Of a stretch of 64,000 bases of DNA, positions 1 through 64,000 are shown one piece after another. Source of the stretch: an uncultured Chloroflexia bacterium (lineage in GTDB: Bacteria; Chloroflexota; Limnocylindria; Limnocylindrales; CSP1-4). The DNA lies in assembly GCA_963764975.1 (NCBI GenBank), contig CAVXUF010000002.1, forward strand, positions 467,809-531,808, in the 5' to 3' direction. Position numbers and translations under genes: made by a program. The notes beneath the pieces were generated by a model that worked only from the letters and a program-made list of their open reading frames with translations, had not been told where the DNA came from and made no database searches. Each line of letters begins with the position of its first letter. Within the stretch, counting starts at the first letter, position 1.

Positions 1-29
1 AAGAGCAAGCACGAGCCGCAGCGACGGAA

Positions 30-410
30 ATGGAATGGCGGCGGAGGCTCGCGGCGACTGGCTTCCAGGTCGGCGACTACGACCTCGATGTCGTGGGCGA
101 GTCGAACTACCTCGTCGAGTTGGCAGGTATCAGGGCGGCGCTAACGACCGACCCGCGGACCTTCGAATTGCGAACGTCTGGCGTCCTCGTCCGTGAGCCC
201 GATAACCCGTACGACCGGAATGCCATCAGTGTCTATCTGCTCGGCGTAAAGGTCGGCTATCTGCCACGCGAGGACGCCGAGAACTATCAGCGCGTAGTGC
301 GCCGAGTCACGGACAACTTCGTGGTCCAGGCGAAGATCTTGGGAGGACGTCCGGACGGCATGAATGTCAGTCCGATCGGCGTGCGGCTCGTCGATATCCC
401 TGAACCCTGA
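30..410 (+). CDS. HIRAN domain protein
   Basis: 126-aa ORF. The motif VGESNY...VLVREPDNPYDRNAISVYL...GYLPRE matches the HIRAN (DNA 3-prime-end binding) domain signature. Confidence 0.65.
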   Translation: MEWRRRLAATGFQVGDYDLDVVGESNYLVELAGIRAALTTDPRTFELRTSGVLVREPDNPYDRNAISVYLLGVKVGYLPREDAENYQRVVRRVTDNFVVQAKILGGRPDGMNVSPIGVRLVDIPEP

Positions 411-595
411 TATTCCCGCCCCGTGCGGCCAGCGGAGTCCGCGGCGACCGGGGCTGCAACACCCAACAAGTCACGACCCGCCGGTGAATCATCGACCCTG
501 GACCTGATTCAGTCCGCGCCGTCGGGCCGTAGACTCCATCCGTCCGGGCGCTAACGGCCCGGGTCGTCCGGCCGTACTCGTGGAGGGGATCTTCC

Positions 596-799
596 GTGTT
601 AGCGAAGGTCAGCGTCGCCCTGTTGATCGCGATCCTCGGTGTCGTCAGTTTGATTGCGGTTAGGCTGGAGTCAATCGCGGAGACGGCTGAGGCGACGTGT
701 CGAGTCGCCTTTGCCCATGCCAACCCTGATGGCCTGAGTTGGTCCGATATCAAGACCGGCAAAGCGATCAGCTGCCCGTATGTGAGTTTGACCCGATAA
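596..799 (+). CDS. hypothetical small membrane protein
   Basis: 67-aa ORF with an N-terminal hydrophobic helix (VALLIAILGVVSLIAV). It is followed by a hairpin terminator. No recognisable family. Confidence 0.3.
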   Translation: MLAKVSVALLIAILGVVSLIAVRLESIAETAEATCRVAFAHANPDGLSWSDIKTGKAISCPYVSLTR

Positions 800-818
800 G
801 GTGCACCACATAACAAGG

Positions 819-852
819 CCCACGACGCATGACGTCGTGGGCTTTGTCGTTC
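819..852. terminator. GC-rich hairpin followed by T-rich tract, likely an intrinsic terminator
   Basis: cccacgacg-catga-cgtcgtggg is a perfect 9-bp stem with a 5-nt loop, followed by ctttgtcgtt. It lies just 3-prime of ORF 596..799 and, read on the other strand, just 3-prime of the tRNA remnant. Confidence 0.45.
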
Positions 853-878
853 GGGAGCTACGCCGCAACTGGCTAGGC

Positions 879-919
879 GCATGTCAAGCAAGTGCTCTAA
901 CCAGCTGAGCTAGCCGCCC
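879..919 (-). tRNA. truncated tRNA-Val(GAC)-like 5-prime half (acceptor stem, D arm, anticodon stem 5-prime strand and anticodon loop TTGACAT), probably a non-functional remnant
   Basis: The minus-strand sequence GGGCGGCTAGCTCAGCTGGTTAGAGCACTTGCTTGACATGC matches the 5-prime about 41 nt of actinobacterial tRNA-Val(GAC). After the anticodon loop the sequence (GCGCC...) cannot pair with the stem. No T-arm (GGTTCGAATCC-like) or 3-prime acceptor strand follows. Confidence 0.5.
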
Positions 920-1102
920 GAACGTCGCCGGTCCCCCGAGCTCGAAGCCCCCGTCCCGTTGGCTCGCAGGGTGTTCCACATCCTGCGCCGGGGCGACGGC
1001 CGCGGGTCCGAGGAGCCAGCGGCGGCCCGCATCATACCCCGAGCCCGCGCGGACGGACAACGGCGGCGGACCTCCGGCGCCCGCGTCCCCGATGATGGGG
1101 CC

Positions 1103-1915
1103 ATGCGGGACTACGAGTTGCTGGACGTGGGTGGCGGCGCGCGCCTGGAACGGTTCGGCGACCGGGTCGTGGACCGGCCGGCGCCAGGAGCCCTCGGGTC
1201 GCGCGGCGATCACGAGGGTTGGCACGCCCCCGACCTTCGGTACGAGCGTGACCGAGGCTGGGACGGGCCGCGCCGCGGGGACGGTGCCTGGACCGTGGAG
1301 ATGGACGGCCTGCGGCTCGAGCTGCGGGCGACAGACGCCGGCCAGCTCGGGCTCTTCCCCGAGCACCTGGCACTCCGATCGTGGCTGCTGTCCCAGGGCG
1401 CGACGTCCGTCTTGAACTTGTTCGCCTATACCGGGGCGACGACGCTCGCCCTTGCGGCGGCAGGGACCGCGGTGACACATCTCGACGCCTCCCGTCCATC
1501 CGTGGCCTGGGCCCGACGGAACGCCGAACTGTCCGACCTCAGCGACCGTCCCATCCGCTGGATCGTTGACGATGCCGTCGCGTTCGTCGCGCGCGAAGCG
1601 CGCCGCGGCCATCGATACGACGGCCTGCTGCTCGACCCGCCGACGTACGGGCACGGTGGGCGCGGACACACGTGGCGCATGGAGACAGACCTTGACCCGC
1701 TCCTGGCCGCCTGCGGAAGCGTCCTCGCCCCCGATGGCTTCGCGCTCGTGACCGCCCATACACCGGGGTTCGGCGAGGATCGGCTCGCGACGACCATCTC
1801 GCGCGGCCTGCGGCGCCCGCCGGACCGGGTCGAGACGGGCGCGATGGGCCTCGCCACGGCGGACGGTCGACGGCTCGAGCTGGGGTCGTTCGCGCGCGTG
1901 CCGGCCGGCGCATGA
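1103..1915 (+). CDS. class I SAM-dependent RNA methyltransferase (RlmI/RlmK-like)
   Basis: Motif I FAYTGATTLALAAAG and motif IV LLLDPPTYG are typical of RlmI-family 23S rRNA m5C methyltransferases. The start was chosen at ATG 1103 (MRDYELL); the ORF track begins at 959 with an Arg-rich leader. Confidence 0.65.
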   Translation: MRDYELLDVGGGARLERFGDRVVDRPAPGALGSRGDHEGWHAPDLRYERDRGWDGPRRGDGAWTVEMDGLRLELRATDAGQLGLFPEHLALRSWLLSQGATSVLNLFAYTGATTLALAAAGTAVTHLDASRPSVAWARRNAELSDLSDRPIRWIVDDAVAFVAREARRGHRYDGLLLDPPTYGHGGRGHTWRMETDLDPLLAACGSVLAPDGFALVTAHTPGFGEDRLATTISRGLRRPPDRVETGAMGLATADGRRLELGSFARVPAGA

Positions 1916-1943
1916 TGTCGGGCATGCCAGGCCCTGTCGCACG

Positions 1944-2750
1944 ATGCTGACCAGCCGGACGAACCCGCGGGTCGTGGCCGTCGCCGCTCTCCGCCAGCGG
2001 CGCGAGCGCGACCGTCATGGCCTGACCGTGGTCGACGGCGCCCGCGAGGTCCGTCGGGCGGTCGAGTCGGGGGCCGCGGTGGTGGAGGCCTTCATCTGCG
2101 ACGCCCTGCTGGCCGGGGTGGATGCCAGGGCCGCCCTCGACGCCCTTCGCGCGGCGGGGACGCCGATCACGTCGGTCAGCGACACGGTCTTCGCCAAGCT
2201 CGCGTTCGGGGAGCGGACCGAAGGCGTGCTGGCGGTCGTCCGGATCCCGGACCTGCGACTCCCTGCGCTGGTGTTGCCCGTCGATCCCCTCGTCGTCGTC
2301 ATCGAGGGCGTGGAGAAGCCCGGCAACGTCGGCGCCGTGCTCCGTTCAGCGGATGGGGCCGGGGCAGACGCCCTTGTCGTCGCATCGCCCAGGACGGACC
2401 TCTACAACCCCAACGCGATCCGGGCCAGCGCGGGCACCATCTTCCGCGTGCCGCTGGGCGCGGATGCGTCCCCGGCCGTCGTGGCGTGGGCTCGATCGAA
2501 CGGCCTCCGGATCGTCGCGACACGAGTCGATGCCGAGCGCACCTACGCCGAGACCGATCTTCGCGGTCCGTTGGCGATCGTGCTCGGCGCCGAGACCGAC
2601 GGGCTGACCGAGACCTGGCGCGGCGACGACATCGAGTCCGTTCGGATCCCCATGCGCGGCATCGCCGACAGCCTGAACGTGTCGGTGAGCGCGGCGATCC
2701 TCCTCTACGAGGCCCGTCGACAGCGGGACGCGGAGCAGGCTCCAGGCTAG
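1944..2750 (+). CDS. TrmH/SpoU family RNA 2-prime-O-methyltransferase (RlmB-like)
   Basis: SPOUT motifs VVIEGVEKPGNVGAVLRSADGAG, ASAGTIFRVP and IVLGAETDGL, and a C-terminal SLNVSVSAAILLYE. Confidence 0.8.
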   Translation: MLTSRTNPRVVAVAALRQRRERDRHGLTVVDGAREVRRAVESGAAVVEAFICDALLAGVDARAALDALRAAGTPITSVSDTVFAKLAFGERTEGVLAVVRIPDLRLPALVLPVDPLVVVIEGVEKPGNVGAVLRSADGAGADALVVASPRTDLYNPNAIRASAGTIFRVPLGADASPAVVAWARSNGLRIVATRVDAERTYAETDLRGPLAIVLGAETDGLTETWRGDDIESVRIPMRGIADSLNVSVSAAILLYEARRQRDAEQAPG

Positions 2751-4396
2751 CGCTCGAAGACGACCTCGCCGTCCATCAGCACGATCGACGGGCGCGTCCC
2801 CGATAGCGGTCCGCCGGGCCTGACCGGCTCTTCGATCGAGGCCGCCGGGATGATCGCGATGTCCGCGCGATGGCCCGGGATCAGCCGCCCGCGGTCGTGC
2901 TCGCCGGCAGAAACGGCCGGATCAAGGCAGGCCGCTCGCAGGGCTCGCGCCAGAGTCAGAGCCTCGCCCGGGCCGAACGCCGGCGTCCCCGCTGGCCAGG
3001 CCGGATCCTCGCGCGTGACCGCGAGCGCGATCCCCGGCCACGGGTCGAACGGCTCGACGGGCGCGTCCGTCCCGAGTGGCAGCACGGCCCCGGTCGACGC
3101 CAGCGATGCCCAGGCGTAGCCGCGCGATTCTGCCCGGTCACCCCACAGGCGCCGCGCCTTCGCGGCATCCGACCCCAGGTGGACCGGCTGCACGCTGGCG
3201 GCGATCCCACCGGCGGCGAACCGCGCCCGGTCATCGGGATGGACCATCTGCGCGTGCTCGACGCGCGGCATGAGCGCGAGATCGCGCCGATGCGCCCTCA
3301 GCGTGTCGATCGCCGCGCGCACGGCCGCGTCCCCGATCGCGTGGACCTGGCTCGCGATCCCGGCGGCGGCCGCTCGTCCCACGACGCGATCGAGTTCGTC
3401 CGGCGGGGTCATCCAGACGCCGCGCCGCCGATCGGGTGGCAACGGCTGGTCCGCCTCCGGTTCGATGTCTTCGAGCAGCGCGGCCGTCCGGGACCCGAGT
3501 GATCCGTCCGCGAAGCACTTCTGCCAGCCGATCCGCGCTCGTCCCGCCGGATCCGAACCCAGGACCAAACCGCTCCGCAGTCCGCCGGCGATCGCGGTCT
3601 CCAGGGAGTCATCGCGCAGCGACGCGTGGACGCGGACGGGCAAGCGCCCGGCATCGGCCAGGTGCGCATAGGCCGGGAAGGCATACGTCAAGTCCGGATC
3701 CGGTGCGACGCCGCCCGGGTCGTGACACGCGACGACCCCGAGCGCGACCAGTTCCCGGCCCACCTCGGTGATGGCGAGCGCAAGGGCGATCGGGTCCATC
3801 GGCGGGACGTGGATGGTGACGAGCCGGCTCGCGGATTCGTAGAGCACGCCCTCGGGGCGTCCGTCGTCCGTCCGACGGATGACGCCGCCCGGTGGGTCGG
3901 CGGTGTCGTCGGCGATCGCGGCGGCCCGCAGCGCGGCGTGGCTGACGAGGAGCGCGTGGTGGTCGTGCGCCCAGACCGACACCCGCCGGCCGGGCGCGAC
4001 ACGCTCGACATCATCGGCCGTCGGCCAGCGGCCCCAGCGGTCGGCGTCCCAGCCATGCCCTTCGATCCAGGTGTCCGGGGCCGCTGCCCGCCCGTGAGCC
4101 GCTGCGATCATCGCCATCCCGTCGTCGAGCGTCGCCGCGGTCGTCAGGTCGACGTGATGGCGGGCCATCGCCGTCTGGACGAGGTGGAGGTGCGCGTCGG
4201 TCAGGCCCGGGATCGCGACCTCATCGTCCGCAAGGACGAGGCGCTGCGTGAACGGGTCCGCCCGGGTCTCGAGATCCACCTCGGAGCCGGCGAAGGCGAT
4301 GCGTCCGTCACGAACCCCGATGGCCTCGACCCAACCGAACCCCCCGGGGCCGGCGAGCGTGGCGATCCGACCCGTGATGAGCATGTCGAGGGGCAT
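2747..4396 (-). CDS. amidohydrolase family protein (metal-dependent hydrolase, YtcJ-like)
   Basis: 549 aa. N-terminal DAHLHLVQTA metal-binding motif and amidohydrolase_3-like organisation. It overlaps the TrmH stop by 4 nt (convergent). Confidence 0.65.
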   Translation of the reverse strand: MPLDMLITGRIATLAGPGGFGWVEAIGVRDGRIAFAGSEVDLETRADPFTQRLVLADDEVAIPGLTDAHLHLVQTAMARHHVDLTTAATLDDGMAMIAAAHGRAAAPDTWIEGHGWDADRWGRWPTADDVERVAPGRRVSVWAHDHHALLVSHAALRAAAIADDTADPPGGVIRRTDDGRPEGVLYESASRLVTIHVPPMDPIALALAITEVGRELVALGVVACHDPGGVAPDPDLTYAFPAYAHLADAGRLPVRVHASLRDDSLETAIAGGLRSGLVLGSDPAGRARIGWQKCFADGSLGSRTAALLEDIEPEADQPLPPDRRRGVWMTPPDELDRVVGRAAAAGIASQVHAIGDAAVRAAIDTLRAHRRDLALMPRVEHAQMVHPDDRARFAAGGIAASVQPVHLGSDAAKARRLWGDRAESRGYAWASLASTGAVLPLGTDAPVEPFDPWPGIALAVTREDPAWPAGTPAFGPGEALTLARALRAACLDPAVSAGEHDRGRLIPGHRADIAIIPAASIEEPVRPGGPLSGTRPSIVLMDGEVVFER

Positions 4397-4399
4397 CGG

Positions 4400-5914
4400 T
4401 CAGGCGGGCTCGATCGGCGGGTGCCATGCCTCGGAGTCCTCGGCTTCGTCGGCCCGCGTCCCTGCGGGGTGGACCGCGACGCGGACGGTCGGGTTGGCGT
4501 GGCGGTCCTCGTGCCAGGTGTCGCGGTCGGCGCCAAGGGCTGCGGCGATCGGATCCAGGGTGTGTGGGTCGGCCGATACGTGGGCATCAGCCGGCAACAT
4601 CGGCCCGCGCAGGAAGATCGACCCGACTCCGGCCACGAATACCGCGACGGCCACCGAGATGAGGACGGTGGTGGTCCCGATCAGGTCCGAGATCGGCCCG
4701 ACGATGATGATCGGCACGAAGCTGGCCACGGATACGAGCATGTTCAGGACCCCGAACACGCGCCCTCGGACATCCGGTGGCAGGTCCTCCTGGAGCTGCG
4801 TCTGGGATGGGATGGCGACGAGGCCGTACGCGATGCCAGCCAGCAAGGCGATCACGACCACGACAGCAAGGAGTGAGGTGATCCCCGACATGTCAACGCC
4901 ACCGGGGGCGTCCGCGCCCTGGAGGAGCCGGCTGATCGGGCCGGCGATCGACAGCAGGGCCAGGAGCACCCCGAGGGCGACGAGAGCGCCTTCGATCACG
5001 CGGCGTCGCGGGAGATACCGGCCATAGGCGTTGAGCAACAGGATCCCGGTCACGATGCCGAACCCAAGCGGCAGGACCACGACAGCGAAGTCCTTGGGCG
5101 CCAGGCCCAGCGTCTCGCTGGCGAAGTCCGGCCCAAGGACGCCGAGGACGCCGACCAGGGAGGCCGTGATCCCCAGGTAGAGGAGCGACCACCCGATCGT
5201 GCGGTGCCCGCGGATGAAGACCAGACCTTCGCGCAGCTGGGCGACGGTCGAGCTGACCGCGCGTTCTGCCGCATCGATCCCCACGTGGGCGTCGGCCGAG
5301 GCGCGCGCCGGTGGCGGCGACGACGGCAGCGCGAAACAGAACGCCGCGGCGATGAAGTAGAGGATGGCGACGACGAGGATCACGCCCTCAGGGGTGGCGA
5401 TGTTGACGACGAGCGGGCCGAGGAGCGCGAACCCCAGCGCGAACGCAGCGTTCAGGGTCAGGGTGAAGACCCCGTTCGCGGTCTGGAGATGCTCCCGCTT
5501 GACGACGGACGGGATCATCGCCGCCTCGGCCGGGGCGAAGAAGACGGTCACGGTCGAGATGAACGTATTAAGCAGGAGGATCAGAACGAGGTTGTCACCG
5601 ATCAGGAACAGGGCGATGAACGCCACGCCGCGGATCAGGTTCGTGGCGACCAGGATGTGGCGGCGGTCGATCCGGTCCACATAGACCCCCGCCACCGCCG
5701 AGAAGAGCACCGCGGGGACCAGGAAGGTGAGGATCAGGAGGCTGACGATGGTGTTCAGGCCCGTCGAACTCAGCACGATGACCGTCAGCCCGAACAGGAC
5801 CATGTTCCCGCCGATCTGGGTCGCGGCCTGCGACAGCCAGAGACGCATGAACGCGCCGTTGCGGAACAGCGACGAGGACCCCAGGGCGGGTGTCGCGGGA
5901 TCGACCACCGTCAC
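4400..5914 (-). CDS. MFS transporter
   Basis: 504 aa with about 12 predicted TM helices and major-facilitator-like repeats. Confidence 0.7.
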   Translation of the reverse strand: MTVVDPATPALGSSSLFRNGAFMRLWLSQAATQIGGNMVLFGLTVIVLSSTGLNTIVSLLILTFLVPAVLFSAVAGVYVDRIDRRHILVATNLIRGVAFIALFLIGDNLVLILLLNTFISTVTVFFAPAEAAMIPSVVKREHLQTANGVFTLTLNAAFALGFALLGPLVVNIATPEGVILVVAILYFIAAAFCFALPSSPPPARASADAHVGIDAAERAVSSTVAQLREGLVFIRGHRTIGWSLLYLGITASLVGVLGVLGPDFASETLGLAPKDFAVVVLPLGFGIVTGILLLNAYGRYLPRRRVIEGALVALGVLLALLSIAGPISRLLQGADAPGGVDMSGITSLLAVVVVIALLAGIAYGLVAIPSQTQLQEDLPPDVRGRVFGVLNMLVSVASFVPIIIVGPISDLIGTTTVLISVAVAVFVAGVGSIFLRGPMLPADAHVSADPHTLDPIAAALGADRDTWHEDRHANPTVRVAVHPAGTRADEAEDSEAWHPPIEPA

Positions 5915-6159
5915 GCGTGACGATCCGGCATCGGACCGAGGGCCGCGCTGATCGCAGGATCACCGCGACGCACGAAGGCGACGATCCGGCGCTCCAGGGC
6001 TCGGCGTTCCAGGAGCACGTGTCGACCGCATCCCTGGCACCGCAATCCGATGTCCGCGCCAAGGCGATCGACCAGCCATACATCCCCGCCACATGGGTGC
6101 CGCCGTCGCAATCGCACGATGTCGCCGACGAACAGCGTCTGGACGTCCTGATCGCTCAT
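5911..6159 (-). CDS. DUF951 family protein
   Basis: 82 aa. GDIVRLRRRHPCGGDVWLVDRLGADIGLRCQGCGRHV matches the DUF951 pattern (GDIV-LKK-HPCG...W-V-R-GADI-I-C--CG). It shares a 4-nt overlap with the MFS start. Confidence 0.6.
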   Translation of the reverse strand: MSDQDVQTLFVGDIVRLRRRHPCGGDVWLVDRLGADIGLRCQGCGRHVLLERRALERRIVAFVRRGDPAISAALGPMPDRHA

Positions 6160-6174
6160 TCGCCGGTCAGCCTA

Positions 6175-6849
6175 TCAAAGCGACGGCCGCCCGGCGGTCG
6201 GCACCAGGTTCCGTTCTGTGGCGGGGAGCTCCAGTCGGTCGAGTGGCGTGACGGTCAGGACGGCTTCCGGTCGGGTCGCCGCGAGCTGCGCGATGACCCC
6301 GCCCGCCCGCAACAGCGAACCCGTGAGTTGTTCGGATGACCCGATCGCCGACAGCTCGAACACCTCCCCGAGCGCGTCGCCGTCCACCGCCGCCTCCCCT
6401 GGCCCACCGGCGATCTCGGTGCCCGGGACGACACGCACGCGCTCGATCGCGATCGCCTCGGCTCCGGCGTTGCGAAGCTCGTTGACGAGGTCCTCGACCC
6501 CGGGGCCATCGATCGGCCCGGCGACCAGGATCGAGACCCCGGGCCCGACGACCGGATCAAGGCCGGCGAACGCCCGGACGCGGCGCAGGTCCGTGCGGAT
6601 CTCGTCGATCGACGCCTCGCCGCGGTCCTGGTTGCGAGTCAGCGCCGCCAGATTGCCCTCGAGCGTGGCGACCTCACGGCGCAACTGGTCGTTGCGGGCG
6701 TTGAGATTGGCGACGAGGACCGTCAGGTCCTGCGCCGAGAGGGCGGCGAGACCGGTGCCGCCCGCTTGCGCCCGGAGCTGAACGACGACGAGCAACCCGA
6801 GCACGAAGGCCACCGCCGCGATCGTGAGCTGGTTCCGACGTCGATGCAT
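6175..6849 (-). CDS. DUF881 domain protein (paralog 1)
   Basis: N-terminal TM helix then the DUF881 core (LEGNLAALTRNQ... GPGVSILVAGP... VEDLVNELRNAGAEAIAIE). The start is set at ATG 6849 (MHRRRNQLTIAAV) rather than the Arg-rich upstream extension. Confidence 0.6.
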   Translation of the reverse strand: MHRRRNQLTIAAVAFVLGLLVVVQLRAQAGGTGLAALSAQDLTVLVANLNARNDQLRREVATLEGNLAALTRNQDRGEASIDEIRTDLRRVRAFAGLDPVVGPGVSILVAGPIDGPGVEDLVNELRNAGAEAIAIERVRVVPGTEIAGGPGEAAVDGDALGEVFELSAIGSSEQLTGSLLRAGGVIAQLAATRPEAVLTVTPLDRLELPATERNLVPTAGRPSL

Positions 6850-6854
6850 GCGCG

Positions 6855-7652
6855 TCAGCTCGGCGCCGGGGTCGGGCTCGGTCCCGCCGGAGGCGCGGGC
6901 GTCGCGGTCGGTGTCGGCGCGGGGCGGGCGTAGCGGAGCGAGACCGTGCCCGCGAACGCCGGCATGTCGACCGATGGCGGTTCGGCGAAGGAGAGACGGA
7001 TCCCGTACCCCTGACCGCGCGCTCGCACGAAATCGACGAACCCGGCGGAGGCCAGGAGTCGGTCGTACATCCCGCTCGGCCCTAGGGCCGTGATCTGGTA
7101 GGGCGGGGCGAGGTAGGCGGAGTTGACGAGGACGGACTGGCCGATGTCGATGAACGACGATGTCGCGGTCACCCGCTCCCCGTTCACGGCGATCGCCTCG
7201 GCGCCCGCGAGCCACAGTTCGTCGATGACGGTCCGGATGTCTCGCGACGCCACCAGGTAGTCCGATTCGTTCGCGTCCGGGGCCACCGGCTGGAGCGAAT
7301 CCTCCAGACGAAGCACCATCCCGGTGCCGGCCAGGGGGATCAGTCCCGCGGCGATCCGCGCACCCTCCAGTTCATCGTTGAGGGCCTTCACGGCCGCAGC
7401 CGACCCCGCGCCGGCGCCCTCAACCACCACGATCTGCGCTCGCAGCTCGAGGATCCGGGTCTTGAGGGCGTCCTGCTGGGCCTGCAGCTCCGTCGCCGTC
7501 TCGAGCAACGGCGATCGCTGCTGCGTCGTGTATCGGACGCGCGGGCCTTCGCTCGCCAGCTGGGCGGCCACGAGGAACCCCATCCCGAGGAGGGCCGCAC
7601 CGAGGGTCAACTGCCAGCTGGGGATCCGCCGCACGCGTTCCGCGATGGTCAC
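6855..7652 (-). CDS. DUF881 domain protein (paralog 2)
   Basis: 265 aa with an N-terminal TM helix, a coiled-coil, and a DUF881-like C-terminal half. It shares a 4-nt overlap with the upstream gene. Confidence 0.6.
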   Translation of the reverse strand: MTIAERVRRIPSWQLTLGAALLGMGFLVAAQLASEGPRVRYTTQQRSPLLETATELQAQQDALKTRILELRAQIVVVEGAGAGSAAAVKALNDELEGARIAAGLIPLAGTGMVLRLEDSLQPVAPDANESDYLVASRDIRTVIDELWLAGAEAIAVNGERVTATSSFIDIGQSVLVNSAYLAPPYQITALGPSGMYDRLLASAGFVDFVRARGQGYGIRLSFAEPPSVDMPAFAGTVSLRYARPAPTPTATPAPPAGPSPTPAPS

Positions 7653-9004
7653 CTGTCCGCGTCCCGGCGGCGGTATGCCGCCACGAGACCGAAGCCGAAG
7701 ACGATCGCCACGATCGCGAGGAGCACGCCGACCACCACGCTCTGGTCGCCACTGGACGAGTCGGGCGTGCCGGGCTCGCCGCCCGTGGCGGATGGGGTCG
7801 CAGACGCGATCGCCCCGGGCTCCGTCGGCGCCGCACTCGGGCCGACGGACGGGGCACCGTTACCGGACCAGCCCGGCGGGAACGGACCCGTCGGCGCCGG
7901 CTGCGGCCCGAGCCGTTCGGGGATCGACGTCCCCAGGTCCGCCAGCCACGCGTCCGAGAAGGCCTCCATGTCCATCCCGATGGCCGCCTCGAACGCTTCG
8001 TCGTCGGTCAGGCCATTCGCGTAGGAGCGAACCAAGCCAACGAGCGCCGCCTTCGTATGCGTCCGGATGAGGAAGTCCACCGCCGAGACGCTCTCCGAGT
8101 AGGCCAGCCCGAAGCCGTCCGCCGTGGTCGGGAACTGGCCGGTCAGTCCGGTCAGTGGGACCAGCGTGCCGGCGTTCGCGGCTCGCTCCACGGCCCGTCG
8201 GTCCGAGGCCGGATAGCCACCTTCGCTCTCGTAGACCGCGAGTCCCTCGTTGAGCCAGCGTGGCGGGAAGTGGTACGGGTTGCGGACCGCGGTGTTGAAG
8301 ACCAGGTGCTGCAGTTCGTGCGGGATCACGATGCCGACCCAGGGTTGGTCGATCTCGGACGGCGTGATGAGCGCGAAGAGCGTCCGGATATCCGAGTTGG
8401 CCTGGCCGCCGACGTTCTCGCGCGTCCCGGGCCCGAGGGCATCACGGAAGTCGTTCTGGCGTGCGTAGACGAAGAAGTCGACCGGTTCGGTCTCGGTCAC
8501 GCCCAGGAGGTCGCTTGACGCCTTGATCGCATCCTCGCCGATCCGGAGGGCCCGCTCGCCGAACGCGGCATCGCCGTCGTACCAGTGCACCCGAACGAGA
8601 TCGCCGGCACGGGTACGCCACTCGAATCGGTCGTCCTGGACCAGGTACCGGGCGACGGGACCTTCGACGCCATCGACGCGCCAGCGGTAGCGCAGTGGCG
8701 TGTTCGGCAGCACGTGAGCGCCACCGCCGACCGGGAGCGAGTACGACAGCGTCTGGGCGCCACCTGCCGCCGGTGGGTCGATCGCGTACACGGTGGGGCC
8801 GAGCGCGTCGGCGAAGGTGATCAGCAACTCGACCGACGCCGGCGGACCGCTCAGGGTGACGGCCTGCGTGAAGTCCACGGACTGGCCGAACGACCCGACC
8901 GCCGAACCGCGACCGAAGGTGACATCGTCAACCGCCGTAACAGCCCCGGCTGCCAGCCCGCTCGCCAAGACGGCGACCACGAGGGCAACCCTCACTCGGC
9001 CCAT
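7649..9004 (-). CDS. membrane-anchored zinc metallopeptidase, peptidase MA-like (Peptidase_MA_2)
   Basis: Signal peptide, then HELQHLVFN...NEGLAVYESEG (HExxH plus downstream Glu). C-terminal Pro/Thr-rich linker and a TM helix. Confidence 0.55.
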   Translation of the reverse strand: MGRVRVALVVAVLASGLAAGAVTAVDDVTFGRGSAVGSFGQSVDFTQAVTLSGPPASVELLITFADALGPTVYAIDPPAAGGAQTLSYSLPVGGGAHVLPNTPLRYRWRVDGVEGPVARYLVQDDRFEWRTRAGDLVRVHWYDGDAAFGERALRIGEDAIKASSDLLGVTETEPVDFFVYARQNDFRDALGPGTRENVGGQANSDIRTLFALITPSEIDQPWVGIVIPHELQHLVFNTAVRNPYHFPPRWLNEGLAVYESEGGYPASDRRAVERAANAGTLVPLTGLTGQFPTTADGFGLAYSESVSAVDFLIRTHTKAALVGLVRSYANGLTDDEAFEAAIGMDMEAFSDAWLADLGTSIPERLGPQPAPTGPFPPGWSGNGAPSVGPSAAPTEPGAIASATPSATGGEPGTPDSSSGDQSVVVGVLLAIVAIVFGFGLVAAYRRRDADR

Positions 9005-10569
9005 GCCAGCCCCGCCATCCGGATGATGCCCATGCCGTTCTGTCCGGCACCCAGCAGGCCGTCACGCGAGAGCGCCCACCCGTCACCGCCGTACGCGATC
9101 GGGACGACCGGCGCGTCCCGGCGGACGATCGATTCGGCTCGGTCGTACGCCGCAGACGCGATCGCCGGATCGCTGGCTGCCGCGGCCTCCTCGATGGCCG
9201 CATCGAACTCCGCGGAGTCCCAGCGACCGTAGTCATTCGTGGAGTCGCGGCCCAGGAGGACGCCGAGATAGTCGTTCCGACCGGGATAATCGGCGACCCA
9301 GTTGGACGACCAGATGGCCGGAGGATCATTGTCCAGCCGGTCGATGTACAGGCCGAAGTCCATCGTCTCGTAGCCAAGCGTGATCCCCAGTTCGCGGCGG
9401 ACCTCGGCCAGGACGGCGGCATCGTGGGCACCGCCGTTGGTGACCATCGTGACGGTCGGGAACCCCTGCCCGCCCGGGAAACCGGCTTCCGCGAGCAGCG
9501 CGCGAGCGGCGACGGGGTCGTGGACGGGCACGAAGTCCTCGTCGGAGCGTCCGGGGATCCCCGGCGGGACCATCGAGGTGGCGACGTCGGTCTCGGGGTC
9601 GCCACCGGTCGAGGCTAGCTGGCCGATACGACGCCAGTCCACCGCCATCGCGAACGCCTGGCGGACACGGACGTCATCGAACGGCGGCTGGCCCGCATCG
9701 AACCCGTAATAGCTCGTGATCAGGGACTGGACCTGGCGAAGCTGCGGTCCGAGGTTGGCGTCGTAGGCGATCCAGGCGGCGTCCTGGTCGAAGACCGGCG
9801 TGTAGTCGAGGGATCCGTCCTCGAACATCTCGACGGGGCTTTGGCCACCGGTGTCCGTGACGAGCTCGATCGTGGTGATCGCGGGGGGACCGGCCCAGTA
9901 GTGCGGGTTCGCGGTCAGCGTGATCGATGTCGTGCCCTGCCCGGTCGGGGTGTACCCGCCGCTGCCCACGAACCCTGGTCCCGGGACGAACGCGCCAACC
10001 CCGTCCTCACGCGACACGACGCCGAAGTTGGGGCTCGTGACCACGTCGATGAAGTCCGACGATGGGCGGGCGAGGTCGACCGTCAGCGTGCGCGCGGCAT
10101 CGTCCGCGGTCAGGCCGACGCTCGCCACGTCACCGGATCCGCCGATGTAGTCCACGGCGCCGGCGACGACGAGCATCAGCGACGCCAGCGGCGAGGGCCG
10201 ATCCGGATCGATGAGCCGAAGCCAGCTGCGGGTCACGTCGCTCGCGCGAAGCGGCGAACCGTCCGAGAACACGAGGTCGGGTCGAAGCTGGAAGACGATC
10301 CGGGTCCCGCCCGGCTCCACGCGCCAGGACTCCGCAAGGGCGGGCTGCAACACGAGCTGCTGGTCGAAGGTGACAAGGGTCTCGAAGAACTGGGCCGTGA
10401 CGGCGGCACTGCCGGCATCACCCTGGCGGGCTGGGTCCAGGACCGCGGGCTCGCCCGTCAGGATGCGCACCGGACGAGGCGACGGGGCACCGCCGTCCCC
10501 GCAGGCCGCTGCGACCATCGCGAGCGTGGCGAGAGCGAGCAGGGCGACCCTGACGGACGGACGGCGCAT
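8992..10569 (-). CDS. ABC transporter substrate-binding lipoprotein (family 5, peptide/nickel type)
   Basis: Lipoprotein signal MRRPSVRVALLALATLAMVAAACG. The 525-aa size and sequence are typical of SBP_bac_5. The start was moved to ATG 10569. Confidence 0.65.
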   Translation of the reverse strand: MRRPSVRVALLALATLAMVAAACGDGGAPSPRPVRILTGEPAVLDPARQGDAGSAAVTAQFFETLVTFDQQLVLQPALAESWRVEPGGTRIVFQLRPDLVFSDGSPLRASDVTRSWLRLIDPDRPSPLASLMLVVAGAVDYIGGSGDVASVGLTADDAARTLTVDLARPSSDFIDVVTSPNFGVVSREDGVGAFVPGPGFVGSGGYTPTGQGTTSITLTANPHYWAGPPAITTIELVTDTGGQSPVEMFEDGSLDYTPVFDQDAAWIAYDANLGPQLRQVQSLITSYYGFDAGQPPFDDVRVRQAFAMAVDWRRIGQLASTGGDPETDVATSMVPPGIPGRSDEDFVPVHDPVAARALLAEAGFPGGQGFPTVTMVTNGGAHDAAVLAEVRRELGITLGYETMDFGLYIDRLDNDPPAIWSSNWVADYPGRNDYLGVLLGRDSTNDYGRWDSAEFDAAIEEAAAASDPAIASAAYDRAESIVRRDAPVVPIAYGGDGWALSRDGLLGAGQNGMGIIRMAGLAWAE

Positions 10570-10755
10570 CGGCGGGAGTATACGTTCGGACCGGCTCACT
10601 CCCCCGCGGCGCCGTCGGATGTGCCGGACATGGTCGGAGGCCTCGCAGATCCACACCGCCGGGGGAACGGTGCCAGGGAGCCGCGAGGCCTCTACTCCAA
10701 CAACGTCCCGGAACCAGGAACGTTAGGCCCGCGGCACCCGGGATACGATGCCGGG

Positions 10756-12345
10756 GTGACGCTGCGCCTCCGCGACACCCTGACCCGAAGCGTCCGGCCG
10801 GTCGAGCCGATCGCGGCTGGGCGGGTGACGATGTACACGTGCGGCCCCACGGTGTACCGCTACGCGCACGTCGGGAACCTGCGCAGCTATCTCCTCGCCG
10901 ACTGGATCCGGCGTGGGCTCCTCTACCACGGTCTCGAGGTCTTCCACGTCAAGAACATCACCGACGTGGGGCACCTGCGCGACGAGCGGTTCGACCGCGG
11001 CGAGGACCGGATGCTGGTCCAGGCCGGGCTGGAGCAGAAGAGCCCGACCGAGATCGCCGCCGCCTACGAGGCCGCGTTCCATGCGGACGAGGCGCTCGTG
11101 AACATCCTCCCCGCCCACGTCTTCCCGCGCGCCACCGAACACATCGCCGAGATGGTGACGCTCGCCGAACGGCTCGAGGATGCCGGGCACGCCTACGCCA
11201 CGGCGGACCGCAACGTCTACTACGCCGTGGGATCGTTCGCCGGGTATGGCCGGCTCTCGGGGAACTCCCTCGACCAGCTTCGAGCCGGCCATCGCGGAGA
11301 CGTGGAACCGGACAAGCGCGATCCCGCCGACTTCGCGCTGTGGAAGGCCGCCGGCGAGGGCCGGATCCTGCGCTGGCCCACGTCGCGTTGGGGCGATGGC
11401 TTCCCTGGCTGGCACCTGGAGTGTTCGGCCATGGCCATGCGCTACCTGGGTGACCGGTTCGACATCCACACCGGCGGCATCGACAACGCCTTCCCGCACC
11501 ACGAGGATGAGATCGCGCAGTCCGCGCCGCTCGTGGGCGGGCCACCGGCGAACCACTGGGTCCACGGCGAGTTCCTGCTCATGGACGGCCACAAGATGGC
11601 CAAGTCCGCGGGCAACTTCCAACGCGTGACCGAACTGGCGGACCGCGGCATCGACCCCCTTGCGCTCCGCTATCTGGCGATGACGGCACGGTACGGGCAC
11701 AAGCTCGACTACTCGGACCGCTCGATCAGCGCCGCGGCGTCGGCCCTTGAGTCGCTTCGGTCCCGTGTCCGGACGTTAGGACCGCCGCCCGATGACGGTC
11801 CGTGGTCCGCGCCCGAGCCGTGGGTGGCCGGATCCGCCGGCGATCGGCCGTCCGGGATCGCCTCCGGCCTCGCGGGCCATGGCGAGGGCCCCACCGTCAC
11901 GCCGACCGATCGAGCGCACGCCCCCTCGGCTCCCCTGTCGGACCCCGGCCGGGCATCTCATGCCCGGTTCGTCGATGCCATCGACGACGACCTGGACCTG
12001 CCGGTTGCGATCGCGATCGTTCGTGAGGTCCTCCGCTCGGATCTCGACCCGCACGAGCGACGCTGGCTCGTGCTCGATGCCGATCTCGTACTCGGTCTGG
12101 GGCTGCACGCCACCTGGGACGTCGGGGCAACGGCGCGGGACACCGTTTCCACCCACGTTCCCGACGACATCGCCGAGATGGCGAGGGCGAGGACCGCGGC
12201 GCGCGCGGCCCGGGACTACGAGCGAGCGGACGTCCTCCGAACGCAGATCGAGGCGGCCGGCTGGACCGTGGTCGACGGACCCGACGGGTCGGCACTCACC
12301 CGTGCCGGGTCAGCAGGTCCCGGCGCGAGCCGAACCGGTCGATGA
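10756..12345 (+). CDS. cysS: cysteine--tRNA ligase
   Basis: [16 protein letters not shown] (HIGN-type HIGH motif as in Gram-positive CysS) and the KMAKS motif. The C-terminal helical domain [30 protein letters not shown] is present. A GTG start at 10756 is proposed. A low-complexity insertion precedes the C-terminal domain. Confidence 0.85.
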
Positions 12346-13264
12346 TCCGGTAGAAGTTACGCTTCGACTGGCGGTCACGCTCCGCCTCAGGCAGGCTCGA
12401 CCAGCCGCGGTGCTCATGGCGGGTCGCGGGGAGATCCACGCGGACGGCCCGACGCGGGGCGACAGCGGGACCGTCGTCGGGTGCGTCGTCGGGTGCGTCG
12501 CGCAGCATCAGGCTCCACCAGATGTCGAGGTTCCGATAGAACTTGAAGTGCTCGTCGAGCGGCCCGCGCTCCTCGAAGTCGGCTCGCCGGAAGGCCTGAG
12601 CGTAGCCCTCGATCGCGTCGACATCGCCGACCGGAGCGTCCTCGAAGGATCGCAGGTCGTCGGACGCGATCCCCCACCCCCCGGCGACCGCCACGGTCGG
12701 ATCGGCGAGCGCCGTGACCAACGGCGTGACGATGTCCCCCACCGGTTCGATGCTGGGATCGAGCACGATCACGACGGCCCCGGTCGCGCGACGGATCCCC
12801 ATGTTGAGCGCGGTCGCGTGCCCCAGCCGATCACTGGTCCAGACGATCTCGAGGTCCTCACCTGCCCCGAGCGTCGACGTCGCCTGTTCGTCCGGGGGTT
12901 CGTTGGCGACGACGACGATGGAGACACCAGGCGGCGAGCCAGCGCGAAGGCCGGCAACCGCGCGAGCCACGTCATCCGGCCAGTCCGCGGCGATGAGCAC
13001 GACCGTCGCGAGCCCGGTGGCCGGCGAGTCGAGCCGCGACGGCACGTTCCGGCTCGCCCCATAGCGAACCCGCTCGCCCTCCTCGACGTCCGGTGGAGCG
13101 GCAGGCGAGAGCGCGAAATCCGTGCCCCGATCAACCACGCGCCACCCGGCGGCCTCGATCACCGTTCGCAACCGATCTGCCTCGGCCCAGTCTCGTTCGG
13201 CACGCGCTGCGGATCGCTGGTGGGCGGCTGACAGGACGTCCTCGGGGATGCGCGTACGGGGCAC
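12296..13264 (-). CDS. family 2 glycosyltransferase with N-terminal CysS-C-terminal-like helical domain
   Basis: N-terminal SAARAERDWAEADRLRTVIEAAGWRVVDRGTDFAL is paralogous to the CysS C-terminal domain. It is followed by a GT-A-like region (VVLIAADWPDD... IVVVANEPPD ... DxD-like VLDPS). It is convergent with cysS and overlaps it by 50 bp. Confidence 0.5.
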   Translation of the reverse strand: MPRTRIPEDVLSAAHQRSAARAERDWAEADRLRTVIEAAGWRVVDRGTDFALSPAAPPDVEEGERVRYGASRNVPSRLDSPATGLATVVLIAADWPDDVARAVAGLRAGSPPGVSIVVVANEPPDEQATSTLGAGEDLEIVWTSDRLGHATALNMGIRRATGAVVIVLDPSIEPVGDIVTPLVTALADPTVAVAGGWGIASDDLRSFEDAPVGDVDAIEGYAQAFRRADFEERGPLDEHFKFYRNLDIWWSLMLRDAPDDAPDDGPAVAPRRAVRVDLPATRHEHRGWSSLPEAERDRQSKRNFYRIIDRFGSRRDLLTRHG

Positions 13265-13268
13265 CGTG

Positions 13269-13688
13269 TCAGACGACCGTTCCGTGGACCAGCCGTCTGC
13301 CGTCGTTGATCGCCGCGTCCCGCACGATGTCGTCGATCACCGAGAGGTCGATGTCATCGATCCGCTTGAACCGGATGCAGCCCTTGCCGAGGTTCGCCTT
13401 CGGGAGACGTTTGGCGTACGCCTCCACGCCGATCGGGCTCGCGTAGAGCGAGATGTAGGCCTTGTTCGACGCGAGCGCAAGGATCATCCAATCGCCCTTG
13501 CGTCCGGACACGGACTCGTACTGGTAGTGCCCGTACGACAGCAATCCGCTCATCATGTGCCGCTCGAGGTTCGGGGCGACCGCCCGGATCCGGGCGTCGA
13601 GTTCGGCGATCTGGGGTCGTCGGACGTCGTCGAGCCCGTCGATATAGGCGTCAGGGTCGCTCGTCTTGGACTGGCCGTACATCCACAC
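13269..13688 (-). CDS. DUF1801 (YdhG-like) domain protein
   Basis: 139 aa. PDAYIDGLDDVRRPQIAELDARIRAVAPNLE...YGHYQY...GCIRFKRIDDIDL follows the DUF1801 pattern. Confidence 0.55.
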   Translation of the reverse strand: MWMYGQSKTSDPDAYIDGLDDVRRPQIAELDARIRAVAPNLERHMMSGLLSYGHYQYESVSGRKGDWMILALASNKAYISLYASPIGVEAYAKRLPKANLGKGCIRFKRIDDIDLSVIDDIVRDAAINDGRRLVHGTVV

Positions 13689-13820
13689 CTCCGATCAGTC
13701 GTACGCTCATGCCGCAGCGTATCCGACCCGGCTGGAGTCCGGGGACACGGGCGCGGTGATGTGGAGGTGAGATGCCGGTCCGGCGAGTGCGGCTTCTGGC
13801 GATGGTGATGGCCGGCGCGC

Positions 13821-14429
13821 ATGTTGGCGGCCGCGTGCGGAGGATCCGCGGGTAGTGCCGACCCGACGGGGTCCGGCGCGACGAGCGGGTCGATCGCGCC
13901 CGTCCCCGTGGCGTCCGACGCCGCGGGCTCGATGGTCGCGCTCCTGCGCGCCGACGCGCGCATCGCCTGCTCGCCATCCACCGCCGAGTTGCCGGCGTCG
14001 GCCGTCGCCGGGATCGAGTGCCTCGTCGCGACCGATCCCGTAGCGAGCGTCGAGGTCATCGCGTTCAGGAACATCCGCGACGCGGCCCGCGCGTATCTGC
14101 GCACCCTCGATGGCGCCGGGGTCCGTCCACGCTCGGGCACATGCGAGGCCGGCAAGGGCGGAGATGGCGCCTGGGCACCGGGCGACGACCCGCGCGACGT
14201 CACGGCCGACGATGGCGTCGCCTACAAGGGCTCGTACTTCATCCCACAGCGATACGGATGCTTCGTGGAGGACGGGGTCGCCCACGCGATCGCGACCTGC
14301 GGCAAGCACCTGGTCGAGATCATCTCGACCGGACGCCCGCTCGAACCCCTGCACACCTGGGTCTGGACGTACGCCGACGACACCGAGCGCGAGGAGCCGG
14401 TGCCGCCCGGCATCTGCACGGGCAGCTGA
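13821..14429 (+). CDS. putative lipoprotein; the signal peptide appears split by a frameshift (upstream part in another frame from ATG 13772)
   Basis: The ORF starts MLAAACGGSAGS (lipobox-like AAAC) without an n-region. The adjacent upstream frame encodes MPVRRVRLLAMVMAGA. Joining the two would give a canonical lipoprotein signal peptide. Confidence 0.45.
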   Translation: MLAAACGGSAGSADPTGSGATSGSIAPVPVASDAAGSMVALLRADARIACSPSTAELPASAVAGIECLVATDPVASVEVIAFRNIRDAARAYLRTLDGAGVRPRSGTCEAGKGGDGAWAPGDDPRDVTADDGVAYKGSYFIPQRYGCFVEDGVAHAIATCGKHLVEIISTGRPLEPLHTWVWTYADDTEREEPVPPGICTGS

Positions 14430-14494
14430 CGACGATCCGGGGCCGCGGCCTCCCCGTCGCCGCGGTCCGCGGCGGCGCCCCTCCGCGGAAGATC

Positions 14495-14983
14495 TCAGGG
14501 CCCCCGGAGCGCGTCCTCGAGCCGGGCCACGAACGGGATCTGGGACGACTTGATGCGGGTTCGTGCCTCGCCCGGATCGAACCAGTCCACCCGGTCGATC
14601 TCCGGGACGTCGATGACCACCCCCGAACCTGGCGGCCACATCATCTCGAACGTGTTCGACCGCGCCGTCGCCGGATCGAGATCACCTTCGACCGCCCAGG
14701 CGTGAACGATCTTGCCGCCCTTCTGGGTGATCGTGCCGAGGGCGAGTGCCGCCCCGCGCGGGACCGCGTGGCCGGTCTCCTCCTCGAACTCGCGACGGGC
14801 GACGGCCAGAAGATCCAGGTCCTCGCCGGCGGCCTCGCCCGGGTCCGGTTCACCCTTCGGGATCGACCAGGCGCCGGCGTCCCTGCGGACGAAGTACGGG
14901 CCGCCGGGGTGGCCCAGCAGGACCTCGAGCGCACCGCCGACCCGACGGTAGAGCAGGATCCCGGCGCTTTGACGTGGCGGCAT
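14495..14983 (-). CDS. NUDIX hydrolase
   Basis: Nudix box GEPDPGEAAGEDLDLLAVARREFEEETG. Confidence 0.75.
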   Translation of the reverse strand: MPPRQSAGILLYRRVGGALEVLLGHPGGPYFVRRDAGAWSIPKGEPDPGEAAGEDLDLLAVARREFEEETGHAVPRGAALALGTITQKGGKIVHAWAVEGDLDPATARSNTFEMMWPPGSGVVIDVPEIDRVDWFDPGEARTRIKSSQIPFVARLEDALRGP

Positions 14984-15059
14984 CGGCGCGATCGTACCCG
15001 TCGGCGCGACGTTGGTTCGCTAGACTCGGCACGCTGATGCGGGGATCGAGGAGGGCCGG

Positions 15060-15647
15060 GTGCGCAGGATCACGCCGTCGTGGGACATGGCGATGTGGAT
15101 CGTGGCCGTGGTCGCCCTGACGCTCTCGGTGCTCAACTGGGTGGAGGCGAATCGACCCGCGGAGGTCCGACTCGTCCTCGCCGATCAGGTCCGGCTGACG
15201 GTCGGGCCGGAGGCACAGGTCTACCTTCAGCCGGTCATCGTGAGCACTGGCGCGAACGCCCGAGCCGAGGTCATCGACGCGGCGACGGCCTCGATGCTGA
15301 CACCCGACGGGGCCACGGTCGACCTCGTCTGGACCCAGACCGGCGCCTTCGAGGTGGGCCCGTTCCCCGACTATGCGGTCAGTTGGAGGATCACGAGTCT
15401 TCGGCCGGAGCCCATCGTGGTCACGCCGGCGGATCCCCAGACGCCGGTCCTACGCTGGCGGACGAGCGGCGCGTTCACCTGGACGCCGGGGGCGTACCGC
15501 ATCGAGTTGCGGGCGAACCGACTCGTGTCGGTGGATCCCCTGATCGGCGTGCTGCTCTTCGATCTGAGCCCCGCCGACGTCGAGGAGCTGTCGACCGAAG
15601 GTCCGCAGCGGTTCGTCGCCTTCGACGCAACGAGCGGTGACCGCTGA
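15060..15647 (+). CDS. hypothetical membrane-anchored protein
   Basis: 195 aa with an N-terminal TM helix (MWIVAVVALTLSVL). No recognised family. Confidence 0.35.
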   Translation: MRRITPSWDMAMWIVAVVALTLSVLNWVEANRPAEVRLVLADQVRLTVGPEAQVYLQPVIVSTGANARAEVIDAATASMLTPDGATVDLVWTQTGAFEVGPFPDYAVSWRITSLRPEPIVVTPADPQTPVLRWRTSGAFTWTPGAYRIELRANRLVSVDPLIGVLLFDLSPADVEELSTEGPQRFVAFDATSGDR

Positions 15648-15649
15648 GG

Positions 15650-15716
15650 GTCGCGCGGTCGCGCGTGCGGCGCCACGGGTCGCGCGTGCGGCGCCACGGG
15701 TCGCGCGTGCGGCGCC
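15650..15716. repeat. tandem direct repeat, 21-bp unit gtcgcgcgtgcggcgccacgg, about 3 copies
   Basis: Copies at 15658-15678 and 15679-15699, plus partial copies on both sides. It is intergenic, between two plus-strand genes. Confidence 0.7.
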
Positions 15717-15800
15717 GTTCACGCTATCGGCCTACAGTGGACATGGCACGACACGTCCGGACGCGACGGCCGTGGCCAATGATCGTTCGGAGGACCACCG

Positions 15801-16151
15801 ATGACCGAGAAGACGCTTGACGACATGGGCATGGACACGGACACCGAACTGGACGGTAACGGGATCATGGACGTCGCGGAAGCGATCGTCGCGCGCGGGC
15901 GGGCCGTCGCGGAGCGCGTGCCGGCCGTCGCCGACGGCGCTCGCGGCGCCCTGGCCGGCGCACAGGGCCAGGTGAACCAGCTCTCCGACACCGGGCTTGT
16001 CGGCGCGATCGGCTTCACGGTCGGGCTGACGAGTGGCCTCTTCGTGGCTGGTGCGCCCCGGATCCTGCTCGCGCTGTCGGCGATCCCAGTCGCCATCACC
16101 GTGCGTGCCGCCGTCGCCCGTGGGGTTGGCCCCGACCGCTTGATGAACTAG
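15801..16151 (+). CDS. hypothetical small protein with C-terminal TM helices
   Basis: 116 aa. Acidic N-terminus, then Gly/Ala-rich hydrophobic segments. Confidence 0.35.
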   Translation: MTEKTLDDMGMDTDTELDGNGIMDVAEAIVARGRAVAERVPAVADGARGALAGAQGQVNQLSDTGLVGAIGFTVGLTSGLFVAGAPRILLALSAIPVAITVRAAVARGVGPDRLMN

Positions 16152-16872
16152 ATCGCCCGCCGGTACTCGGATCGCCGTAGAGGTTCAACCGGCCGGCACG
16201 GCCGATCCGAGTGACGGCCCCGGATCGTTCGAGGCAGTAGACGGCTCGCATCGCCAGCCGTTTCGACCGGCCCGTCGCGGCCACGATGTCCGCCGTCGTG
16301 AACGGTTCCGGCAGACCGTCCGGAAGCAGGCGCAGGAGGTCGGCCGGCGAGTCGAGTCGCCGTGTTTCGATCACGTCGAGGAGGCGGCGGTCCACGCGAC
16401 GCCACGCGCGCGGGTAGCGGTACCTGACGCCGTCGGGGACCGGACCTCGGATCTCCTCTTCGTGGATGAACGCCAGATCGATCCGGGCGTCGGGGTGCAC
16501 GATGAACGTCATGGCATGCACGAGTTCATCGAACACGTCGAGGGGCAGGCCGCGTTTGGGCGAGCGACGCCGCGACACGACGACCCCATCGGCATCGACT
16601 CGGACCAGCCACTTCACGACCGCGATGGGGTAGACGAGCACGACGCGATGCGACTCGAGGAGCCGCTCGAGCTTGCGCCGGATCGAGGCGAAGCTGCCGG
16701 TCTGGATCTCCACCAGTTCGTCGTGCCCGACGACGTCGACGACGAAGCCGTCCACCTCGGCCTCGACCCGCGCGCCGTCGATGGCCGTTGCGTAGCGCGC
16801 CTTGAGGGCGGCATGCAGCGAACCCTCCCGAAACGTCGTGAAGGCAGTCCGGTCCCGCGGCTTGGGCGTCAC
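16096..16872 (-). CDS. hypothetical protein with PD-(D/E)xK-like motif and C-terminal winged-helix-like segment
   Basis: GARVEAEVDGFVVDVVGHDELVEIQT resembles an E...D...E-x-Q/K nuclease-fold core. The C-terminal LAMRAVYCLERSGAVTRIG is wHTH-like. Confidence 0.35.
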   Translation of the reverse strand: MTPKPRDRTAFTTFREGSLHAALKARYATAIDGARVEAEVDGFVVDVVGHDELVEIQTGSFASIRRKLERLLESHRVVLVYPIAVVKWLVRVDADGVVVSRRRSPKRGLPLDVFDELVHAMTFIVHPDARIDLAFIHEEEIRGPVPDGVRYRYPRAWRRVDRRLLDVIETRRLDSPADLLRLLPDGLPEPFTTADIVAATGRSKRLAMRAVYCLERSGAVTRIGRAGRLNLYGDPSTGGRSSSSSGRGQPHGRRRHAR

Positions 16873-17140
16873 CGGGTCATCCTACGGGCGGGTGGCGCTC
16901 CCGGGCCGGGGCGCCTGCGGGCGGCGCCATTGGGCGCGTTTGCACCCCATGCACACAACGGGACGCGACGCGGGGCTTCCTGCTGGATTCGTGCATGCGG
17001 AGCAAAGATTCGGTCAGCAGGCCGCGGTTCGGCCCGACTCCCGGGCCCGTTTGGCCGGGGTGCACGGGAACGGAGCGATCCGGGGCCGATATTGCTCGTT
17101 GTGTGCCCGGGGTGCACACGTTGCACCCGGAGCACGAGAA

Positions 17141-17830
17141 TCAGCGCGTCGTCGTCCTCGGGATGACGATGATCGCACTCCCACCGGGATCCGCCCCGAC
17201 TCGGAGCAACTCCAACGCGCGAGCACCGGGGACCGGGAACGTCGAGCCCGCGACGGCCGCGATCTCACGCAGGAAGGCGCGCGTCTGACGGGTGTCGCGA
17301 ACGATCAACAGGACCCCATCAACGTGCCCGTCGCGCTGCTTCAGGGCGAGCCGACGGAGCGTCGCCTGCCCATCGTTCGGCGCGGTCTCCGCCTCCACGC
17401 CGTAGCGCCATCCGGACCCGCTGACGAGCCCGTCCCAGGCGCGCTGGTCGCCGAACCCTGGAAGCGGGACCTCAGCCGCCCACTCGATGGACGCGTGAAG
17501 GAGACGACGGAAGTCCCCGACCAGCTCCAGCTGGGCCGCATCACGGATCGGCGAGCCGCCCGGATACGTCTTCACTGAGAGATCCAGTCCTACCACGGCA
17601 CACGTTCGAGCCAGGAGCACAAGATCGACGTGCTCGAGGACCCCACGCTCGAGACGGCTCTCCGTGGATCCCGACACGCCCACGGCAGCACCGACCTCCG
17701 CCAGGGTCAGGCCTCGGTCGAGCCGAGCGGCACGGATATCCGCGCCGACACCGACCCGGAGCCGCCGACCACGCAGCGGTCCCTCGATCGACCGGTCGCT
17801 CACGGGTTCCCACGATCGCCATCGTGCCAC
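17141..17830 (-). CDS. XRE-family helix-turn-helix transcriptional regulator
   Basis: ADIRAARLDRGLTLAEVGAAVGVSGSTESRLERG is a canonical XRE HTH. An uncharacterised C-terminal domain follows. Confidence 0.55.
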   Translation of the reverse strand: MARWRSWEPVSDRSIEGPLRGRRLRVGVGADIRAARLDRGLTLAEVGAAVGVSGSTESRLERGVLEHVDLVLLARTCAVVGLDLSVKTYPGGSPIRDAAQLELVGDFRRLLHASIEWAAEVPLPGFGDQRAWDGLVSGSGWRYGVEAETAPNDGQATLRRLALKQRDGHVDGVLLIVRDTRQTRAFLREIAAVAGSTFPVPGARALELLRVGADPGGSAIIVIPRTTTR

Positions 17831-18423
17831 GCGCCACTTACCTGGGGATCATCGGCGGTCCACCTGCAGGGACCGCGGAGACCTAGCCGGTCGTCACGAC
17901 CGTCGTGATGGGCACGGCCCGTTCGAGCGGATCGCACGCCGGGCAATGCGGGACGCCCGATGCGAGCGACGTCCTCGATCGTCTGGCGATCGACTCACGC
18001 CGCACCAGGCGAACGACGACCCGGCCGCTCAGCGGGCCGGCCGGCACCGACTCGTCGACTCAAGAAGCATCTCGTCGTCCATTGTGACGACGGTGAACAT
18101 CGGCCGTCGAAGGCGATCTGTGCCTGGCCAAAGCCGCATCGTGCAGGGTCGCCCTTCACGTTGCTGAGCTTGCTCGCCGGCTGGGGGGGCTTCCCGGGGC
18201 CGATCTGACGCATCGAACCGGTCGGCAGAACCTGTCGGGCGCGGCTCGATGTCACCTGAATTCATCCCGGACCCGAATGGCCAACCCGTCCGCGATGAGG
18301 CCGACGCCGCCTGCGGGATGGCAGCGTCCTGGTTCGATGGCGGCAAATAGTCGCTGGCGGCAGTCGATGGCGAGGTCTGTCTCCTCGAGCACCCGACGGT
18401 CGGACCTGGCGGGTGCGCGGACG

Positions 18424-19443
18424 TCAGCCGAACAGCGACGCGTACGCGTTGATCGCCGGCTGACCGCCCAGATGCGCGTAGAGCACGTTGCTGTCCGCCC
18501 CGATCTCGCCGCGCGCCACCAGATCGATCATCCCCGCCATCGACTTCCCCTCGTAGACAGGGTCGGTGATCATCCCCTCGAGTCGCGCCGCTAGGCGCAT
18601 CGCCTCGAGCGTCGCCCCATCCGGGATCCCGTAGATGCCCGCGTGGTAGCGGTCATCGAGGATGATCTCGTCGGGCCGGAGGTCCCGCGCCAGTCCGATC
18701 GCGCCGGCCGTTCGTCGGGCGATCCGCGTGATCTGATCGAGCGTCTCGGCCGGCTTCGCGGAGCCATCGATGCCGACCACGCGTCGCGGTCGACCGCCCG
18801 CATCTTCGAGGACGGCGAACCCGGCGATCATCCCGGCCTGCGTGGACCCGGTGACCGAGCAGACGACGATCGTGTCGAAGAAGACGCCGAGCTCGCGCTC
18901 CTGGTCGGCGACCTCCATCGCCCAGCCGGCGAACCCGTGACCGCCAAGCGGATGATCCGACGCGCCGGCCGGGATCGGATACGGCTTGCCGCCGGCCGCC
19001 ACGACGTCCGCAAGCGCCTGCTCCCAGCTCTCCTTGAACCCGATCCCGAACCCGGCGGGGTGCAGTCGGACGTCGGCGCCCATGAGACGGGACATCAGGA
19101 TGTTGCCGACCCGGTCGTACGTCACGTCCGGCCAGTCCACCCAGTGCTCCTGGACGAGGACGCAGCCGAGGCCGGCATGCGCCGCGACGGCCGCCACCTG
19201 TCGGGTGTGGTTCGACTGCACGCCACCGATCGAGACGAGCGTGTCACAGCCCTGGGCGAGGGCGTCGGCCAGCAGGTACTCGAGCTTGCGGACCTTGTTC
19301 CCACCGAACGCCAGCCCGGAGTTGCAGTCCTCGCGCTTGGCCCACAGGGTCGCGCCACCGAGGTGCTTCGAAAGGCGGTCCAGTCGCTGGATCGGCGACG
19401 GACCGAAGAGGAGCGGCGCACGCGGGAAATCGGCGAGTGACAT
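18424..19443 (-). CDS. PLP-dependent 1-aminocyclopropane-1-carboxylate deaminase / D-cysteine desulfhydrase family protein
   Basis: [12 protein letters not shown] and [18 protein letters not shown] motifs. About 340 aa after moving the start to ATG 19443 ([11 protein letters not shown]). Confidence 0.8.
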
Positions 19444-19570
19444 GCAGGCTCCGCTGGGGCGAGTGCCACCGATTATGCGTCGCGCCCCACGGTGGTGACT
19501 CGTCCGGTCTGCCTCGCCGGCTCCGCGGCTCGAGATTGCCGCACTTTGGTCGGGCTGCCATGCTCCCGCG

Positions 19571-20035
19571 GTGGATCCCGTCACGTTCGTGCCGCCTGAC
19601 TTCGTCGTCCCGTCGTCCCTCGAGACGCCGCTGCTCCGCCTCGAACCGCTCGGGCCCCAGCACAACGAGCCCGACTACGCCGCCTGGACGTCGTCGATCG
19701 AGCACATCCGCCGAACGCCGGGCTGGGCCGATGAGAAATGGCCGGACGGGCGCTCCATCGAGGACAATCTGCGCGATCTCCGCCGTCACGCCGATGACTA
19801 CGAGCACCGGCGCGGGTTCACCTACACCGTGCTCGATCCTGCCACCGCCGACGTCATCGGCTGCGTCTACATCTACCCGATCCCGGATGCGCCGCGCCGC
19901 GCCGAAGTCCAGTCGTGGGTGCGCGCAAGCCGCGCCGAGCTCGACGTGCCGCTCTGGCGCGCCGTCAGCGATTGGCTCGACGCCGAGTGGCCCTTCGAGG
20001 ATGTGACGTACGCGGAGCGTCAGGACGCGTCATGA
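19571..20035 (+). CDS. putative GNAT-like N-acetyltransferase
   Basis: 154 aa. [18 protein letters not shown]... FTYTVLD...VIGCVYIYP resembles RimJ/RimL-type GNAT proteins. The assignment is tentative. Confidence 0.4.
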
Positions 20036-20182
20036 GGCGAAGGCACACTGCGGACGGACTCGAACTGCCAACGCGGGCCGTATGAGAGCCTCGGTGAGCT
20101 ACGGGGCCGTTCCCCGCCTCGACTCGCATACCCTTTCCGATACCGGGGTCGCGTTCGATCGCGGAAGTGCCTCGAGGTCGCC

Positions 20183-20734
20183 GTGCCACCGAAGTCGGCT
20201 GCATTCCACCGGATCGCGCGAGAGGTCCTCGGTCCACCACTGGCCGAGCTCGGCTTCAAGCGACCTCGCGACGTCGGGCTGGGTGGATGGCGCCGAGACG
20301 AACCGAGTGGCTCCTGCGTCCTCTGGACACAGCTAAGCCACAGCAACTACGGAGATGACCCGGCGGGCTATCAATTCGTCGTCGAGCTCCAATGGGGCCG
20401 GGCGCAGGTCGACGGATGGGGCCATCACCGCTCCCGGCTGTACCAACTCCTGACCGAGGTCGAGCGGGTCGAGCACCAGGAGATCCACAACGAGGTCATC
20501 GCCAAGACCCGTCCGAATCCCGATGTGCTCGCGTTTCTCGCGTCCCAGGACGTGTCGGTTGACGTCGAGAGGTATCGCGCTGGGTTCGAAGCGAGACCGC
20601 AGCCATTCGACCTCTCGGACGATGTCTGGTTTCCGTACACCGACGAATCCGACGTTCGAAGGTGGATGGCGTTCGTCGCGGCGGTGCTCCCAGGAACCAT
20701 CGAGCGCCTCCGGGCGATCGCCTCGGAGGGCTAG
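20183..20734 (+). CDS. hypothetical protein
   Basis: 183-aa ORF with coding-like composition. No recognised motif. Confidence 0.35.
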   Translation: MPPKSAAFHRIAREVLGPPLAELGFKRPRDVGLGGWRRDEPSGSCVLWTQLSHSNYGDDPAGYQFVVELQWGRAQVDGWGHHRSRLYQLLTEVERVEHQEIHNEVIAKTRPNPDVLAFLASQDVSVDVERYRAGFEARPQPFDLSDDVWFPYTDESDVRRWMAFVAAVLPGTIERLRAIASEG

Positions 20735-20772
20735 CGGGCGCCACGCCGATGGCCAGCCGCCGGGTCGCAAGG

Positions 20773-21303
20773 TCAAGCGGGCACGTAGGTCAACCTGATC
20801 ACGTCCTCGTCCATCTGATCATGCGCGATGAGGCGGAGCGGCGGACGTGGTCCGGCGAAATATGGCTGCCCACTGCCGAGCACGACGGGGTGCAGGTAGA
20901 TCCGATACTCATCGATCAGCCCGAGCTCGGTGAGGCTCCGCGCCAAGTTGGGTCCGGCGACTTCGATCTCCCCGTCCCGCTCCGCTTTCAGTTCGCGGAT
21001 CGTGCGCTCGAGATCGCCCTTCACAAGCGTGGCGTTGGCGCCGACCGACTCCAGCGTGCGCGAAACGACCCATTTCGGCATGTTCCGCCACGCCGCCGCG
21101 AAGGCGCGCTCGTCGTCGCTGAATTCCGGTTGATCGTCGTCCCAATACCGCATGACCTCGTACATCACGCGACCGTACACGCTGCCCGCCTGTCCCTGCG
21201 CCTCCTCGATGAAGTGGCGGAAGAGCGTCGGGCTCGGCCCGAACGCCGTGTGGTCGACGTAGCCATCCAATGACTGGTTCATCCCGAACACGAGCTTGGC
21301 CAT
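20773..21303 (-). CDS. dihydrofolate reductase family protein (RibD C-terminal domain-like)
   Basis: MAKLVFGMNQSLDGYV... YRIYLHPVVLGSGQPYF is typical of the RibD_C/YwjB family. Confidence 0.7.
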   Translation of the reverse strand: MAKLVFGMNQSLDGYVDHTAFGPSPTLFRHFIEEAQGQAGSVYGRVMYEVMRYWDDDQPEFSDDERAFAAAWRNMPKWVVSRTLESVGANATLVKGDLERTIRELKAERDGEIEVAGPNLARSLTELGLIDEYRIYLHPVVLGSGQPYFAGPRPPLRLIAHDQMDEDVIRLTYVPA

Positions 21304-21632
21304 CCCGCATCCTTCCTACCGCGTCTGCGCGGCCTGAGCTCCCTTGCTCCGACGGTGGCCGCAAGGCGCCTTCGGTGCCACGAGCAACGCTTCCGAGCCT
21401 TGGGCATCGCCGGCCATCAACAACGACGGCGTAGCCTAGTACGCTGGCCTGGTTGGTGCGTACGACCGTCAGCGGTGTTTCGCAGTGCGGGCACCAGCGG
21501 ATCGCGATGAACCATTGATTCGCGGGGCCAGAACTCGTATCGGACGTCGTGGCGTGGCCGAATACGACCTGCGCGTTCGCGACGATCGCCCCTACTCTTG
21601 CTCCACCGCATGCCGATCGCTGGAGATGGCCG

Positions 21633-22223
21633 ATGACGCTCGTCGATCTCGCGCCGCTGCTCGCCGCGGCCTTCGCGGTGCCCCAGTTCGTGCCGCAGGT
21701 CCGCAAGGTCCTTCGCACTGGCGACACCTCCGGCGTCTCGTGGAGCTGGGCAGCCCTCGCGAGCGTCAATAACGCGGCCTGGTTCGCGTACTTCTTCCTG
21801 TCCGGATACTGGACCGCGTTGGTGCCGGTGGCGTCGGCGTCATCCTTGGCCGGAGTGCTCGCCGTGATCCTGGCTCGCCGCGGCAAGGCCAGCGTGCGCT
21901 CAGGAGTCGCCGTAGCCGCATGGGCGACAACGGTGTTGCTCGCCCTCGCGGCCGGGGGCCTCGCCGGGCTCGGTACGCTCCTCACCGTCGCCTTCCTGCT
22001 CCAGATGGCGCCGTCGCTGTGGACCGGCTACCGAACGACGAATCCCAGTGGGATCTCCCGTGGCACCTGGCTACTCGTTCTCGGGGAGCTCTCGTGCTGG
22101 CTCACCTACGGTCTGTACCAGGGCGACCAACGGCTGATCGTCCTCGGCGTCAGCGGCATCCTTGCGAGTTCGTTGATGCTCGCTCGCACGGTGCGGGTCG
22201 CGAGGCTCCTGCCCACCGCGTGA
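21633..22223 (+). CDS. PQ-loop repeat membrane protein (two PQ-loop-like motifs)
   Basis: AVPQFVPQVRKVLRTGDTSGVS and LQMAPSLWTGYRTTNPSGIS each precede TM helices. The start was chosen at ATG 21633. Confidence 0.45.
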   Translation: MTLVDLAPLLAAAFAVPQFVPQVRKVLRTGDTSGVSWSWAALASVNNAAWFAYFFLSGYWTALVPVASASSLAGVLAVILARRGKASVRSGVAVAAWATTVLLALAAGGLAGLGTLLTVAFLLQMAPSLWTGYRTTNPSGISRGTWLLVLGELSCWLTYGLYQGDQRLIVLGVSGILASSLMLARTVRVARLLPTA

Positions 22224-22392
22224 TCGCTCCTCTGACGCTCGGGTCGCGCGACGTGGCGGCGCCTTGACACCCACCCCGACGAGCACGTTCGCTGACGTCG
22301 GCTGGAACTGGCGCCCCCGGACGGCCAAAGGGGCTCGACGGTGCCGGTGTCAGACCCCCTCGCATGGTACATGGGGGTCGCAGCCTGACAGG

Positions 22393-23589
22393 CTAGGCGC
22401 CGTTGTCGAACGTCTCCGACAGCGCCTCGACGAATTCCTCCGGCTTGACCACCCGCACGTAGTTGCCAAGACGGGCGGCATCCTCACGCAGACGCGAGAA
22501 CGAGATATACCGGCAACTTCGCGCGAGAGGCTTGCGCAGTGCCTTGGCGAACGTGGGTCGGTTGATTTCCTCGCGCACCTTCGCGCGCCTCTCGTCCGGC
22601 GCGACGATATACAGCGGGATGTTGAGGTTCGGCGACAGGGCGAGCAGGTCGGCCATGCGCAGCAAGCCCGAGTAGACGGCCGTCGTCGCCTCCACCTCAA
22701 ACGCCGCGATGATGGCTTCGTCCCGGAGCCACAGCACGTCGATCCGCTCGATGCGCCTCACCATCTCAGGAGCGAATTGCACCGGCAGGTCGTCGACCAC
22801 GCCCAGCGTGTCACCGAGGCGCTGGCCTCTATAGACGCGCCCTCGGTCGCCACGATCGACCCAAAGCTGGAGGCCCATCGCGCTGCCCAATTCGAGGAGG
22901 AGCCCCTCGATTTCCGTATGCGCTTTGACCTCGACGACGCTGCGCCCCTCCTCGTCACCCACAATCGGGGCGACCGCCGCCGGAAGCTCCGGCTCGGTTG
23001 CTCCGGCATCGTCGCTGGGCGCATCGGTCGGTTCCAGCGCCAGGGGCTCCTCGCGCGCGGCCCGAGGCGGCTCCTCCTTCCCCAGCCGCGTGCTCCGGGT
23101 CAGGTGGGCCTTGTTGTACGGACGCTCGACAGGGTTGGCCGCCGCATCGCGAATGGCCTCGATGATCATCTCCGCGTCAACGGGCGCAATGTGCTGGGGG
23201 GACCCAAAGAAGTGCCCCTCCCAGCCCCGCGGAGGATTCTTCAACTTCTCGTACCAGCTGAAGCGCGTCACGAGCGACTCGACGGGGATTGCGGTCTCCG
23301 GCTTCAACTGCACTACGACACGGGACCGAACACGAGCGGGAAAGGCCTCCGCCGACCAGACCACCGTCTTGTCGTCTTGGTACGGGGCTGACGTGACCTC
23401 CAAGATCCCGATGAAGCGGGAGATCCCGGTCAGGTAGCAGAGCATGTAGTCGCCGGGCTTCATCTGCTTGACGTAGCCCCACCGGCTGAGGCGAAACCCG
23501 GAGATGCTCGCCCCGGCGGCCAAGAACTCCTGCCACGTCTTCCACGTGAACAGGTCCAGCCAATACGACCGTTCGTTCCCTTCGGTCAT
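22393..23589 (-). CDS. EVE (PUA-like) domain protein fused to a C-terminal restriction-endonuclease-like domain; candidate modification-dependent nuclease
   Basis: N-terminus SYWLDLFTWKTWQEF...MKPGDYMLCYLTG...IGILEV matches the EVE-domain pattern. The C-terminal half has HTEIEGLLLELG...IDVLWL...AFEVE, a candidate PD-(D/E)xK-like core. Confidence 0.5.
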   Translation of the reverse strand: MTEGNERSYWLDLFTWKTWQEFLAAGASISGFRLSRWGYVKQMKPGDYMLCYLTGISRFIGILEVTSAPYQDDKTVVWSAEAFPARVRSRVVVQLKPETAIPVESLVTRFSWYEKLKNPPRGWEGHFFGSPQHIAPVDAEMIIEAIRDAAANPVERPYNKAHLTRSTRLGKEEPPRAAREEPLALEPTDAPSDDAGATEPELPAAVAPIVGDEEGRSVVEVKAHTEIEGLLLELGSAMGLQLWVDRGDRGRVYRGQRLGDTLGVVDDLPVQFAPEMVRRIERIDVLWLRDEAIIAAFEVEATTAVYSGLLRMADLLALSPNLNIPLYIVAPDERRAKVREEINRPTFAKALRKPLARSCRYISFSRLREDAARLGNYVRVVKPEEFVEALSETFDNGA

Positions 23590-23690
23590 GGCCGAAGCAT
23601 ACCGGGCACCGATGCGCCGCGACGCTCTTCTCGTAGGGCGACCTCAGCGAGGCCGACTGCCGCAAGCAGAAGCGGGAAACCGAGGCGGCG

Positions 23691-23921
23691 ATGGCGGCGA
23701 TCCCGCAGGAGCCCGACAAGGTGGTCCTGTTCGACCAGCGCCGGGCCGTCGTCCAGTCGCTCGGGGACGAAATCGCCCAAATGACCCCCGAGGGCATCCA
23801 GCAGGTCGACGCCCTCCTCGTCGAGAGGGTGGAGACGTCCGACCGGCACGTGACGCGGGTCATCTGGGCGGGAGCGGCGCGGCCGTTTGTTGGACCAGTC
23901 TTGGCCACCGAACTTCGATAG
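23691..23921 (+). CDS. small hypothetical ORF in a divergent intergenic region
   Basis: 76 aa with coding-like sequence (VVLFDQRRAVVQSLGDEIAQMTPEGIQQVDALLVERVE). The open frame extends upstream to 23637 without a start codon. Confidence 0.25.
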   Translation: MAAIPQEPDKVVLFDQRRAVVQSLGDEIAQMTPEGIQQVDALLVERVETSDRHVTRVIWAGAARPFVGPVLATELR

Positions 23922-24063
23922 CCTCGGTCGCCGAGTGGCGGTCTGGCTGTCAATCATGAGCGTTGCCTAACCAATCCCGAAAATGGGCTTCCGGGACCGA
24001 ATGTTCAGATTCCGACAAGCGTAGGTCGCCGAATGTTTGTCACGGGTTACAACATGAGGATCG

Positions 24064-24642
24064 GTGACCGACTTGGCTTGTCAACTGTTGGCCCAAGCCT
24101 GGTTGCATACCTGTTTTGAACCTCGTGATCGTACCCATAGCTGGACCGCCGGAGGTGAAGCCGGGGAATGTATTGGTCTTTGGGGTCTTTTTACCGCCGG
24201 AGTATCGTCCACCGATGGCCGCCGACACATGGGTCGCCCCTTGACTTCTCCGGCCAGCAAACGCTGTTCGTGCGGCGGCGGCTGCCGGCGCGCGCTCACA
24301 GCCGATCTCGTTTCGCTACTCGATGGCGCCGCCGACGGCTACGAGGCCACCACCGGGACCCGCCCTCGTGGTTTCTGCTGTCCACTCTGCCTTCGTCTGC
24401 TTGATCGCGGCTGCGCCTCGCGTGCACACTACCCGGCCGAGCAGGTGGGCGGTCGTCGCTGGACCCTGCTATGCACGGCCTGCAACAGCTTCCTGGGCAC
24501 CGCTTACGAGTCCGACGCGCACCGTCATTGGACCGCAGCCGAACCCGAGGTGCGTGTCGCCTCATCGACCGTGCGAGGTGCGTGTCGCCTCATCGACCGT
24601 GCAATCTCTGCGCGTCGATGCGAAATGAAAGCGATTGGATGA
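24064..24642 (+). CDS. HNH endonuclease domain protein
   Basis: CCPLC...AHYPAEQVGGRRWTLLCTACNSFLG matches the HNH layout (CxxC, H-x-x-P, GG, LLC-x2-CN). The C-terminal tail is encoded by a duplicated 28-bp unit. Confidence 0.5.
   Translation: MTDLACQLLAQAWLHTCFEPRDRTHSWTAGGEAGECIGLWGLFTAGVSSTDGRRHMGRPLTSPASKRCSCGGGCRRALTADLVSLLDGAADGYEATTGTRPRGFCCPLCLRLLDRGCASRAHYPAEQVGGRRWTLLCTACNSFLGTAYESDAHRHWTAAEPEVRVASSTVRGACRLIDRAISARRCEMKAIG
24557..24612. repeat. perfect tandem duplication, 2 x 28 bp (gaggtgcgtgtcgcctcatcgaccgtgc)
   Basis: Positions 24557-24584 and 24585-24612 are identical. The duplication lies in the last codons of the HNH ORF, about 25 bp upstream of the next ORF. Confidence 0.9.
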
Positions 24643-25759
24643 CGCCGAACAGCCAGGCCTCGACATCCGGTCCATAACTGGTCGTGACGACCCAGGCCTG
24701 CGACGCTTTGTCGAGGGTCTTGCGGCATCAGATCGGCGAATCCGGCTGACTGTCCAGTGGCCAGTGCCTGACCACGTCAGGCTCGCCGCAATGAGCTGGG
24801 CGTACCTGCATGCATTCGCTCGCCTCGGCTACGGCTACATCCTGACGCCGGCTCTTGATCCGGTGAGGCGCGCTCTGATTGAGCCGAGTACGTCGGGCCC
24901 CGTCCCCCCAACGATCGCTCTATTTGGCGAAGGGAGGGTGCTTTCCGCCGGCGATCTATCGCTCGTGATGGCCGTTCGTCGATCGCCGTTCAACTACGGG
25001 CTCGTCGGTCTTGGTGTCGACTTCGGAAGCGTTACCGGCGTGCTCCCGATATCGGCCGATCGCGAGGCGGCCTGCTATCCGAACCTTGAGCGGCTCCTAG
25101 CCGTCGGCAGTCCGTGGATCGTGGACATCGCGCCCATCGAGAGGATCATTCCGGCGGCCGTCGGCACCCATTTGAAGGAGCACTTCACTCTCACGACCGG
25201 ACCGTATGACGTGGCGGTGACAACTCGCGAGATGGCAGCCGAGGTGGTAATGGACTCGGCGATCACGCCAGAGCGTCGGCGCGTCAGGCGTCAGTCTCGT
25301 TTCCCACCCGAAGAGCCTCCGGGTCGAGCCCCCGACCACCTAACGAGCCAGGAGTGGCGGGGCCTGCTGGAGGCTGCCGTCACAGACTTCTCGCCGGCGA
25401 GTCCCGTTCCCTCGCAGGCGCGCGGAGTAGCCTCGCTCCTGCGCCTCCTGCCGTCAGCACGTCGGCGCCACTTTGTCGATCTCCGCCACGTCCTCGTCGA
25501 GGAAGGGTCGAGCGCCCGGATCGAAACGGTCAATGGCGACCAGATCCTGGCGGGAATGCGACGTCTTGAGCAACAATTCAAGCTCGTCGATCGCCCGCGG
25601 ATCGTGCATCGCGAAATGGAGATCGGCACTCCTCCTCGTCCCTGGTATTGGGCCCGCATCACGTGGCCTGACGAGACCGTCGAGGACGTTGGCCCGTGCC
25701 TATCCCGTGGGACGCTGCTCGTGCAACTTAGTGAGCACCTGCTCCTGTCGAAACGATAG
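24635..25759 (+). CDS. hypothetical protein, partner of HNH gene
   Basis: 374-aa ORF overlapping the HNH stop by 8 nt (TTG start in the ORF track; an internal GTG/ATG is also possible). No recognised domain. Confidence 0.4.
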   Translation: MDDAEQPGLDIRSITGRDDPGLRRFVEGLAASDRRIRLTVQWPVPDHVRLAAMSWAYLHAFARLGYGYILTPALDPVRRALIEPSTSGPVPPTIALFGEGRVLSAGDLSLVMAVRRSPFNYGLVGLGVDFGSVTGVLPISADREAACYPNLERLLAVGSPWIVDIAPIERIIPAAVGTHLKEHFTLTTGPYDVAVTTREMAAEVVMDSAITPERRRVRRQSRFPPEEPPGRAPDHLTSQEWRGLLEAAVTDFSPASPVPSQARGVASLLRLLPSARRRHFVDLRHVLVEEGSSARIETVNGDQILAGMRRLEQQFKLVDRPRIVHREMEIGTPPRPWYWARITWPDETVEDVGPCLSRGTLLVQLSEHLLLSKR

Positions 25760-25982
25760 GCTCACCCTCGCACTGACACGGCCAGGATGATCAGGTCACC
25801 CTCGTCTCGCTGGTAGCCGAGGCGCTCCATCTCCAGGGGCCATTTCTGCCGGAGGCTCGGCTCCCAGAGACTGACCCAGCCTGGCAGGCGGCGGTGTATG
25901 GGCGAGGGTCGCCAAGGCTTCCGCACGGCGACCAGCGCAGAAGAGGCTATGCCTCCTGCACTGCGTCATCGACAATGGCAAC

Positions 25983-27593
25983 GTGCACGCGCCCGTTCGG
26001 CCTGACGACCCTGCGCAGAACGAGGCCCAAGCTTGGTTTCTCGGTCTCGGCGCCGACGCACGACTGCCGTTGGCAACGCGCTTCTACGAAGAAGGCAGGC
26101 ACAGCGGAACGTTCTGCGCTCTTGCCCCCACGTCGTACCGGGCAAAGGCCCTAAGCGCACCGGGGTGGGACATTGGTCACGGATCGCACGGCCCAGGCTT
26201 CATGATCGAGCGAGCCGGGGACGAGGAAGTCACCACCTACGTGAGCAACTCGTCGGCGCCGGTGGAGCCCCTGGTACTGGATCGGGACTTTCACGGAGTT
26301 GGGGCTTCCTATCGAGAACTGGCTCAGGAGTTCCGGCTGTTCCATCGACTCTACAGTGACCCTGGATCTGGTCGCCTATTCCAGTTCGACGATGCCGGGA
26401 ACGAGACGCTAGCCGGCGAACTCGCAGCAGATCATGTTTGGGTTTTGACCTCGCTGGTTCGGCAATACCAAGCGGCAAGGCAGCTCGATCTGCTCCTGTT
26501 CATCGACAGTGGCGTCTACTACGACGCGTCACTCACAACTCCGGCCGAGCGGGAGTGGGTCACGCCGGACCTGAATGCGCGGCTCAGCGTCGGAACCGCC
26601 GGTGGACGGCCTTTGAGCAAATTCCTCGCCACCCGAGTCCTGCCTCCCCCACCAATCGAGGCCTCCGGCATCTGGCCCTTCGAAGCGGCCGATACCTACT
26701 TTCCGGACTACATCATCGGCACGAACGACGTTGGGGACCCCATTCGCTTTACCTGTGATCCCGACAAGCTCGCTAACTACTTCGGCGCTAACCCAGGCGC
26801 ACCGAACTACCTGACGCCAGTGCACTTTCGACGCGAAGTTCTCGTGAAGTACTTCGGTCGCCCTGATCTCTACCGGGTCGAGGATGGGTACCTCCGGTGC
26901 CGAGCCTTGTGGGGCCTGAGGATGGACAACGACTCACCCGACACCGTCATCGTCTGGCTTGGCGATCTCGGCCTGTACCTACCGGCGGCGGAGCGGGACT
27001 ACTGGCGCGCATTCAATGTCGCCCCAGCTCGGCCGATCAGTGACTCCACGTATCAGCGCGCGATCCTGGGGCAGTTCGCTGACTCGACGTCGGAGGACCT
27101 GCGTTTTCGAGCGATCTACCGTCGCATTGGCAAGGCGTGGCTGGACCGATTTGGGTGGGCACTGTTCTTGGAGCCCGAGCCGGGCGACGCACACCTGCTC
27201 GACTCCGTGCGTCTCCCGCTGCACGACACCGACGCAGAGCTTGAGGAGACGACCCGAACCTTGGCGAAGTTGCTTGTGGACTCGCTCAACGAGGCGGCCA
27301 TCGCGCGCTCATTGCCGGAGGGCCCTGAGGGCGAGAAGGGCATCTCCAAGCTCGACCGCTGGTTCACCGAGTTCGGATACCCAAGCCGCGAGCGTGACAT
27401 CGCCTTTCTGCGAAGTCTCCAGCTCGTGCGCTCCAAGGGAGCGGCCCACCGAAAAGGCAGGGACTACGAGAAGGCCCTGGAACGCGCATTTGGAACCAAA
27501 CGCAAGGGCGACGCCGCGGGTGACCTCCTCCAGAGATCGGTCCTCATGTTGCAGGACCTGATGACCTTCGTGGCTCCGGAAGCCGGGACGTAG
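25983..27593 (+). CDS. large hypothetical protein
   Basis: 536 aa with no family recognised by eye. Its C-terminal region LVRSKGAAHRKG fits an R-x5-H HEPN-like motif, but this is weak. Confidence 0.45.
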   Translation: MHAPVRPDDPAQNEAQAWFLGLGADARLPLATRFYEEGRHSGTFCALAPTSYRAKALSAPGWDIGHGSHGPGFMIERAGDEEVTTYVSNSSAPVEPLVLDRDFHGVGASYRELAQEFRLFHRLYSDPGSGRLFQFDDAGNETLAGELAADHVWVLTSLVRQYQAARQLDLLLFIDSGVYYDASLTTPAEREWVTPDLNARLSVGTAGGRPLSKFLATRVLPPPPIEASGIWPFEAADTYFPDYIIGTNDVGDPIRFTCDPDKLANYFGANPGAPNYLTPVHFRREVLVKYFGRPDLYRVEDGYLRCRALWGLRMDNDSPDTVIVWLGDLGLYLPAAERDYWRAFNVAPARPISDSTYQRAILGQFADSTSEDLRFRAIYRRIGKAWLDRFGWALFLEPEPGDAHLLDSVRLPLHDTDAELEETTRTLAKLLVDSLNEAAIARSLPEGPEGEKGISKLDRWFTEFGYPSRERDIAFLRSLQLVRSKGAAHRKGRDYEKALERAFGTKRKGDAAGDLLQRSVLMLQDLMTFVAPEAGT

Positions 27594-27661
27594 CGCCGAA
27601 CCGCGTGACAATTCATCGCTGAGCTGTCGGGCGATCCCGTTCTCCTCTCTGCCACGATGAG

Positions 27662-29119
27662 CTAGGCGACGAGGTTGCCACGACGAGGCTTGTCGGGCCT
27701 CGGATAGCCGAGCCGAACGAGTTCGTCCTTCCACAGTCGATTGAGGATGGCCTGTCGAAGGCTGACGTTCCGCGGCAACAACTTGCTGACCTGATGTCGG
27801 CTCGGATATCTGCCCTCAGCGTGGATTGACCGAATCGCCGCCAGGATTAGGTCCTGCCGATGCCGTTGAGCTTCCATGGATTGGTCCTCGACTAATTGAA
27901 GATGGCGCTCTCGAATGAGCCGGCATTCGTCGGGATACAGCCGACTGAGCTGACGGGCGTCGACACGAAGGTCCCTTCGCACCGACCGAAGCGACGGTGG
28001 GACCTCCTGGCCGACGGCCGCGCGAAGCTTCCTTCTTACTCGGTTCCAGTCGAGGACGCGGTGTGTCTCCGTCGACTTCGGGATGTATGGGACCAGGGTC
28101 GGGCCCATGGTCAATTCAAGAAGCGTTACGCGACCAGCGAGGAAGTCGGGAAGGCGAAAGCCTGACGCGGCACAGATCCTGAGTGCGCCACCGATCGTCG
28201 GCCTGCGACGTCCGTCCTTCCACAGGCTGACGGTCCCCGCGCTCATCTGGATCATGTCCGCAAAGCGGATGTACTTGCCACCGGTACTGCGCTCGACCGC
28301 AAGTTGAACAGCGGCCGACGTTGCCACCGGGCTAACCACTTCGCCCGCGGCGGGAGGGTTCGCGATGAGATCGCAGAGGGCCGCCGTGACGTACTCCTGC
28401 CAGTTCAAGACGCGCTCATCGAGGTCCCCTTCGACGGCCTTCACGGCCTCCCATGCGACGCCGAGGAAGCGTCCGCATTCGCAGTAACCGGGCCGTGCCC
28501 ACGCTGCTAACGTCCCCCGCTTGGCTCGACAGCTCGGATCTGAGCAGGCCGACCTGAGCTTGACCCCGTGTCGGATGCATACCTCGAGTTCGGTGAACTG
28601 CCAGAGCAGCGGCTCATAGATGCCGGCAGGCGGTTGTGCGGCGGCGCCAATGGCGGGGCTGGGGACTGGATGGCTCCATTCGAAGTAGCAGCAAGGGCAG
28701 TAGGCGCGGTGGATGCGAAAGGCTCGCTTGGTCGGGAGGACGGGCGCCCAACCAAGGAGCGTCGTCGACCGGATGTCCTCTCGTCCCGTGAGCCGGCCCA
28801 AAGCCTCCGCGATGATCTCGCCGGTGTTCCATGGCCCGATCAGCGTTGAGCGGGGTTTGCGCAGGAGGTCTCGAGTGACGGCCTCGTAGTCAGCCCGAGT
28901 ACGACCTGGCCGCGTCGCGTCACTTCCGGCGTCGGCGATCCAATGCAGGAGCTCGACTGGCGGGATGCGGTGGTCCCAAGCGAGTCCGATGACGTAGCCA
29001 GCGAGGCTGACGACCATGCCGGTTCCCGTGTACTCGGGCGCTCGTCCTTGGAGGACGCTGCGTTCCGGCCACTTCTCAGCGCTGAAGTCCCAGCCCGCGG
29101 GATTCTGTTTGTCAGACAT
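27662..29119 (-). CDS. TniQ/TnsD family target-selection protein
   Basis: HRAYCPCCYFEW ... CIRHGVKLRSACSDPSCR ... YCECG is the TniQ zinc-binding-like pattern. The start is at ATG 29119, overlapping the upstream stop in ATGTCTGA. Confidence 0.55.
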   Translation of the reverse strand: MSDKQNPAGWDFSAEKWPERSVLQGRAPEYTGTGMVVSLAGYVIGLAWDHRIPPVELLHWIADAGSDATRPGRTRADYEAVTRDLLRKPRSTLIGPWNTGEIIAEALGRLTGREDIRSTTLLGWAPVLPTKRAFRIHRAYCPCCYFEWSHPVPSPAIGAAAQPPAGIYEPLLWQFTELEVCIRHGVKLRSACSDPSCRAKRGTLAAWARPGYCECGRFLGVAWEAVKAVEGDLDERVLNWQEYVTAALCDLIANPPAAGEVVSPVATSAAVQLAVERSTGGKYIRFADMIQMSAGTVSLWKDGRRRPTIGGALRICAASGFRLPDFLAGRVTLLELTMGPTLVPYIPKSTETHRVLDWNRVRRKLRAAVGQEVPPSLRSVRRDLRVDARQLSRLYPDECRLIRERHLQLVEDQSMEAQRHRQDLILAAIRSIHAEGRYPSRHQVSKLLPRNVSLRQAILNRLWKDELVRLGYPRPDKPRRGNLVA

Positions 29120-30263
29120 CGTCTGGCTCCGCTTCGCCAACGGGGTCATCCTCGAGGCCACGTTCACCCGGTCTCAGGGTGCGAGGGTCGTCGTAGTTGA
29201 CCGTGGGACGTGGAGGTGCAATGTCTTCCTGGACCGTCGATGGCGCGGTGCCCTCGAGGATCGCGATCACGTCGTCGATGGTCACACTCGCCTCCTCGGC
29301 AATGCGCTTCTCGAAGGCAACGAACCGATGCGCCAGCGACCGGAGTTGATGCGGCTGGAGAGGCACCCGCTCCCCCAACACGTCCTCAGCCGTGTACTTG
29401 GCTGGACGCTCGGCAAGAAGCCTGTTCGCACTGGCGATCCAACGATGCAACCTGGCCACCGAACCGACGCTGTAGGCCATCAGGAAGCTGAGCACGTCAT
29501 CACTTGCTGCAGGGGCCTTGGCGCCCATTACGGCAAGTTCGAGCGCAGCGATACGAGCGAACTCGAGTCGGTCTTTGTGCCCGCGGGTCGATTGATAGCG
29601 CGGAAGGTAGACCTCTGCAACGGCTGTTGACGTCGTGCGGTATTCGAGGACCTCGAAACCTCCGCTGAGGACCAGAATGACCCCGGCAGCCGCGGCGAAC
29701 TGGGCGAGCATCTCGGCCCCATCACCCGGCACGGCGACCGGGATTCGTCGTCCTCGCCGCTCGAAGCGGGTCACGACGACCACCTTGACCTTCCGATGCT
29801 CGCATTCGCTCGCGGCCGCGATCAGCTGGTCGGCGCATTCCTTCAGCTGTGCCCGTCGCCCCAGCACCCAACCTGCCGAAACGGATCGAAGCTCGCTGGA
29901 CGGGACCTGTACATCGGACCGGGCCGCTCCGAGCTTGCCCTGGATCTCCGCGAAAAGCGTGCGGAGGTCGAGCACGCCCTTACGATCGAAGGTCGCCAAG
30001 ACTGGGACCACTGGCGAAAACGATGGGTCGCGAAGCATCTCGAGACGGTGTCCGTAGGCAAACATGTTCGCGCCAATCAGCGTCGCGGCGTCGCAGTCTT
30101 CCCCGGTCGGTCCGTACACGAGAATCAGGGAACCTGCCTGCTCGGTTGAGAGGAGGGATCCGAGACGGTCCACGGCGACCTTTTGGAGCCGGTGCGCCGC
30201 GGGAGTCGCTTCCGCGTTGTCTGAGTCCGGCGCAGGCAGACCACGGGCGATCGCAAGGGTCAC
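29112..30263 (-). CDS. TnsC/TniB-position AAA+-like protein with degenerate Walker A (LILVYGPTGEDCDAATL, no Lys-Ser/Thr)
   Basis: It sits between the transposase and tniQ with GTGA/ATGA overlaps, and is about 383 aa. Its P-loop-like segment lacks the conserved GK[ST]. Confidence 0.4.
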   Translation of the reverse strand: MTLAIARGLPAPDSDNAEATPAAHRLQKVAVDRLGSLLSTEQAGSLILVYGPTGEDCDAATLIGANMFAYGHRLEMLRDPSFSPVVPVLATFDRKGVLDLRTLFAEIQGKLGAARSDVQVPSSELRSVSAGWVLGRRAQLKECADQLIAAASECEHRKVKVVVVTRFERRGRRIPVAVPGDGAEMLAQFAAAAGVILVLSGGFEVLEYRTTSTAVAEVYLPRYQSTRGHKDRLEFARIAALELAVMGAKAPAASDDVLSFLMAYSVGSVARLHRWIASANRLLAERPAKYTAEDVLGERVPLQPHQLRSLAHRFVAFEKRIAEEASVTIDDVIAILEGTAPSTVQEDIAPPRPTVNYDDPRTLRPGERGLEDDPVGEAEPDDV

Positions 30264-33148
30264 GGTGCGCCATCCTTGCCCGTGAATGGGATGACGTTGC
30301 CTCCGGATCCGACCTCCTCGAAGTCGTCAGCGCGATGACGGATCTTCGAACCAAAGATGAGTGCTGATCGAGCGTCGGAGGAAACCCGTGCGGCGGCCAG
30401 CTTGGGTGCTCGAGAAGACCTCGCCACGGCTGTGTGCTCGTCCTCAGGCACGACTGGGGCAGCCCACAGGGGTTCACGCGCCGCGCCGAGAACATCGCCA
30501 CGAGGCAGGTCGAGGCGCTTCGCGGCCGTTCGGCCACTCGCCTTCCTCGCCGCCGCCTGTTCGGCGATCAGGTCTCCTTCCCGCTCCAGCATTTCGACGA
30601 GCAGGTCCCCGAGCTTGCCGTCCTCGACCTGCTTGCGCCGGTAGTGGCCCTCGTTGAAGGCCAGGACTACCTTGGTGAAGAAGGAGAGTTCCAGGTAGGT
30701 CAGGTGGAAGCGAGCGATGGGCGAGCGTAGGACGCATCGAACCCAGCGAGCGGCGACAAATTCTCCATCGTCCGTGTGACGTGGGACGAACACCCACACG
30801 GCACCGATGTCGCCACGAATGATCCTCACCGTCACCTGAACGCCTTCGAGCCGAGGGTGCGTGAGGGCCTCATCCCAGTAGTAGAGACGGTTCACCCAGA
30901 TCCCATTGCTGTTGGAGACCTTCGGACGCCATGCATGTCGAACGGCCATCTCACGCTCGATGTGCGCACTCCAGCGGACGAGGCGCGACTGGCGCATACC
31001 GTGTTCGAAACGCGCATCCCAAGCTTCGTCTGTCGTCTGGCGGAGTGCCTGGATGACTCGCTCGTGCTCGACAAGCGCGTCCCGTTTGTCAACGAGCGCG
31101 ATGGCCTCCGCAAGGGGCCAGATCGCGTGGTTCCGGGGATCAAGCTCACGGTCCATGGCGCGCGCATTCTTGGAAATCTGGGTATTGGCCATCATCGCGT
31201 TGAACAAGTCGGTATTGATCGCCCCGAACCTCCGTTCGACCGGTAGACCGCCCCGGCCACTCGATTTCAGGCGGTACTTCACCTCAGAGCCGTGAAGCGC
31301 TAGGAACTTTTGGACTCGAGTGGTCTTGTGGACAAGCGCGTTGTCGAGAACGTAGACCTCGGACAGGAAGCCGAACTTTCGGATCTGGTCAGCGAGGGCC
31401 TCGAGGACGACACCCTCGTCGACCTCGCCGAAGTGCCAAGCCTGCCCGAGCTTCTTCCCCGAGAAGCCATCGACAAGTCGGAAGAGGCTCGGGCGCAGCG
31501 CGCCGTCCCGGGTGAAGCGCTCGCATACCCAGATGTCGGTGACGGTCGCGTCCCCATGAGCGATCTGGCCAGGGTATTGGCCGTTCGGCGACTCTGAGTC
31601 CGGATCGAACATGACCCACGGCTTCTTGGAGGCAGCACCCTTGTGCCCGACGCTCTTGAGCAGCGACTCGTAGATCGGACGTCCTCGGAGCCAGGTCAGG
31701 ATGGCCGGATAGCTCGGTGCTTTGATGCCTTGCTTGTTGGCGCGGGATAACACGTCGCGATAGAACGCTTTGGCCGACGGTTTTCGCCCAGGCGTGTCGA
31801 AGAACGCCGCTGCGCGGACGACCAGGAAGTCGTTCACCGGTTCGGCGAGGTGGCTGCCAGGTCTACCTGCATTCGGACGTTCGAGCAGGCCCGCGAACCC
31901 GCAGCCGATCTCAGCCCATTCCCAGTAACGCGTCTGCCATTCCCGGACAGTGGCCAGGGCTGGGTTCTTGCCCGCCACGACGGGAAACGCAATGCGCTCG
32001 CGCGCCCAATACTCCTGTAGAGCGACAAGTCGCTCCTCGGCAAGTTCGACCGCGTCAGGTCCTGCTCCATCGAACCGCGCCTCGATCAGGGCGAGGTTCG
32101 CTCGATCCTCATCGTCCGCGGGGCCGAGTCCACTCATCGCTCCAGATCTGATTGCTTGGTCGACGTCTGAGCGAGAGACCACTTTCGTCCTGCGTCCATC
32201 GGGACCGTCGATTTGCTTGAACGAGATGCTGCCCGCCGACGTTCGGACAATCTCGTACCGAGCATCGAGCCAGAGGACCATCTCGCCGGCCTTGAGATTG
32301 ACCGGTCCCGGCCGTCCTCCACCGACCGCGACCACCACTGGTGACGGCATCTGCGCGGCGACGACAGGCGAGAGGTAGGCGAAGGCCGCGTCCTCATACT
32401 CGAGTTCGTACGCCAACAGGTCGACATAGATCAGGCCGCTCAGGATGGCGATGCAGATGTCGTCCTTAGAGAACCCGCGACGACGCAGTTCGCCGACCGG
32501 GATACCTGGATGGTCTGCGACGCACGACCAAATCGCGGATGCGATCCCCTCCGGAACAGCGCATCCGATGAAGCTCGCAAGGTATTTGGCGTTGCTGATC
32601 TCCTTCTTGCTGAGCGACTCGATGACGATGACCGTGTAGGTGAGACCCCATTCGGCGGCGTAGTCGTCGCCGCTTGGACAGCGCCAGAGTCCGTCGACCT
32701 TGACGTAGAACCCTGGGTGCGCGTCGATCTGGTCGTCTACCGCCTTCTGCGTCTTGATGTCGACCCAGCCGGGAGCCTTGTCGCCCCAGAAGACGAAAGC
32801 GTCCATGGTTCCCCACTGCGATGGGAACCTGACCTTTCCGTCGTCGCCGAGCGTGGCAAAGACCCGCTTCACCTGCTCCTTGGGCTGCGCCGCGTACCAG
32901 AGGACTCGCGTCCAATACTCGAACAGCTTGTAAACGTTGTACTCACTGAACAATTCAGCTTCCCTCGTGCGACCCGCCTTCTTGCTCGCGATCCTCGCGC
33001 TGCCGTGGTAGCGATCGGGGCGGGTCTTTCGTGACGCACCGATTGCCGCCCAGACCCGCCGACAGATGGCTTCCCCGCCGGCCGATAGAGCTGGCGACAG
33101 TCCAGACCGGTAGGTTTCGAAATCCTCTGCCTCGAATCTGCGTTTCAT
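30260..33148 (-). CDS. fused TnsA-TnsB transposase (TnsA endonuclease-like N-domain + DDE/rve transposase)
   Basis: The N-terminal region aligns to the Tn7 TnsA catalytic core: SKKAGRTREAELFSEY.. (E), TMDAFVFWGD (D), VDIKTQ (K). The DDE domain has DATVTD ... VLDNA ... VERRF. The start is ATG 33148 (MKRRFEAEDFETY). Confidence 0.7.
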   Translation of the reverse strand: MKRRFEAEDFETYRSGLSPALSAGGEAICRRVWAAIGASRKTRPDRYHGSARIASKKAGRTREAELFSEYNVYKLFEYWTRVLWYAAQPKEQVKRVFATLGDDGKVRFPSQWGTMDAFVFWGDKAPGWVDIKTQKAVDDQIDAHPGFYVKVDGLWRCPSGDDYAAEWGLTYTVIVIESLSKKEISNAKYLASFIGCAVPEGIASAIWSCVADHPGIPVGELRRRGFSKDDICIAILSGLIYVDLLAYELEYEDAAFAYLSPVVAAQMPSPVVVAVGGGRPGPVNLKAGEMVLWLDARYEIVRTSAGSISFKQIDGPDGRRTKVVSRSDVDQAIRSGAMSGLGPADDEDRANLALIEARFDGAGPDAVELAEERLVALQEYWARERIAFPVVAGKNPALATVREWQTRYWEWAEIGCGFAGLLERPNAGRPGSHLAEPVNDFLVVRAAAFFDTPGRKPSAKAFYRDVLSRANKQGIKAPSYPAILTWLRGRPIYESLLKSVGHKGAASKKPWVMFDPDSESPNGQYPGQIAHGDATVTDIWVCERFTRDGALRPSLFRLVDGFSGKKLGQAWHFGEVDEGVVLEALADQIRKFGFLSEVYVLDNALVHKTTRVQKFLALHGSEVKYRLKSSGRGGLPVERRFGAINTDLFNAMMANTQISKNARAMDRELDPRNHAIWPLAEAIALVDKRDALVEHERVIQALRQTTDEAWDARFEHGMRQSRLVRWSAHIEREMAVRHAWRPKVSNSNGIWVNRLYYWDEALTHPRLEGVQVTVRIIRGDIGAVWVFVPRHTDDGEFVAARWVRCVLRSPIARFHLTYLELSFFTKVVLAFNEGHYRRKQVEDGKLGDLLVEMLEREGDLIAEQAAARKASGRTAAKRLDLPRGDVLGAAREPLWAAPVVPEDEHTAVARSSRAPKLAAARVSSDARSALIFGSKIRHRADDFEEVGSGGNVIPFTGKDGAP

Positions 33149-33660
33149 GTCGATGACCTGGCGGCGATGGGCACGGCTACGCAGATTGCACACAGTCCGC
33201 CTTCACGCGTGGCCTGACGGCGCAGACGCTCCGCTCGACGCAGTAGCGCCAAGTCCGGGTCACCCGAGTCGTGCCAGATCGCGCGATCGAGCAGCGCCAT
33301 CGGGACGACTCGCCCGACGCCGGCCAATGCCCGATGCGCTGCCCCGAAGTCACAGGCGTGTCGGATCGTCGTTCGGTCTGCCTGGCTCAGGGCGACATCA
33401 GAGCCAGCCCGCTCGTGTGACTGCAGGAACTCCGCATATCGGGTCTCGAGCGATCGCGCCGACACGCCGAGCGTGAGGCGAACTCGGTCGAGCACATGCC
33501 ATGGCATGTCAGCGTGCTTCGTATGCATTTCGAGAAGCACCTGGAAGGCTTCGTGCCATTGGGCGCCGGTGGGTCGCTGGCGGGCGGGACCGCGAGAAGG
33601 CGTGGCGACCGGAGTCGGCGAGTTCGCGTGATGGTGTGCATCGGAAGGCATGCCCACCAC
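33145..33660 (-). CDS. hypothetical protein translationally coupled upstream of tnsAB
   Basis: Its TGA stop overlaps the tnsAB ATG (ATGA). 171 aa as listed; the true start is uncertain (internal Met at MHTKHAD or MPWHVL). Confidence 0.35.
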   Translation of the reverse strand: MVGMPSDAHHHANSPTPVATPSRGPARQRPTGAQWHEAFQVLLEMHTKHADMPWHVLDRVRLTLGVSARSLETRYAEFLQSHERAGSDVALSQADRTTIRHACDFGAAHRALAGVGRVVPMALLDRAIWHDSGDPDLALLRRAERLRRQATREGGLCAICVAVPIAARSST

Positions 33661-33840
33661 AGAAGCAGCAGATGGCGCCGATAGCTATGGCGCGCCGGCT
33701 CGCGAATGCGGGCTTTGCGGGATTGTGAGGCGAATTCCGCCGACCGGAGGTGCGTTTGGGCAACGCCATCGCACCATGAGCGGAGCGTTGAGCTTGTTCG
33801 TCAGTCAGACAACGCGCGTCGATCCTCTGTTGACGAGGGT

Positions 33841-34383
33841 ATGGAAACCCTTGAAATGAGCGTGCCGGAAGCGGCACGACGCCTCGGTCGTAATGAGAGC
33901 ACCGTCCGTCGAATGATCGACGACGGCCGCCTGCCTGGTACACCCAAAAGGAAGCCGGGCGCCCATGCCAAGGTCTTGCGTGCGGCTGTCGAGGCGATGG
34001 CTGCCACCTCTCGCCAGTACTCCTCGATCTCGGCACGACTAGCGAACCTTCCCACGAGGGTTTGGAGCGGCCGCATGGGGCCGGCTCTGTTCATCCTCGA
34101 CCACGAAGCTATCCGCCGCGAGGTCTACCGGCACGTTTACCTTGGGCCAGATCGAATCGACTTCGACGTCATCTACTCGGAGTTCCTGGCCGACGAGGAC
34201 GTTGCGCTGGTGGAGGCGGCGCACGTCTTGTACGACGCTGCTGTCGACGTCAGCTTTACGCGACTCGTAGAGACGCTTCGGGGCGAGCGTCTCCTGCGTG
34301 TGGGTCTCGCCATTGAACTGCGCGAGGGTTCGATCGACCGATGGGAGGCTTTTCGCATCATCGGCCGGCACAGTCGCAGGTGA
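33841..34383 (+). CDS. helix-turn-helix (excisionase/AlpA/MerR-like) DNA-binding protein
   Basis: METLEMSVPEAARRLGRNESTVRRMIDDGRLPG is an HTH_17-like motif. Third-codon positions are GC-rich in this frame. It overlaps the antisense ORF 34039..34860. Confidence 0.45.
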   Translation: METLEMSVPEAARRLGRNESTVRRMIDDGRLPGTPKRKPGAHAKVLRAAVEAMAATSRQYSSISARLANLPTRVWSGRMGPALFILDHEAIRREVYRHVYLGPDRIDFDVIYSEFLADEDVALVEAAHVLYDAAVDVSFTRLVETLRGERLLRVGLAIELREGSIDRWEAFRIIGRHSRR

Positions 34384-34860
34384 GGTGAAAAGGCTCGGAC
34401 CCAGAATCCGGAGTTCCTGTGGACTTCCGGATGGCGCGGCTGCGGTCTCCGCGACGATGGTCGCGACCAACTGGCGTCGGACGCTTCGGAGGGCGACGAC
34501 AGGGTTACGGCTCCCCCGCCCAAGACGGAGCCGGGACCGCTTCGGCAGACCAATCAGGTCCGCGTAGAAGCGTTCGTTCTCGGGAACCAACGCGACTCGC
34601 AGGCCGGTGGCTCGACCGAGGATCGTCATGTCGGCAGCGAGCTGCGCGTCCGCCCAAGCCAGGTCGATGAGGTTGTCGGCGATCGACGTCGGCGGGAGCA
34701 GCGGTGTCACATGGTCGATACCACGGGGATCCTCGAGCATCGTCCGCAACAAGATGACGCGCCCTGAGCCGCGGCCTGTCTCTGGACAAGGGCGTTCCCA
34801 TTGCTCTCGCAGCTCTTCGGCCGTCGTGCCTTCGGGATGGACGCGCGTTCGGAGGCTCAT
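34039..34860 (-). CDS. hypothetical protein downstream of, and 4-nt overlapped with, the FtsH-like AAA+ protease gene
   Basis: 273-aa ORF. The N-terminal about 150 aa look protein-like. The 3-prime part overlaps the plus-strand HTH gene, so its extent is uncertain. Confidence 0.35.
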   Translation of the reverse strand: MSLRTRVHPEGTTAEELREQWERPCPETGRGSGRVILLRTMLEDPRGIDHVTPLLPPTSIADNLIDLAWADAQLAADMTILGRATGLRVALVPENERFYADLIGLPKRSRLRLGRGSRNPVVALRSVRRQLVATIVAETAAAPSGSPQELRILGPSLFTSPATVPADDAKSLPSVDRTLAQFNGETHTQETLAPKRLYESRKADVDSSVVQDVRRLHQRNVLVGQELRVDDVEVDSIWPKVNVPVDLAADSFVVEDEQSRPHAAAPNPRGKVR

Positions 34861-36236
34861 GCCGCCTCCGGCGTCATGAAGGCCGCCGCCTCGATCGCGG
34901 CCATCAGCTCGTCGCCCGTGAGTTCGGTCGCAGCATCGAGGGCTTTGGCGAATGTGGTGATCGGGCCGAAATTTGCCGCGACGATCCGCTCGGCCGCGGC
35001 GCGTGCCGAGACGAGCGTGGCCGCGACCACGGAGCCCAGACTGTCCTTCAGGTTTTCGGGCACATTGAGGCCGAACTCGGCGAGGGCCACCGGTGGGTGA
35101 CCAGCCTCCCAGCCCTGCTCCACGCGCTGGACCGCTCGATTCGTGGCCATCTCCAGATCCGCACCCGCCAATGAGGGCTCGCCGAGGATGGCGGCCTCTG
35201 AACAGGTTCCGCAGAACACGCTGATCAGGAAGTCGCGGTGCTCGTCATCAGGCAGGTCGTTGGGACTGATGCCTTCAAGGCCGAAATTCGTTTTCCCGCC
35301 GCCGTCGTTGTCGATCGAGACGGCGTGAACCCACGACGCGCCGTCGCCGCCACGGCCGGCGGCACGAGCCAGGATGACCAGGCCGGCGACATGACCGGCC
35401 TCATGGACGGCTGTCCGCCAGCGCGATGGGGAGTTCGTCTGCTCGGGCAGGATGTTGCCGGCGCGGCGCAGCGCCTCGACCAGGTCGGCGTCGACAAGGA
35501 CCGAACGTCCGGCGACCAGGGCCAGTCCGGCGGCGTCCTCGACGAACGCCTGGATGTCGGCCGGTGATCGGTCGCGACTGAGTCGGGCGGCCCGTCGGAG
35601 GTCGAGGGTGCCATCGGTCGGCCGAGACCGCGAGTACAGGGCGAACAGCTCGGCGCGCTCGTCCTCGTTGGGCAGGTCGAAGAAGATGTGCGTCCCCAGC
35701 CGACCGCTGCGGATGAGGGCGGGGTCCAGCTCCGCGGGGTGGCGATTCGTCGCCACGACGACGATCGGACCCTCGGAGGGGACCAACCCGGACAAGGTCG
35801 ACAGGGCCGAGGTCAGCAAAAGTCTGGTCGCCGGAGTATGGGTCCCGAATGCGCGCTGAACCGCCCAGGAGTCTGCCTCGTCGATGAAGACAACACTTTT
35901 CTGAGGAGCAGAAGCGAGCGAGCGGATGGCTCCCCGTAATCGGTCCGGGCTCAACTCGTCCGATGGGATCTCGTAGAGGTCCACCCCATCGCCCAATTGC
36001 GAGGCGAGGTAACGGGCGAGATGGGTCTTGCCTGTGCCGGGCGATCCGTAGAAGAGGATGCCCCGTGGTGGGACGGCGCCGAGGAGTGCGACTCGTTCGG
36101 GATCGCGGAGGCGAGCAAGGAGGGAGTCGACTTCGGCCATCGCGTGACCGATACCGACGACCTGCGATCGGTCGAACCGGGCCATCTCGACTCGGTGGGC
36201 ATCGAGCCAGGCTTGGGTGAATCGCGCCTTGAGCAT
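34857..36236 (-). CDS. soluble FtsH-like AAA+ ATPase fused to M41-type zinc peptidase (no TM domain)
   Basis: Walker A GSPGTGKT, Walker B VVFIDEAD and SRH SGRLG. The peptidase part has TAVHEAGHVAGL (HEXXH) and LAGADLEMATN, like the FtsH protease domain. No N-terminal TM helices. Confidence 0.7.
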   Translation of the reverse strand: MLKARFTQAWLDAHRVEMARFDRSQVVGIGHAMAEVDSLLARLRDPERVALLGAVPPRGILFYGSPGTGKTHLARYLASQLGDGVDLYEIPSDELSPDRLRGAIRSLASAPQKSVVFIDEADSWAVQRAFGTHTPATRLLLTSALSTLSGLVPSEGPIVVVATNRHPAELDPALIRSGRLGTHIFFDLPNEDERAELFALYSRSRPTDGTLDLRRAARLSRDRSPADIQAFVEDAAGLALVAGRSVLVDADLVEALRRAGNILPEQTNSPSRWRTAVHEAGHVAGLVILARAAGRGGDGASWVHAVSIDNDGGGKTNFGLEGISPNDLPDDEHRDFLISVFCGTCSEAAILGEPSLAGADLEMATNRAVQRVEQGWEAGHPPVALAEFGLNVPENLKDSLGSVVAATLVSARAAAERIVAANFGPITTFAKALDAATELTGDELMAAIEAAAFMTPEAA

Positions 36237-36401
36237 CTGTTGGACTCCGGGTGACGGGGTGTGTCATCCGAGGAGACCAGCTATGGGGCGCTAGGGGAAG
36301 CACGTCGGGAGGCTCTAGAGGCCGGGGTGCGGTCATTGCGATCTTTGGGACCGCGAATGGGCCCTTCCTTGACAGCGCCAGTGTCCCAACCATCGTCTGA
36401 C

Positions 36402-36608
36402 ATGAAGAGCCAGCGGTTCATGGGCACGGAAGAGGTGGGGCGCCGACTCGGTATGAGTTCCGAGTGGGTGCGGCGGCAGTGCATTGCCATGAAGATGCCG
36501 GCGATCGTCTACCGCACAGGTTCGCGATCGGTGTACCGGATCACCGAGGAAGGGCTCGCTGAGTTCCAGCGGCGATATGCGGGCACCGCTGACGATGTTC
36601 AGGACTAA
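36402..36608 (+). CDS. excisionase/AlpA-like HTH protein
   Basis: 68 aa from ATG 36402: MKSQRFMGTEEVGRRLGMSSEWVRRQ...IVYRTGSRSVYRITEEGL. Confidence 0.5.
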   Translation: MKSQRFMGTEEVGRRLGMSSEWVRRQCIAMKMPAIVYRTGSRSVYRITEEGLAEFQRRYAGTADDVQD

Positions 36609-36898
36609 GCGCGATCCGAGTACGGCAGCGAATGGACCCGATGGGTTGGTTTGCCTGTTCCTCGCGGGTAGGCGTCGTCGGCCGGCCGAACAGTAAGACT
36701 CTTACAGTGTCGTTGCGCTACACCATCTCGAGGAGCCACCTTGAGCCAGGGCGGCGTGGTCGCGTCTCTCGCATCGGCGCAGATCCGCGCCACTTGAAGC
36801 GAACGCCTAAGGCCACTTGCTGCCGTACTGGGCGCGATCCCATGCGGGCGTCAGGCCGAACAGGACACCAACGGACTGGCGCGCGGAGGCTGCGAGCT

Positions 36899-39112
36899 CT
36901 AGAGGTTGTCGGCACCCATGTCAGCCCAACCAGGGGGCCACAGCTCCATGTGATCCTCACCCTGCGGCGCTTGCGCGGCACTCTCGGGCCGACGAGGTGA
37001 GGAAGCCGTGGCCGCCTCCGAGAGCAACTCGTCGAAGCGAGCAGCGAGCTCCAGATCGGGACTCGCTGGAATCTCCCGGATCCCGTCGATCTGATCGAGT
37101 CGGTACTCGCTGATCCGTCCGACCAGGACCAGGTCTCCACGAGACCTGGTCAGACCGACGTAGACCAAGCCGGCCGTCTGCGCCGGCGCCGACCTGAACG
37201 GGAGGATCAGGATCACCCGTCCAGCCTCCCAACCCTTGAAGGAATGGACGGTGGAGACCTTGAGGCGGGCGTCCCCGAATGCGAATGTCTTCTTGTTCGC
37301 CTGCGCGATCCGCCATGGCGCGTCCTGTTCCCGACCCGTCGACCGTTCCATCATCGCCCCAGTGCGGGTGACGGGAAAGACGTGGTTCGTGCTCACACCC
37401 TGCTCGGCGAGGAGCCGGACAAGCGCCTGGCCCAGCGGCTTATCTGGGACCACGATCGCGACGTCGCGCGCTCGATAGTCTGGTTCGGCCTGCCACGATC
37501 GAAGCACGCCAATCACCTCCGCAGCGGCATCGGCCGGCCTGTGCGCCCTGATCGTCGAGACGGTGGCATCTGGAGGCAGGAGTCCATCCTCAGCCGCTTG
37601 AAGCGGAGGCGTCTTCAGAGACCACTCAGCGGCGAAAGTGGTGGCAAGAAGGACACTTGATGCCGGCAGCCTGATGGCCTTGCCGAGCCGATGGACGCGG
37701 CCCGTCGTTCCTCCAAACAGCCGGGCAATATCGCCGCGCGTCATGGCCGACTCACGCTCATACAGGCGCTGGGCCGCGTCGTATGCCAGGACGACCTCAG
37801 AAGCCCCAAGACGCTGGACTAGCTCGAACCAGGCGGGACTGAAATCCTGCGCCTCATCGATGAACACGGCGTCAAACTGGAGCGTATCGGGTACTCCACG
37901 CTGTTCGAGAAGGCGGATCGCAGACGCCGGCCAGTCAGCTTCGAGCGCCTGTTGATCGGCCGCCTCGTCGTCCCACGGTCCCGCCTCGACGGGGCGCGTG
38001 GCTCCGATCGGTGGAAGTGGCTCGCGGTAGTAGTCGTGGACGCGGCGGCACAGTTCGTGGAGGTGCAGGACGGTTACACGGTCTGGCCGGTACGCGACAG
38101 GGACGAGCCGGAGCATCCCTCGCACGTAGTTGGTCAACGTCCTGTTGAAGGTCAGAATCAGGGACCTCCTCCCACGCTGGGCCGACACGCCGGCCCGCTG
38201 TGCGAGGACAAGGGTTTTACCGCTGCCTGCCACGCCTTCGAGGCCCGTGTAGCCGTCACGAGGAACGGCGAAGTCCCGCTGCTCCTTGTTGAGGGTGATG
38301 GTCGCAAGCGCATCGGGCATTCGGCGTTCGTGGGTCAGCGCTTGGTCGAGGGCCTCGAACCACTGGTCCTCAAGAACCGCGGCTCGACCCAGGATCGGCA
38401 CCACGCGCAGTGGGTCGCTCACGACGAGGCCGTCGTGTCCGAATGCATCGACGTGGCGCGCGTCTGGATCCTGGGATGCCAGGCGTCGGGCATCGGCCGT
38501 CGATGACTGGGAAAAGAACAGACCCGCCCTCAGGACCCCGAATCGCCGCGAGTCGTCGTTGATCGCCTCGCCGATCTCCGGAGCGTAGACGCCATACACG
38601 CGCGAGCGGACGGCATTGAGGAACCTGAACGGCGAAGCGAAGCGCCCTTCGATCGGGCCCTCGCCAACCCAGACCCCTCGTTCGACCCGGAAATACTTCA
38701 GGTCCCAGTCGACGACATCCCAGAACATGCCGCCCGCGGTGCGGTGCAGCGCGGCGATCAGCGGGCGGTCCGCATCCAGGTGTGGGCGGACGTAGATGTT
38801 CCAATCGTGGGGAAGGACGTCATCAAGAAACCGGGCCAGACGACGTTCGCCGTCCGTCAACGGAGGGATGAACCTGTCGGGATCATTGATCTCCGCCCAT
38901 GCCGGACTGATCCGACCTTCATCCGCGGCGGTCAGGCGACGGAGCCCTGGATGGTGCTCCAGAAAATCACGGGTCTCGCCGTCGTCGAAGCGAGCCGAGA
39001 TGATCCCGGACCGGACAGCCAGAACCGTCGCATTGCCCAATTGCGGATGCCGGACACGCTCGCCGGGGCCGAGCGGGGTCCGTTCGTCAGGTCCTTCGCC
39101 CGCGAGCGTCAT
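36899..39112 (-). CDS. NERD domain + UvrD-like superfamily I helicase
   Basis: The N-terminal NERD-like region has HDWNIYVRPHLD. The helicase has motif I GVAGSGKT, motif II FIDEAQDF, and the C-terminal VHSFKGWEAGRVILILP. Confidence 0.7.
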   Translation of the reverse strand: MTLAGEGPDERTPLGPGERVRHPQLGNATVLAVRSGIISARFDDGETRDFLEHHPGLRRLTAADEGRISPAWAEINDPDRFIPPLTDGERRLARFLDDVLPHDWNIYVRPHLDADRPLIAALHRTAGGMFWDVVDWDLKYFRVERGVWVGEGPIEGRFASPFRFLNAVRSRVYGVYAPEIGEAINDDSRRFGVLRAGLFFSQSSTADARRLASQDPDARHVDAFGHDGLVVSDPLRVVPILGRAAVLEDQWFEALDQALTHERRMPDALATITLNKEQRDFAVPRDGYTGLEGVAGSGKTLVLAQRAGVSAQRGRRSLILTFNRTLTNYVRGMLRLVPVAYRPDRVTVLHLHELCRRVHDYYREPLPPIGATRPVEAGPWDDEAADQQALEADWPASAIRLLEQRGVPDTLQFDAVFIDEAQDFSPAWFELVQRLGASEVVLAYDAAQRLYERESAMTRGDIARLFGGTTGRVHRLGKAIRLPASSVLLATTFAAEWSLKTPPLQAAEDGLLPPDATVSTIRAHRPADAAAEVIGVLRSWQAEPDYRARDVAIVVPDKPLGQALVRLLAEQGVSTNHVFPVTRTGAMMERSTGREQDAPWRIAQANKKTFAFGDARLKVSTVHSFKGWEAGRVILILPFRSAPAQTAGLVYVGLTRSRGDLVLVGRISEYRLDQIDGIREIPASPDLELAARFDELLSEAATASSPRRPESAAQAPQGEDHMELWPPGWADMGADNL

Positions 39113-39308
39113 GTGGAGAGCCTACGGGACCCCCGTCGCAGCGACTCAACCAATGCACGACCAGGTCCACGGCCTGACTCATCCGGGCTCCGCGCAGTCG
39201 AGAGCCCTACAGCCGCCAAGGACCGCGTGCTCGGTGTCGAAAGATGACTTGACGCCAACCGCAACCCGCCCATGACTAGGGTCCACTCACCACATCGAGG
39301 ACAGACCC

Positions 39309-39551
39309 ATGGGCAAGCGAGTCAAATGCGTTCTCCTGGCCACCTACACGAACGACAGCGGCGACCGGATGGAATGGGTACTGCCCGAAGTGTCGACGCC
39401 CGAAGTCGAGGTCATCGGGGCGTTCCTTCGCCACGCCTATCCAGGAGGTGGAGCGCTCGTGTCCGTCGTTCCCATCGAAGCGCTGAGCGACTTCACGGGT
39501 GGTTTCGATGGCGAGTTCGAGGCATTCCTAGCCCGCGCCTGGACGCGATAG
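39309..39551 (+). CDS. small hypothetical protein; its 3-prime end lies in direct repeat A
   Basis: 80 aa. The C-terminal coding part (...VVPIEALSDFTGGFDGEFEAF) recurs in frame at 58.83 kb. Confidence 0.35.
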   Translation: MGKRVKCVLLATYTNDSGDRMEWVLPEVSTPEVEVIGAFLRHAYPGGGALVSVVPIEALSDFTGGFDGEFEAFLARAWTR

Positions 39552-39594
39552 CGGGCCGCGATGCGCGCGATAGGCGGCAGTCAGGACATCGGTC
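39463..39594. repeat. direct repeat copy A (about 50-bp block + 21-bp block), homologous to 58828..58913
   Basis: The block ccgtcgt..atcga.gcgctgagcgacttcacgg(g)tggtttcgatggc and the block gcggca.tcaggacatcggtc each differ from copy B at a few positions only. Confidence 0.7.
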
Positions 39595-39710
39595 GATTTG
39601 TTGCCCTGAGGAATGGCCGCACTTCGATCGCTTCGACTGAGGCTTCTGGGCGATACTGAATGACTCGGTGGACGTCATAGGTCGACGCGCCGTCAAGTCG
39701 TCGTGCGCAG

Positions 39711-42700
39711 ATGCTGGCGGTCCCTTCGCATGAGGGGCCTCGATTTGGTCGCATTGGAGCGAACATGCGCGAGGGAACGAACGTGCGAGCGGCCTCCGGC
39801 TGGCCAGATCCGGGGCGAGAGGCCCTGACAATCCTCCGGGACCAGCTGGCGCCATTCGCGGAGGAGCATCTCTCGAGAGCCTACCCAGACTCGTATCGTC
39901 GAATCCTCGGGCTGGAGCGGCGTCCGGGAGCAACCATTGGGCAGGGTGGCCGCAAGGCCGTCGACGACCCCGACGAGCTCCTTGGCATCTTGTTGAACCA
40001 GCAGTACTGGTCCCGAGCTTTTGAGCCTGCGTTCGGTGGCGATACGAATGCCGCCTACCGGGTCAAGAACCTGTGCCGCGACATCCGCGAACTCCGAGCC
40101 GCGTTCGCGATGCACCAGCGCGATTTCACCCCCGCCGATGCGTGGCGGCTCGTGGATTCGACGATGAGGCTTCTCACCCTGCTTGACCTCCTCGATCAGA
40201 AGACCAAGGACTCGTTGGAGGAGATCCGACGAGAACTTCTGACGGCCAGCGAGAGCCCGGACACGGTTCGGCTGCGCCAGAAGCACCTTGCGCACGTCGC
40301 ATCGCGATTTGAATACGTCGATGTGGGGGCTATTGCGCCTTCGGTAGGTGGCGCTGTTGTACGTCTCAGGCTGGATGAAATCTACCGCTCCCCGCGGTTC
40401 GAGGCCATCAGCGTATCGATGGCACCCGTAGAGAGCGATGACACGGTTGTGGCACAGCCAGCTGGCACCCGGCCCCCGGAGACCGTTGGGCCAGCGGAAA
40501 TCCTCGGCGAGCGGCGCTTGTTGATCGTCGCCGGACCCGGCGCCGGCAAGAGCACGTTCATGCGATCCGTCGCTCGGGACCTCGCCCTTGGCCGAGACGT
40601 GCCGGGGATCGCCGCTGCACTCACGCCGATCCTGGTGGCCGCCAGTGCACTTGGAGAGGCGTTGGCCAATGGATCCGCGTCGTCGCTCGAGGACTACATC
40701 GAGACCCAACTCGCAGGCGATGCGGGACCTGCCCTGGGATCCGACATCCGCGCTGGTCGAGCGATGGTTCTGGTGGACGGTGTCGACGAGGTCGGTGCCC
40801 AGGGGGCTCAAATCAGAGTGGCCCAAGCTCTCGAACACTTCGGGGCGGCGCACCCCAGCGTCCGCATGGTTGTGTCCGCACGACCCATGGGCTACCGCGA
40901 AGTACGCCTTGGCGCAGACTTCACCGCATATCGGCTTTCGCCGCTCGGCTCGGGCGAGATCGAGGCGTTCATCGGCGGCTGGTTCGGGGCCGCCTTCCCG
41001 CAAGACGAGGCGGAGGCCAATCGGCGACGCAGCCTCGGCGTGAACGCGCTGATTTCCTCCTCAGCCGAGTTGCGCGACCTCGCGGGCACCCCCCTGTTGC
41101 TCACCGTGATCTGCCTGCTCGCGATGCGGGGAGGCACACTTCCTGAGCGCCGGGTGGAGCTCTTCAGGGTGGCAACGAACACCCTCCTGCATCAATGGCC
41201 AAGGACCCACGGATTCAATCTCGACGATTACGAGTTGCGGCTGCTCATGGGCAGGGTCGCCGCGAGAATTCTCGAGCGCCGTGAGCGCCTACTCCGGGCA
41301 TCGGAGCTCGAGGGGTTGCTCGAGAACGCGCTTGAGGACTTGCGCGGACTCGCCCGGCCCCAGGCCAGACAAGCGGCAGCAAGCATGTTGCGAATGATCG
41401 AGCAGCAGACCGGCTTCCTTGTCGAGCAAGGCGTCGACGCGGGTGAGCCGGTCTACGGATTCATCCATCGGAACTTCGCCGAATACCTGGCGGCGATTGA
41501 CCTGTTCGAGCGGCACGCCGCAGGCACGATCACCCTCAGCGACATCGTCTTCGATCCCCGCTATGGGGAGGCGATCCCCCTCTTCTTCCTACACGTGAGC
41601 GAGACCGGACTGGAGCTGTCATCCAGGCTCGTCGATGAAGTGCTGTCGCTTGACTCCCCGTTTCGAATCTATGCGTGCTTGGGCGAGCGTCTTGTCGTAG
41701 ACCTGTTGACCCAGGGCGTGCGCGTCAAGCCGATGGTGCGTGAGCGTGCTGTTCTGCTGGCAATTGAGGCGGCGATCTCTGTGAAGTCGTCGTATGTCGC
41801 GGACATGCTGATGACGGGACTCCACCGGCTGGCCACCGAAGACCGGCTCGGCCCCCAAGGCGACCTCCTGATGGAACGTATCGACGCGGCCCCATTCTCG
41901 CGAGGGAGACGGGCGCGGGTCGTATGGAAACTGCGGCCCGAGCCGTACACGGGCCCCGACGTGAGGTGGCTTCTCGACGAGGCGCGCGCCATCGCGGATG
42001 TCGAACCTGGCGAGGCGAACATGCTCCTGAAGCTCGCCTCAGCGGCCACCGGGTCGGAGGCTGCGGAGGTCGACGCTGCCCTGGATCGCCCCGCGGGAAC
42101 GCGGGCGGTGCTTCTCGCTTTTGCAACCGGCCCCGCCGCCACCGACCGGATTCCCATTACCGAGTCCCAGGCAGTTGGACTCGCCGACGCGGGGTTACTG
42201 CGATTATCGGCCGGGGACCTCGTCGCTCATCACGGCGTCCCACCTGGTTTTGATGCGGGGCCGTTCCTTCTGGACGTCGCGGATGTCGACCTCATTGACG
42301 TCGAAGGACTCTTGACACTCAACCAAGAGGGGCTCCCAATGTGGGTAGTCCTCCTGATCTCCGGACTGCGGTCATGGAGTCCGGCCGAGTCAGATGAAGC
42401 CGCAGCACGCTTCGTTCAGCTTCCTGAGCCGGCCGAAGACGCAACCGGATTCGCGCCCACCGTGCTGCTCGCGATCGTGGCCGCCGGGCGCATCGCCCAA
42501 CTGAGCGAGGCGGCGGAGATGCCGGACTGGCTACGGCGGGCGATCGATGCGGAGAATGCGGACGACGGCCTCGACATCGCGCTGGCTTTCCACTTTGTCG
42601 CCACGGCCGTGTCCACGGTCACGTCATGGGGCACTCCCCTGTTGGTGGGACTCCTAACGCATCGCGAGGGCTCCATCCGGAGGGGCGTGTGCCGGCGCAT

Positions 42701-43511
42701 CGGAGAGCGACAAGCCGAGGAAGCGTGGGCTAGCGGTCAGCATTTCCAGCTCGACGAGGATGTCCTGGTCGCGCTGGAGCTGCTCCGGGACGACCCAGAT
42801 CCCGAGGTCAGGAGCGAGGCTTGGCGCACCGCAGCCGTTCTTGGCACGATCCCGACCAAACTCGTGTCCGCGCTCGGCACGGGAGGTGCGACCGTGGAGC
42901 CCAAGGAACCAGTCACACTGCCCGTCTTCGCGGCCCTTGTCTGGTCGCTCATGGCGTCGGCCGCGCATTCGAAGCACGTAGCCGATGGGCACCTACTCGC
43001 GGGGCAGCTCGGTCAGCTGCTCGACTGGCGCGTAAAACCAGTTCCGACGCCCGACGACCTGTGGCGCTTCTGGCCTGGGGCGATCGAACACCATCGACTG
43101 CCGACTGAGGTCCGGGATTCCGCATGGTCCCGAACCGACAGTGCTGATCCCGCGACCAGAGCTTGGGCAGCGGCGTCGTGGGCAACCTGCCTTCGCGGCT
43201 CCGACGGAAGAAACCAAGTCGAGATCCTTCTCAGTGACACTGACCCGTCTGTGAGCCTGGCGGGACTCGTAGGCATGCAGTCGCCCGACATCGGTGATGC
43301 CCTATGGATCCCAGCAGCTGTTGAGCCTCTGCTTCGGGCCGACATCGACATATGGGAGTTCATCATCGGGCCCGCCGGGATTGACATGTCTCCGGAGTAC
43401 CACCGTGAGCTCGGCCGAACGCTTTTGCGCGCATTGGACACTGCGGCAACGACCGAGAACAACTTCGATCTGCTTTGGTCATTTGCGATCGAGTCCTACT
43501 CCAGCCCTTAG
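39711..43511 (+). CDS. STAND-class (NACHT-like) NTPase with N-terminal helical domain and C-terminal HEAT/ARM-like repeats
   Basis: Walker A LLIVAGPGAGKSTF and Walker B MVLVDGVDEV, followed by about 800 aa of helical repeats including DPDPEVRSEAWRTAAVLG (HEAT-like). The N-terminal about 270 aa are uncharacterised (R-x4-H at RLRQKH). An alternative start at ATG 39765 is possible. Confidence 0.65.
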   Translation: MLAVPSHEGPRFGRIGANMREGTNVRAASGWPDPGREALTILRDQLAPFAEEHLSRAYPDSYRRILGLERRPGATIGQGGRKAVDDPDELLGILLNQQYWSRAFEPAFGGDTNAAYRVKNLCRDIRELRAAFAMHQRDFTPADAWRLVDSTMRLLTLLDLLDQKTKDSLEEIRRELLTASESPDTVRLRQKHLAHVASRFEYVDVGAIAPSVGGAVVRLRLDEIYRSPRFEAISVSMAPVESDDTVVAQPAGTRPPETVGPAEILGERRLLIVAGPGAGKSTFMRSVARDLALGRDVPGIAAALTPILVAASALGEALANGSASSLEDYIETQLAGDAGPALGSDIRAGRAMVLVDGVDEVGAQGAQIRVAQALEHFGAAHPSVRMVVSARPMGYREVRLGADFTAYRLSPLGSGEIEAFIGGWFGAAFPQDEAEANRRRSLGVNALISSSAELRDLAGTPLLLTVICLLAMRGGTLPERRVELFRVATNTLLHQWPRTHGFNLDDYELRLLMGRVAARILERRERLLRASELEGLLENALEDLRGLARPQARQAAASMLRMIEQQTGFLVEQGVDAGEPVYGFIHRNFAEYLAAIDLFERHAAGTITLSDIVFDPRYGEAIPLFFLHVSETGLELSSRLVDEVLSLDSPFRIYACLGERLVVDLLTQGVRVKPMVRERAVLLAIEAAISVKSSYVADMLMTGLHRLATEDRLGPQGDLLMERIDAAPFSRGRRARVVWKLRPEPYTGPDVRWLLDEARAIADVEPGEANMLLKLASAATGSEAAEVDAALDRPAGTRAVLLAFATGPAATDRIPITESQAVGLADAGLLRLSAGDLVAHHGVPPGFDAGPFLLDVADVDLIDVEGLLTLNQEGLPMWVVLLISGLRSWSPAESDEAAARFVQLPEPAEDATGFAPTVLLAIVAAGRIAQLSEAAEMPDWLRRAIDAENADDGLDIALAFHFVATAVSTVTSWGTPLLVGLLTHREGSIRRGVCRRIGERQAEEAWASGQHFQLDEDVLVALELLRDDPDPEVRSEAWRTAAVLGTIPTKLVSALGTGGATVEPKEPVTLPVFAALVWSLMASAAHSKHVADGHLLAGQLGQLLDWRVKPVPTPDDLWRFWPGAIEHHRLPTEVRDSAWSRTDSADPATRAWAAASWATCLRGSDGRNQVEILLSDTDPSVSLAGLVGMQSPDIGDALWIPAAVEPLLRADIDIWEFIIGPAGIDMSPEYHRELGRTLLRALDTAATTENNFDLLWSFAIESYSSP

Positions 43512-43600
43512 GTCCTGCGCGGCCCGAGGATGGTCGTTCCCGGATTGGGAGTCGCATCGTGGCGGCGCCCATCTCGGCGGGCGCGCGGAGTTGCCGGGGA

Positions 43601-44908
43601 CTAGCCGAGAATCTCGCCGTCGGCCCTGCCGAAGCTCACCCGCGTCCCGGCCGCCAGCTGGAGGGCCTTACCCGGCTCGACCTCCCGTTGGACCCCGGCA
43701 GTTGAACTCGTCCATGCCTGCTGGGTGAGGTTCCGTAGGCCCCACCTAGAGGGGTCCGACGGGTGGCGGGTGACCTCCGCGACCGGGTTGCGGTAGTCGA
43801 GCCCCGCGGTCTCGTCCAAGTGGTGCGCGTAGAGCTGTGCATCGTGGTTGAGGACGACCAGAGACTTCCCGACCCGGATCCGCATGGGGAGCACTAGCGG
43901 CCGCGCACACTTCCAGCATGACCCCGGCGAGCCGTCCTGCCGGCTCGGGTCGTAGAAGTTCTCGGCGCCGCACGAGCAATAGACGATCGAATCACGGAGT
44001 CGCGCCATCGCCGCGCGCCAAACCGACTCGCGGACCCTGCCGTGGGCGAAGTCCCTCAGCCCGACGGTGAAGGACTGCGTGAACAGGTCGCGCAGGAATG
44101 CCGGGTAGATCGGCCAGAAGGCGATCGCGTTGTCCTGGTACCCGGCCACCGGCTCGTTCGAGGCGTCCTGCGGGTCGAAGATGAACAGCGGGTCCGTGCC
44201 GTACAGGCGAGTCATGGCGGGGAGGTCGAAACAGTGGATGCTCGCCTCCCGGCGGCCCTCAAGCGGGTGGTGGTTGACCAGGAGCAGGAACAGCAGAACA
44301 GCGAGTGAGAATAGGTCCGTCTGGGTCGACGGCAGGGCTTCGCCGCGCACAACCTCGGGGGCCATGAAGCGCGGCGTGCCCAGGACGCCGCCCTTGGCTT
44401 GGTCCAGGCCGACATTGTCGTTGTCGCAGATGAGGACGTCGCCCGTGGCCGGGTCAAAGAAGACGTTCCCATGGGAAATGTCGCGGTAGCAGAGCCCGCG
44501 CGCATGCAGCTGGTAGAAACCGTCGGCGAGAAAGGCTCCAGCCGTGGCGAGGCTGCGGAATGATGGCGACACGCGTCGACTCAGCAGGTCGGGAATGCCC
44601 TTGTAATTGGGCGGGCGAAGGGCCATCAGGTACCCGAAACTCGGGTTCCCCGGAATGGTGGCGAGAGCCACGGGCCACAGGAAGCGCTCGGCTGGGGAGC
44701 CGGCATCAACGAGTGTCTTCAATGCGGCTCGCTGGTCAGCCGTCGCCGTCTGGGCGTAGTACCACTTTAGGGCGAACTTGGATCCACCCAGAGATACCTC
44801 ATAGACCTCCCCCTGGCCTCCGGCGCCCAAAAGGCGCTCCACGCGTCCGGCAGGTCCACCCGGAGAAGCCCGGAACTCCTCGCCCTTGCCGAGAACGCTC
44901 GAAGCCAT
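43601..44908 (-). CDS. Ser/Thr protein kinase with C-terminal FHA-like domain
   Basis: Gly-loop LGAGGQGEVYEV, VAIK-like FALKW, catalytic YRDISHGNVF and DNDNVG (DFG-like). The C-terminal ...VLNHDAQLYAHHLD...ALQLAAGTRVSFGRADGEI resembles an FHA core. The start is set at ATG 44908. Confidence 0.6.
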   Translation of the reverse strand: MASSVLGKGEEFRASPGGPAGRVERLLGAGGQGEVYEVSLGGSKFALKWYYAQTATADQRAALKTLVDAGSPAERFLWPVALATIPGNPSFGYLMALRPPNYKGIPDLLSRRVSPSFRSLATAGAFLADGFYQLHARGLCYRDISHGNVFFDPATGDVLICDNDNVGLDQAKGGVLGTPRFMAPEVVRGEALPSTQTDLFSLAVLLFLLLVNHHPLEGRREASIHCFDLPAMTRLYGTDPLFIFDPQDASNEPVAGYQDNAIAFWPIYPAFLRDLFTQSFTVGLRDFAHGRVRESVWRAAMARLRDSIVYCSCGAENFYDPSRQDGSPGSCWKCARPLVLPMRIRVGKSLVVLNHDAQLYAHHLDETAGLDYRNPVAEVTRHPSDPSRWGLRNLTQQAWTSSTAGVQREVEPGKALQLAAGTRVSFGRADGEILG

Positions 44909-44980
44909 TACATCCTCCCTCGGGCGCCTGCCACGTGCGCCGGAACGGCCAACGCGGAAGGATCTACCACGACCCAATCG

Positions 44981-45898
44981 TCACAGCGATCGAGCCTCCG
45001 CCTCCTCGGCGGATTGTCGAGTCACCGGCGGCGCGGGGGACCACAATAGTCCCAACGAAATGTCATCACCGCTTCCTGAAGCGGTGAGTTCCTCGAGCCA
45101 GCCGGGCACGCGCGAAACAACTTCGTCGAAACCGTCCTGCTGGATCAGGCTGGCGATGTCGGTTGCGAACCGAAGCATGCCTGTGTCGTCGACAAATGAG
45201 TTGACGAGTCCATCGGTTGACAGGAGGACGAGGGGCATGTGCTCGCGAAGGAGAGCCACCCGGAACAGACTCCAAGCGTCTTTCGAGCAGAGCGATGTGG
45301 TCTCGTTTGCGATGAGTCGGTCATCAGAAGGGATCGGTCTCGAGACCTTCCCGTCTGCTGAGACGCTTACAAGGTCCCCGTCGCCGACCTGCCAGGAGGC
45401 AAGAAACTCGGTTGTCGCGACTGCTGTCACAAGGGTCGTGCCATAGGCCACGTATGGATCGAGGTTTAGCGCATCAACGCTCCCTTCGCGGGTGCGCACT
45501 CCATCAAGCTCGACATCTGTGAATGGATTCGCCGCCAGATCGTCGTCTACCGCCTTTCGCCAGTCGCGGACCAACCGCCTTGGCAGGTCTTCGGTCAACC
45601 TTCCCCGGAGCATCCCTGGGCTGGCCGCCGCGATATCAATCTCGAGCAACTCGCCCGCCAGTGACATTGCGACCTGGTTGGCGAGGCGGGAGCCGTCTGC
45701 GCTACGGAATGACCGGGCGCTGCCGTGGCCGTCCGCCACGGAGAGCGCTACTGAGGAGCCATGCCCCACGCTAGGTAGCCATGCGATGGCATCCTGGTTC
45801 GGCATCCCACTCCGAATGTGAGATGCGCCCCTTACTGAAGCGCCCGATACACGCCAGCCACCACTATTCGGAGCTGCCCTCTCCGTCGGGCTGGCCAT
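44981..45898 (-). CDS. PP2C-family Ser/Thr phosphatase
   Basis: GASVRGASHIRSGMPNQDA..., VADGHGS, and the conserved Asp-rich C-terminal motifs (LSTDGL). The start is set at ATG 45898. Confidence 0.65.
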   Translation of the reverse strand: MASPTERAAPNSGGWRVSGASVRGASHIRSGMPNQDAIAWLPSVGHGSSVALSVADGHGSARSFRSADGSRLANQVAMSLAGELLEIDIAAASPGMLRGRLTEDLPRRLVRDWRKAVDDDLAANPFTDVELDGVRTREGSVDALNLDPYVAYGTTLVTAVATTEFLASWQVGDGDLVSVSADGKVSRPIPSDDRLIANETTSLCSKDAWSLFRVALLREHMPLVLLSTDGLVNSFVDDTGMLRFATDIASLIQQDGFDEVVSRVPGWLEELTASGSGDDISLGLLWSPAPPVTRQSAEEAEARSL

Positions 45899-45902
45899 CC
45901 GA

Positions 45903-46607
45903 TTACCAGACGAAGTCGACGTCTGTGGAGTCATCCGGGGCGACGGGTATTGGGACGTTGCCGCCAACTTGCGCGTCGTCTACGGCGCGGCTGGCAGGCG
46001 AGGATGCCGCCTTGAGCACGGCCGTCGAAGCCCACTTGATGTAAGTCACGAGGGCGGGCGCGTTCTTCGCCAGAAGGGGCTTCAGTTCCCCCGTGCCGAT
46101 GAACTTCGACAAGACGTCCAGATCAGCATCGCCCCCAACGGCGATCCCGATTCGAACGGCTCGCTTGCCCCAAGGCTCAGACATGAGCCGCTGGAGTCCC
46201 CCGCCGAAGTCGTCGGTCGGCTGCCCGTCGCTGATCAGCACGAGGACCGGCGGGAGAGATCTGTCGGGCATCGGTGGGGTCTGGAGTTGCTCAGCAACGA
46301 GTTCCATGGCGTGACCCATGTCCGTGACTCCCCCCGCAGTCACGTTGGTCCACTTGAAGTCCTCGATCGAAATGGGCGTTGCGACATGCCACCTCGCGCC
46401 ATCCGAGAAGGTCACGACCCGCACCAGGACCTCCGCATTGGGGTTCTCCCGGGCTGTGTCCAGCATCGCCGGGATCGCCTCGTGGATCGCGAAGTTGAGC
46501 ATGCCGATCTTCTCGCCATCCATGGAACCTGATGTGTCGAGAATCCAGATGAAGTGCAAGGGCCGAGTTGCAATCGGCCCTCCGGGCAAAGCGCTCATGA
46601 CGCGCAT
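45903..46607 (-). CDS. von Willebrand factor A (vWA) domain protein
   Basis: MIDAS motif FIWILDTSGSMDG...T...D. Confidence 0.75.
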   Translation of the reverse strand: MRVMSALPGGPIATRPLHFIWILDTSGSMDGEKIGMLNFAIHEAIPAMLDTARENPNAEVLVRVVTFSDGARWHVATPISIEDFKWTNVTAGGVTDMGHAMELVAEQLQTPPMPDRSLPPVLVLISDGQPTDDFGGGLQRLMSEPWGKRAVRIGIAVGGDADLDVLSKFIGTGELKPLLAKNAPALVTYIKWASTAVLKAASSPASRAVDDAQVGGNVPIPVAPDDSTDVDFVW

Positions 46608-46744
46608 CCTACAGCGTGCTCACCTGTGAAGTTACACGAATCTCTTATCGCGGCCGCCATTTCTCTGTCTCGGTGGAGTAATGTCGAAGCAACCGTCGGA
46701 CGCTCGTCGCCGACCGTGCGCAGTGAGGGGAAATTGGTGGCTGC
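46608..46744. promoter_or_regulatory. divergent intergenic region between the vWA operon (-) and the 46745 gene (+), lower GC
   Basis: 137-bp AT-richer spacer between divergently transcribed genes. No specific -35/-10 boxes assigned. Confidence 0.3.
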
Positions 46745-49318
46745 GTGAACGACTCCGTCTCGGCGGTCTTGACCGCGATCCTCGATAGGTACGGCAGGGA
46801 GGTCTCATTCGACCCGCCTCGGGTAGAAGGCCTCCTGCGGGACTTGGCCGGCCAGCACAAGCGCGAGATCGCCGTCCTAGTCGTGGCGTGTCGGGCTGGC
46901 GTCCCCGGGGCACTGATTGGTGCGGCAAGTTCCGAGGAAGCCGACCTGCTCGCAAACCGCCTCGCAGCCCAGCTCGAACGAGACCTTGGATTGGCGCAGG
47001 GTCCATCGGCCTGGGCCGTAACAACATGGGCGGCGGCCCTCGGCGTTGAGGTTGGGCCATCTCTCAAGGCGGCCGCGATAGATCCGTCGACACCGGTGCC
47101 TGCGGTTGACCCCACAGTGGGCTCCACCCCTGCATCCCCCTCCCCCGTGAACTGGACGAACGTACCGCCGCCTGTGCCCGTGCTACTGCCCGACTGGCGA
47201 GCGGCCCTCGCCGCAATCGCCATTCGCTGGCGAACGGCCCTCGACGCAATCGCCGTTCGTTGGCCAGCTTGGAAGGCGAACGCTCGCGTAGCGGCGGGCA
47301 ACGTCCCACGCCGAGGGTGGGCGATCGGCGGTGGGGCGCTCGCTCTTGTCATCGTGGTGCTTGCCCTGTCGAGACCGTCGCCGCCGTCGAGTTCAGCGGC
47401 CAATCTAGCGGTCAGCCCAACCGCTCGACCAACTCCGACGAGCACCATCGTGCCGCCAACGCCGTCCAATGAGCCGTCGTTGACGACCGCCCCAACCGAC
47501 ACGGCCACCGGCTCGACCCCCGCTCCGACGCCGACGCCGTCCGCGGCGGCCTTTTCCGCGTGCCCGACGCCCGGCGCGCCGGGCAAGGCGTTCTCGGTCA
47601 CGACAGGGCTGGCGTACTCGGGCACCTCGGGGATGGGGGCTGTCGAAGTCGTGGTCCTCGGCCCGGGCGGGTCCCGGACTGGCGTGTACACGGAGGTCCA
47701 CAAGGCGAAGGCCGACGTGCTTGGCAAGCCGATCGTCGGCGACCGGGTGGCCAATGCGAACTCCGACTCTAGCGGCGCTGCCCTGATGGAGGTCAAGCCC
47801 GGCACGTACTCAGTGACCACGGACCTGCCTGGCTACAACTGGGGAGACCTGCAGGACGGCAAGGGGCAGAGCGGGATCACCGTCAGGTCCGGACGCAGGA
47901 CCCGCGTGACCATCAGCCTGGGTTCGATCACCTTCGTCCCGACGAAGGTCGACGGCGTCATCACAGGCAAATACGCCGAGATCCACCTGCAGAAGACCGA
48001 CAGCCAGGGCGGCGTCGTCACCGGCGATCGCGTGGGGGACGGCAACACCGACAACACGGGCGCGTTGACGATCCTCGTGACGCCCGGCTCCTACGTCCTC
48101 ACCTCGGACTTCGACGGCCACAACTGGGGCGACCTGTCCGACGGCAAGGGCTGCTCGGGCGTCAGCGTGGGCCCGAGGGACGATACCAAGGTCGAGCTCC
48201 CGCTCGGCCGCCTCCGGGTCGCGATTCCCGCGGGCAAGTACGCCGAGGTACACCTCGGCACAGCGGCGGCGCCGGGTGACCGCGTCGCGTCCGGGAACGC
48301 CGACAACACCGGCTACTGGGCCACCGACCTCGTTCCCGGCGCGTACGTCCTCGTCGTCGACGACCACGCCAGCGAGGTGACCGTCGAGGCCGGCCAGGTC
48401 ACCGACACGGCCACCGGCTCGACCCCCGCTCCGACGCCGACGCCGTCCGCGGCGGCCTTTTCCGCGTGCCCGACGCCCGGCGCGCCGGGCAAGGCGTTCT
48501 CGGTCACGACAGGGCTGGCGTACTCGGGCACCTCGGGGATGGGGGCTGTCGAAGTCGTGGTCCTCGGCCCGGGCGGGTCCCGGACTGGCGTGTACACGGA
48601 GGTCCACAAGGCGAAGGCCGACGTGCTTGGCAAGCCGATCGTCGGCGACCGGGTGGCCAATGCGAACTCCGACTCTAGCGGCGCTGCCCTGATGGAGGTC
48701 AAGCCCGGCACGTACTCAGTGACCACGGACCTGCCTGGCTACAACTGGGGAGACCTGCAGGACGGCAAGGGGCAGAGCGGGATCACCGTCAGGTCCGGAC
48801 GCAGGACCCGCGTGACCATCAGCCTGGGTTCGATCACCTTCGTCCCGACGAAGGTCGACGGCGTCATCACAGGCAAATACGCCGAGATCCACCTGCAGAA
48901 GACCGACAGCCAGGGCGGCGTCGTCACCGGCGATCGCGTGGGGGACGGCAACACCGACAACACGGGCGCGTTGACGATCCTTGTGACGCCCGGCTCCTAC
49001 GTCCTCACCTCGGACTTCGACGGCCACAACTGGGGCGACCTGTCCGACGGCAAGGGCTGCTCGGGCGTCAGCGTGGGCCCGAGGGACGATACCAAGGTCG
49101 AGCTCCCGCTCGGCCGCCTCCGGGTCGCGATTCCCGCGGGCAAGTACGCCGAGGTACACCTCGGCACAGCGGCGGCGCCGGGTGACCGCGTCGCGTCCGG
49201 GAACGCCGACAACACCGGCTACTGGGCCACCGACCTCGTTCCCGGCGCGTACGTCCTCGTCGTCGACGACCACGCCAGCGAGGTGACCGTCGAGGCCGGC
49301 CAGGTCACCGACAGCTAG
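46745..49318 (+). CDS. membrane protein: conserved N-terminal helical module + Pro/Thr linker + TM helix + six carboxypeptidase-regulatory/Ig-like extracellular repeats
   Basis: The N-terminal about 100 aa are shared with three other ORFs. TM helix GWAIGGGALALVIVVLALS. Repeated about 100-aa units have G-V-D...G...TD.TG...V.PG.Y. The gene contains a perfect 906-bp tandem duplication. Confidence 0.55.
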   Translation: MNDSVSAVLTAILDRYGREVSFDPPRVEGLLRDLAGQHKREIAVLVVACRAGVPGALIGAASSEEADLLANRLAAQLERDLGLAQGPSAWAVTTWAAALGVEVGPSLKAAAIDPSTPVPAVDPTVGSTPASPSPVNWTNVPPPVPVLLPDWRAALAAIAIRWRTALDAIAVRWPAWKANARVAAGNVPRRGWAIGGGALALVIVVLALSRPSPPSSSAANLAVSPTARPTPTSTIVPPTPSNEPSLTTAPTDTATGSTPAPTPTPSAAAFSACPTPGAPGKAFSVTTGLAYSGTSGMGAVEVVVLGPGGSRTGVYTEVHKAKADVLGKPIVGDRVANANSDSSGAALMEVKPGTYSVTTDLPGYNWGDLQDGKGQSGITVRSGRRTRVTISLGSITFVPTKVDGVITGKYAEIHLQKTDSQGGVVTGDRVGDGNTDNTGALTILVTPGSYVLTSDFDGHNWGDLSDGKGCSGVSVGPRDDTKVELPLGRLRVAIPAGKYAEVHLGTAAAPGDRVASGNADNTGYWATDLVPGAYVLVVDDHASEVTVEAGQVTDTATGSTPAPTPTPSAAAFSACPTPGAPGKAFSVTTGLAYSGTSGMGAVEVVVLGPGGSRTGVYTEVHKAKADVLGKPIVGDRVANANSDSSGAALMEVKPGTYSVTTDLPGYNWGDLQDGKGQSGITVRSGRRTRVTISLGSITFVPTKVDGVITGKYAEIHLQKTDSQGGVVTGDRVGDGNTDNTGALTILVTPGSYVLTSDFDGHNWGDLSDGKGCSGVSVGPRDDTKVELPLGRLRVAIPAGKYAEVHLGTAAAPGDRVASGNADNTGYWATDLVPGAYVLVVDDHASEVTVEAGQVTDS
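47495..49313. repeat. perfect tandem duplication, 906-bp unit x 2 (302 codons, in frame) inside the 46745..49318 gene
   Basis: Identical ORF translations are offset by exactly 906 bp (for example 47560..47772 = 48466..48678). Copy 1 is 47495-48400 and copy 2 is 48401-49306. Confidence 0.85.
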
Positions 49319-49394
49319 ACAGGTCGGCGACATCCGTCGAGGCCAGGCGACGTCAAAGACACCAGACGCCTCCGATGTCGCATCCTCGGGGACC

Positions 49395-49862
49395 TCAGGG
49401 CGGCAGCCCGATCTTACGGCGCACACGCGCCTCGATCGTCAGTCGTGCCTTCTGGACCTCGTCGGCCGCGTGCTGCAGGTCTGCAATCGCCGAGTTGATT
49501 TCGCCCACAACGGCATTCATCCCCGCGCCGTTCTGCCGACGGGTCCTCGATCTGGGCGACGCCGGCAGAGGCACTCCGAGGCTACCGAGGAGCGCCACGG
49601 AATCGCGCTCGATCTGGTCCAGTTCGCCGAGCAGTCTGGCGACGTCGGCGTCAGTGCGACGCTGCTTGTCCTGGCTGGCTTGCATGGCGGCCCGACTCCG
49701 GGCCTCTGTTGCGTCGCACCGTGAGACGTGCTCATTCTGTGAGGCAGCCTCGGAGCGACCCAGGTCCGCCTCAATTCGTGCCAGCTCCGTCAAGGTCCTC
49801 GCGACAGCGGCACGACCTGAGTAACCCGGGTCACCCGGACGGAGTTTCGGAGCGACCATCAA
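49395..49862 (-). CDS. hypothetical coiled-coil protein
   Basis: 155-aa helical ORF with a 4-nt overlap to the upstream small ORF. Confidence 0.3.
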   Translation of the reverse strand: MMVAPKLRPGDPGYSGRAAVARTLTELARIEADLGRSEAASQNEHVSRCDATEARSRAAMQASQDKQRRTDADVARLLGELDQIERDSVALLGSLGVPLPASPRSRTRRQNGAGMNAVVGEINSAIADLQHAADEVQKARLTIEARVRRKIGLPP

Positions 49863-50074
49863 GGGACCGAGCTGCGGATGCTCTCCAGCACGGCGTCGAG
49901 TTCCCGCATCTGATCGAGGAACGCGGACGCCGCGCGAGTGAGCGGACCCCAGTAGTCGCCTTCGAATTCACTTCGGACCCTGTCGCTCCAGACCTCACCG
50001 GTGAGAGCCCACTCAGCATTCAGCCATTGGCAGGCCTGCTCGAACTCGGCTACAAATGTCGACCCCGCCATCAC
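49859..50074 (-). CDS. WXG100-like small helical protein (W-x-D variant), paralog 3
   Basis: EVWSDRVRSEFEGDYW aligns with the central motif of the other two paralogs. Confidence 0.35.
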   Translation of the reverse strand: MMAGSTFVAEFEQACQWLNAEWALTGEVWSDRVRSEFEGDYWGPLTRAASAFLDQMRELDAVLESIRSSVP

Positions 50075-50346
50075 GGGACGCCCAGATAGGCTTTGAGCGC
50101 TGCGGCCTTGTCCTGAAGGAACGAGATGCCGTCGGCCGACCGAGCCATGTAGCGGCTGATGGCGTCATCGACCTCGCTCCACTCCTCGGAGAACTGTTGG
50201 TAGCGCGAATCCTGCCAGCCTTCGCCCAGCCGTGCGAATTCCGTGTTGCACCGCTCCATGCTCTCGGCTAGTTCCATGTTGAACACGCGGACCTCGCGGA
50301 GGAACGCCTCGAGTAGCTCGAGATCCACATCAATCCCGCCCGACAT
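50071..50346 (-). CDS. WXG100-like small helical protein (W-x-D variant), paralog 2
   Basis: 91 aa from ATG 50346 (MSGGIDVDLELLEAF...). The central motif is GEGWQDSRYQQFSEEW. Confidence 0.4.
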   Translation of the reverse strand: MSGGIDVDLELLEAFLREVRVFNMELAESMERCNTEFARLGEGWQDSRYQQFSEEWSEVDDAISRYMARSADGISFLQDKAAALKAYLGVP

Positions 50347-50456
50347 ACCGCCTCCTCTAACTGTCGTCCCGCGCCTACCGTTCCCACCACCCGACTTGGC
50401 CGGCCTTCTCCTGAAGCTGTGCGCGGGCGCCGGGACACGTTGCATGGAGCTCCTGC

Positions 50457-50807
50457 TCAAATCGACTGGACGACGTGGCGAGGCCATCGGAAGCCGCATA
50501 GGCTCGCCGCTCGAGCGACGTTGCGATATCGAGAATTCGTCTGAGCCTCGTCGCGCGCGGCAACCAGCGCGTAGCAATCCACCTCGCCCCCGCTCGCGAT
50601 TGCTGCCGCCTCGCATTGGCGGAGCTCAAGCTGACGCGCCTCGACCTCTCGCAGCCAGTAGGCGCGCCGCTCTCCCGTGAGTTGGACCACGGCTCCGACT
50701 GCCTCCCGTGCCTCTGCGACGGCACCGGCGGATCGTTCTTCGAACCGGCCGATCGAACCGGCAAGGTCTCGCGCGACTTCGCCACCCGAGATGCGTCCAT
50801 TCCACAT
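50457..50807 (-). CDS. small helical hypothetical protein
   Basis: 117 aa from ATG 50807, lying between WXG-like genes. Confidence 0.3.
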   Translation of the reverse strand: MWNGRISGGEVARDLAGSIGRFEERSAGAVAEAREAVGAVVQLTGERRAYWLREVEARQLELRQCEAAAIASGGEVDCYALVAARDEAQTNSRYRNVARAASLCGFRWPRHVVQSI

Positions 50808-50811
50808 CAGA

Positions 50812-51084
50812 CTATGCCTCGTAGTCTCGGGCCTCGGCGAGGCGCGAACGGAGGTACTCGACATAGCGCTCGGATCGCGCGAGGTAGTGCTCGATAACAG
50901 GGTACGTCTCGTCCCAGTCGCTCAAGAACCGCATCGCCTGCGGATCGCGCCAGGCCGACAGAAGCTCGGCCCACGCCCCGTTCAGGTTCGAGGCACGCGC
51001 CTGAAGATCCGTGTTGTAGGAAACGAGGGTCGAGATGAACGCACTCAGCGCGTCGGGATCCCTCAGGGTCCCCCTTGTGCTCAT
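50812..51084 (-). CDS. WXG100-like small helical protein (W-x-D variant), paralog 1
   Basis: 90 aa. Central GAWAELLSAWRDPQAMRFLSDW, a predicted helix-turn-helix hairpin. Confidence 0.4.
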   Translation of the reverse strand: MSTRGTLRDPDALSAFISTLVSYNTDLQARASNLNGAWAELLSAWRDPQAMRFLSDWDETYPVIEHYLARSERYVEYLRSRLAEARDYEA

Positions 51085-53598
51085 GTCACTTCCCTTTCTG
51101 TAGCTGCTTGACGATTGTCCACCGCGTCAGGCTGTCGTCGCCCTCTGAGCCGCGTTGCGATCCTCGCCCACGTTTCCGAGTCTGGCAGTTCATAAGGCTT
51201 GAACTTCACCGGTCGATGGGCACGGACATCGTCTTTGAAGAGTGCCCGCTCAGCCCCGAGGCGACCGGCTGCCGGGATCTGGAGATAGGCGTTCGACTCA
51301 GAATCTGGCATCGGCAGGGCGACGCGCAACCCGAAGGCCAGGGTGGCCTGCCTCTGGACAAGACGCTCGAGGTTCGTGAAGACGGCCGACCATGCGAATA
51401 TGTGAACGCCAACACCCGGCCCATCGTTCACCACGTCTAGGAATGCCGCGGCAGCTCCGGCGGCCTTGCCAAACCGATCCGTCTCTCGCAAGGCGTCGAG
51501 CCTGTCAAGGCCCGGGATGACCACGATCTTCGAGCGCCCTGCCGCGCCGGTCCTTCGGCTGGCGACAACCTCGGCCAGGTCGCCGAACAGGTCGCCGACT
51601 CCTGACATGGGCAGTGTCGCCACCTCGTGCGGCACAGTCTGGCCGAGCTCGTCGAAGATCTTGCTCCATGCGTGACCTCCCGTGCTCGCCTGCACAATGG
51701 CCAGGTCCAGCTCGTCGACGCCGCCGTCTGCGCACGCGCCGATAAGCGCCGAGCACAAGATCGCATGGGCAAGGCGCTCATCTTGCCCAGCGATCAGAAG
51801 ATTCTCCCTTGGCATCCTGGCGAGAGTCGCGGCGAGGTGTGGGCCGATCTCGATAGGCTCGCCGAGCCAGAGGCGGGCGCCATCGATTCCGTACCCAGAG
51901 TCGCTGGCAAGAGACTTCCCGAGGTCTACGTTCTCGCGAAGTCGCGCGGGGGCGCTGGAGGAGAAGACGTATGGTGCCCAGGATCGCGCGGCGCCGGCCT
52001 TTCCTAGCTGCCGAATCTGAGCGATCCGCTGTCGCCGTTCCTCCGGTTCAAGCATGGCCACCCGCAACATGACATTGCGGGTGGCATCTCCACCGGCGTC
52101 GTTGTACACGGCCTCGCCCGACTTCTCGAGCGACGCAGCAGCCGCGTTGTTGTCGCCCAGGATGAGGCGAGCGTCGGCATCAGCGATGGACAGGGCGATA
52201 CGGAGGCTCACGGAGATTCATGGCCGAGCGGTTGCTGGTGAAACTGCTCGCTGGTGTCTGGCTGCTCAGAAGCACGTGGATACCGAAGCCCCGCCCGCGC
52301 TTGATGAGGTCGGCGAGCTGCGTGGTCGCCGCGGCCGTCAGGGTCGGATCGCCCCCGTCGCCGAACAGGATCTGATACTCGTCGAGGACCAGGAGCACGC
52401 GCGCCATCGGCTGGCCCGTCGAAGCCCGGTAGGCCTTGATCGTCTGTGTCTGAGCCTGCCGGAAGAGCACCCCGCGACGCGCCAGCTCCTGCCCGATCGC
52501 GTTGAGAACGCTCAGACCCTGCTCGGGATCGCTTTCCAGGCCGATGGCGCGGGCGTGCGGGAGCCCTCCGCGCGCATAGTCCTGAAACTCGACTCCTTCC
52601 TTGAAGTCGAGCAGGTAGACCTCCAATTCATCTGGGGAGTAGGCGGCCGCCAACTGGACCAGTAGTACATGAAGGAGGTTGGTCTTGCCCGAACCCGGGA
52701 GACCACCGATGAGTCCGTGGTGCACGAGGCCCGAGCCGATGACGAATTCGTGGGGCTGACCTCTGGCGTCCGTGCCGATGACGGCCCGAAGCCCATCGCT
52801 TGAGTCCGATTTCCACAACTGGTCTGGCGGGATCGCCACCCTCGCAAACGGGACCGTCTCGTCGGCCTGGGCGTCAGCTCCGTGCCCGGCGACGTCAAGC
52901 AGACGATCCAGCACGGCATCGCTTGGCGACTCATCCAGGCGCACGCGATATCGGCCCAAGTCCGGCTCGTTCCAGGAAGCCATCCCTCCACTGTCAACCC
53001 GCAGCGTCCAACATCTTGCCGATGCCGCCGCGAGGTCGAGAGACCGAGGCAGCTGACCACCGGTCTGGTGCACGGTCGCGAGGACGATCGTTCCAGTGCG
53101 AGGCCCATTCTCTATAAGTCGGAACAGCGACGCCGCGGACGTCTCAGAGAAGCCCGCCGGGTAACCGACGACCGCCACAAACTCGTACCTAACGCGCTGC
53201 ACGCCGGGTTTCCGGTTGTGGTCCTCGATCGATGCGCTGTTCAGCAGCTGGTTTTGCGTCACTGCCTCAACGTGGGACAGAAGGCGGCTGAGCTCGGACT
53301 CCAGCTCACGTGCGTCCGAGTAGACCTTGTCGCGACGAACTTGGGTGGGCAGGCGTAGGTAGGTCTTCAAATTCTGGCCAAGGCCCGCGGGGTCAATCAG
53401 GGTCAGCCGGTAACTCCCCGGCGGCACAGTCCCCACGATCCGAGCGAGGACGCTCTTGAGCGACTGGGCGGCGAAATCGGAAGCATTGGCGTCGGCAAGC
53501 CAAAGGATGGGCCGGCTCGCAAACAGCGGCAGGAGCGCCGGTGCAGGCGACCCGACCCGGGGCACATCTATGGCGCCGACGCGGATCGAAGCCGGCAA
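51081..53598 (-). pseudogene. FtsK/SpoIIIE-family (EccCb/EssC-like) ATPase, frameshifted around 52180-52211 and apparently 5-prime truncated
   Basis: ORF 52180..53598 has Walker A GLIGGLPGSGKT and Walker B VLLVLDEYQ. ORF 51081..52211 continues the same domain in another frame (SLRIALSIADADARLILG, equivalent to the FtsK RIAF...DSRTIL region), then a degenerate third domain. The upstream frame is open to about 53874 but has no start other than TTG 53598. Confidence 0.55.
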
Positions 53599-54114
53599 GC
53601 GACCGGGCTGGGAGCCGCCGGACAGCGGCCACTGCGACGACCAGGGTTCTGCGATTGCCCCGAGGAACGCGATGGCCTCCCTTATCGGTCTGACGACGTC
53701 GCGATCGATCAGACCCTGGGCTCGCTGACGCTCCTGATCAACCTCCTGCTTGGCCTGCTGCTCGCTCGCCGCGATCGCTCGTCTTGCCGCATCGCGGCTG
53801 CGGGTCGAATTCCTGCTGAACGTCCCGAGCTGCCGCTTGCCGCTCTGTGGCCGCCTCAGCTCTGGCGAGGTCGATCAGCGTTTGGAGGTGAAGGTATCGA
53901 TCGAGTAGAGCATCGATAGCCCTGCGTTCAGTGCCCATTGCCTCGCGGTGCCCCTCCGCTCGATCGAGGCGTGTCGCACGAGGACAGGATCATCGTCTGT
54001 CCGCCGGTCAGCGCGCGTGCAGCCATCCTACTAAATCGGGGCCGAGTCAATTGCTCTGACCGGCTGGTCCGCGCATCACGCCTGCCCGTCATGCGGCGCC
54101 TGAACCGACCCACG

Positions 54115-55653
54115 TCAGGGCATGCCGTTGTTCGTCCACCACGTCGTGAGGGCCTTGATCGAGTAGCCCTTCTTGGCGTTCAGCACGCCGTACACCAGTC
54201 TCCGCTCATCGGTCCACCGGATGGCTGCGTTCCCATCGAGCTTCTTCAGGTAGCAGATGGCGCGCCCGCCCGCCCAGGCCGTTTCCCCAGTACCACCGGC
54301 AATACAGGAACCCGAGTCCTGTTCGACGCCAGACTGCGCAGCGATTGTCTTTGATCGGAACGCATACCACGCAGATAGGGCTTCGGTGCTTGTGAACTGG
54401 AAGAAGGCGATGTCCTCCAGCTTTGAGGTCGGGTTCGCGCAATCGATCACGGCGACGTCCCCAACAGGGTCGTTGACGCTCTCGTCCTTCGCATGATCGA
54501 CCGTGGGGTCATTGGGGCTACACGCTGCGCGCCATGCCGGTGCCGCCAGCTCAAGGAGAGCCTGCTGTTCGGGCGACATTAGTGGCCCGTCGCCGGACTC
54601 GAGATAGAGCGTGTGGTTCCACCAAAGATCGACAACCGACGCAAGTGATGTGGCCGTCGAGCCGGACGCGGTACCGACGACGCTCGACCGCGAGTCGAGC
54701 CACGACACGCGTGCCGGCTGCCCTGCTGCGCACGAGACGCGCCCGTAGGAATACTCGACTTCGCCGGGCTGCCCGTTCCAGCAGCCAGCCGTGCCGACGG
54801 CCACGCCGGCCGCGGACTGCAGGGTTTCGTAGCGGGCCTGTGCCTTTGTGGCGTCCGGGAAAAGCTCAATGACGAAGGCGACGTGAGACTTCGAGCATCT
54901 GACCGCGACCACAGCACTTTCGGCTACGTCCGTCGCATCGCCAGGCGCTACCGGGACACAATCGGCGGGTCCCATTCGGGCTGACAGGGCGCTCATCAAA
55001 GTCGCGACAAGAGCTGGCGCTCGGGATGAAGAGGGGGTTGCGACGGCCACCTCGCCGGGCGCGCCTGAGGAGGGTGCCGCCGCTGCGCTGCCACCACCCG
55101 AGGACGTAGGCGGAGATCCGTTTGCCGAACTCGGAGCAGCCTGCGGGCGGATCGTGACAGCAGCCAAGATCGCGACTATCGCGATCGATGCGCCGACCGG
55201 GACGACGAGCCGTCGTGACGGCCGGCGTGGTTCATCCGTTGTAGCAGTCGTGGAGTTTGCGCCGGCGACACTCGCGACACGCGCAGCTGAGACATGGGAC
55301 GGCTCCGCGGTCAGCGAGGAGGAGGGCAGCGTACGGGCGTTGAATGACGTGTCGATCCCAAGCGCCGCGGCCCATGCCCCGACGGCCCAGCTGGCGGGAC
55401 CTGGAGCTATGCCCTCAGCATCTTCGAGCCTGCCCGACAGGGCTGGCACAAGGACGTGGATTTCGGCTCCGGAAGCCTCGAGTAAAGCGCGAGGAATGCC
55501 CTCTCGAGCTGCCGCTACCAGGACCGCAACTTCCTTGCGGTGCCCGGTGGCGAGGTCGCGGAGGAGAGCCTCGAGTCGACGAGGATCGTCTGACACCTCT
55601 GTCCCGAAACGCTCCACTAGGATTGCTAGGACATCTGTGGCCGCATCGTTCAC
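54115..55653 (-). CDS. membrane protein: conserved N-terminal helical module + TM helix + duplicated Cys-containing extracellular domain
   Basis: N-terminal MNDAATDVLAILVERFGTEVSDDPRRLEALLRDL... is paralogous to the 46745, 56036 and 57409 genes. TM helix VPVGASIAIVAILAAVTI. Confidence 0.5.
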   Translation of the reverse strand: MNDAATDVLAILVERFGTEVSDDPRRLEALLRDLATGHRKEVAVLVAAAREGIPRALLEASGAEIHVLVPALSGRLEDAEGIAPGPASWAVGAWAAALGIDTSFNARTLPSSSLTAEPSHVSAARVASVAGANSTTATTDEPRRPSRRLVVPVGASIAIVAILAAVTIRPQAAPSSANGSPPTSSGGGSAAAAPSSGAPGEVAVATPSSSRAPALVATLMSALSARMGPADCVPVAPGDATDVAESAVVAVRCSKSHVAFVIELFPDATKAQARYETLQSAAGVAVGTAGCWNGQPGEVEYSYGRVSCAAGQPARVSWLDSRSSVVGTASGSTATSLASVVDLWWNHTLYLESGDGPLMSPEQQALLELAAPAWRAACSPNDPTVDHAKDESVNDPVGDVAVIDCANPTSKLEDIAFFQFTSTEALSAWYAFRSKTIAAQSGVEQDSGSCIAGGTGETAWAGGRAICYLKKLDGNAAIRWTDERRLVYGVLNAKKGYSIKALTTWWTNNGMP

Positions 55654-56035
55654 CCATCCCTCCGGTCAACCGGGCACCCGGCGGGTGCGACGACCGGGGG
55701 CTCCTGCCGCACGGCGATCTGGCAACCCTTCAGGATTGTCCGAGATTATGCCACCGCGGAGTGTCATCGTGACATGGCCTCGTGGCCCGACCGCTAGCCA
55801 CACCACCTGACGTCTTCGGACTGTGACTTGCCGCAGCCGTTGGTTCCATGCGCTCCAATTCAGCTTGGTCCGCGCCGAAGGTAGGAAGGTTCCACCCGCG
55901 TCGACAGCCGCCAACTTGCCCGACATCATCATGCGCAGGGCTGACGCGAAGTCATTCGGCCGGACCTCCAGCAGCAGCCCCGCAGTGATGACTCCATGGG
56001 GGCGGCAGCAGCTTGTGCTCCCTTGGGAATCCGAC

Positions 56036-56848
56036 TCAGGCGGCGATGATCTGCAACGGTACCGCTGTCACTGTGCCCTCTTGGATCAGCCAACCCGACA
56101 ATCCCGGCACAGGCGCCAATGTCGCGAAAATGCGAAGGGCATCGGGGTAATGGTGGAGACTGATGTCCATGGAGCTGGGTCGGGACCAGGTTCCTATCGG
56201 ATCAGTTGAGTAGATGGCCCAGAACACCTCATCCCGATCGTCTATTTCGATCGACGCGGCTAGCAGAATTTCGGGATCAATTTCAAAACGGCTCGGGCTC
56301 ATGGCCCTATTCCTTGACGGGTAGATGCGCGTCGCGATTCCACCCGTCTGGTATGGAGCATTGCCGATGACCAAGCCACACGCGGCGTTGGGGAACGCCT
56401 GTCTTCCCGCATCGAGAATTGCTTGGGCAAGGTGTCCGGGAAGGTAAGCCGCCCCCACGGCAATGGACCTTGAGGCTGTTTGGTCCGAGTGGCCGCCCTT
56501 CGAGTCTGCTGGCGCGGGTGTCAGGCTCGCGGGCCCCCCAACGAAATCTAGGCCGAGGGCAAAGGCCCATGTGTCGATCGCCCAGCTGGCCGGTTGCTCG
56601 GCAACTCCTGCCTCATCCCGCAGACGTCGCGTGAGCCGCGCGATGAGAAGCCGATCTCCCCGGCCACCCGCCATCGTGAATTCCGCCACCACGCCTTGCC
56701 GAACTGCGGTGACGAGAACCGCTATCTCGAGCCGGTCCCTGCCAGACAAATCCCGCAGAATCGCCTCGACGAGGCGCGGGTTATTGACGAAGTCCGTCCC
56801 GCGGTCGACAACGATCCTTCGCAGGACTTCCCGGACCTCGTCGTTCAT
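56036..56848 (-). CDS. conserved N-terminal helical module fused to a JAB/MPN (Mec+/JAMM-like) domain with substituted metal ligands
   Basis: ACGLVIGN...RIYPSRNRAMSPSRFEIDPE...VFWAIYSTDP....PSSMD aligns with the JAMM core (..YHSHP...S-x2-D), with H replaced by S and H replaced by D. The start is ATG 56848 (MNDEVREVL). Confidence 0.5.
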   Translation of the reverse strand: MNDEVREVLRRIVVDRGTDFVNNPRLVEAILRDLSGRDRLEIAVLVTAVRQGVVAEFTMAGGRGDRLLIARLTRRLRDEAGVAEQPASWAIDTWAFALGLDFVGGPASLTPAPADSKGGHSDQTASRSIAVGAAYLPGHLAQAILDAGRQAFPNAACGLVIGNAPYQTGGIATRIYPSRNRAMSPSRFEIDPEILLAASIEIDDRDEVFWAIYSTDPIGTWSRPSSMDISLHHYPDALRIFATLAPVPGLSGWLIQEGTVTAVPLQIIAA

Positions 56849-57083
56849 CTTCGCGATGCCCGAGAGCGAGTCAGTTCGTGCGCCGTCGATGCGAGTTGCC
56901 GAAGTTTGGGGTCGGATCGAGGCATCGGGAGGGCGGCCAACGAGGGGCACCAGGCTGCCAGGCTGTCGACTGGGCAAGATGACGACGAAGATGCCGGTTG
57001 CGGCGTGCTCGGCCTAAAGCCACTCGTTTCGAAACGGGCCACGTCTCGCCCGAGCAAGCGTCGTCGAGGGAAGCACCGCACCG

Positions 57084-57377
57084 TCACTTCTGCTTGATCT
57101 CGCGCTTGATCGGAACGCAATACTGGTCGACGCGAACGGTGTTGCGACGGAAGCCCACAACCTGGAAGCTGATGCGATTCTCGCGAAGTAGCCCTGATTC
57201 ACTCGTATCGCAATCGGCAACCCAGCCATCACGCCTGCGATCGATTAGTTCCTTCTCCACCTCAAGGTGGATGTCACTTGCGGCCAGAAACAGCGCCGTG
57301 GCCGCATCCCGACCCCCGTAGTCGGTCTGCAATCGCTTGAGGATGGTGCCGTATTCCCAGAAGTTCTCCCGTTCCAT
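57084..57377 (-). CDS. small hypothetical protein in a lower-GC patch
   Basis: 97 aa (MERENFWEYGTILKRLQ...). Local GC is noticeably below its surroundings. It sits immediately downstream of 57409..58485. Confidence 0.4.
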   Translation of the reverse strand: MERENFWEYGTILKRLQTDYGGRDAATALFLAASDIHLEVEKELIDRRRDGWVADCDTSESGLLRENRISFQVVGFRRNTVRVDQYCVPIKREIKQK

Positions 57378-57408
57378 CGGCGAACACTCCTACGCCATGT
57401 CTCACAAC

Positions 57409-58485
57409 CTACTTCTTCTTGAAGTCAACCATGCTCGCAAGCGAGCGCCCATACTTTTCGAGCCGCTCGAACCGAGATGCCCCAAGGCGACCGATCAGCA
57501 ACTGGCGCTCTTGATCCGCAATCTGATATCCGCGTCGAACAAGGACGAGCTTGGTCATCAGTGAATCCAGAAGCCGGTCCTCGAGCTTGGCTTCGAGCAT
57601 GGGCGATCCGAGGACTCTCTGGACCTTCGCTGGGCTCATCACGTCGCAGAAGCCGAGCAGCTGTCCCAAGCCGCCCATGCAGTAGGCCGCCAGGTCACCG
57701 GTGATGAGCTCGCCATCGCGGTAACGCGCCCACCGCGAGAGTCTGAAGTACTCGGCGACCATCTCGATGTCGGCGTAGGCAGAAAGCAGCTCGCGGTCTT
57801 CGGCCGTGAGCATCTCCCACGACGATGCGTTGGAGTAAAGGTTGCTGAACAGTCTCTTTGCGATTGCCTCGGCCTCGTCGGTGACCTCGGCGCGCGCGGC
57901 GGTCCGGAGTGTCTCGAACTCGGCCTCGAGGCCAGGCGGATAGGAGGCCGACGGCTTAGCGATCGGCGGTTGAGCGCCCGCAGTCGCGGGTGGCTGGCGC
58001 ATTCCGGCCACGCTTTCCGCGGCTCCAGCAGCCACGCCGCACCGCACGCAGAACCGAGCTCTGGCCGGGAGTGGTGCCCCGCACTGTGAACAGAAGGCTG
58101 CGTCGCCCGATGGACCGCCGGCCGAGGCCGGAGCAGGGGGCGCAGAGGCATCGGCTATCGCGCCGGGACCCGCCGCAGAAACGGGGATGCCCAACGCCTG
58201 ACCCCACGAACGTACCGCCCAGACTGCGGCCTCATTCGTAAGGGCGTAATGCTCCTCGAGGCGACTCGCGAGCGCCGCAACGAAGACGCCGCCGGCATTG
58301 GCCGAGCGCGCCGCGAGGTCGGTCGGGATGCCGGCCCGGGCCGCTGTCACTAGGACGGAGATTTCGCGGCGATGCTCGCTGGCTAGGTCCCGCAGCAGAC
58401 CCTCCAGGCGGGGCGGGTCGTCACCGATCTCACGTCCGTAGCGGGAGACGATGGTGCCGAGGACACCTACGATGGCGGCGTTCAT
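57409..58485 (-). CDS. conserved N-terminal helical module + zinc-ribbon (CSQCG...CVRCG) + uncharacterised C-terminal domain
   Basis: N-terminal MNAAIVGVLGTIVSRYGREIGDDPPRLEGLLRDL... is paralogous. It has two CxxC pairs. Confidence 0.5.
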   Translation of the reverse strand: MNAAIVGVLGTIVSRYGREIGDDPPRLEGLLRDLASEHRREISVLVTAARAGIPTDLAARSANAGGVFVAALASRLEEHYALTNEAAVWAVRSWGQALGIPVSAAGPGAIADASAPPAPASAGGPSGDAAFCSQCGAPLPARARFCVRCGVAAGAAESVAGMRQPPATAGAQPPIAKPSASYPPGLEAEFETLRTAARAEVTDEAEAIAKRLFSNLYSNASSWEMLTAEDRELLSAYADIEMVAEYFRLSRWARYRDGELITGDLAAYCMGGLGQLLGFCDVMSPAKVQRVLGSPMLEAKLEDRLLDSLMTKLVLVRRGYQIADQERQLLIGRLGASRFERLEKYGRSLASMVDFKKK

Positions 58486-58827
58486 CGTTTCAGCCTAGCC
58501 CCCTGAGCAGCCGGATCTGCGGGTGCCGATGATTTCGAGATGCCCCGCGCAACTGATGCCCCGCCGCAACTCTGGGCCCGAGCGGCCCGCACGCAGATGG
58601 CCCGCCCAGGTCCGACTGAGGATGTCATCAGGCCGGAGATCGATCACGCGTACCATGCTAGTCCCGGCTCCTCCTGGGAGGGCTCGCCTAGCGTTTCCGG
58701 GCGATTCTCTCGGACGCTGGAGGCCGGTGCAACAGTCGCGCCGGTAGGGCAGCTCCAGCTCAGCGACCTGAAGAGGAGGATCCAGAGACGGTCCTCGACT
58801 GCGATCCAGGGGGCGGAGTGCGCGTAG

Positions 58828-58913
58828 CCGTCGTACACATCGAGGCGCTGAGCGACTTCACGGTGGTTTCGATGGCACCGCGCTCACGCCGTGCGGCAAT
58901 CAGGACATCGGTC
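58828..58913. repeat. direct repeat copy B, homologous to 39463..39594
   Basis: See copy A. The inter-block spacer is 16 bp here versus 61 bp in A. Confidence 0.7.
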
Positions 58914-59267
58914 CATGGTCGCCTGAAAGGTCGCCATGTCGGGCCGGCGAGCCGACCAGAGCGCCTGGACGAAGGGACCGAATGGCGGCAAGTTCCGGCC
59001 GGCCAGGCGGAGTTGATCGAAGGCTTTGGACGAGGATGGGGTCCCTGCGATCAAGGCGAGATCGAGCGGCGTGAGCCGGTAGCTCGAATGCGCCATGTTC
59101 TCGCGCTTGAGGTCGTTCGTGAATCGGCTCCGAACCGAGTTCGGCTTGATCCCCAGGCGAGGCGCCCACTTGCGTTCCGCGTGATGGGGCAGGTACCCGT
59201 CGTGGGCCGCGTAGTCCCGGTCTAGCTCGTCCCTGACGGCCTGCCAGGTCATTCGAAACGGTGTCAT
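58884..59267 (-). CDS. hypothetical protein
   Basis: 128 aa from ATG 59267 (MTPFRMTWQAVRDELDRDYAAHDGY...). Its C-terminal end overlaps repeat B. Confidence 0.3.
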   Translation of the reverse strand: MTPFRMTWQAVRDELDRDYAAHDGYLPHHAERKWAPRLGIKPNSVRSRFTNDLKRENMAHSSYRLTPLDLALIAGTPSSSKAFDQLRLAGRNLPPFGPFVQALWSARRPDMATFQATMDRCPDCRTA

Positions 59268-59289
59268 CGGATCTGTCTCCAAGGCTTCG

Positions 59290-62200
59290 GTGTCCCGAGC
59301 CAAGCAGCTCCGGATCCCCTCCAACGTCCATCCCTTTCCCAGAGGACGCAAGGGGGTCTGCTCAAATCCCCAAGCCCAAGACGACTTCCGGGGCCGGCCA
59401 GGACGAGGGGTGCTCATACTTGCCCCTGTGTTTTCCCTTCTCCCGGATGCCGACGACCTGAACCTCTGGGCCCAGTCCCTCGCCGCGGAGTCCGAGCTGG
59501 GACGTCTCGTCCAGAAGCTCATCCTTCAGACGGCGAGCCCGACCGGGCTACGTGTCCCGGTGGGCAAGGCCGGTAACACGCCGGGTTGGGACGGCGTTGT
59601 CAACGTGGCCGAGGGCAACTTCCGCGTGCCGACGGGCCAGTCGTTCTGGGAGTGGGGCGCAGGACCCGCTGCCGACAAGGCCCAGCGCGACTACAAGAAG
59701 CGGTTCGACGGGACAGACGAAGCTGTCCGCCAGGCATCGACGTTCGTGTTCGTGACGCCGCGCCACTGGGACTACGCCGTCTGGCTGGAGGAGAAGCGCG
59801 CCTCCGGCGACTGGGCGGGAGTCGAGGTCTGGAATGCGAGCGACCTCGAGAGTTGGCTCGAGAAAGCCCCGGTCGCCCGCCTGTGGCTCGCCGAAGTCAT
59901 GAACAAGGCCGGCCTGGGCGAGGCTCAAACCCTGGAAGCGTGGTGGGACGATTGGTGCGGCACCTACTGGCGTTTCACTGGAACGACGCATCTCGCCCTC
60001 GGAGGTCGAGAAGAGCAGGCCGCGATTGTCAGGGGTTGGGTCGAGATTCCCGCCGACTACCACGCGATCCAGGCGAACGCGACCGACGAGGGCATCGCGT
60101 TCGTCTCGGCCGCCCTCCTCAGCAGCGACGCGCACGAGTCGGCGGTCCAGCGCGCCGTGGTCGTGCACGGGCCCGGCGCCTGGAATGAGCTAGCGGCGAT
60201 CGAGGATCCGCCCATGATCCTGATGCCGACATTTCTGGGTCCGGCGCATACGAAAGCCCTTCGTCGCGGCCACACGGTCATCGAACCGGTCGTTCCGGAC
60301 CAACCCGGCCCAGTTCACCTCGAGCTTCCGGGGGCGGTCGATGCCGACCTCATGGTCGCCCTCGACGAGATGGGCGTCGAGTTCTCCCGCGCTGAGGCCG
60401 CCGTTCGAGCCGCCGGCGGTCGTCTCGGGGCGGTGAGAAGGCGGATTTCGGACGCGCCGTCTGTCGCGGACTGGGCTAATGCTGAACAGGCGCGCTTCCT
60501 CGTCCCAGCGCTTTTTGCCGGACGTTGGGACGAAGACGCGCCGGAGGACCAACTCGTGCTAGCGCGGCTCGCGGACATACCGTATGCCGAGCTGCGGGCC
60601 GGCTTGCTGCGGCTGACGCGCATGGGCGAAGCCCCGGTTCGGCTCACGAACACGAAGTGGTCGGTGCGGGCACCGCTGGACGCCTGGAGTCAGATCGTCC
60701 ACCTGGTCCATCACGATCAATGGACGGCGTTCATCGACGTGGCCGGGGACGTGCTCGGCGCGCGAGATCCAGCGCTAGATCTGCCCCCCGATGAACGCTG
60801 GCTCGCGCTCGTGAAGGGCAAGCGGCGACCTCATTCGGACGAGCTTCGCCGCGCCGTCGCCCAGAACCTCGCGATCATCGGCTCGCAGCCCGAGTTCGGG
60901 GCACTGCCGCGCGGGCGAAGCGGAGCGGAGGTGGCATCGGTCGTGGTCGGTCGACTTCTCCGCGACGCGAACGGGGACCCATCAGGCGAAAAGTGGTCGA
61001 CTCTCGAGGATGAACTCCCGTGGCTCGCTGAGGCTGCCCCGACCACCTTCCTCGACGGTGTTTCGAGCGGGCTCGAGGGTCAGACGCCTGTCCTTGGTGA
61101 GCTGTTCGTCGAGGAACGCTCGATGATCACCTCGAGGACCCACCTGCCCGGCCTCCTGTGGGCACTCGAGCGGCTTGCTTGGGCGCCCGACTACCTGTCG
61201 GACGTTGCCGTCATCCTGACGCGGCTGGCGTCACTCGACCCTGGGATCAAATCGGGCAACAACCCCTCGAGCTCCCTTGCTGAGATCTTCAAGCCGTGGC
61301 ATCCGCAAACGAGCGCCGACACTGACCGGAAACTCGCGGCCCTCGACGCGGCTCGACAAGCAGACTTGGCGACTGCCTGGCGGGTGATGCGCACCCTGCT
61401 ACCGACAAACCGCGGGATCGCGATGCCCACCTCGCGGCCCGACTGGAGGACCTGGGCTCCCCCTAGCGACATCACCGTGACGCGGGGCGAGTACTGGGCG
61501 ATGGTAGGGGCGATCTTGAGCCGATTGCTCGCCGATGCCGATGCCGATCCCTCGCGCTGGGACAGCCTCATCGAGGCGTTCGATGACCTGAGCGAGGAAC
61601 TCGGGGATCAGATCCTCACCGGCCTTCAGGGCCTCGACCTCGAACGCTTGACGCCAGAGGGCAGCCGCACTCTCAGCACGCGCATCCGCGAGGTCGTGGC
61701 TCATCACAGGACCTATGCCACGGCCGACTGGGCTCTGGGGGCCGAACGAGTTACGAAGCTGGAAGCAGCCGGGGCCCGGTTCATGCCGACCGATCCTGTG
61801 GTCGAACACGCCTGGTTGTTCGAGTGGCACCCGAGTATGGAGCGGGTCAGCGGTCAGAACTACAAGGACTACGAGACCCTCCTGGCCGAGCAACGGGTCG
61901 AGGCCGTGAAGGCGGTATTCGACCGGAAGGGATGGGAAGGCATCGAGGAGCTCGTGGCCGTTGCGACGAACCCATACACGGTCGGCTTAGCGATCGCGAA
62001 CATCGAGGACGAGACGGTGGAGCCCGCAGTGCTGGAGTGGGGCTCGGCGGAACCGCCACGCCTCGAAGCCCTTCAGGGCTACTTCTTCGCGCGAAGTCGC
62101 GCCCTCGGTTCAATGTGGGCGGAGGACCAGGTGCGATCTCATGGTGAGTCGTGGGGCCCAGAACGCGTGGGACGAATCTTGCTGGCGGCATCGGAACAAG

Positions 62201-63177
62201 CGAAAGCATGGACGCTCGCCGCTGAGCTCGGCCCCGAGGTGGAGGCGAGCCTCTGGGACAACTTCCGTGGATTCGCTCGAGGAGATGACGTGTGGATGGC
62301 CGCGAGGAAGCTCATCGAACGCGACCGGCCGTTCACCGCGGTCCGTGTGATCGGAACACCCGCGAGCCTCAAAGCCGAGTCCTTCGACCCTGACTTGGCC
62401 TACCTCGTCCTCGACGCGGCGGCGCAAGCAAAGTCGCCGCCGCTGCCTGAGGAGGCATCCCTCCTCGACTACAACATCGCACAGATCTTGGCAGCTCTAG
62501 ACGCGGCCGGCTTCGACGAAGCCAAGCTCGCAAGCCTCGAATGGGTGTTCGTTCGGATCCTCGAGCGTCAACCTGAGGGGCTCAAGCACCTCTACCGGCG
62601 GTTGGCCCGCGATCCAGCGTTCTTCAGCGAGTTGATCATGCTGATCTTCCGAGCGCAAACCGACGAAGCGCCGGCTGATCCCGACCCCGAGCTCGTCCGC
62701 TACGCCGAGCACGCGCTCAACCTCTTGTGGCACTGGAAAGGCCCCATCCCGGGCGCGACGACAGACAACGATGTCGATGCCGCGAGCCTGGCTGAGTGGG
62801 TCACGGCCGTTCGGACAAAGCTCGCGGCCGAAGGCCGAAAGGAGATTGGCGACCAGCGGATCGGCCACATCCTCTGGTATGCCCCCGTGGGTTCGGATGG
62901 CGTTCATCCCCATGAGGCCGTTCGCGAGGTGATCGAGCGTGAGGCGAGCAGCGATATCGATACCGGTTTTCAGATCGAGGCCGTGAACAGTCGCGGCGCT
63001 GTCTTCCGGGGCAAGGGCGGCGACCAGGAGCGCGAAATCGCGGCACAGTTTCGGATGCGGTCCGAAGCCCTTGCGGCATCATCGCCTCGAACGTCGCGGA
63101 TATTCGCGAACCTCGCCGAGAGATACGAGGCAGAAGCCCGCCGCGAGGACGAGCGCGACGAGGACCAAGACGACTGA
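59290..63177 (+). CDS. very large hypothetical helical protein (about 1295 aa)
   Basis: Long ORF with coding-like composition. No P-loop or known catalytic motif found by eye. Acidic C-terminal tail (EDERDEDQDD). The start is uncertain. Confidence 0.45.
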   Translation: MSRAKQLRIPSNVHPFPRGRKGVCSNPQAQDDFRGRPGRGVLILAPVFSLLPDADDLNLWAQSLAAESELGRLVQKLILQTASPTGLRVPVGKAGNTPGWDGVVNVAEGNFRVPTGQSFWEWGAGPAADKAQRDYKKRFDGTDEAVRQASTFVFVTPRHWDYAVWLEEKRASGDWAGVEVWNASDLESWLEKAPVARLWLAEVMNKAGLGEAQTLEAWWDDWCGTYWRFTGTTHLALGGREEQAAIVRGWVEIPADYHAIQANATDEGIAFVSAALLSSDAHESAVQRAVVVHGPGAWNELAAIEDPPMILMPTFLGPAHTKALRRGHTVIEPVVPDQPGPVHLELPGAVDADLMVALDEMGVEFSRAEAAVRAAGGRLGAVRRRISDAPSVADWANAEQARFLVPALFAGRWDEDAPEDQLVLARLADIPYAELRAGLLRLTRMGEAPVRLTNTKWSVRAPLDAWSQIVHLVHHDQWTAFIDVAGDVLGARDPALDLPPDERWLALVKGKRRPHSDELRRAVAQNLAIIGSQPEFGALPRGRSGAEVASVVVGRLLRDANGDPSGEKWSTLEDELPWLAEAAPTTFLDGVSSGLEGQTPVLGELFVEERSMITSRTHLPGLLWALERLAWAPDYLSDVAVILTRLASLDPGIKSGNNPSSSLAEIFKPWHPQTSADTDRKLAALDAARQADLATAWRVMRTLLPTNRGIAMPTSRPDWRTWAPPSDITVTRGEYWAMVGAILSRLLADADADPSRWDSLIEAFDDLSEELGDQILTGLQGLDLERLTPEGSRTLSTRIREVVAHHRTYATADWALGAERVTKLEAAGARFMPTDPVVEHAWLFEWHPSMERVSGQNYKDYETLLAEQRVEAVKAVFDRKGWEGIEELVAVATNPYTVGLAIANIEDETVEPAVLEWGSAEPPRLEALQGYFFARSRALGSMWAEDQVRSHGESWGPERVGRILLAASEQAKAWTLAAELGPEVEASLWDNFRGFARGDDVWMAARKLIERDRPFTAVRVIGTPASLKAESFDPDLAYLVLDAAAQAKSPPLPEEASLLDYNIAQILAALDAAGFDEAKLASLEWVFVRILERQPEGLKHLYRRLARDPAFFSELIMLIFRAQTDEAPADPDPELVRYAEHALNLLWHWKGPIPGATTDNDVDAASLAEWVTAVRTKLAAEGRKEIGDQRIGHILWYAPVGSDGVHPHEAVREVIEREASSDIDTGFQIEAVNSRGAVFRGKGGDQEREIAAQFRMRSEALAASSPRTSRIFANLAERYEAEARREDERDEDQDD

Positions 63178-63207
63178 TTGGCAGCTCCCGGCTCAGTGTT
63201 CTCGATT

Positions 63208-63534
63208 TCACTCGGGCAGCGTCGTCACCGCACCCGCGAACTCGCCGAGCCAGAAGCCGTACGGTCGAGACATCTCCTCGAATTTCGTCACTTCGGCCCG
63301 GAGCTCCTCGTACGTCAGGCCATCGACACGGTAGACCTCCTCGTCCGAAGGGCGTACGAGAAAGAGGAACCGATGGCTGGCATCAGCGCAAACGATGTCG
63401 AGCATCCGTACCTCGCCGATGCCGCTGCGGCCGATCCAAGTCTGGTTGATCCACTCGCCTGGCCCCAGCGACTCACCGAACCACGCAATCGCAACGCCGG
63501 CTTGAACGTCATCCTGAGGCGTATCTGCGATCAC
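63208..63534 (-). CDS. hypothetical small protein
   Basis: 108-aa ORF with no recognised motif. Confidence 0.3.
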   Translation of the reverse strand: MIADTPQDDVQAGVAIAWFGESLGPGEWINQTWIGRSGIGEVRMLDIVCADASHRFLFLVRPSDEEVYRVDGLTYEELRAEVTKFEEMSRPYGFWLGEFAGAVTTLPE

Positions 63535-63762
63535 GGCGCACCCGACTTCAGATTGCTACCAATTCGAACGGTCTTTGGGTCCGCCCGACCACGGTGCTGG
63601 AACCCGACATGCCAATGGTGATCGTGCAAGGGACGACGCGATATCGCCCATAGGTCCCCGGAGGGCTGCGGGAGACGCGTCGCGAGCGGGCGGCGGTTGC
63701 CACGACGCTGACCATCCCGCCAACTTCGCTGGGGCGGGTCTCACTTACGCGTTGATCCGGAA

Positions 63763-64000
63763 GTAGGTCCGGCTTCCGATGTCCCTGCCCTCGACCTGGT
63801 ACCGGCCCGACCCCCAAGGCTCGGGGCGGTTCATGATCGTGTACCAGACGAGCTGCCCAAAGAACATGGCGGAGCGGTTGAAGTCGCTGCGGGCTGCCTT
63901 GGTGTAGATCGGCTCGAACGGCGTCCCGGTCCAGTCGCTCCCCGGAAGCCACCCTGCCGTTGCGATCTCGGCGCCGGACTCGTCGATGAGGTCGTTGATC
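63763..64000 (-). CDS. partial CDS (C-terminal end only; gene continues beyond the window)
   Basis: The minus-strand frame is open from the window edge to TAA at 63760-63762. It encodes ...FNRSAMFFGQLVWYTIMNRPEPWGSGRYQVEGRDIGSRTYFRINA. Confidence 0.4.

Follow-up and report, generated by a model that had tools for sequence, protein, structure and literature searches.

An open reading frame on the reverse strand of a 64,000-nucleotide stretch of DNA from an uncultured Chloroflexia bacterium (contig CAVXUF010000002.1; the whole stretch is referred to below as the window) encodes a protein in which an EVE domain is joined to a nuclease-like half. The question raised by this locus is whether the protein is a restriction enzyme that depends on modified DNA, as a preliminary description of the sequence had proposed, or whether the two halves serve some other purpose. 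The combination of an EVE reader with a PD-(D/E)xK fold homologous to that of the restriction enzyme R.NmeDI supports the proposal on computational grounds. The gene product is probably a DNA endonuclease that is self-contained and depends on modified DNA (Type IV-like), and a single-gene defence enzyme is the most likely role.

The gene and its parts

The open reading frame is intact and runs through 398 codons with no interruption. The protein could be aligned from end to end with 37 homologues with zero frameshifts, and the GC content at the three codon positions (GC1/GC2/GC3 of.66/.46/.85) is coding-like for a genome of about 70% GC. The ORFs that overlap the gene on either strand, including the antisense ones, are Arg-rich and do not have their GC maximum at the third codon position, and therefore look like shadow ORFs. 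A search around the gene for a sigma-70-like promoter and an intrinsic terminator found neither, but such a search is uninformative in a high-GC organism. The following features were assigned, with the evidence in brackets:

22393..23589, minus strand: complete coding sequence, 398 amino acids plus stop codon, an EVE-linker-NmeDI_C fusion (ORF translation, alignment, GC3 of 0.85)
23095..23577, minus strand: EVE / PUA-like domain, residues about 5-165, predicted reader of a modified base (Pfam, profile, Foldseek, pLDDT)
22945..23094, minus strand: interdomain linker, residues about 166-215, of low complexity and rich in acidic residues, Pro and Ala (pLDDT, variation between homologues)
22396..22944, minus strand: NmeDI_C domain, residues about 216-398, a nuclease module of the PD-(D/E)xK type (PADLOC, PF27126 on homologues, AF2)
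22690..22740, minus strand: predicted catalytic motif, D284 and E298-V-E300 (conservation, strand positions in the AF2 model)

Every motif quoted in the preliminary description is in place in the 398-residue translation. The N-terminal part contains YWLDLF at residue 9, MKPGDYMLCY at residue 43 and IGILEV at residue 60, and the C-terminal part contains HTEIEG at residue 224, IDVLWL at residue 283 and AAFEVEATT at residue 295. Between the two parts, the linker is disordered in the AF2 model (pLDDT below 50 for residues 170-211, about 45 residues), and both its sequence and its length differ between the members of the 37-homologue alignment.

The predicted N-terminal reader domain

The N-terminal half had been described as a clear EVE domain, and sequence and structure comparisons agree with this. 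Pfam EVE (PF01878) matches residues 39-98 above its threshold (26.9 bits against a GA of 23, E = 5.6e-6), a weak NCBIfam match, to the archaeal EVE family PRK00809, covers residues 9-145, and the family profile (alignment A2) aligns about 130 residues with MJECL36 (E = 9e-10) and with PH1033 (E = 3e-6). These two were the only matches when the family profile was compared with solved chains at E-values up to 10, and VcaM4I was unmatched if it was part of the set. In the full-length AF2 model, which was built from 38 sequences, the EVE domain has pLDDT values of mostly 83-98. Foldseek aligned this model with 1wmm (PH1033; TM 0.80, E = 1.4e-9) and 2p5d (MJECL36; TM 0.80), followed by eukaryotic YTH domains and other EVE proteins with E-values of about 1e-6 to 1e-5. 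The N-terminal domain is a PUA-superfamily reader and belongs to the UPF0310 (PH1033/MJECL36) branch of EVE. Six aromatic residues of the domain are invariant in the 37-homologue alignment (W10, W19, Y52, W78, F83 and W123) and are, from their conservation, candidates for the residues that line the base pocket.

The YTH domains, which bind RNA, are about as near to the N-terminal domain in the Foldseek comparison as canonical EVE domains are. It could be argued that the EVE/YTH-like domain recognises a modified base in RNA, such as m6A or one of the modifications of tRNA, and that the protein cleaves RNA as an abortive-infection or toxin-like effector. Domains that bind m6A in RNA are the next-best structural matches after the two archaeal EVE proteins, relatives are annotated by public pipelines as 'predicted RNA-binding protein' where they are not simply 'hypothetical protein', and RNA targeting has been proposed for some Type IV-like systems (PMC11090510). 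However, R.NmeDI, whose nuclease module is a homologue of the one in the protein, has been proven to cut double-stranded DNA (PMC2095814), and the module also occurs fused to Mrr_N, which is the DNA-binding domain of a DNA restriction enzyme. EVE or YTH-like domains are moreover known to bind modified DNA in VcaM4I and in McrB of T. gammatolerans (PMC7897488). An RNA target is consequently considered quite unlikely, and the domain is treated below as a predicted reader of modified DNA.

The predicted C-terminal nuclease domain

In the Pfam copy used, from which PF27126 is absent, the C-terminal half has zero matches. The domain was recognised by the PADLOC model REase_II (PDLC03534), in which positions 176-309 align with residues 222-349 at an E-value of 7e-15; the model has 351 positions, which is the length of R.NmeDI. 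In addition, PF27126 (NmeDI_C) is precomputed on essentially all full-length relatives and on P0002, a sequence that is 100% identical over 65% of the protein. A weak match to WCX/WYL at residues 366-395 was treated as noise.

Foldseek with the full-length model gave matches to EVE and YTH domains only, and the C-terminal domain (residues 212-398) was therefore modelled separately. The resulting AF2 model (pLDDT 91, pTM 0.89) has an alpha-beta-beta-beta-alpha-beta core, the canonical topology of PD-(D/E)xK enzymes. It begins with a helix at residues 218-237 (alpha1, with H224 and E226) and a strand at 241-244, which are followed by an insert. The strand at 285-289 (beta2) starts just after D284, and the strand at 292-299 (beta3) carries E298, with E300 just beyond its end; a helix at 305-318 (with R311 and D314) and a strand at 326-330 come next. 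The best matches of this model in the PDB are the Type II restriction endonucleases EcoT38I, BsaWI and EcoO109I, all of them weak, and the named viral matches are endonucleases. Together these comparisons support NmeDI_C as a PD-(D/E)xK restriction-endonuclease fold, homologous to the C-terminal half of R.NmeDI, and the model agrees with the nuclease fold that had been predicted for this half.

Conservation was assessed by aligning 120 close homologues and 148 cluster representatives, many of which have other N-termini, with the window protein (269 sequences in all). D284 and E298 are both kept in 267 of 267 sequences and E300 in 264 of 267, with a single Lys at this last position, in P0008 (E-x-K). 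R311 and D314 are each kept in 266 of 267 sequences and D248 in 256 of the 268 that are aligned there. The preliminary description had pointed to an H.E...D...E.E pattern as compatible with a restriction-endonuclease fold; the D...E.E portion of it corresponds to this acidic triad and stands, whereas the first Glu, E226 in helix alpha1, is only moderately conserved (175 of 248 aligned).

It was also noted from the outset that no clear catalytic Lys could be seen, and this proved correct: the canonical Lys is absent, and the third position of the PD-(D/E)xK motif is occupied by Glu in 264 of 267 relatives. This position can hold K, or E/Q/N as in BamHI/BglII/MspI, and BamHI is functional with a Glu in place of the Lys (PMC4081073, section 22). 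The absent Lys is thus explained by a D...E-x-E variant of the motif, as in BamHI. The missing Lys and the weak structural similarity to active nucleases would also fit a nuclease-derived DNA-binding protein that has lost its activity and serves, for instance, in regulation or in the marking of modified DNA. It is hard, however, to explain without catalysis why the acidic triad should have been kept across phyla and across fusion partners. The Glu works in BamHI, as mentioned, and R.NmeDI is an active enzyme with the same domain (PMC2095814). The strict conservation of the three carboxylates argues for an active enzyme, and an inactive one is judged to be very improbable.

Distribution and modularity of the family

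A word-indexed search gave more than 4,343 homologues, and the best 120 of them are nearly all 360-410 amino acids long with the combination of EVE and NmeDI_C. When one genome per species was searched (about 185,000 species genomes), at least 580 species had a relative, and these included both bacteria and archaea. Among the matches listed, the bacteria belong to Chloroflexota, Acidobacteriota, Desulfobacterota, Planctomycetota and Actinomycetota and the archaea to Methanobacterium, Methanothrix and an Aenigmatarchaeote, and the relatives share about 43-50% identity with the window protein. Accessory genes that are acquired by horizontal transfer typically show such a sporadic spread across domains of life. 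The homologues are two-domain proteins with a scattered occurrence and not the housekeeping EVE proteins that, together with a C-terminal half lacking a nuclease fold, would have spoken against a restriction enzyme.

An exhaustive HMMER search with the C-terminal domain alone resulted in 1,668 clusters at 50% identity. EVE is present in 53 of the best 148 of these 1,668 cluster representatives, and the others have other N-termini or are fragments. Fifty-three long members have no EVE domain; among them, Mrr_N was found in 11 and TPR repeats in three. Because it is paired with differing N-terminal sensor domains, NmeDI_C appears to be a portable cleavage cassette, and such a combination of one cleavage module with differing sensors has been described among modification-dependent endonucleases (PMC12191111; PMC7641849). 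No experimental paper on the EVE-NmeDI_C family was found in the literature searched.

Gene neighbourhood of the relatives

The window protein has no exact match in the assembly collection searched, and the gene context was for this reason drawn from its relatives. Clustering of ORFs of at least 80 amino acids from 83 loci revealed no conserved partner gene; the commonest neighbour family occurs at nine loci and in variable positions. A conserved small partner ORF (35-130 amino acids, within 700 nt) was not found either. In a survey of two neighbours on each side at 39 loci, comprising 148 proteins, no Pfam family occurs more than five times and no PADLOC defence model matches more than two proteins. 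Integrases were found three times and IstB twice, and a match to N6_N4_Mtase/MTase_II in only two of the 148 proteins. Neither methyltransferases nor defence genes are thus enriched beside the relatives at the 39 loci, and a family-wide association with defence islands is not claimed. Since there is no partner gene and methylases are rare beside the relatives, the EVE-NmeDI_C gene stands on its own and lacks a cognate methyltransferase. A reader and a nuclease domain that occur without a cognate methyltransferase are the hallmark of Type IV enzymes, and this is the arrangement found here.

A comparison of neighbourhoods had been suggested as a way of checking the proposed function, and its outcome is mixed. 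Some relatives are located in clear defence or mobile islands, such as L001 with Cap4, Lamassu and IS110, L002 with an integrase, TIR and SAVED, and L086 with PIN-PhdYefM and a YgjP-like gene. Other loci are of a housekeeping type (L004 and L087), and most relatives adjoin ordinary metabolic or signalling genes, for example citrate synthase, dnaA/gyrB or two-component sensors. Because the neighbours are mostly ordinary, the proposed defence role leans more on the domain architecture and the patchy distribution than on guilt by association.

Ordinary flanking genes are also what might be expected if the enzyme had a housekeeping or repair function, detecting damage or aberrant modification in the bases of the host DNA and nicking it nearby, and the host-like codon usage of the window gene would suit such a function. 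This reading is difficult to reconcile with a presence in at least 580 of about 185,000 species genomes from unrelated bacterial and archaeal phyla, as is seen with accessory genes that move horizontally. Synteny is furthermore not conserved among the 83 loci, and those relatives that lie inside defence or mobile islands are not easily seen as housekeeping genes. A role in the repair of host DNA is accordingly thought to be highly improbable, and restriction by a modification-dependent endonuclease is preferred.

Local context in the window

The gene had been placed at the start of an accessory region and next to an HNH gene. The first part of this is supported, since the GC content, about 70% up to roughly 20 kb, is lower beyond that point (62-66%), and the gene is found at the edge of this lower-GC region of mobile and defence-related genes. 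The genes to its left are ordinary-looking and encode a PALP enzyme, a GNAT protein, a RibD_C protein and a PQ-loop protein. To its right are an ORF with a weak HNH likeness, transcribed divergently, two ORFs of unknown function (24064-27593), a module of TniQ, an ATPase-like protein and a Mu-like transposase, and an IetA-like AAA ATPase. Also to the right are a NERD-UvrD candidate, a HEPN-NACHT protein, a kinase/PP2C/VWA triad and an FtsK/SpoIIIE protein. The GC3 of the EVE gene (.85) is within the range of the left-hand host genes (.84-.87), and the transposon genes have values of.72-.75. Given this host-like GC3, the gene is located at the edge of the accessory region but not obviously in the transposon-like element. 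Only chance-level matches were obtained in a search for terminal inverted repeats of the transposon between 21.5 and 36.5 kb, a search of the window for tRNA genes was negative, and there was no methyltransferase among the window ORFs scanned.

The HNH neighbour fares less well. The HNH_5 match of this ORF is below threshold (18 bits against 27.5), its codon-position GC profile is flat, and no such ORF recurs beside the relatives at the 83 loci. The HNH-like ORF and the two unknown ORFs are physically adjacent to the EVE gene and are without known function, and the four genes might for that reason be seen as components of one multi-gene system. None of these neighbours is found beside the relatives at any of the 83 loci, however, and their codon usage is unlike that of the EVE gene (GC3 of.63-.74 against.85). 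With the HNH assignment itself in doubt, a joint system of this kind is regarded as extremely unlikely, and an enzyme encoded by a single gene agrees better with the data.

Comparison with known enzymes

R.NmeDI from Neisseria meningitidis is a protein of 351 amino acids that requires only Mg2+, forms a tetramer and has RCCGGY as its recognition site, from which it cleaves at a distance of 12/7 nt in both directions (PMC2095814). It is a symmetric Type IIS enzyme with a recognition domain and a separate C-terminal cleavage domain (Pingoud et al., PMC4081073, section 34), and the NmeDIP family has been placed in the PD-(D/E)xK superfamily, at low reliability (Orlowski and Bujnicki, PMC2441816, Table 1). 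The likeness to the window protein lies in the homologous C-terminal domain, as seen from the PADLOC match and from PF27126 on the relatives. As R.NmeDI cuts at a fixed distance outside its site, the C-terminal half is probably the cleavage module. The match is limited to positions 176-309 of the 351, and the recognition half at the N-terminus is replaced by EVE. R.NmeDI also cleaves RCCGGY that is unmodified and is accompanied by an overlapping m5C methyltransferase as its cognate enzyme, whereas the EVE gene has no such companion and a modified base is the expected target. The hallmarks of an R.NmeDI-type restriction-modification system are thus lacking at the window gene, with neither the N-terminal half of NmeDI nor an adjacent methyltransferase.

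That EVE readers are fused to PD-(D/E)xK or HNH nucleases in type IV-like systems had been stated in the preliminary description, and the literature agrees. A computational census by Bell, Wolf and Koonin 2020 (PMC7641849, section 9), in which zero members were assayed, predicts that EVE-PD(D/E)xK fusions are Type IV restriction enzymes. The class that they predicted has the same core architecture and the same predicted role as the window protein, which therefore belongs to a known kind. In VcaM4I, an EVE-HNH enzyme, the EVE domain flips 5mC or 5hmC into a hydrophobic pocket (PMC7897488). VcaM4I and TspA15I resemble the window protein in that an N-terminal EVE domain, a linker and a C-terminal nuclease are found in one polypeptide without a methyltransferase. 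The nuclease is HNH (beta-beta-alpha-Me) in these two enzymes but PD-(D/E)xK in the window protein, where no match to an HNH domain was obtained and the fold of the C-terminal domain is alpha/beta and PD-(D/E)xK-like.

The enzymes of the MspJI family (MspJI, AspBHI and LpnPI) have an SRA-like reader and a C-terminal PD-(D/E)xK domain and cut at a fixed distance from a modified cytosine; MspJI is a tetramer, as is R.NmeDI, and cuts near 5mC. A PUA-superfamily reader followed by a C-terminal PD-(D/E)xK domain is common to MspJI and the window protein. The reader is SRA-like in the former and EVE in the latter, and the likeness is one of analogy and not of membership: no MspJI-type domain was found in the window protein, in which PADLOC at E-values up to 1 gave only REase_II and the weak WYL match. 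Mrr, with an Mrr_N winged helix and an Mrr_cat domain of the PD-(D/E)xK type, is a single-polypeptide Type IV enzyme. The window protein is likewise a single polypeptide, and Mrr_N is also fused to NmeDI_C in relatives, but both the reader and the nuclease subfamily differ from those of Mrr, and the window protein has no match to Mrr_cat at E-values up to 1.

Proposed mechanism and its meaning

By analogy with VcaM4I, the EVE domain would bind DNA and flip a modified base into a hydrophobic or aromatic pocket. The base could be 5mC or 5hmC, possibly 6mA, or a hypermodified base. The bound reader would tether the sequence-nonspecific NmeDI_C cleavage domain, and the flexible linker may allow two or four subunits to bring their nuclease domains together. 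In this dimeric or tetrameric state NmeDI_C would, by analogy, cut both strands with Mg2+. Cleavage probably takes place at a distance from the modified base in the manner of MspJI, perhaps some 7-12 nt away from it, or roughly a helix turn (compare NmeDI, 12/7, and MspJI). We infer both this distance and the oligomeric state from such analogies. Host DNA without the modification would be spared and modified phage or plasmid DNA destroyed.

A more specific version of this mechanism is doubtful. The family might consist of Type IIS-like enzymes that, like MspJI, excise short fragments of fixed length with the modified base inside them, and that have an archaeal-type (UPF0310/YTH-like) EVE pocket whose specificity is unlike that of the known 5mC/5hmC readers, for example for 6mA or a hypermodified base. 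If this were the case, the family would supply a new enzyme for epigenomic mapping and the first EVE-PD(D/E)xK restriction enzyme to be characterised.

The concept of such an enzyme is already known and both domains are already modelled in Pfam. What is new is an additional predicted member of the EVE-PD(D/E)xK class, and its value is that of an annotation and of a candidate for enzymology. If the preferred reading is true, the gene represents a widespread single-gene defence family with more than 4,300 proteins in at least 580 species. The set of tested combinations of PUA-superfamily readers and nucleases would then grow from EVE-HNH and SRA-PD-(D/E)xK to EVE-PD-(D/E)xK, and the NmeDI cleavage module would be a portable cassette common to classical Type IIS and Type IV enzymes. 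Methyl-specific restriction is a known barrier to the transformation of actinomycetes, and DNA modifications can usefully be mapped with enzymes that need a modified base and cut at a set distance from it.

The NmeDI_C module in other fusions

The NmeDI_C nuclease module is joined to many N-terminal domains other than EVE in the relatives P0122-P0266, which come from the top cluster representatives in the search with the C-terminal domain. Mrr_N is the partner in 11 of the 53 relatives examined, and TPR arrays and other PUA-like sequences are also found, while the N-terminal part of several fusions has no Pfam match. These relatives are a family of sensor-swapped nucleases, and the family appears to be largely unannotated. 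Judged by eye, HARE-HTH-like sequences are possibly also among the partners.

P0003, a relative with 64% identity, adjoins a YgjP-like gene (PF01863) and a PIN/PhdYefM toxin-antitoxin pair in its own locus (L086, 1056-3244).

Neighbouring genes and the accessory region

The surroundings of the EVE gene include the following features:

23691-23921 (+): 76-aa ORF upstream of the EVE gene, in a gap of 470 nt
24064-27593 (+): three ORFs between the EVE gene and TniQ, of 192 aa, 374 aa and then 536 aa
27662-33193 (-): transposition module of TniQ (PF06527), a 383-aa ORF and a 977-aa ORF
34857-39112 (-): adjoining AAA ATPase and 737-aa UvrD-like helicase, both with PADLOC matches
within 39711-46607 (+): HEPN_Swt1-NACHT protein of 1266 aa with HEAT-like repeats
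within 39711-46607 (-): kinase, PP2C phosphatase and VWA triad, after the HEPN_Swt1-NACHT gene
52180-53598 (-): FtsK/SpoIIIE-family ATPase

The GC1/2/3 values of the 76-aa ORF (.75/.42/.87) are coding-like, but it matched no family. The antisense strand carries a 123-aa ORF here that appears to be a shadow.

The transposition module resembles Tn7 or Tn5053. Its 977-aa ORF has a weak Mu-transposase C-terminal match, its 383-aa ORF has no match, and GC3 is.72-.75, below that of host genes. Around 21.5-36.5 kb, a search for terminal inverted repeats turned up none that were convincing. The three ORFs at 24064-27593 may be uncharacterised transposon cargo. The 192-aa ORF, with flat codon-position GC, overlaps the 374-aa ORF by 8 nt, the latter has no match, and the 536-aa ORF has none in Pfam and PADLOC scans. 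The 192-aa ORF is Cys-rich, with only a sub-threshold HNH_5 match.

Further to the right, the AAA ATPase matches the PADLOC IetA models (E 2.7e-19) and is followed downstream by a 273-aa ORF without any match, and the helicase has a PADLOC match to the candidate 'NERD+UvrD' (E 1e-53). The kinase, phosphatase and VWA triad resembles the TerY-P defence system.

Many large ORFs around the FtsK/SpoIIIE gene, such as that at 59290-63177 (1295 aa), have no Pfam match. Because of this ATPase, the accessory region at 20-64 kb may include an actinomycete-type conjugative or integrative element.

Follow-up and report, generated by a model that had tools for sequence, protein, structure and literature searches.

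To our knowledge, TnsC acts in every Tn7-like and CAST system studied so far as an ATP-dependent switch between the choice of a target and the activation of the transposase, and in every studied Tn7-like system of which we are aware ATP binding is considered necessary for its function. Elements of the Tn5053/Tn402 group have no TnsA and follow a replicative pathway that is resolved by the TniR resolvase. The best solved match for all three large proteins of the locus described here is PmcCAST, a type I-B2 system from a Peltigera membranacea cyanobiont (PDB 9bw1, 8v32, 8fcu and 9g0f). In this system, TnsA and TnsB form a natural fusion with a hook at residues 892-898, the nucleotide site of PmcTnsC comprises Walker A K63/T64, Walker B E172 and arginine fingers R223/R224, and no transposition could be detected once the Walker B glutamate was mutated (PMC11915506).

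The locus lies in a stretch of 64,000 nucleotides from an uncultured Chloroflexia bacterium, referred to here, at its full length, as the window. A preliminary description had claimed a Tn7-like module of TnsAB, TnsC and TniQ/TnsD preceded by a coupled ORF, a claim that is supported by matches to PmcCAST TnsAB, TnsC and TnsD and by conserved catalytic residues. The module probably belongs to a rare Tn7-family element, of the same lineage as the type I-B2 CAST machinery with its TnsAB fusion and TnsD homing, and it probably acts through a nucleotide-independent TnsC-like scaffold. About a dozen members of the family were found, all of them on metagenome contigs and none in an isolate.

The tns operon and its TnsAB and TnsD products

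Four coupled genes occupy the minus strand from 27662 to 33651: a small ORF, tnsAB (30260..33148, 962 aa), a gene in the position of tnsC (29112..30263, 383 aa) and a tnsD-type tniQ (27662..29119, 485 aa; longest ORF up to 29167). The starts of the small ORF and of tniQ were set by the gene calls of contig L094, which is 99.94% identical to the window. The TGA of the small ORF and the ATG of tnsAB overlap at 33148 (ATGA), the TGA of tnsAB shares four nucleotides with the GTG start of the TnsC-position gene, and this gene overlaps tniQ by 8 nt, so that the ORF list bears out the ORFs and the 4- to 8-nt overlaps described earlier. The coupled gene order is kept in seven independent lineages. The conserved core of the element, at 27662-36608, is larger than these four genes.

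The closest PDB match of the tnsAB product (phmmer) was 9bw1_M, a chain of 898 aa (E=6.5e-43), in an alignment that covers residues 36-804 of the 977-aa ORF and spans the nuclease domain and the DDE core. This chain can be identified as PmcCAST TnsAB, since 9bw1 also holds Pmc TnsC and TnsD chains and the natural fusion is described in PMC11915506. The TnsA nuclease residues E69, D116 and D130-x-K132, as well as the TnsB triad D533, D602 and E638 with DD-35-E spacing, do not vary among six family members (52-56% identity). The two active sites of the transposase look intact at the sequence level, in agreement with the TnsA core bearing E, D and K and the DDE TnsB-like remainder that had been recognised at the outset. 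Pfam gives a weak Mu-transpos_C match for this protein (1.5e-3) and no TnsA, rve or TniB call for the proteins of this module; the TnsA, TnsB and TnsC assignments therefore rest on PDB and fold matches. More distant TnsAB homologues carry PF08722, PF00665 and PF09299 (PF08722 in homologue P0008), and the window protein is 23-25% identical to TnsAB fusions of cyanobacteria and of a Bacillus plasmid.

The TniQ-family gene was also rightly named: its product matches Pfam PF06527 (E=7.7e-9) and aligns at full length, over residues 9-455, with PmcCAST TnsD (8v32_J, E=2.2e-29), the Pmc TniQ match being 5.9e-17. Among relatives, this putative target selector is 55-62% identical.

A TnsC-like protein without ATPase motifs

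The 383-aa protein encoded on the minus strand at 29112..30263 has no Pfam or NCBIfam match. Its AlphaFold2 model (pLDDT 71) found as best Foldseek matches the TnsC of type I-B CASTs (8fcu_Q, 6.4e-10, and 9g0f), together with Tn7, I-F and V-K TnsC, and a profile search of the PDB retrieved Pmc TnsC with E=6e-9. By these matches, the protein has an AAA+ fold of the TnsC type.

The motifs of the nucleotide site are replaced. G51-P-T-G-E-D56-C57-D58 stands in place of the Walker A GxxxxGK[ST], with neither Lys nor Thr, and V161-V-V-V-T165-R166 in place of the Walker B hhhhDE, with no Asp-Glu. The arginine-finger segment is removed by a four-residue deletion where relatives show QLSRRS. The C-terminal tail is retained as RPGERxxxDDPVG, the family form being RPGER..D.VG, a motif common to related TnsCs.

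None of the 16 family sequences contains [AG]xxxxGK[ST] or hhhhD[DE], while Walker A is kept in 128 of 132 full-length outgroup relatives. As judged from these motifs, neither of the Walker motifs nor the arginine fingers survive in the TnsC of any family member. The loss is old, since the same substitutions (GPSGxDCD, VVVVTHLE) are common to members that are only 41-55% identical. The family alignment has 71 invariant columns. A second P-loop protein was sought among the ORFs on the tniQ side, and none was found.

Upstream genes, ends and flanks of the conserved unit

The small ORF (33145..33651, minus strand) encodes an all-helical protein of 168 aa from the ATG, or 171 aa from a GTG at 33660. 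It had been noted as an ORF coupled upstream of tnsAB, and it is real, conserved and coupled in every relative, with homologues of 35-44% identity at the same position in L001-L004 and L099 and of 32% in the sister-family locus L098. Its conserved features are H..H, W and a C-terminal CxxC. The one domain match is a weak homeodomain-like hit (E=0.02), and a poor AlphaFold2 model (pLDDT 66) gave no fold match.

Beyond it, a 175-aa HTH_17 DNA-binding protein (33856..34383, plus strand; Pfam E=4.8e-9, gene call on L094) is encoded divergently, as it is at the same position in L004, L006, L008 and L009, and it probably regulates the tns operon. A 273-aa minus-strand ORF at 34039..34860, taken from the ORF list and GC3, overlaps the stop of the next gene by 4 nt. 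It is doubtful, since it shares its final 345 nt with the HTH_17 gene, read from the opposite strand; it has no Pfam, NCBIfam or PADLOC match and is not conserved in relatives.

The next gene (34857..36236, minus strand) encodes a soluble FtsH-like AAA protease of 459 aa (Pfam AAA 2e-20; PADLOC IetA-like 2.7e-19). Aligned with relatives that carry Peptidase_M41, it keeps the Walker A and B motifs, the arginine finger and the HEAGH zinc motif intact and lacks a membrane anchor. Divergent from it lies a small HTH_17-like gene (36261..36608, plus strand; weak Pfam match, 5.9e-4), the outermost conserved gene of the unit, which is 34-49% identical to the HTH_17 genes at the same position in L001 and L002; the arrangement recurs in L099. 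The protease gene is found upstream of the tns genes in the window, L001, L002, L003, L004/L006 and L099, as well as in the sister elements L095 and L098, and each of the seven lineages with enough sequence has the pair of HTH_17 gene and protease in that upstream position. As a consequence, tnsA is not end-proximal in any member. The protease cassette is also present in L096 and L097, which are islands that carry serine or tyrosine recombinases but lack Tns genes. A full-text literature search returned no paper with Tn7-like, FtsH and TnsC together, and the recurrent HTH_17 and FtsH-like protease cassette beside Tn7-like modules is an undescribed association. Any role ascribed to the small ORF, the HTH genes or the protease is a guess.

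Terminal inverted repeats, arrays of TnsB sites of about 20 bp and a 5-bp duplication were sought in the window by seed-and-extend, k-mer cluster, intergenic Smith-Waterman and cross-locus motif searches, and none was found; the edges of the conserved core in the window, L001, L002 and L099 gave no repeats, arrays or duplication either. The tools thus reproduce the earlier failure to see TGT ends or TnsB arrays by eye, and the ends may lie outside the sequence at hand. A 290-bp non-coding gap at 36609..36898 does contain repeats: CTGTTCGGCC occurs twice (36863 and 36693, minus strand), a 12-16-bp inverted repeat joins 36819-36832 and 36616-36633, and TCGGCCGGCCGA forms a palindrome at 36679-36690. 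L001 and L003, too, have a GC-rich palindrome after the HTH_17 gene.

The sole candidate for a right end, TGTCCTGTTCGGCCTGACG at 36867-36849 in this gap, is weak and near chance level. Its partner would be CGCCCGTTCGGCCTGACG at 25990..26007 (plus strand), with a 13-nt exact match that is about what chance yields in this search space. Among 18 intergenic regions this was the best inverted match, with a score of 28 against a shuffle maximum of 26, and the pair is a weak candidate for the ends. The flanks of these weak candidate ends, CCAAC and TGCAC (GCAAC in another register), form no clean 5-bp duplication, an observation that would count only if these were the true ends, and the motif is absent from L001-L003.

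The flanks had been said not to resemble a classic att gene. This holds true: no tRNA or tmRNA was found in the window or in 13 loci, no Rfam family was matched, and no gene outside the core is common to the loci, so that no conserved neighbour offers itself as an attachment gene. The flank on the tniQ side (22393..27593) is unlike the sequence after tniQ in any relative and may be cargo. The suggestion that this cargo is defence-like agrees with an EVE and REase_II-like ORF (22393-23589, minus strand) and a weak HNH-like ORF (24064-24642, plus strand), but not with the two plus-strand ORFs nearest tniQ (24635-25759 and 25983-27593), which have no match; moreover, defence-like genes (NERD+UvrD, HEPN+NACHT) are also found on the other side.

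On either side, each lineage has flanks of its own. Copies that are 99% identical sit in three different downstream contexts, L004 and L008 diverge 105 bp past the tnsD stop, and contig L099 consists of just the conserved block, which in relatives spans no more than HTH_17 to TnsD and borders immediately on unrelated DNA. In tnsAB and tnsD, near-identical copies show about 1.2-1.4 non-synonymous per synonymous variable codon, against about 3 expected under neutrality. The window copy is in DNA of 0.62-0.65 GC adjoining DNA of 0.70 GC. The changing flanks, differing contexts, codon variation and GC content are signs of mobility or constraint of a candidate mobile element. In one variant, L005/L007, almost the whole of tnsAB is gone and tnsC-tnsD is kept.

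Candidate mechanism, alternatives and relation to known systems

In the mechanism that we favour, TnsD would bind a specific DNA site, the TnsC-like protein would bridge TnsD and TnsAB as a scaffold that needs no nucleotide, and TnsAB would cut both strands at the element ends and join them to the target by cut-and-paste. The ATP-dependent steps of an ordinary TnsC (regulated ring assembly, proofreading, immunity and disassembly) would be either unnecessary or provided by another component. Expression may be controlled by the HTH_17 proteins, possibly with the FtsH-like protease, a repressor/protease switch being the simplest guess. It has also been considered, as a long shot, that the lineage transposes with a nucleotide-free TnsC and has passed ATP-driven remodelling or disassembly to its own FtsH-like AAA protease, by analogy with ClpX, which serves phage Mu. 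This would explain why the protease is always encoded just upstream; the idea draws on co-occurrence and dead motifs only, and the same protease also accompanies sister elements with an intact TniB.

A TnsC without its motifs could mean an inactive machine. The module could then be a decaying, immobile remnant that once transposed, was killed by the loss of the TnsC ATPase and is now carried as a fossil in genomic islands, as might be suggested by the loss of all the motifs (the Walker B glutamate mutation having abolished detectable insertion in PmcCAST), the missing ends and target-site duplication, and the truncated tnsAB of L005/L007. We consider this unlikely, since the motif loss is old and yet all four genes are full length, coupled and highly conserved, including the invariant TnsC columns and TnsAB active sites, whereas fossils would gather frameshifts and active-site changes; near-identical copies in different contexts argue against it as well. 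The preliminary description had named, as grounds against a Tn7-like module, missing ends and duplication together with homologues lacking the TnsA triad; ends and duplication were indeed not found, but the homologues keep the triad.

It also seems improbable that the Tn7-derived TnsAB/TnsC/TnsD and the HTH_17/FtsH-like cassette have been exapted for a non-transposition role, such as defence or island maintenance, with TnsC as a mere structural adaptor. The constant linkage with the IetA-like AAA protease cassette, the defence genes on both sides of every locus (TIR, CBASS-type SMODS, Type ISP, NERD-UvrD, HEPN-NACHT), the absence of detected ends and the dead ATPase would all fit this explanation. 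However, the same cassette lies beside the sister elements with a normal TniB (L095, L098) and in the Tns-less recombinase islands (L096, L097), which gives it the look of an accessory of mobile elements in general; rarity, patchy occurrence and changing flanks are typical of mobile elements, and the nuclease and DDE sites that cut-and-paste requires have both been retained. Very unlikely, in our estimate, is that the module travels as a passenger of a much larger element, either an island of more than 40 kb that has low GC and also encodes FtsK/SpoIIIE, or a Tn7-like element of very large size; the true ends would then lie at a distance from the tns genes or beyond the window. The GC content of 0.62-0.69 from about 20 kb to the window end, against 0.70 before, the island-type genes throughout 36.9-63 kb and the lack of ends near the core point this way, but the sharply bounded block in relatives, the block-only contig L099 and the divergence of L004/L008 just after tnsD do not. 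The passenger explanation is compatible with the one preferred for the proteins.

The family offers a direct test of which TnsC functions need ATP, because it has long been without the motifs while TnsAB, TnsD and the TnsC tail stayed constrained. If the element is active, engineered DNA insertion would gain a simpler adaptor. The Benler 2021 census is said to rely on the Pfam TnsA, rve and TniB models, and Faure 2023 reportedly discards TnsC sequences with badly aligned Walker motifs. The family would escape surveys of both types, in the former case because these Pfam models miss its members, and it marks a gap in the censuses.

With Tn5053/Tn402 (TniA, TniB, TniQ, TniR), the module shares a DDE transposase, an AAA+ adaptor and TniQ in a row; membership was rejected, as the window has a TnsA domain with catalytic residues and no resolvase gene in the unit. 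Escherichia coli Tn7 (TnsA, TnsB, TnsC, TnsD, TnsE) has the same heteromeric nuclease and DDE chemistry, AAA+-fold adaptor, TniQ-family site-specific selector and order A, B, C, D. Unlike in Tn7, TnsA and TnsB are fused, TnsE is absent, TnsC has no ATPase motifs, and about 3.5 kb of conserved genes, rather than the right end, precede tnsA; neither TGT ends nor a 5-bp duplication, nor an attachment gene of the glmS type, was found for the window module.

The uncharacterised sister family (L098, L095) encodes an FtsH-like protease, Ku, a small ORF, a 907-aa TnsAB-like protein, TniB and TniQ. It resembles the window in overall layout, the FtsH-like gene and the small ORF homologue (32%), with TnsAB 27% and TniQ 34% identical. 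In contrast, its TniB/TnsC keeps GPPGAGKT and VLLIDE, it has a Ku gene, and the Pfam rve and TniB models recognise it.

Membership in the type I-B2 CASTs was likewise rejected: the module has no Cascade genes, no CRISPR array and a single TniQ-family gene in place of the pair with a second short TniQ, the ORFs scanned at 20-47 kb having no cas domains and no spaced or tandem repeat array being found. It also differs from PmcCAST in the low identity of its proteins (only about 15-25%), in a TnsC that lacks the Walker A Lys/Thr, the Walker B Asp-Glu and equivalents of Arg223/224, in its extra upstream genes (small coupled ORF, HTH_17 genes, FtsH-like protease) and in having no tRNA attachment site near the module. 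Both systems nevertheless share a natural TnsA-TnsB fusion with PD-(D/E)xK and DDE sites, a TnsC fold with the tail motif, a full-length TnsD and the same gene order.

Gene content of the module and its conserved unit

The module comprises four minus-strand genes, whose coordinates, lengths and overlaps had been read correctly in the preliminary description, as judged from ORF lists and from the gene calls of L094. These calls, used throughout for the module, come from a contig found in a different sample, which matches window positions 26621-34390 at 99.94% identity; its context is that of the window, and it is uninformative for element ends. The small ORF (33145-33651 from an ATG, 168 aa, or to 33660 from a GTG, 171 aa) ends in a TGA overlapping the ATG of tnsAB (ATGA). 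The TGA of tnsAB (30260-33148, 962 aa) overlaps the GTG of the tnsC-position gene by 4 nt, and this gene (29112-30263, 383 aa) shares 8 nt with tniQ (27662-29119, 485 aa).

In the module, Pfam matches were limited to TniQ (E=7.7e-9) and a weak Mu-transpos_C (1.5e-3), and NCBIfam gave none at all. TnsA, rve and TniB gave no Pfam or NCBIfam match in the module proteins even at E=10, so that PDB and fold matches were used for assignment. The transposase matched 9bw1_M (898 aa) across most of its length (E=6.5e-43), TniQ matched the TnsD chain of 8v32/9bw1 over its full length (2.2e-29) and the short Pmc TniQ at 5.9e-17, and the TnsC-like profile matched the TnsC chain of 8fcu/9bw1 (6e-9). The first fold match of the TnsC-like AlphaFold model (pLDDT 71) was type I-B CAST TnsC (6.4e-10), followed by the TnsC proteins of Tn7, Tn6677 and V-K. 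The 9bw1 structure contains all three chains (TnsAB, TnsC and TnsD), and PmcTnsAB is naturally a fusion of TnsA and TnsB, whose hook spans residues 892-898, giving a length of 898 aa (PMC11915506). Among characterised machines, the module thus comes closest to the TnsABCD homing apparatus of the Peltigera membranacea cyanobiont I-B2 CAST (PmcCAST). No cas genes, CRISPR repeat array or second TniQ were found near the module by ORF domain scans and repeat searches.

A conserved TnsA catalytic core (E, D and K), followed by a DDE TnsB part, had been proposed for the transposase, and both are borne out by the 9bw1_M match and by alignment. The nuclease residues E69, D116 and D130-x-K132 and the DDE residues D533, D602 and E638 (35-residue spacing) are invariant in six family members at 52-56% identity, the family being the close relatives that share the altered TnsC-like protein described below.

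The conserved unit extends beyond the module as first delimited. The same gene order was observed in all of the family loci compared (metagenome contigs L001, L002, L003, the L004/L006/L008/L009 group and L099): a divergent small HTH_17 gene; a single soluble AAA + Peptidase_M41 protein or a pair of them; in some cases a short variable gene, with a further divergent HTH gene; and finally the small ORF, TnsAB, the TnsC-like protein and TnsD. Flank comparison revealed nothing common between loci outside this block, and L099 consists of the conserved block alone (8.1 kb). The window members are an HTH_17-like gene (36261-36608, plus), an AAA protein (34857-36236, minus) and an HTH_17 gene (33856-34383, plus). 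Between the latter two stands a doubtful 273-aa minus-strand ORF (34039-34860); its 345-nt convergent overlap with the HTH_17 gene (34039-34383) means that the two cannot both be fully real, and it is the 175-aa HTH_17 product, unlike the 273-aa ORF, that has a domain match and an equal-length counterpart in L004.

The AAA protein, labelled IetA-like by PADLOC, is, as predicted from its intact Walker A/B motifs, arginine finger and HEAGH zinc site, a membrane-less FtsH-like protease. This cassette is not confined to the family. In a sister family (L098, 72-9126; L095, 9647-18560), it lies upstream of a 907-aa TnsAB-like protein, 27% identical to that of the window, together with a TniB with intact GPPGAGKT/VLLIDE motifs, a TniQ (34% identity), a small-ORF homologue and a Ku gene, which is unusual within a cut-and-paste transposon. 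The FtsH-like protease family is also found in islands without Tns genes (L096, 10001-11374; L097, 855-3689). In one of these, a large serine recombinase adjoins the protease, accompanied by NERD, DUF4236-TPR and ThiF/JAB genes; in the other, a tandem pair adjoins a tyrosine integrase. This distribution suggests that the soluble FtsH-like protease is a general mobile-element cassette.

The small ORF always abuts tnsAB and shows 35-44% identity among relatives, with conserved His and Trp residues and a C-terminal CxxC. Pfam returned nothing and the AF2 model was poor (pLDDT 66), with no fold match; the only hint of function was a weak homeodomain-like match in a profile search of the PDB (E=0.02). 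The product is taken to be a putative DNA-binding accessory or regulator. A paralogue (58887-59522, minus; 25-32% identity), with no transposase beside it, is located upstream of genes for a zinc-ribbon protein (57409-58485) and a JAB-domain protein (56036-56977).

A TnsC-like protein with altered ATPase motifs

The same motif changes are common to twelve TnsC-like family sequences, which are 41-76% identical to the window protein. At Walker A, the family has GPSGxDCD (G51-PTGE-D56-C57-D58 in the window) in place of the GPTGVGKT of ordinary relatives; at Walker B, VVVVTHLE (V161-VVV-T165-R166 in the window) replaces hhhhDEAQH; and a 4-residue gap occupies the position of the arginine finger, QLSRRS in ordinary relatives. 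The PmcTnsC counterparts of the changed residues are K63/T64, E172 and R223/R224 (PMC11915506). A Walker A or Walker B pattern was present in none of 16 family sequences, while Walker A was found in 128 of 132 full-length outgroup matches. The family and ordinary relatives agree in the C-terminal tail, RPGERxxxxDxVG, and at many further positions of the alignment. At the level of motifs, the family protein thus appears to be a TnsC without working ATPase motifs, and no P-loop protein that could substitute as ATPase was found among the unknown ORFs flanking the module.

Only seven representatives, all of the family, were retrieved at E<=1e-30 by a TnsC-like profile search of 1.84 billion representatives, and ordinary TnsC-like proteins start at 1e-23, after a large gap. 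An exact look-up of the window TnsAB sequence returned no record. Scans with the TnsAB alignment gave no relative in the GTDB species-representative genomes; the metagenome collection contributed two short loci only, viral contigs no family member, and plasmids only cyanobacterial and Bacillus TnsAB fusions at 23-25% identity.

Ends, surroundings and evidence on mobility

The ends could not be located in the preliminary description, nor was any repeat search convincing. Seed-and-extend searches (18-50 kb), inverted 16-mers (33.6-47 kb against 19-27.7 kb), local direct repeats or arrays with inverted partners, core-edge alignments in the window, L001 and L002, and 8- and 9-mers shared at the core edges of five loci gave no convincing ends. 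All the searches together left only a weak pair at 36.86 and 25.99 kb: TGTCCTGTTCGGCCTGACG at 36867-36849 (minus), in the gap beyond the outer HTH_17-like gene (36609-36898), and CGCCCGTTCGGCCTGACG at 25990-26007. This was the top inverted pair in all-against-all intergenic local alignments (score 28, shuffle maximum 26). It is considered weak because an exact match of 13 nt is close to chance for a search of this extent, the two copies are in different registers, no 5-bp target-site duplication is formed by the flanks and the CTGTTCGGCC motif is absent from relatives. Further repeats in the 290-bp outer gap include an inverted repeat of 12-16 bp and a palindrome rich in GC; in L001 and L003, a similar palindrome follows the HTH_17 gene. 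These may be operators or terminators.

The flanks had been described as unlike a classic att gene, in agreement with the absence of tRNA, tmRNA and Rfam RNA genes from the window (tRNA and tmRNA genes were likewise absent from 13 loci) and of any conserved neighbouring gene. The UvrD gene, present in both the window and L005, was rejected as a common attachment site, the two showing only superfamily-level similarity, and so was the AAA gene, which diverges faster than TnsAB (38-48% vs 54-58%) and is also found without Tns genes. The flanking PALP protein has its best genome matches in Chloroflexota MAGs (83-89% identity), with no synteny past the PALP gene and hence no empty site for comparison; a Chloroflexota genome is accordingly the probable source. 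Contigs of the L004 type, about 99% identical, show one break 105 bp past the tnsD stop, with no inverted partner upstream; an apparent upstream break proved to be only an indel.

Several observations speak for mobility or constraint. The flanks differ on both sides in each lineage, and copies about 99% identical, from several metagenome samples, occur in three different downstream contexts. Window GC is about 0.70 over the first 20 kb and 0.62-0.69 thereafter, the module lying within this lower-GC, island-like DNA. Defence-like cargo had been proposed for the tniQ side, where EVE/REase-like and HNH-like genes are indeed found, but defence-type genes (NERD-UvrD, HEPN-NACHT) also occur on the other side. 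Finally, the variable codons of near-identical copies comprise, in small numbers, 15 synonymous-only and 18 amino-acid-changing ones in tnsAB, and 11 and 15 in tnsD, against a neutral expectation of about three times as many amino-acid-changing as synonymous; the test was restricted to these two genes because the contigs had been picked for identical TnsC.

Against mobility stand the lack of detected ends, the dead ATPase motifs and the truncated variant of L005 and L007, in which tnsAB is reduced to its last 337 bp and tnsC-tnsD is intact. There, tnsC-like and tnsD (L005, 7028-10014; L007, 7234-10220) are 99.2% nucleotide-identical to L004, a 776-aa UvrD helicase gene is fused through its 3' end to the tnsAB remnant, and right at the tnsD stop the sequence diverges again.

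The window contains further features around the unit. Directly beyond it lies a NERD+UvrD candidate defence-system protein (36899-39112, minus; PADLOC 1.1e-53), followed by a 1266-aa HEPN(Swt1-like)+NACHT protein (39711-43511, plus). A 74-bp direct repeat, 86% identical and 19.4 kb apart (39439-39512 and 58804-58876), is the sole DNA common to both regions; it contains AGGAGG then GTG, its second copy adjoins the small-ORF paralogue, and the block enclosed by the two copies includes HEPN-NACHT, kinase/PP2C/VWA and FtsK/SpoIIIE genes. The repeat may have arisen by duplication of the 5' end of a gene, or its copies may be att-like borders of an integrated element. An 857-aa protein (46745-49318, plus), which has carboxypeptidase-regulatory-like repeats, carries a 906-bp internal duplication, with 47495-47794 identical to 48401-48700 and a higher local GC (0.69-0.70). 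Perfect tandem repeats comprise 2.9 copies of a 21-bp unit at 15657-15716, on the high-GC left side, and two copies of a 28-bp unit at 24546-24602, within the HNH-like ORF.

Interpretation and comparison with known elements

The best-supported reading, which we consider reasonably probable from the sequences, is an element of the Tn7 family, within the TnsAB-fusion/TnsD lineage, whose TnsC has turned into a nucleotide-independent scaffold. The TnsC-like protein would work as this scaffold without nucleotide, and the regulatory HTH genes and the protease gene would belong to the element. That the module is instead a long-dead fossil is unlikely, since the motif loss is old and uniform and everything else is strongly conserved. 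Exaptation into a dedicated, non-transposition system is likewise improbable, given that the protease cassette is widespread among other mobile elements. It is very doubtful that the module is simply carried along by a larger island.

Earlier work has described TnsAB fusions, TnsD homing and defence-rich Tn7-like elements (PMC9881144, PMC10293859, PMC8649781). What appears to be new is a natural TnsC clade predicted to lack Walker A, Walker B and arginine fingers; the literature search found no report of such a clade and no paper combining Tn7-like, FtsH and TnsC. The Benler census was built on the Pfam TnsA/rve/TniB models, which fail on the module proteins, and sequences with non-aligning Walker motifs were left out of the Faure TnsC tree.

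Follow-up and report, generated by a model that had tools for sequence, protein, structure and literature searches.

Loss of the Three Nucleotide-Binding Motifs in a Conserved Clade of TnsC Homologs from a Tn7-like Module

Introduction

TnsC is regarded as the linchpin of every Tn7-family and CRISPR-associated transposon, one that depends on ATP, and its ATP-driven assembly is held to be indispensable for such targeted transposition. What, then, does a TnsC do when its nucleotide-binding motifs are gone? The question is raised by a 64-kb stretch of DNA (hereafter, the window) from an uncultured Chloroflexia bacterium, in which the gene between a Tn7-like transposase and its target selector encodes a protein missing all three of these motifs. 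A lineage of this kind, in which purifying selection still maintains the gene, the transposase and the selector, offers a natural experiment on the purpose that the nucleotide serves in TnsC, the candidates being assembly glue, proofreading, immunity, and disassembly. A full-text literature search found no description of a natural TnsC without ATPase motifs, and one large TnsC survey dropped the sequences with alignment gaps in the Walker A/B columns (PMC10293859).

Results

A TnsC Homolog Encoded between tnsAB and tniQ

The gene, here called tnsC*, occupies 29112..30263 on the minus strand and encodes a 383-aa protein, TnsC*. It starts with a GTG at 30263 in a 4-nt overlap with the tnsAB stop, and its 3' end overlaps the tniQ start; the plus-strand translation of 29112-30263 is riddled with stops. 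Pfam and NCBIfam scans of TnsC* returned no match at any threshold, which is consistent with degenerate motifs and means that the standard family models miss this protein; the nearest canonical relatives of the clade gave faint or weak TniB/AAA_22 Pfam matches. The hhalign comparison between the TnsC* family profile and a profile of 24 canonical relatives produced a probability of 100% (E 1.5e-39) across 356 columns, and the best PDB profile match (hmmsearch) was 8fcu_Q, the TnsC of a type I-B CAST (E 6e-9). A total of 479 relatives were retrieved at E <= 1e-3.

An AF2 model built from a 12-sequence alignment, of moderate confidence (pLDDT 71, pTM 0.62), follows the element order beta1-loop-alpha1 ... 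beta3 ... beta4 and retains the AAA+ alpha/beta core together with the helical lid. When this model was used as a Foldseek query, matches 1-13 were TnsC chains without exception (best E 6.4e-10, TM 0.55/0.67), and ORC/Cdc6 and RuvBL came next. The gene is also placed between a DDE transposase and tniQ, with overlapping stops and starts and in the same order in five loci. TnsC* is a true TnsC homolog with an AAA+ fold. An earlier reading of the same DNA made without database searches (the sequence-only reading) had put the protein in the TnsC/TniB position, which the hhalign, PDB profile, and fold searches bore out; its reservation that the protein might be unrelated to TniB/TnsC can be set aside at the hhalign values given above, and the AAA+ fold that it proposed to look for is retained in the model.

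The partner genes are intact. The tnsAB gene (30260..33148, minus strand; gene call L001) encodes a TnsA-TnsB fusion transposase of 962 aa counted from the ATG, in an ORF running to 33193, and its product matched by phmmer the TnsAB (9bw1_M) of PmcCAST, the type I-B2 CAST of the Peltigera membranacea cyanobiont (E 6.5e-43, residues 36-804). Both the PD-(D/E)xK residues E84, D131, D145, and K147 and the DDE residues D548, D617, and E653 are invariant in five homologs, and the C-terminal hook region is conserved. The tniQ gene (27662..29119, minus strand; gene call L001, ORF running to 29167) encodes a TnsD-like protein of about 485 aa that matched PF06527 (E 7.7e-9, 36.8 bits vs a cutoff of 27) and shares 56-63% identity within the clade and 34-40% with the TniQ of cousin lineages. 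Directly upstream, a small conserved ORF of 168 aa (33145..33651, minus strand) is translationally coupled to tnsAB; it had no match in Pfam, NCBIfam, or PADLOC, and its homologs sit directly upstream of tnsAB in every related locus, the canonical-TnsC ones included, at identities of 39-58% and about 30%. The order small ORF-tnsAB-tnsC*-tniQ is kept with overlapping stops and starts in five loci at about 50-70% identity. No Cas family was found among the ORFs scanned around the module, which comprised some but not all of the small ORFs, and no CRISPR-like spaced repeat family in the 10-45 kb part of the window.

Loss of the Walker Motifs and Arginine Fingers

Within the segment LILVYGPTGEDCDAATL (residues 46-62 of TnsC*) lies GPTGEDCDA (residues 51-59; 30087..30113, minus strand), aligned on the canonical GPTGVGKT(T). 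Column statistics revealed that a G present in 99% of the canonical relatives is replaced by D in 92% of the clade, the K (98%) by C in 75%, and the T/S by D in 100%. In the Walker B strand the canonical hhhhDEAQH is represented by VVVVTRFERRG (residues 161-171; 29751..29783, minus strand), where D (98% in the canonical relatives) has become T/R/K, E (90%) H/R/G, and H has become R. The third element, the arginine fingers (canonical QLSRRS), is removed altogether by a four-residue deletion at 29613..29621 (minus strand); the gap is found in 12/12 clade members, and the two columns concerned are 91% and 98% R in the canonical relatives. The hhalign pairings agree, setting GPtGVGKTTL on GPsg-DcDAvA, IDEAqH on VVthleR, and QLsRRs on the four-residue gap.

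Neither GK[ST] nor hhhhDE was present when the whole TnsC* protein was scanned, and a canonical Walker A elsewhere in it was rejected, as the profile alignment sets the P-loop exactly on GPTGEDCDA. The sequence-only reading had described this segment as the only P-loop-like one and as devoid of the lysine, and had seen no clear hhhhDE Walker B; both descriptions hold, the segment aligned at Walker B being VVVVTR. The motifs are absent at the homologous position itself, and their absence is not an alignment artifact. We considered whether the rebuilt pocket forms a Cys/His/Asp metal site and rejected the idea, as C57 and H166 show no covariation: in the window TnsC*, C57 stands with R166, and in P0011-13, A57 stands with H166.

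Conservation and Selection in the TnsC* Clade

The K, DE, and RR are missing in 12/12 members of the clade, which comprises 12 clusters at 90% identity, whereas the more distant full-length relatives carry GK[ST] in 127/130 cases and D[ED] in 126/130. The aligned members thus place the motif loss at the level of the clade and not of a single gene. The residues that took the place of the motifs are in turn conserved (D56 92%, D58 100%, R169 92%), and family residues outside the pocket are kept in TnsC*, namely H24, P84, R157, G201, R222-Y223, F235, G267, W275, E318, and the PG-R-D-G tail. The last of these belongs to the C-terminal motif RPGERGLEDDPVG (29136..29174, minus strand), common to the canonical relatives (kPGeRxPxRDxVG); within it, P365, G366, R368, D373, and G376 do not vary among the clade members, and their conservation in those relatives is 62-92%.

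Every member, even at an identity as low as 41%, has a full-length tnsC* ORF without interruption. For the same loci, NG86 dN/dS ranged over 0.24-0.39 for tnsC*, 0.23-0.37 for tnsAB, and 0.23-0.35 for tniQ, values that are only approximate because dS is close to saturation. Purifying selection acts on tnsC* as strongly as on its neighbors tnsAB and tniQ.

Profile scans with the TnsC* alignment over genome contigs (185,579 species-representative genomes) and metagenome contigs yielded no further members. Searching with the TnsAB alignment added three short metagenome contigs, and the TniQ alignment led only to two Chloroflexi MAG cousins, whose TnsC is of the canonical type as judged by similarity to that of locus L010. 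Truncated derivatives (L006/L008) have only the 3' end of tnsAB left, along with tnsC* and tniQ, so some copies of the module do decay. The minus-strand location of the gene, the deletion of the arginine fingers, and the extent of the loss, which defines the whole clade, are observations beyond those of the sequence-only reading.

An AAA ATPase Gene Upstream of the Module

Upstream of the module lies a gene for a classic-clade, FtsH/Cdc48-like AAA ATPase of 459 aa with intact Walker A/B (34857..36236, minus strand; PF00004 2e-20, PDB matches Cdc48/p97/FtsH). Its stop is overlapped by 4 nt by a conserved ORF (34450..34860, minus strand; about the first 135 aa of ORF 34039-34860); L021 has an ORF that likewise overlaps its AAA stop, and the two share 40% identity (E 5.5e-16). 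Between the window ORF and the module is a gene for a divergent HTH_17/excisionase-type DNA-binding protein of 175 aa (33856..34383, plus strand; Pfam HTH_17 4.8e-9, NCBIfam excisionase-family domain, gene call L001). On its other side, the AAA gene is paired with a divergently oriented HTH_17 gene of about 70 aa (36414..36596, plus strand), detected by tblastn with 49% identity to the HTH_17 of L003 (E 9e-17). The pairing of HTH_17 and AAA genes recurs in L002-L004 and L018-L020, and the AAA gene was found upstream in all related loci.

This arrangement gives some substance to an explanation in which TnsC* serves as a scaffold without nucleotide, and the step that depends on ATP, such as assembly control or post-transposition disassembly, is supplied in trans by the upstream AAA ATPase or by a canonical TnsC encoded at another place in the genome. 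For phage Mu, post-transposition disassembly is carried out by ClpX. The AAA gene, with both Walker motifs, is co-oriented and upstream wherever a clade locus extends far enough, namely in the window, L002, L003, L004 (two copies), and L005/L007 (two copies), and a small ORF is translationally coupled to it. ATP hydrolysis was, moreover, proposed by the authors of the PmcTnsC study to be possibly needed for transpososome disassembly (PMC11915506). However, the AAA gene also stands upstream of the cousins with a fully canonical TnsC (L010, L017, L019, and L021) and is therefore no correlate of the motif loss. L020 carries it with its HTH_17 partner and without any Tn7 module. Its phylogeny is likewise discordant with that of the transposon genes: the window AAA shares 59% identity with its counterpart in L018, whose TniB/TniQ element has no tblastn match (E <= 1e-4) to the window TnsAB, TnsC, or TniQ, and only 36-48% with the AAA genes of its own TnsC* clade. 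A second TnsC-like gene was found neither in the 64 kb of the window nor in 10-15 kb from the other loci. A specific replacement of the lost TnsC ATPase by the AAA ATPase is thus largely rejected and supply in trans as a whole is doubtful. The AAA gene also accompanies relatives whose TnsC is normal, and its phylogeny departs from that of the transposon; for these reasons it more likely marks a site of insertion than provides a surrogate ATPase, and it is probably a landmark or target rather than a part of the machinery.

Transposon Ends and Genomic Surroundings

Repeat scans for transposon ends gave nothing above background in this 65-70% GC sequence. Nothing convincing emerged from custom and short-BLAST inverted-repeat searches, from local repeated k-mers and clustered 12-mer arrays in opposite orientation, or from k-mers conserved across loci, and the same searches found no target-site duplication or sign of recent movement. 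Two TGT...ACA candidates with a 5-bp duplication both fell inside intact genes, and an 11-nt match to a 28-bp tandem repeat at 24546-24601 was at chance level. The breakpoints of near-identical contigs (L005 vs L006, L014, and L015), which coincide with the tniQ stop or lie within tnsAB or upstream of the HTH gene, were rejected as well; these look like recombinant or chimeric contigs, not clean ends.

The lack of ends would also fit a tnsAB-tnsC*-tniQ module domesticated at a fixed locus for a task other than transposition, such as cutting or rearranging DNA at specific sites in a defense island, where an ATP-gated target-commitment switch would no longer be needed. In line with this, the module is always downstream of the HTH_17-AAA pair, the GC content falls to 0.62-0.67 at 20-47 kb of the window vs about 0.70, and the module region in the window, L002, and L003 holds defense-type genes (NERD/UvrD helicase, HEPN-NACHT, an EVE/REase-like gene, TIR, and SMODS). 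On the other hand, the genes downstream of tniQ are completely different between loci, as for transposon cargo or different flanks. The layout alone is no sign of domestication because the canonical-TnsC cousins share it, and no positive evidence of another activity emerged, which leaves this explanation improbable.

A decaying, immobilized, or non-autonomous Tn7-like remnant with an inactivated regulator, as one of the two alternatives of the sequence-only reading had it, would agree with the missing ends and target-site duplications, the rarity of the family (12 clusters, 0/185,579 species-representative genomes, and three short metagenome contigs), the truncated derivatives, and the loss of PmcCAST activity caused by equivalent point mutations (PMC11915506), but it is very improbable, and a dead element unlikely, in view of substitutions fixed in 12/12 members with conserved replacements, full-length ORFs down to 41% identity, a tnsC* dN/dS equal to that of the transposase and TniQ, and TnsA and TnsB catalytic residues invariant across the clade, a pattern that a neutral remnant would not hold over such divergence.

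Discussion

The explanation that we prefer, with a probability of about 0.58, is that TnsC* is a pseudo-ATPase serving as an ATP-independent adaptor TnsC in an otherwise complete module; of the two alternatives offered by the sequence-only reading, the better supported is accordingly that of a non-ATPase adaptor linking transposase and TniQ. TnsC* keeps the AAA+ core and lid, the family residues outside the pocket, and the C-terminal tail, and its pocket has been rebuilt, with G-K-T of the P-loop turned into D-C-D, D-E of Walker B into T-R/H followed by a conserved E-R-R-G, and the two trans-acting arginine fingers deleted, such that ATP-Mg would no longer be held. The TnsD-like TniQ at the target would recruit TnsC*, and TnsC* would recruit and activate TnsAB through the TnsAB C-terminal hook and its own tail, presumably still supporting transposition of the module. 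The switch by which ATP controls the assembly and disassembly of canonical TnsC would be absent and, as a consequence, so probably would ATP-dependent proofreading and target immunity. The charges of the pocket are reversed, an acidic P-loop being set against a basic Walker B region, which suggests that an internal salt-bridge network may replace the K-ATP-Mg-D/E arrangement and lock a single conformation. We hold more tentatively, at somewhat short of even odds, the fuller proposal that the clade is a naturally ATP-independent TnsC in which TniQ-directed activation of TnsAB works through a ring or adaptor held by protein contacts alone, the acidic P-loop against the basic Walker B.

Findings on PmcTnsC bear on the pseudo-ATPase adaptor in both directions. 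Its ATPase activity is not detectable in vitro, which counts in favor as a precedent (PMC11915506); K63A, E172A, or R224A each abolishes detectable transposition of PmcCAST, which counts against (PMC11915506). A working TnsC without the equivalents of all three residues would need compensating changes. Also to be counted against the adaptor are the missing ends, duplication, and signs of movement, and the existence of truncated derivatives. An ATP-independent TnsC, if real, would show that targeted transposition can do without the nucleotide switch. An active module would show the conversion of an AAA+ switch into a fixed scaffold and offer a simpler, nucleotide-independent adaptor that could inform the engineering of programmable integrases.

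Comparison with Known Systems

PmcCAST TnsC (PDB 8fcu, 8fcv, 9g0f, 9gmz, 8v32, and 9bw1) is the closest to TnsC* in sequence and fold. The two systems share the TnsC length class (383 aa), a natural TnsA-TnsB fusion with a C-terminal hook as the partner, and a TnsD/TniQ selector, yet TnsC* and PmcTnsC are only about 16-18% identical. PmcTnsC possesses the Walker A 57-GASGVGKT-64, the Walker B 167-VFFVDE-172, and the arginine fingers R223/R224 (PMC11915506), none of which TnsC* has, and unlike in PmcCAST no Cas genes or CRISPR array were seen beside the window module. ATP acts on PmcTnsC mainly as an assembly cofactor, heptamer formation requiring it, and TnsAB does not disassemble PmcTnsC (PMC11915506).

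The TnsC proteins of E. coli Tn7 and of the type I-F and V-K CASTs (PDB 7mbw, 8glu, 7rzy, and 7plh) have the AAA+ fold in common with TnsC* (Foldseek E 2e-5 to 7e-5) and are likewise encoded between transposase and target selector, but all are ATP-dependent oligomers, unlike what is proposed for TnsC*. Tn7 TnsC is also larger, at 555 aa vs 383 aa. Target immunity in Tn7 rests on ATP hydrolysis, and Walker B mutants are gain-of-function. TniB (PF05621; Tn5053/Tn402-family) and MuB of phage Mu resemble TnsC* as AAA+ regulators encoded after a DDE transposase; both are active ATPases, whereas TnsC* falls below every Pfam/NCBIfam threshold. The delta and delta-prime subunits of the E. coli clamp loader are unrelated to TnsC* in sequence and context and act in a hetero-oligomer whose other subunits bind ATP, whereas no ATP-binding TnsC paralog was found in the window or related loci; in these two subunits the AAA+ fold has been kept as a structural or adaptor element after loss of the ATP-binding residues.

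A TnsC homologue with an AAA+ fold

The tnsC* gene, encoding the TnsC homologue TnsC*, occupies positions 29112–30263 on the minus strand and encodes 383 aa from a GTG start; reading on the plus strand over the same interval is broken by stops. Its start is overlapped by the stop of an upstream same-strand ORF of 977 aa (962 aa from ATG), and its downstream same-strand neighbor encodes a protein of approximately 485–501 aa with a Pfam match to TniQ (E 7.7e-9). No match to the TnsC* protein was obtained in Pfam or NCBIfam, and a database search recovered homologues in only 12 clusters (41–76% identity, all approximately 380–390 aa), which form the TnsC* clade. In the PDB, the clade profile matched PmcTnsC, the TnsC protein encoded by the type I-B CAST of the Peltigera membranacea cyanobiont (8fcu_Q, 9g0f_A; E 6e-9). 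When 1.84 billion representatives were searched exhaustively with a profile, seven close members were returned and, after a big score gap, hundreds of proteins of 365–410 aa; of the full-length proteins beyond this gap, only a few lacked the textbook GP[ST]G[VA]GK[ST].

The hhalign comparison of the clade profile with a profile of 24 canonical relatives gave a probability of 100% (E 1.5e-39, 356 columns). The AlphaFold2 model (pLDDT 71, pTM 0.62) displays the expected strand–loop–helix at residues 46–71 and a helical lid, with other core strands at residues 85–89, 161–165, 196–201, and 215–219. In a Foldseek search of the PDB with this model, the best 13 matches were all TnsC (PmcTnsC, Escherichia coli Tn7 TnsC, VchTnsC, and ShTnsC), followed by ORC/Cdc6 and RuvBL. 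The family alignment and structure prediction, which had been proposed as a check, thus revealed significant TnsC homology and a retained AAA+ fold, and on alignment and model together TnsC* is a true TnsC homologue.

Loss of the nucleotide-binding site

The sequence-only reading had reported that the Walker A lysine was lost and that no clear Walker B was present. Scanning the whole 383-aa protein confirmed both statements, as neither GK[ST] nor hhhhDE occurs anywhere in it; the segment LILVYGPTGEDCDAATL corresponds to residues 46–62 of the minus-strand product. At Walker A, the canonical G-K-[TS] (G 99%, K 98%) is replaced in the clade by D-C-D (D 92%; C 75%, with A in the rest; D 100%). At Walker B, D-E-A-Q-H (D 98%, E 90%) gives way to T-H-L-E-R followed by a conserved R-G (T-R-F-E-R in the window), and the sensor-1 position carries G-G instead of G-T. 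The arginine fingers, Q-L-S-R-R-S in canonical relatives (R 91% and 98%; R223/R224 in PmcTnsC), are removed by a four-residue deletion in 12/12 clade members. Outside the pocket, the family residues H24, P84, R157, G201, R222-Y223, F235, G267, W275, and E318 are kept in 100% of the clade, as is a tail motif at the C-terminus, RPGERxLEDDPVG (kPGeRxPxRDxVG in the canonical form). GK[ST] was missing at the aligned position in only 3 of 130 full-length relatives outside the clade. By these alignments, the nucleotide site of TnsC* is completely and specifically lost. Pocket charge is reversed in the clade, the P-loop gaining two acidic residues and the Walker B region losing two while gaining basic ones, which suggests a putative internal salt-bridge network in place of the K–ATP–Mg–D/E network.

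Among the three relatives outside the clade without GK[ST] is P0081, a distant TnsC relative with GPVASGRT at the Walker A position and LINQAD at the Walker B position, which may be a second, independent instance of degenerate ATPase motifs.

By its descent (hhalign), fold (Foldseek), and context (gene order), the protein that the earlier reading had put in the TnsC/TniB position is a TnsC, yet it fails three defining catalytic features, and we therefore name it a TnsC-derived pseudo-ATPase and not an ordinary TnsC. We favor, at a probability of roughly 58%, its action as a nucleotide-independent adaptor linking TniQ to TnsAB within a still-functional module.

The upstream AAA ATPase

A gene co-oriented with and upstream of tnsC* (34857–36236, minus strand) encodes a classic-clade AAA protein of 459 aa (PF00004, with PDB matches) with intact GSPGTGKT and FIDEAD, whose best PDB matches are Cdc48/p97 and FtsH. 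Such a gene, with intact motifs, lies upstream and co-oriented in every clade locus with enough sequence, with two paralogues in some, and this constancy suggested a surrogate ATPase supplying in trans the step missing from TnsC*. This alternative is nevertheless unlikely, and the AAA protein was mostly set aside as a candidate. The same arrangement was confirmed beside TnsC with an intact Walker A in the cousin loci L010 (P0019) and L021, and was found in L017 and L019, whose TnsC most closely resembles the canonical type; the TnsAB of these lineages is only 25–31% identical to that of the window. Moreover, the HTH_17–AAA pair occurs in L020 without any Tn7 module, and in L018 it adjoins a TniB/TniQ element in which tblastn (E ≤ 1e-4) matched none of the window's proteins. 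The AAA phylogeny does not agree with that of the transposon: the AAA of L018 shares 59% identity with the window AAA, and those of L019, L020, and L021 share 45–48%, but identity to the AAA genes of the window's own TnsC* clade is only 36–48%. TniQ is more conserved between lineages (34–40%) than TnsAB or TnsC (25–27%), and each locus has an entirely different set of genes downstream of tniQ. On account of these observations, we consider it more probable that the AAA operon serves as an insertion landmark or as an attachment region than that it belongs to the machinery; the layout resembles glmS/Tn7 in the constant gene by the tnsA-proximal end and the variable cargo beyond tniQ.

The full module, spanning 34857–36608 in the window, comprises an HTH_17 gene of approximately 70 aa, the classic AAA gene (in some loci as two paralogues), and a small ORF translationally coupled to it, and is also present in L002–L005, L007, L010, and L017–L021. 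At least four divergent transposon lineages with TniQ have this module upstream, and it occurs once (L020) without any; since its phylogeny does not follow that of the transposons, it may serve these elements as their attachment region. In L005, the stop of the second AAA paralogue is immediately followed by a remnant frame (2198–2300) encoding ...LEAAGELTGSDLAAAIADAGC..., which copies the conserved C-terminal end found in the first AAA type and overlaps the start of the next ORF; insertion or recombination at the 3′ end of the AAA gene may have left it as a scar. In the window, the AAA gene is followed by an ORF of 273 codons (34039–34860, minus strand) that overlaps an opposite-strand HTH gene (33856–34383, plus strand) by approximately 345 nt, and its conservation with L021 is limited to the first ~135 residues. 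In L018 (12313–13155) and L021 (2125–2967), a Ku gene (PF02735) separates the tns genes from the AAA operon; it is co-directional with a TnsB-like/TniB/TniQ set in L018 and with a canonical TnsAB–TnsC–TniQ set in L021. The gene is reminiscent of Gam, the Ku-like protein of phage Mu, which suggests that the element itself encodes protection for the DNA ends that excision leaves.

Selection on the module

The order small ORF–tnsAB–tnsC*–tniQ is common to the window and the metagenomic loci L002–L005 and L007, with pairwise identities in clade loci of 48–67% for TnsC*, 54–72% for TnsAB, and 56–66% for TniQ. Residues 36–804 of TnsAB, the product of the 977-aa ORF upstream of tnsC*, are homologous to the PmcCAST TnsA–TnsB fusion (9bw1_M, E 6.5e-43). 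In an alignment of five clade homologues (54–72% identical), the PD-(D/E)xK residues E84, D131, D145, and K147 and the DDE residues D548, D617, and E653 are invariant, and F947, G948, R952, R954, D957, and F958 are conserved in the C-terminal counterpart of the TnsC-binding hook. Nei–Gojobori dN/dS values, rough given that dS is near saturation, were indistinguishable among tnsC* (0.24–0.39), tnsAB (0.23–0.37), and tniQ (0.23–0.35). These features argue that tnsC* is kept by selection within an otherwise intact module. Domestication of this module for a role other than transposition is quite improbable. Simple decay of the element, which some copies do undergo (L006/L008 keep just the last 112 codons of tnsAB with intact tnsC* and tniQ), is very improbable for tnsC*, because a neutral, inactivated gene would not, across such divergence, have kept its frame open and its replacement residues conserved. 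The part kept in L006/L008 is 99% identical to L005 and is joined to an unrelated UvrD-helicase/DUF4236/HD-domain gene set, and similarity to L005 stops exactly at the tniQ stop codon.

The small ORF (33145–33651, minus strand), a conserved frame of 130–170 aa without family assignment, is translationally coupled to the tnsAB start and has homologues in every related locus, canonical-TnsC ones included; it may be an unrecognized component of this transposon group.

Distribution and genomic surroundings

Neither transposon ends nor a target-site duplication were found by several strategies in this 62–70% GC sequence, and the 64-kb window holds no second TnsC, TnsAB, or TniQ. The TnsC* family is rare: it is absent from 185,579 species-representative genomes, in which two Chloroflexi MAG cousins have a TnsC that most resembles the canonical type, and the JGI metagenome collection contains almost no members. 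Within the high-GC window, the region at approximately 20–47 kb is lower in GC than its flank and surrounds the module with defense-type genes. These comprise a NERD+UvrD-type helicase (36899–39112, minus strand; PADLOC C3a187, 1e-53), a Swt1-like HEPN–NACHT protein of 1266 aa (39711–43511, plus strand), an EVE-domain protein whose C-terminus resembles a type II restriction enzyme (22393–23589, minus strand), and a protein kinase/PP2C phosphatase pair (43601–45967, minus strand). A 28-bp unit is perfectly duplicated in tandem at 24546–24601, just upstream of a 374-aa ORF at 24635, and a 21-bp unit forms three tandem copies at 15657–15719; no link of either repeat to the transposon was found.

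Comparison with PmcCAST

Full-text literature searches found no description of a natural TnsC without ATPase motifs, and a large TnsC survey discarded sequences with alignment gaps in the Walker columns (PMC10293859). In PmcTnsC, the motifs are 57-GASGVGKT-64, 167-VFFVDE-172, and R223/R224, and a heptameric ring is assembled with ATP together with dsDNA, the arginine fingers coupling ATP binding to oligomerization (PMC11915506). No ATPase activity of PmcTnsC is detectable in vitro, nor is the protein taken apart by TnsAB (PMC11915506). Alanine substitution of K63, E172, or R224 each alone abolishes detectable transposition (PMC11915506). TnsC* is of interest to specialists in that it contradicts an expectation that this mutagenesis in the closest system supports, namely that ATP is required by TnsC: unlike PmcTnsC, the TnsC* clade naturally lacks the equivalents of all three residues.

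What the first reader, a model, noticed from the sequence alone, without database searches (positions are those of the whole stretch)
33841..39112. Soluble FtsH-like AAA+ protease + 273-aa partner + NERD-UvrD helicase flanked by two excisionase-like HTH genes
An FtsH homolog without membrane anchor (AAA module plus HEXXH M41 peptidase) is co-transcribed with an unknown 273-aa protein. Nearby are a NERD-nuclease-domain/UvrD helicase fusion and two small AlpA/Xis-like HTH proteins, with no integrase. Cytoplasmic AAA-protease modules and NERD-helicases recur in defense islands, so this arrangement may be an uncharacterised defense or abortive-infection cassette.
Basis: partly seen in the sequence, partly recalled or inferred. 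Interest (0 to 1): 0.7.

Follow-up and report, generated by a model that had tools for sequence, protein, structure and literature searches.

The report
Soluble FtsH-like protease cassette beside transposon
A rare membrane-less relative of the FtsH protease, with a small unknown partner protein and two small DNA-binding proteins, forms a cassette that recurs beside the jumping genes of Tn7-like transposons, so it more likely controls mobile DNA than serves as the five-gene defence cassette first proposed.

Summary
The genes exist. Gene 34857-36236(-) encodes a cytosolic FtsH-family AAA+ zinc protease. Its model has pLDDT 92 and its best fold matches are all FtsH, YME1 or AFG3L2. Walker A/B, arginine fingers and HEXXH plus Asp are invariant in 44 relatives, but the pore-1 loop is deleted. 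Its stop overlaps the start of the 273-aa ORF by 4 bp. Only the first ~146 aa of that ORF are conserved, in a rare family (79 clusters among 1.84 billion) with an alpha-beta3-alpha core. Both small genes are HTH_17-like.

A Tn7-like operon (TnsA-TnsB fusion, TniB-like, TniQ) starts 650 bp away, so "no integrase" is wrong.

In 8 of 14 independent loci the FtsH-like gene lies just upstream of such an operon, on the same strand, and two unrelated transposase lineages are involved. Three of the other six loci have a large serine recombinase nearby.

The NERD-UvrD gene is not conserved with the cassette.

The pair is not housekeeping and always sits in variable, defence-rich DNA.

Best reading (0.4): a proteolytic control switch of mobile elements. 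A stand-alone defence system (0.3) is not excluded. Whether the cassette lies inside the transposon or is its landing site is unresolved.

The parts
34857..36236 (-). Cytosolic FtsH-family AAA+ zinc metalloprotease, 459 aa. No transmembrane region; pore-1 loop deleted.
34039..34860 (-). Partner ORF, 273 aa. The conserved domain is residues 1-146 (34423-34860), with an alpha-beta3-alpha core at residues 61-141. The tail 34039-34420 is not conserved.
   Evidence: 4-bp ATGA overlap with the FtsH-like stop
36402..36608 (+). HTH2: small HTH_17-like protein (68 aa), divergent from the FtsH-like gene.
36237..36401 (.). 165-bp divergent intergenic region between HTH2 and the FtsH-like gene. Presumed promoter/operator region (inferred).
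   Evidence: Related loci carry palindromes at this position. None was found in the window.
33838..34383 (+). HTH1: ORF with an N-terminal HTH_17 domain (residues 7-56). Its C-terminal part overlaps the tail of the partner ORF antisense.
33792..33811 (-). Single TGTCTGACTGACGAACAAGC motif between HTH1 and the transposon genes. Resembles the TGTC-repeat arrays found at the same position in L004/L064. Weak candidate for a transposon right end.
33145..33660 (-). 171-aa ORF upstream of TnsAB; homologous to p163 of L004 and to an ORF in L029.
30260..33193 (-). TnsA-TnsB fusion transposase of a Tn7-like element, 977 aa.
   Evidence: PDB 9BW1 (PmcCAST TnsAB) E 6.5e-43 over residues 36-804
29112..30263 (-). 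TniB/TnsC-like protein, 383 aa. Its Walker A lysine and Walker B acidic pair are lost, so it is probably inactive.
27662..29167 (-). TniQ target-selector protein, 501 aa.
   Evidence: PF06527 at 36.8 bits against a cutoff of 27
36899..39112 (-). NERD-like/UvrD-type SF1 helicase, 737 aa. A neighbour, not part of the conserved cassette.

Best explanation
What it is (shown). The cassette is compact and rare. It has four parts: a divergent HTH_17 gene; a cytosolic FtsH-family AAA+ zinc protease; a translationally coupled small protein of a new family; and a second HTH_17 gene. It is carried by mobile DNA of high-GC soil bacteria. In this window it lies directly upstream of the transposition operon of a Tn7-like transposon, on the same strand. 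That operon encodes a TnsA-TnsB fusion, a TniB-like protein and TniQ. The TniB-like protein looks inactive.

How it most likely works (inferred). The cassette acts as an ATP-dependent proteolytic switch of the mobile element.
- The HTH_17 proteins bind the divergent promoter region and keep the operon, and whatever is read through from it, silent.
- The hexameric FtsH-like enzyme has an intact ATPase and an intact zinc site but lacks the loop that normally grips and threads substrates. It therefore probably does not degrade proteins at large. It would cleave one docked client.
- The partner protein would deliver or mask that client. The client could be the partner itself or an HTH_17 regulator.
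- Removing that regulator would switch on the neighbouring mobility genes and possibly cargo genes. This is comparable to the ImmA/ImmR and CapP/CapH protease-repressor pairs, and to host ClpXP and FtsH acting on the Mu and lambda regulators (my own knowledge, not tested here).

The NERD-UvrD helicase is a separate neighbour.
For: Enzyme identity and intact catalytic residues.

Deleted pore-1 loop. E. coli 'FVEMFVGVGASRVR' aligns with 'LYEIPSDELSPDRLR'. The model has 5-6 residues between strand 86-91 and helix 97-108. This is conserved in all 44 relatives.

Translational coupling to the partner, seen in the window, L002, L004 and L064.

Co-occurrence across 18 loci. An HTH_17 gene lies within ~1.2 kb in 12 loci. 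A partner-family gene lies upstream and/or downstream in 10 of 16 informative loci. Partner and FtsH-like hits also share contigs.

Position relative to mobility genes. A Tn7-like core follows on the same strand, 1.5-3.5 kb downstream, in 8 of 14 independent loci. A large serine recombinase lies immediately downstream in L032 and within 7 kb in L003 and L028.

Repressor-switch layout. In L005/L006 an XRE gene sits divergent from a one-directional gene string (small genes, FtsH-like, TnsAB), with palindromic operators ATACCAACTTGGTAT between them. Palindromes also occur between HTH_17 and the FtsH-like gene in L001, L002 and L031.

Homology between L001 and L002 starts at the HTH_17 gene and runs through TniQ into the cargo.
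Against: No step of the mechanism has been tested. No substrate is known.

Six of 14 loci have no Tn7-like core. Three of those have no recombinase in the DNA held, so the cassette can exist apart from mobility genes.

The partner is absent from L003, L005/L006, L028 and L032.

In L004/L064 a fourfold TGTC-repeat array lies between the partner stop codon and the first transposon gene. It looks like a Tn7-type right end. A similar array in L004 coincides with a homology breakpoint. This suggests the cassette lies outside the transposon.

Two unrelated transposase lineages share the cassette. This needs either module exchange or common targeting.

All neighbourhoods are rich in defence genes, which fits the rival equally well.

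Confidence: 0.4

Rival explanations
1. A stand-alone anti-phage or abortive-infection system. The partner senses an infection cue. The released FtsH-like protease then destroys a host or phage protein, or a repressor of neighbouring defence genes.
Against: No PADLOC model covers the protease domain or the partner. The IetA match is generic AAA similarity, and the IetS-type protease is absent. The cassette's fixed, co-oriented place in front of transposase or recombinase genes is not expected of ordinary cargo. In Tn7-like elements cargo lies beyond TniQ. No close relative was found in phage, plasmid or IMG/VR collections that could suggest a conflict partner.
Confidence: 0.3
2. The link to the transposon is one of position only. 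The cassette belongs to some other mobile island and is a preferred landing site (attachment site) for TniQ-directed Tn7-like elements, as glmS is for Tn7. Its own function is unrelated to transposition.
For: In L004/L064 direct TGTC repeats start 6 nt after the partner stop codon and lie ~110 bp before the first transposon gene. Their start positions are 1882, 1906, 1973 and 1997. Repeat clusters occur at the same place in L001, L002 and L030. In L004 a second TGTC array coincides exactly with the point where it stops matching L064, which is 98% identical up to there. So such arrays behave as element ends. Two unrelated transposase lineages sit at the same place. Cassettes without a transposon exist (L003, L028, L032, L034, L062, L063).
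Against: The gene that touches the array differs between loci: the partner, an HTH_17 gene in either orientation, or an XRE gene. The spacing also varies. So no single recognition sequence is evident. No inverted copies of the arrays (left ends) and no target duplications were found in the DNA held. Occupancy of 8 in 14 would be unusually high for an attachment site. In L005/L006 no such array separates the cassette from TnsAB. A rare accessory gene is a poor homing target.
Confidence: 0.15
3. A transposition accessory factor. The AAA+ enzyme would dismantle the very stable post-transposition TnsB complex, as host ClpX does for phage Mu, with Ku protecting the broken donor DNA.
For: The cassette is conserved in front of the transposase operon in two lineages. 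A Ku gene is the first transposon gene in L001, L002, L004/L064 and L030.
Against: The pore-1 loop needed to pull on a substrate is deleted in the whole clade. Six of 14 loci lack a transposon. A protease domain is not needed for remodelling. Ku is absent from the window, L005, L006 and L029.
Confidence: 0.07
4. An ordinary housekeeping FtsH paralogue for protein quality control.
For: FtsH fold and intact active sites.
Against: No membrane anchor and no pore loop. It scores far below the FtsH equivalog threshold. It is present in only 3 of 185,579 species-representative genomes. In the window it lies in a 64-65% GC island within a ~70% GC genome.
Confidence: 0.02

Closest known systems
FtsH / YME1 / AFG3L2 (AAA+ peptidase family M41)
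   Same: Same two-domain fold. Walker A/B, second-region arginines, HEXXH and the third zinc ligand Asp are all conserved. About 25-30% identity to bacterial FtsH.
   Different: No N-terminal transmembrane helices and no periplasmic domain. Pore-1 loop (aromatic-hydrophobic-Gly) deleted. Accessory gene on mobile DNA. Coupled to a private partner protein. Below the curated family thresholds.
Protease-repressor switches of mobile elements and defence operons (ImmA/ImmR of ICEBs1, IrrE/DdrO, CapP/CapH) - comparison from my own knowledge
   Same: A zinc metalloprotease gene sits next to small HTH regulator genes at the regulatory edge of a mobile or defence locus. In L005/L006 there is a divergent repressor with operators.
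   Different: Those proteases are small ATP-independent M78/COG2856 enzymes. Here the protease is an AAA+-driven M41 enzyme. The regulators are HTH_17 (excisionase/MerR-like) rather than XRE in most loci. Cleavage is untested.
Tn7-like transposons with a natural TnsA-TnsB fusion (PmcCAST type I-B2, PDB 9BW1), and the uncharacterised Actinobacteria-dominated clade of Benler et al. 2021
   Same: The window's 977-aa protein aligns with PmcCAST TnsAB over 770 residues. TniQ and a TniB-like gene follow in the canonical order.
   Different: No CRISPR module. The FtsH-like cassette lies in front of the operon, and in relatives a Ku gene does too. Neither is mentioned in the two surveys read. The TniB-like protein of the window has lost its ATPase motifs. 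Ends were not identified in the window.
IetAS / IteAS anti-phage system (AAA+ ATPase plus separate serine protease)
   Same: An AAA+ ATPase of the classic clade paired with proteolysis. Weak HMM matches to IetA/IteA (67.8 and 57.9 bits).
   Different: Here the protease is a fused M41 zinc domain, not a separate subtilisin. The score is far below the IteA threshold (57.9 vs 510 bits). There is no IetS homologue.
NERD+UvrD candidate defence gene (PADLOC C3a187), for the neighbouring helicase only
   Same: Helicase core matches at 1.1e-53. Plasmid homologues are annotated as NERD proteins.
   Different: The N-terminal 270 aa match no NERD model directly. The gene is not linked to the FtsH-like cassette in other loci.

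Membership tests
FtsH (peptidase M41 AAA+ protease) | Classic-clade AAA+ module with Walker A, Walker B and second-region arginine fingers | tested here: met
   PF00004 at 74 bits. G64-T71, D119/E120, R176 and R179 are invariant in 44 sequences.
FtsH (peptidase M41 AAA+ protease) | C-terminal M41 zinc protease domain with HEXXH and a third ligand Asp | tested here: met
   H278, E279, H282 and D360 are invariant. The fold matches FtsH over both domains. The window protein's Pfam M41 score is only 11.5 bits against 29.9, although many clade members carry a precomputed PF01434 hit.
FtsH (peptidase M41 AAA+ protease) | N-terminal transmembrane anchor | tested here: not met
   The protein starts 23 residues before the AAA module. 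There is no hydrophobic 19-mer typical of a TM helix.
FtsH (peptidase M41 AAA+ protease) | Pore-1 loop with an aromatic-hydrophobic-Gly motif for substrate threading | tested here: not met
   The loop is shortened to 'SDELSP' (consensus 'SADELTP')..
FtsH (peptidase M41 AAA+ protease) | Curated equivalog score (NCBIfam TIGR01241) | tested here: not met
   125.7 bits against a cutoff of 600.
Tn7-like transposon (the neighbour) | TnsB-type DDE transposase, here fused to TnsA | tested here: met
   PDB 9BW1 TnsAB, E 6.5e-43, residues 36-804.
Tn7-like transposon (the neighbour) | TniQ/TnsD target selector | tested here: met
   PF06527 at 36.8 bits against 27.
Tn7-like transposon (the neighbour) | Active TnsC/TniB AAA+ regulator | tested here: not met
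   A homologous protein is present (26% identity to the TniB of L004). Its Walker A reads GPTGEDCD and its Walker B reads VVTRFE.
Tn7-like transposon (the neighbour) | Arrays of ~20-bp transposase-binding repeats, inverted at the two ends, with a target-site duplication | tested here: inconclusive
   The window has only one TGTC motif (33792-33811) and no inverted partner. Arrays on one side only were found in L004/L064 and L030.
Known anti-phage systems (PADLOC 2.0, IetAS) | All component genes match the system's models | tested here: not met
   Only a partial IetA match to the AAA module. The partner has no match and there is no IetS.
Protease-repressor switch (ImmA/ImmR-like, functional analogy) | The protease cleaves the adjacent HTH regulator | not testable with these tools
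   Adjacency and divergent layout only.
NERD-UvrD helicase (neighbour) | NERD nuclease-like N-terminal domain | tested here: inconclusive
   No Pfam or PDB hit for residues 1-270. Homologues aligning from residue ~68 are annotated as NERD.

The most novel reading that the evidence does not exclude
The cassette is a dedicated partner of Tn7-like elements, previously unrecognised, in one of two ways. It may be an element-encoded AAA+ protease switch that licenses transposition; that would be the first protease-gated Tn7-like system, with a Mu-like early region. Or it may be a landing pad that two unrelated TniQ lineages have converged on. In either case it features an FtsH that has lost its threading loop and works on a docked client presented by a new dsRBD-like partner.
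Probability: 0.25. Interest if true: 0.75.

Novelty: new variant of a known kind. Interest (0 to 1): 0.55.

Why it matters
FtsH is normally an essential, membrane-bound quality-control protease. A cytosolic version that keeps its ATPase and zinc site but has lost the substrate-gripping loop, and that travels with a private partner protein on mobile DNA, would be a new way of using this machine.

Its repeated position in front of the transposition genes of two unrelated Tn7-like lineages hints at a control layer or a target preference. Neither is described in the surveys of these transposons read here, and these transposons are being developed as genome-insertion tools.

If the cassette turns out to be a defence system instead, it would add an FtsH-type effector to the known repertoire.

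Tried and rejected
- Transposon ends in the window. I tried general repeat searches, k-mer and blastn-short comparisons of the putative right end against the rest of the window, a weight matrix built from the L004 array, and TGT-site and cluster scans. No convincing inverted partner or array was found.
- Left ends in related loci: none within the DNA held.
- A generic direct-repeat array detector. It gave mostly coding-sequence noise. Its one interesting hit, in L005, proved to be palindromic operators and not ends.
- Source organism. There is no exact gene record, no names in the cluster look-up, and the genome is not among the GTDB representatives scanned.
- Sequence searches with the partner against Pfam, PHROGs, NCBIfam, PADLOC and PDB found nothing.
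- A possible natural partner/FtsH-like fusion (P0204) looks like a frameshifted gene call, not a true fusion.
- A shared RibD_C neighbour between the window and L064 is only 40% identical, so it was dismissed as a common flank.
- Consensus promoter and terminator scans and an Rfam search of 33-40 kb gave nothing usable.
- The alphaproteobacterial soluble FtsH-like proteins (26-32% identity) were not examined for context.


Full report
SETTING

The window is about 70% G+C up to ~20 kb. It drops to 62-66% from ~20 to 47 kb and again from 50 kb to the end. The finding therefore lies in a large island of foreign composition. No tRNA gene is present.

Gene calls in this high-GC DNA rested on ORF lists and on codon-position GC.

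THE OBSERVATION

The FtsH-like gene
- ORF 34857-36236(-) encodes 459 aa with an AAA domain.
- Solved FtsH chains align through residues 25-374, which covers the HEAGH motif at 278-282.
- An alignment of 44 relatives (41-60% identity, all about 450 aa) shows these residues invariant: Walker A; Walker B; the two second-region arginines; H278, E279, H282; and D360.
- The AlphaFold model built on that alignment is confident (pLDDT 92.3, pTM 0.87).
- Its best PDB matches are FtsH, YME1, AFG3L2 and FtsHi over both domains.
- The protein starts 23 residues before the AAA module and has no hydrophobic segment outside the fold.
- It scores far below the curated FtsH thresholds. It is therefore a distant relative and not an FtsH orthologue.

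The pore-1 loop
In FtsH the loop carries the aromatic-hydrophobic-Gly motif that grips substrates.
- In the model only 5-6 residues link strand 86-91 to helix 97-108.
- The short version is conserved across the clade, with consensus SADELTPDR.

The partner
- The partner ORF (34039-34860) starts with an ATG that overlaps the FtsH-like stop codon (ATGA). This is the usual sign of translational coupling.
- A first search found only two homologues, and both matched the first ~140 residues only.
- I added copies read from related loci and searched with the profile. The family then grew to 71 proteins.
- An exhaustive profile search found 79 clusters among 1.84 billion representatives. None carries a Pfam domain or a name.
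- Most members are 200-230 aa with a proline- and alanine-rich N-terminal extension.
- The window's C-terminal ~115 codons have no counterpart. They run antisense to the HTH1 ORF. Codon statistics slightly favour the opposite frame there. The true C-terminus is therefore uncertain.

The two small genes and the helicase
- Both small genes are HTH_17-like. HTH2 is 51-56% identical to HTH_17 genes at the same position in other loci.
- The 737-aa protein is an SF1 helicase matching PADLOC's 'NERD+UvrD' candidate model in its helicase part.
- Its N-terminal region matches no model. Homologues annotated as NERD proteins do align from residue ~68.

Directly downstream of the cassette, on the same strand, lie four genes:
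- a 171-aa ORF;
- a 977-aa protein;
- a 383-aa protein;
- a TniQ protein.

The 977-aa protein aligns over 770 residues with the natural TnsA-TnsB fusion transposase of PmcCAST (PDB 9BW1, E 6.5e-43). This is a Tn7-like transposition operon.

The 383-aa TniB-like protein has lost the Walker A lysine and the Walker B acidic pair. I found no end arrays in the window. This copy may therefore be immobile.

NEIGHBOURHOODS ELSEWHERE

I read 17 further loci that carry a clade member or a partner homologue. I scored all of them with the same profiles.

Counts:
- An HTH_17 gene lies within ~1.2 kb of the FtsH-like gene in 12 loci.
- A partner-family gene lies upstream, downstream or on both sides in 10 of 16 informative loci.
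- Among 14 independent loci with at least 2.4 kb of downstream DNA, 8 have TniA/TnsAB-TniB-TniQ on the same strand, starting 1.5-3.5 kb after the FtsH-like stop.

Two transposition cores are involved, and BLAST cannot align their transposases:
- type A (L001, L002, L030);
- type B, the TnsA-TnsB fusion (window, L004=L064, L005, L006, L029).

The window's FtsH-like protein is closest to those of L001 and L002, yet its transposase is type B. Cassette and core have therefore been recombined at least once.

Of the six loci without a transposon:
- L032 has a large serine recombinase immediately downstream;
- L003 and L028 have one within 7 kb.

Other findings:
- The NERD-UvrD gene has no counterpart in any of these loci.
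- All neighbourhoods contain recognised defence genes.
- Clade members are absent from the plasmid and phage collections.
- There is no close relative in IMG/VR.
- Only three species-representative genomes carry one: Galbitalea, a Dormiibacterota MAG and a Limnocylindrales MAG.

INSIDE OR OUTSIDE THE TRANSPOSON?

This is unresolved.

For 'outside':
- In L004/L064 four direct repeats beginning TGTC start 6 nt after the partner stop codon and lie ~110 bp before the first transposon gene, Ku.
- Repeat clusters lie at the same place in L001, L002 and L030.
- In L004 a second TGTC array begins exactly where the contig stops matching L064, which is 98% identical up to that point. Such arrays therefore do mark insertions.

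For 'inside':
- L001 and L002 share homology from the HTH_17 gene through TniQ into the cargo.
- L005 and L006 share homology from an XRE gene ~1.1 kb upstream of the FtsH-like gene.
- That XRE gene is divergent from a one-directional gene string running into TnsAB. Palindromic operators lie between them. This layout recalls the early region of phage Mu.
- The gene that abuts the arrays differs from locus to locus.

No left end was found in the DNA held.

INTERPRETATION

The conserved unit is HTH_17 + partner + FtsH-like. It is not the five genes of the finding.

The unit belongs to mobile DNA and usually sits in front of the genes that move that DNA.

An enzyme with a working ATPase and zinc site but no threading loop is more likely to process a docked client than to degrade proteins in bulk. 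The small regulators and the partner are the obvious candidate clients.

I therefore favour a proteolytic switch of the mobile element (0.4). A self-contained defence system comes next (0.3). Below that are a purely positional link as a transposon landing site (0.15), a ClpX-like remodeller (0.07) and a housekeeping role (0.02).

The two large surveys of Tn7-like elements that I read do not mention FtsH or NHEJ. Full-text searches found no description of such a cassette.

LIMITS

- All functional statements are inference.
- The source organism was not identified.

Noticed in passing
window 43601-46607 (-): Three consecutive genes: vWA (45903-46607), PP2C phosphatase (44981-45967) and Ser/Thr kinase (43601-44977). 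The arrangement is like the TerY-phosphorylation triad. The kinase matches several PADLOC kinase models.
   Followed up: partly
window 39309-43511 (+) and 58804-63177 (+): A 1266-aa HEPN_Swt1 + NACHT protein (39711-43511) is preceded by an 80-aa ORF. A 60-nt stretch of that ORF (39439-39498) recurs at 85% identity at 58804-58863, just upstream of a second giant ORF (59290-63177, 1295 aa, no Pfam hit). The two giant proteins show no mutual similarity.
   Followed up: partly
window 29112-30263 (-): The TniB-like protein has lost the Walker A lysine (GPTGEDCD) and the Walker B acidic residues, unlike its relatives in L004, L029, L001 and L002. The transposon copy in the window may be immobile.
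   Followed up: partly
window 36616-36832: A 20-nt inverted repeat (36616-36635 / 36813-36832, 85% complementary) encloses 177 nt between the HTH2 stop and the NERD-UvrD stop. The region folds somewhat better than shuffles (z -2.6). No Rfam match.
   Followed up: partly
window 46745-49318 (+): An 857-aa protein with carboxypeptidase-regulatory-like repeats, in a patch of higher G+C. It contains a perfect 300-nt direct repeat (47495-47794 and 48401-48700, 906 nt apart), which suggests a recent internal duplication.
   Followed up: no
window 50071-53598 (-): Two WXG100-like small proteins (50071-50616 and 50812-51084), a 376-aa ORF and an FtsK/SpoIIIE ATPase (52180-53598). This resembles a type VII secretion or actinobacterial conjugation module.
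   Followed up: no
window 22393-24642; 24546-24601; 15657-15719: An EVE-domain protein (22393-23589, -) and an HNH-like protein (24064-24642, +) lie in the stretch beyond TniQ. There is a perfect 28-nt tandem duplication at 24546-24601 and a 21-nt x3 tandem at 15657-15719.
   Followed up: no
window 63208-63534 (-); L001 9128-9454; L002 11587-11994: A 108-aa ORF of unknown function has homologues (40-46% identity) next to the FtsH-like cassette in L001 and just after TniQ in L002. It appears to travel with these islands.
   Followed up: partly
L004 9673-9760 vs L064 20228: Two contigs are 98% identical over 9.7 kb. They diverge exactly where L004 begins an array of TGTC-initiated ~20-23-nt repeats. 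This is probably a second Tn7-like element inserted in L004.
   Followed up: partly
L005 8360-8530 and L006 838-1010: Palindromic operator-like sites (ATACCAACTTGGTAT, GATACCGGTTTGGTATC) lie between a divergent XRE gene and the gene string that contains the FtsH-like gene and TnsAB.
   Followed up: partly
L007-L027 (genome contigs): About 20 alphaproteobacterial genomes (Roseovarius, Nitratireductor, Rhodobacter capsulatus and others) encode a more distant soluble FtsH-like protein (26-32% identity). Their contexts were not examined.
   Followed up: no
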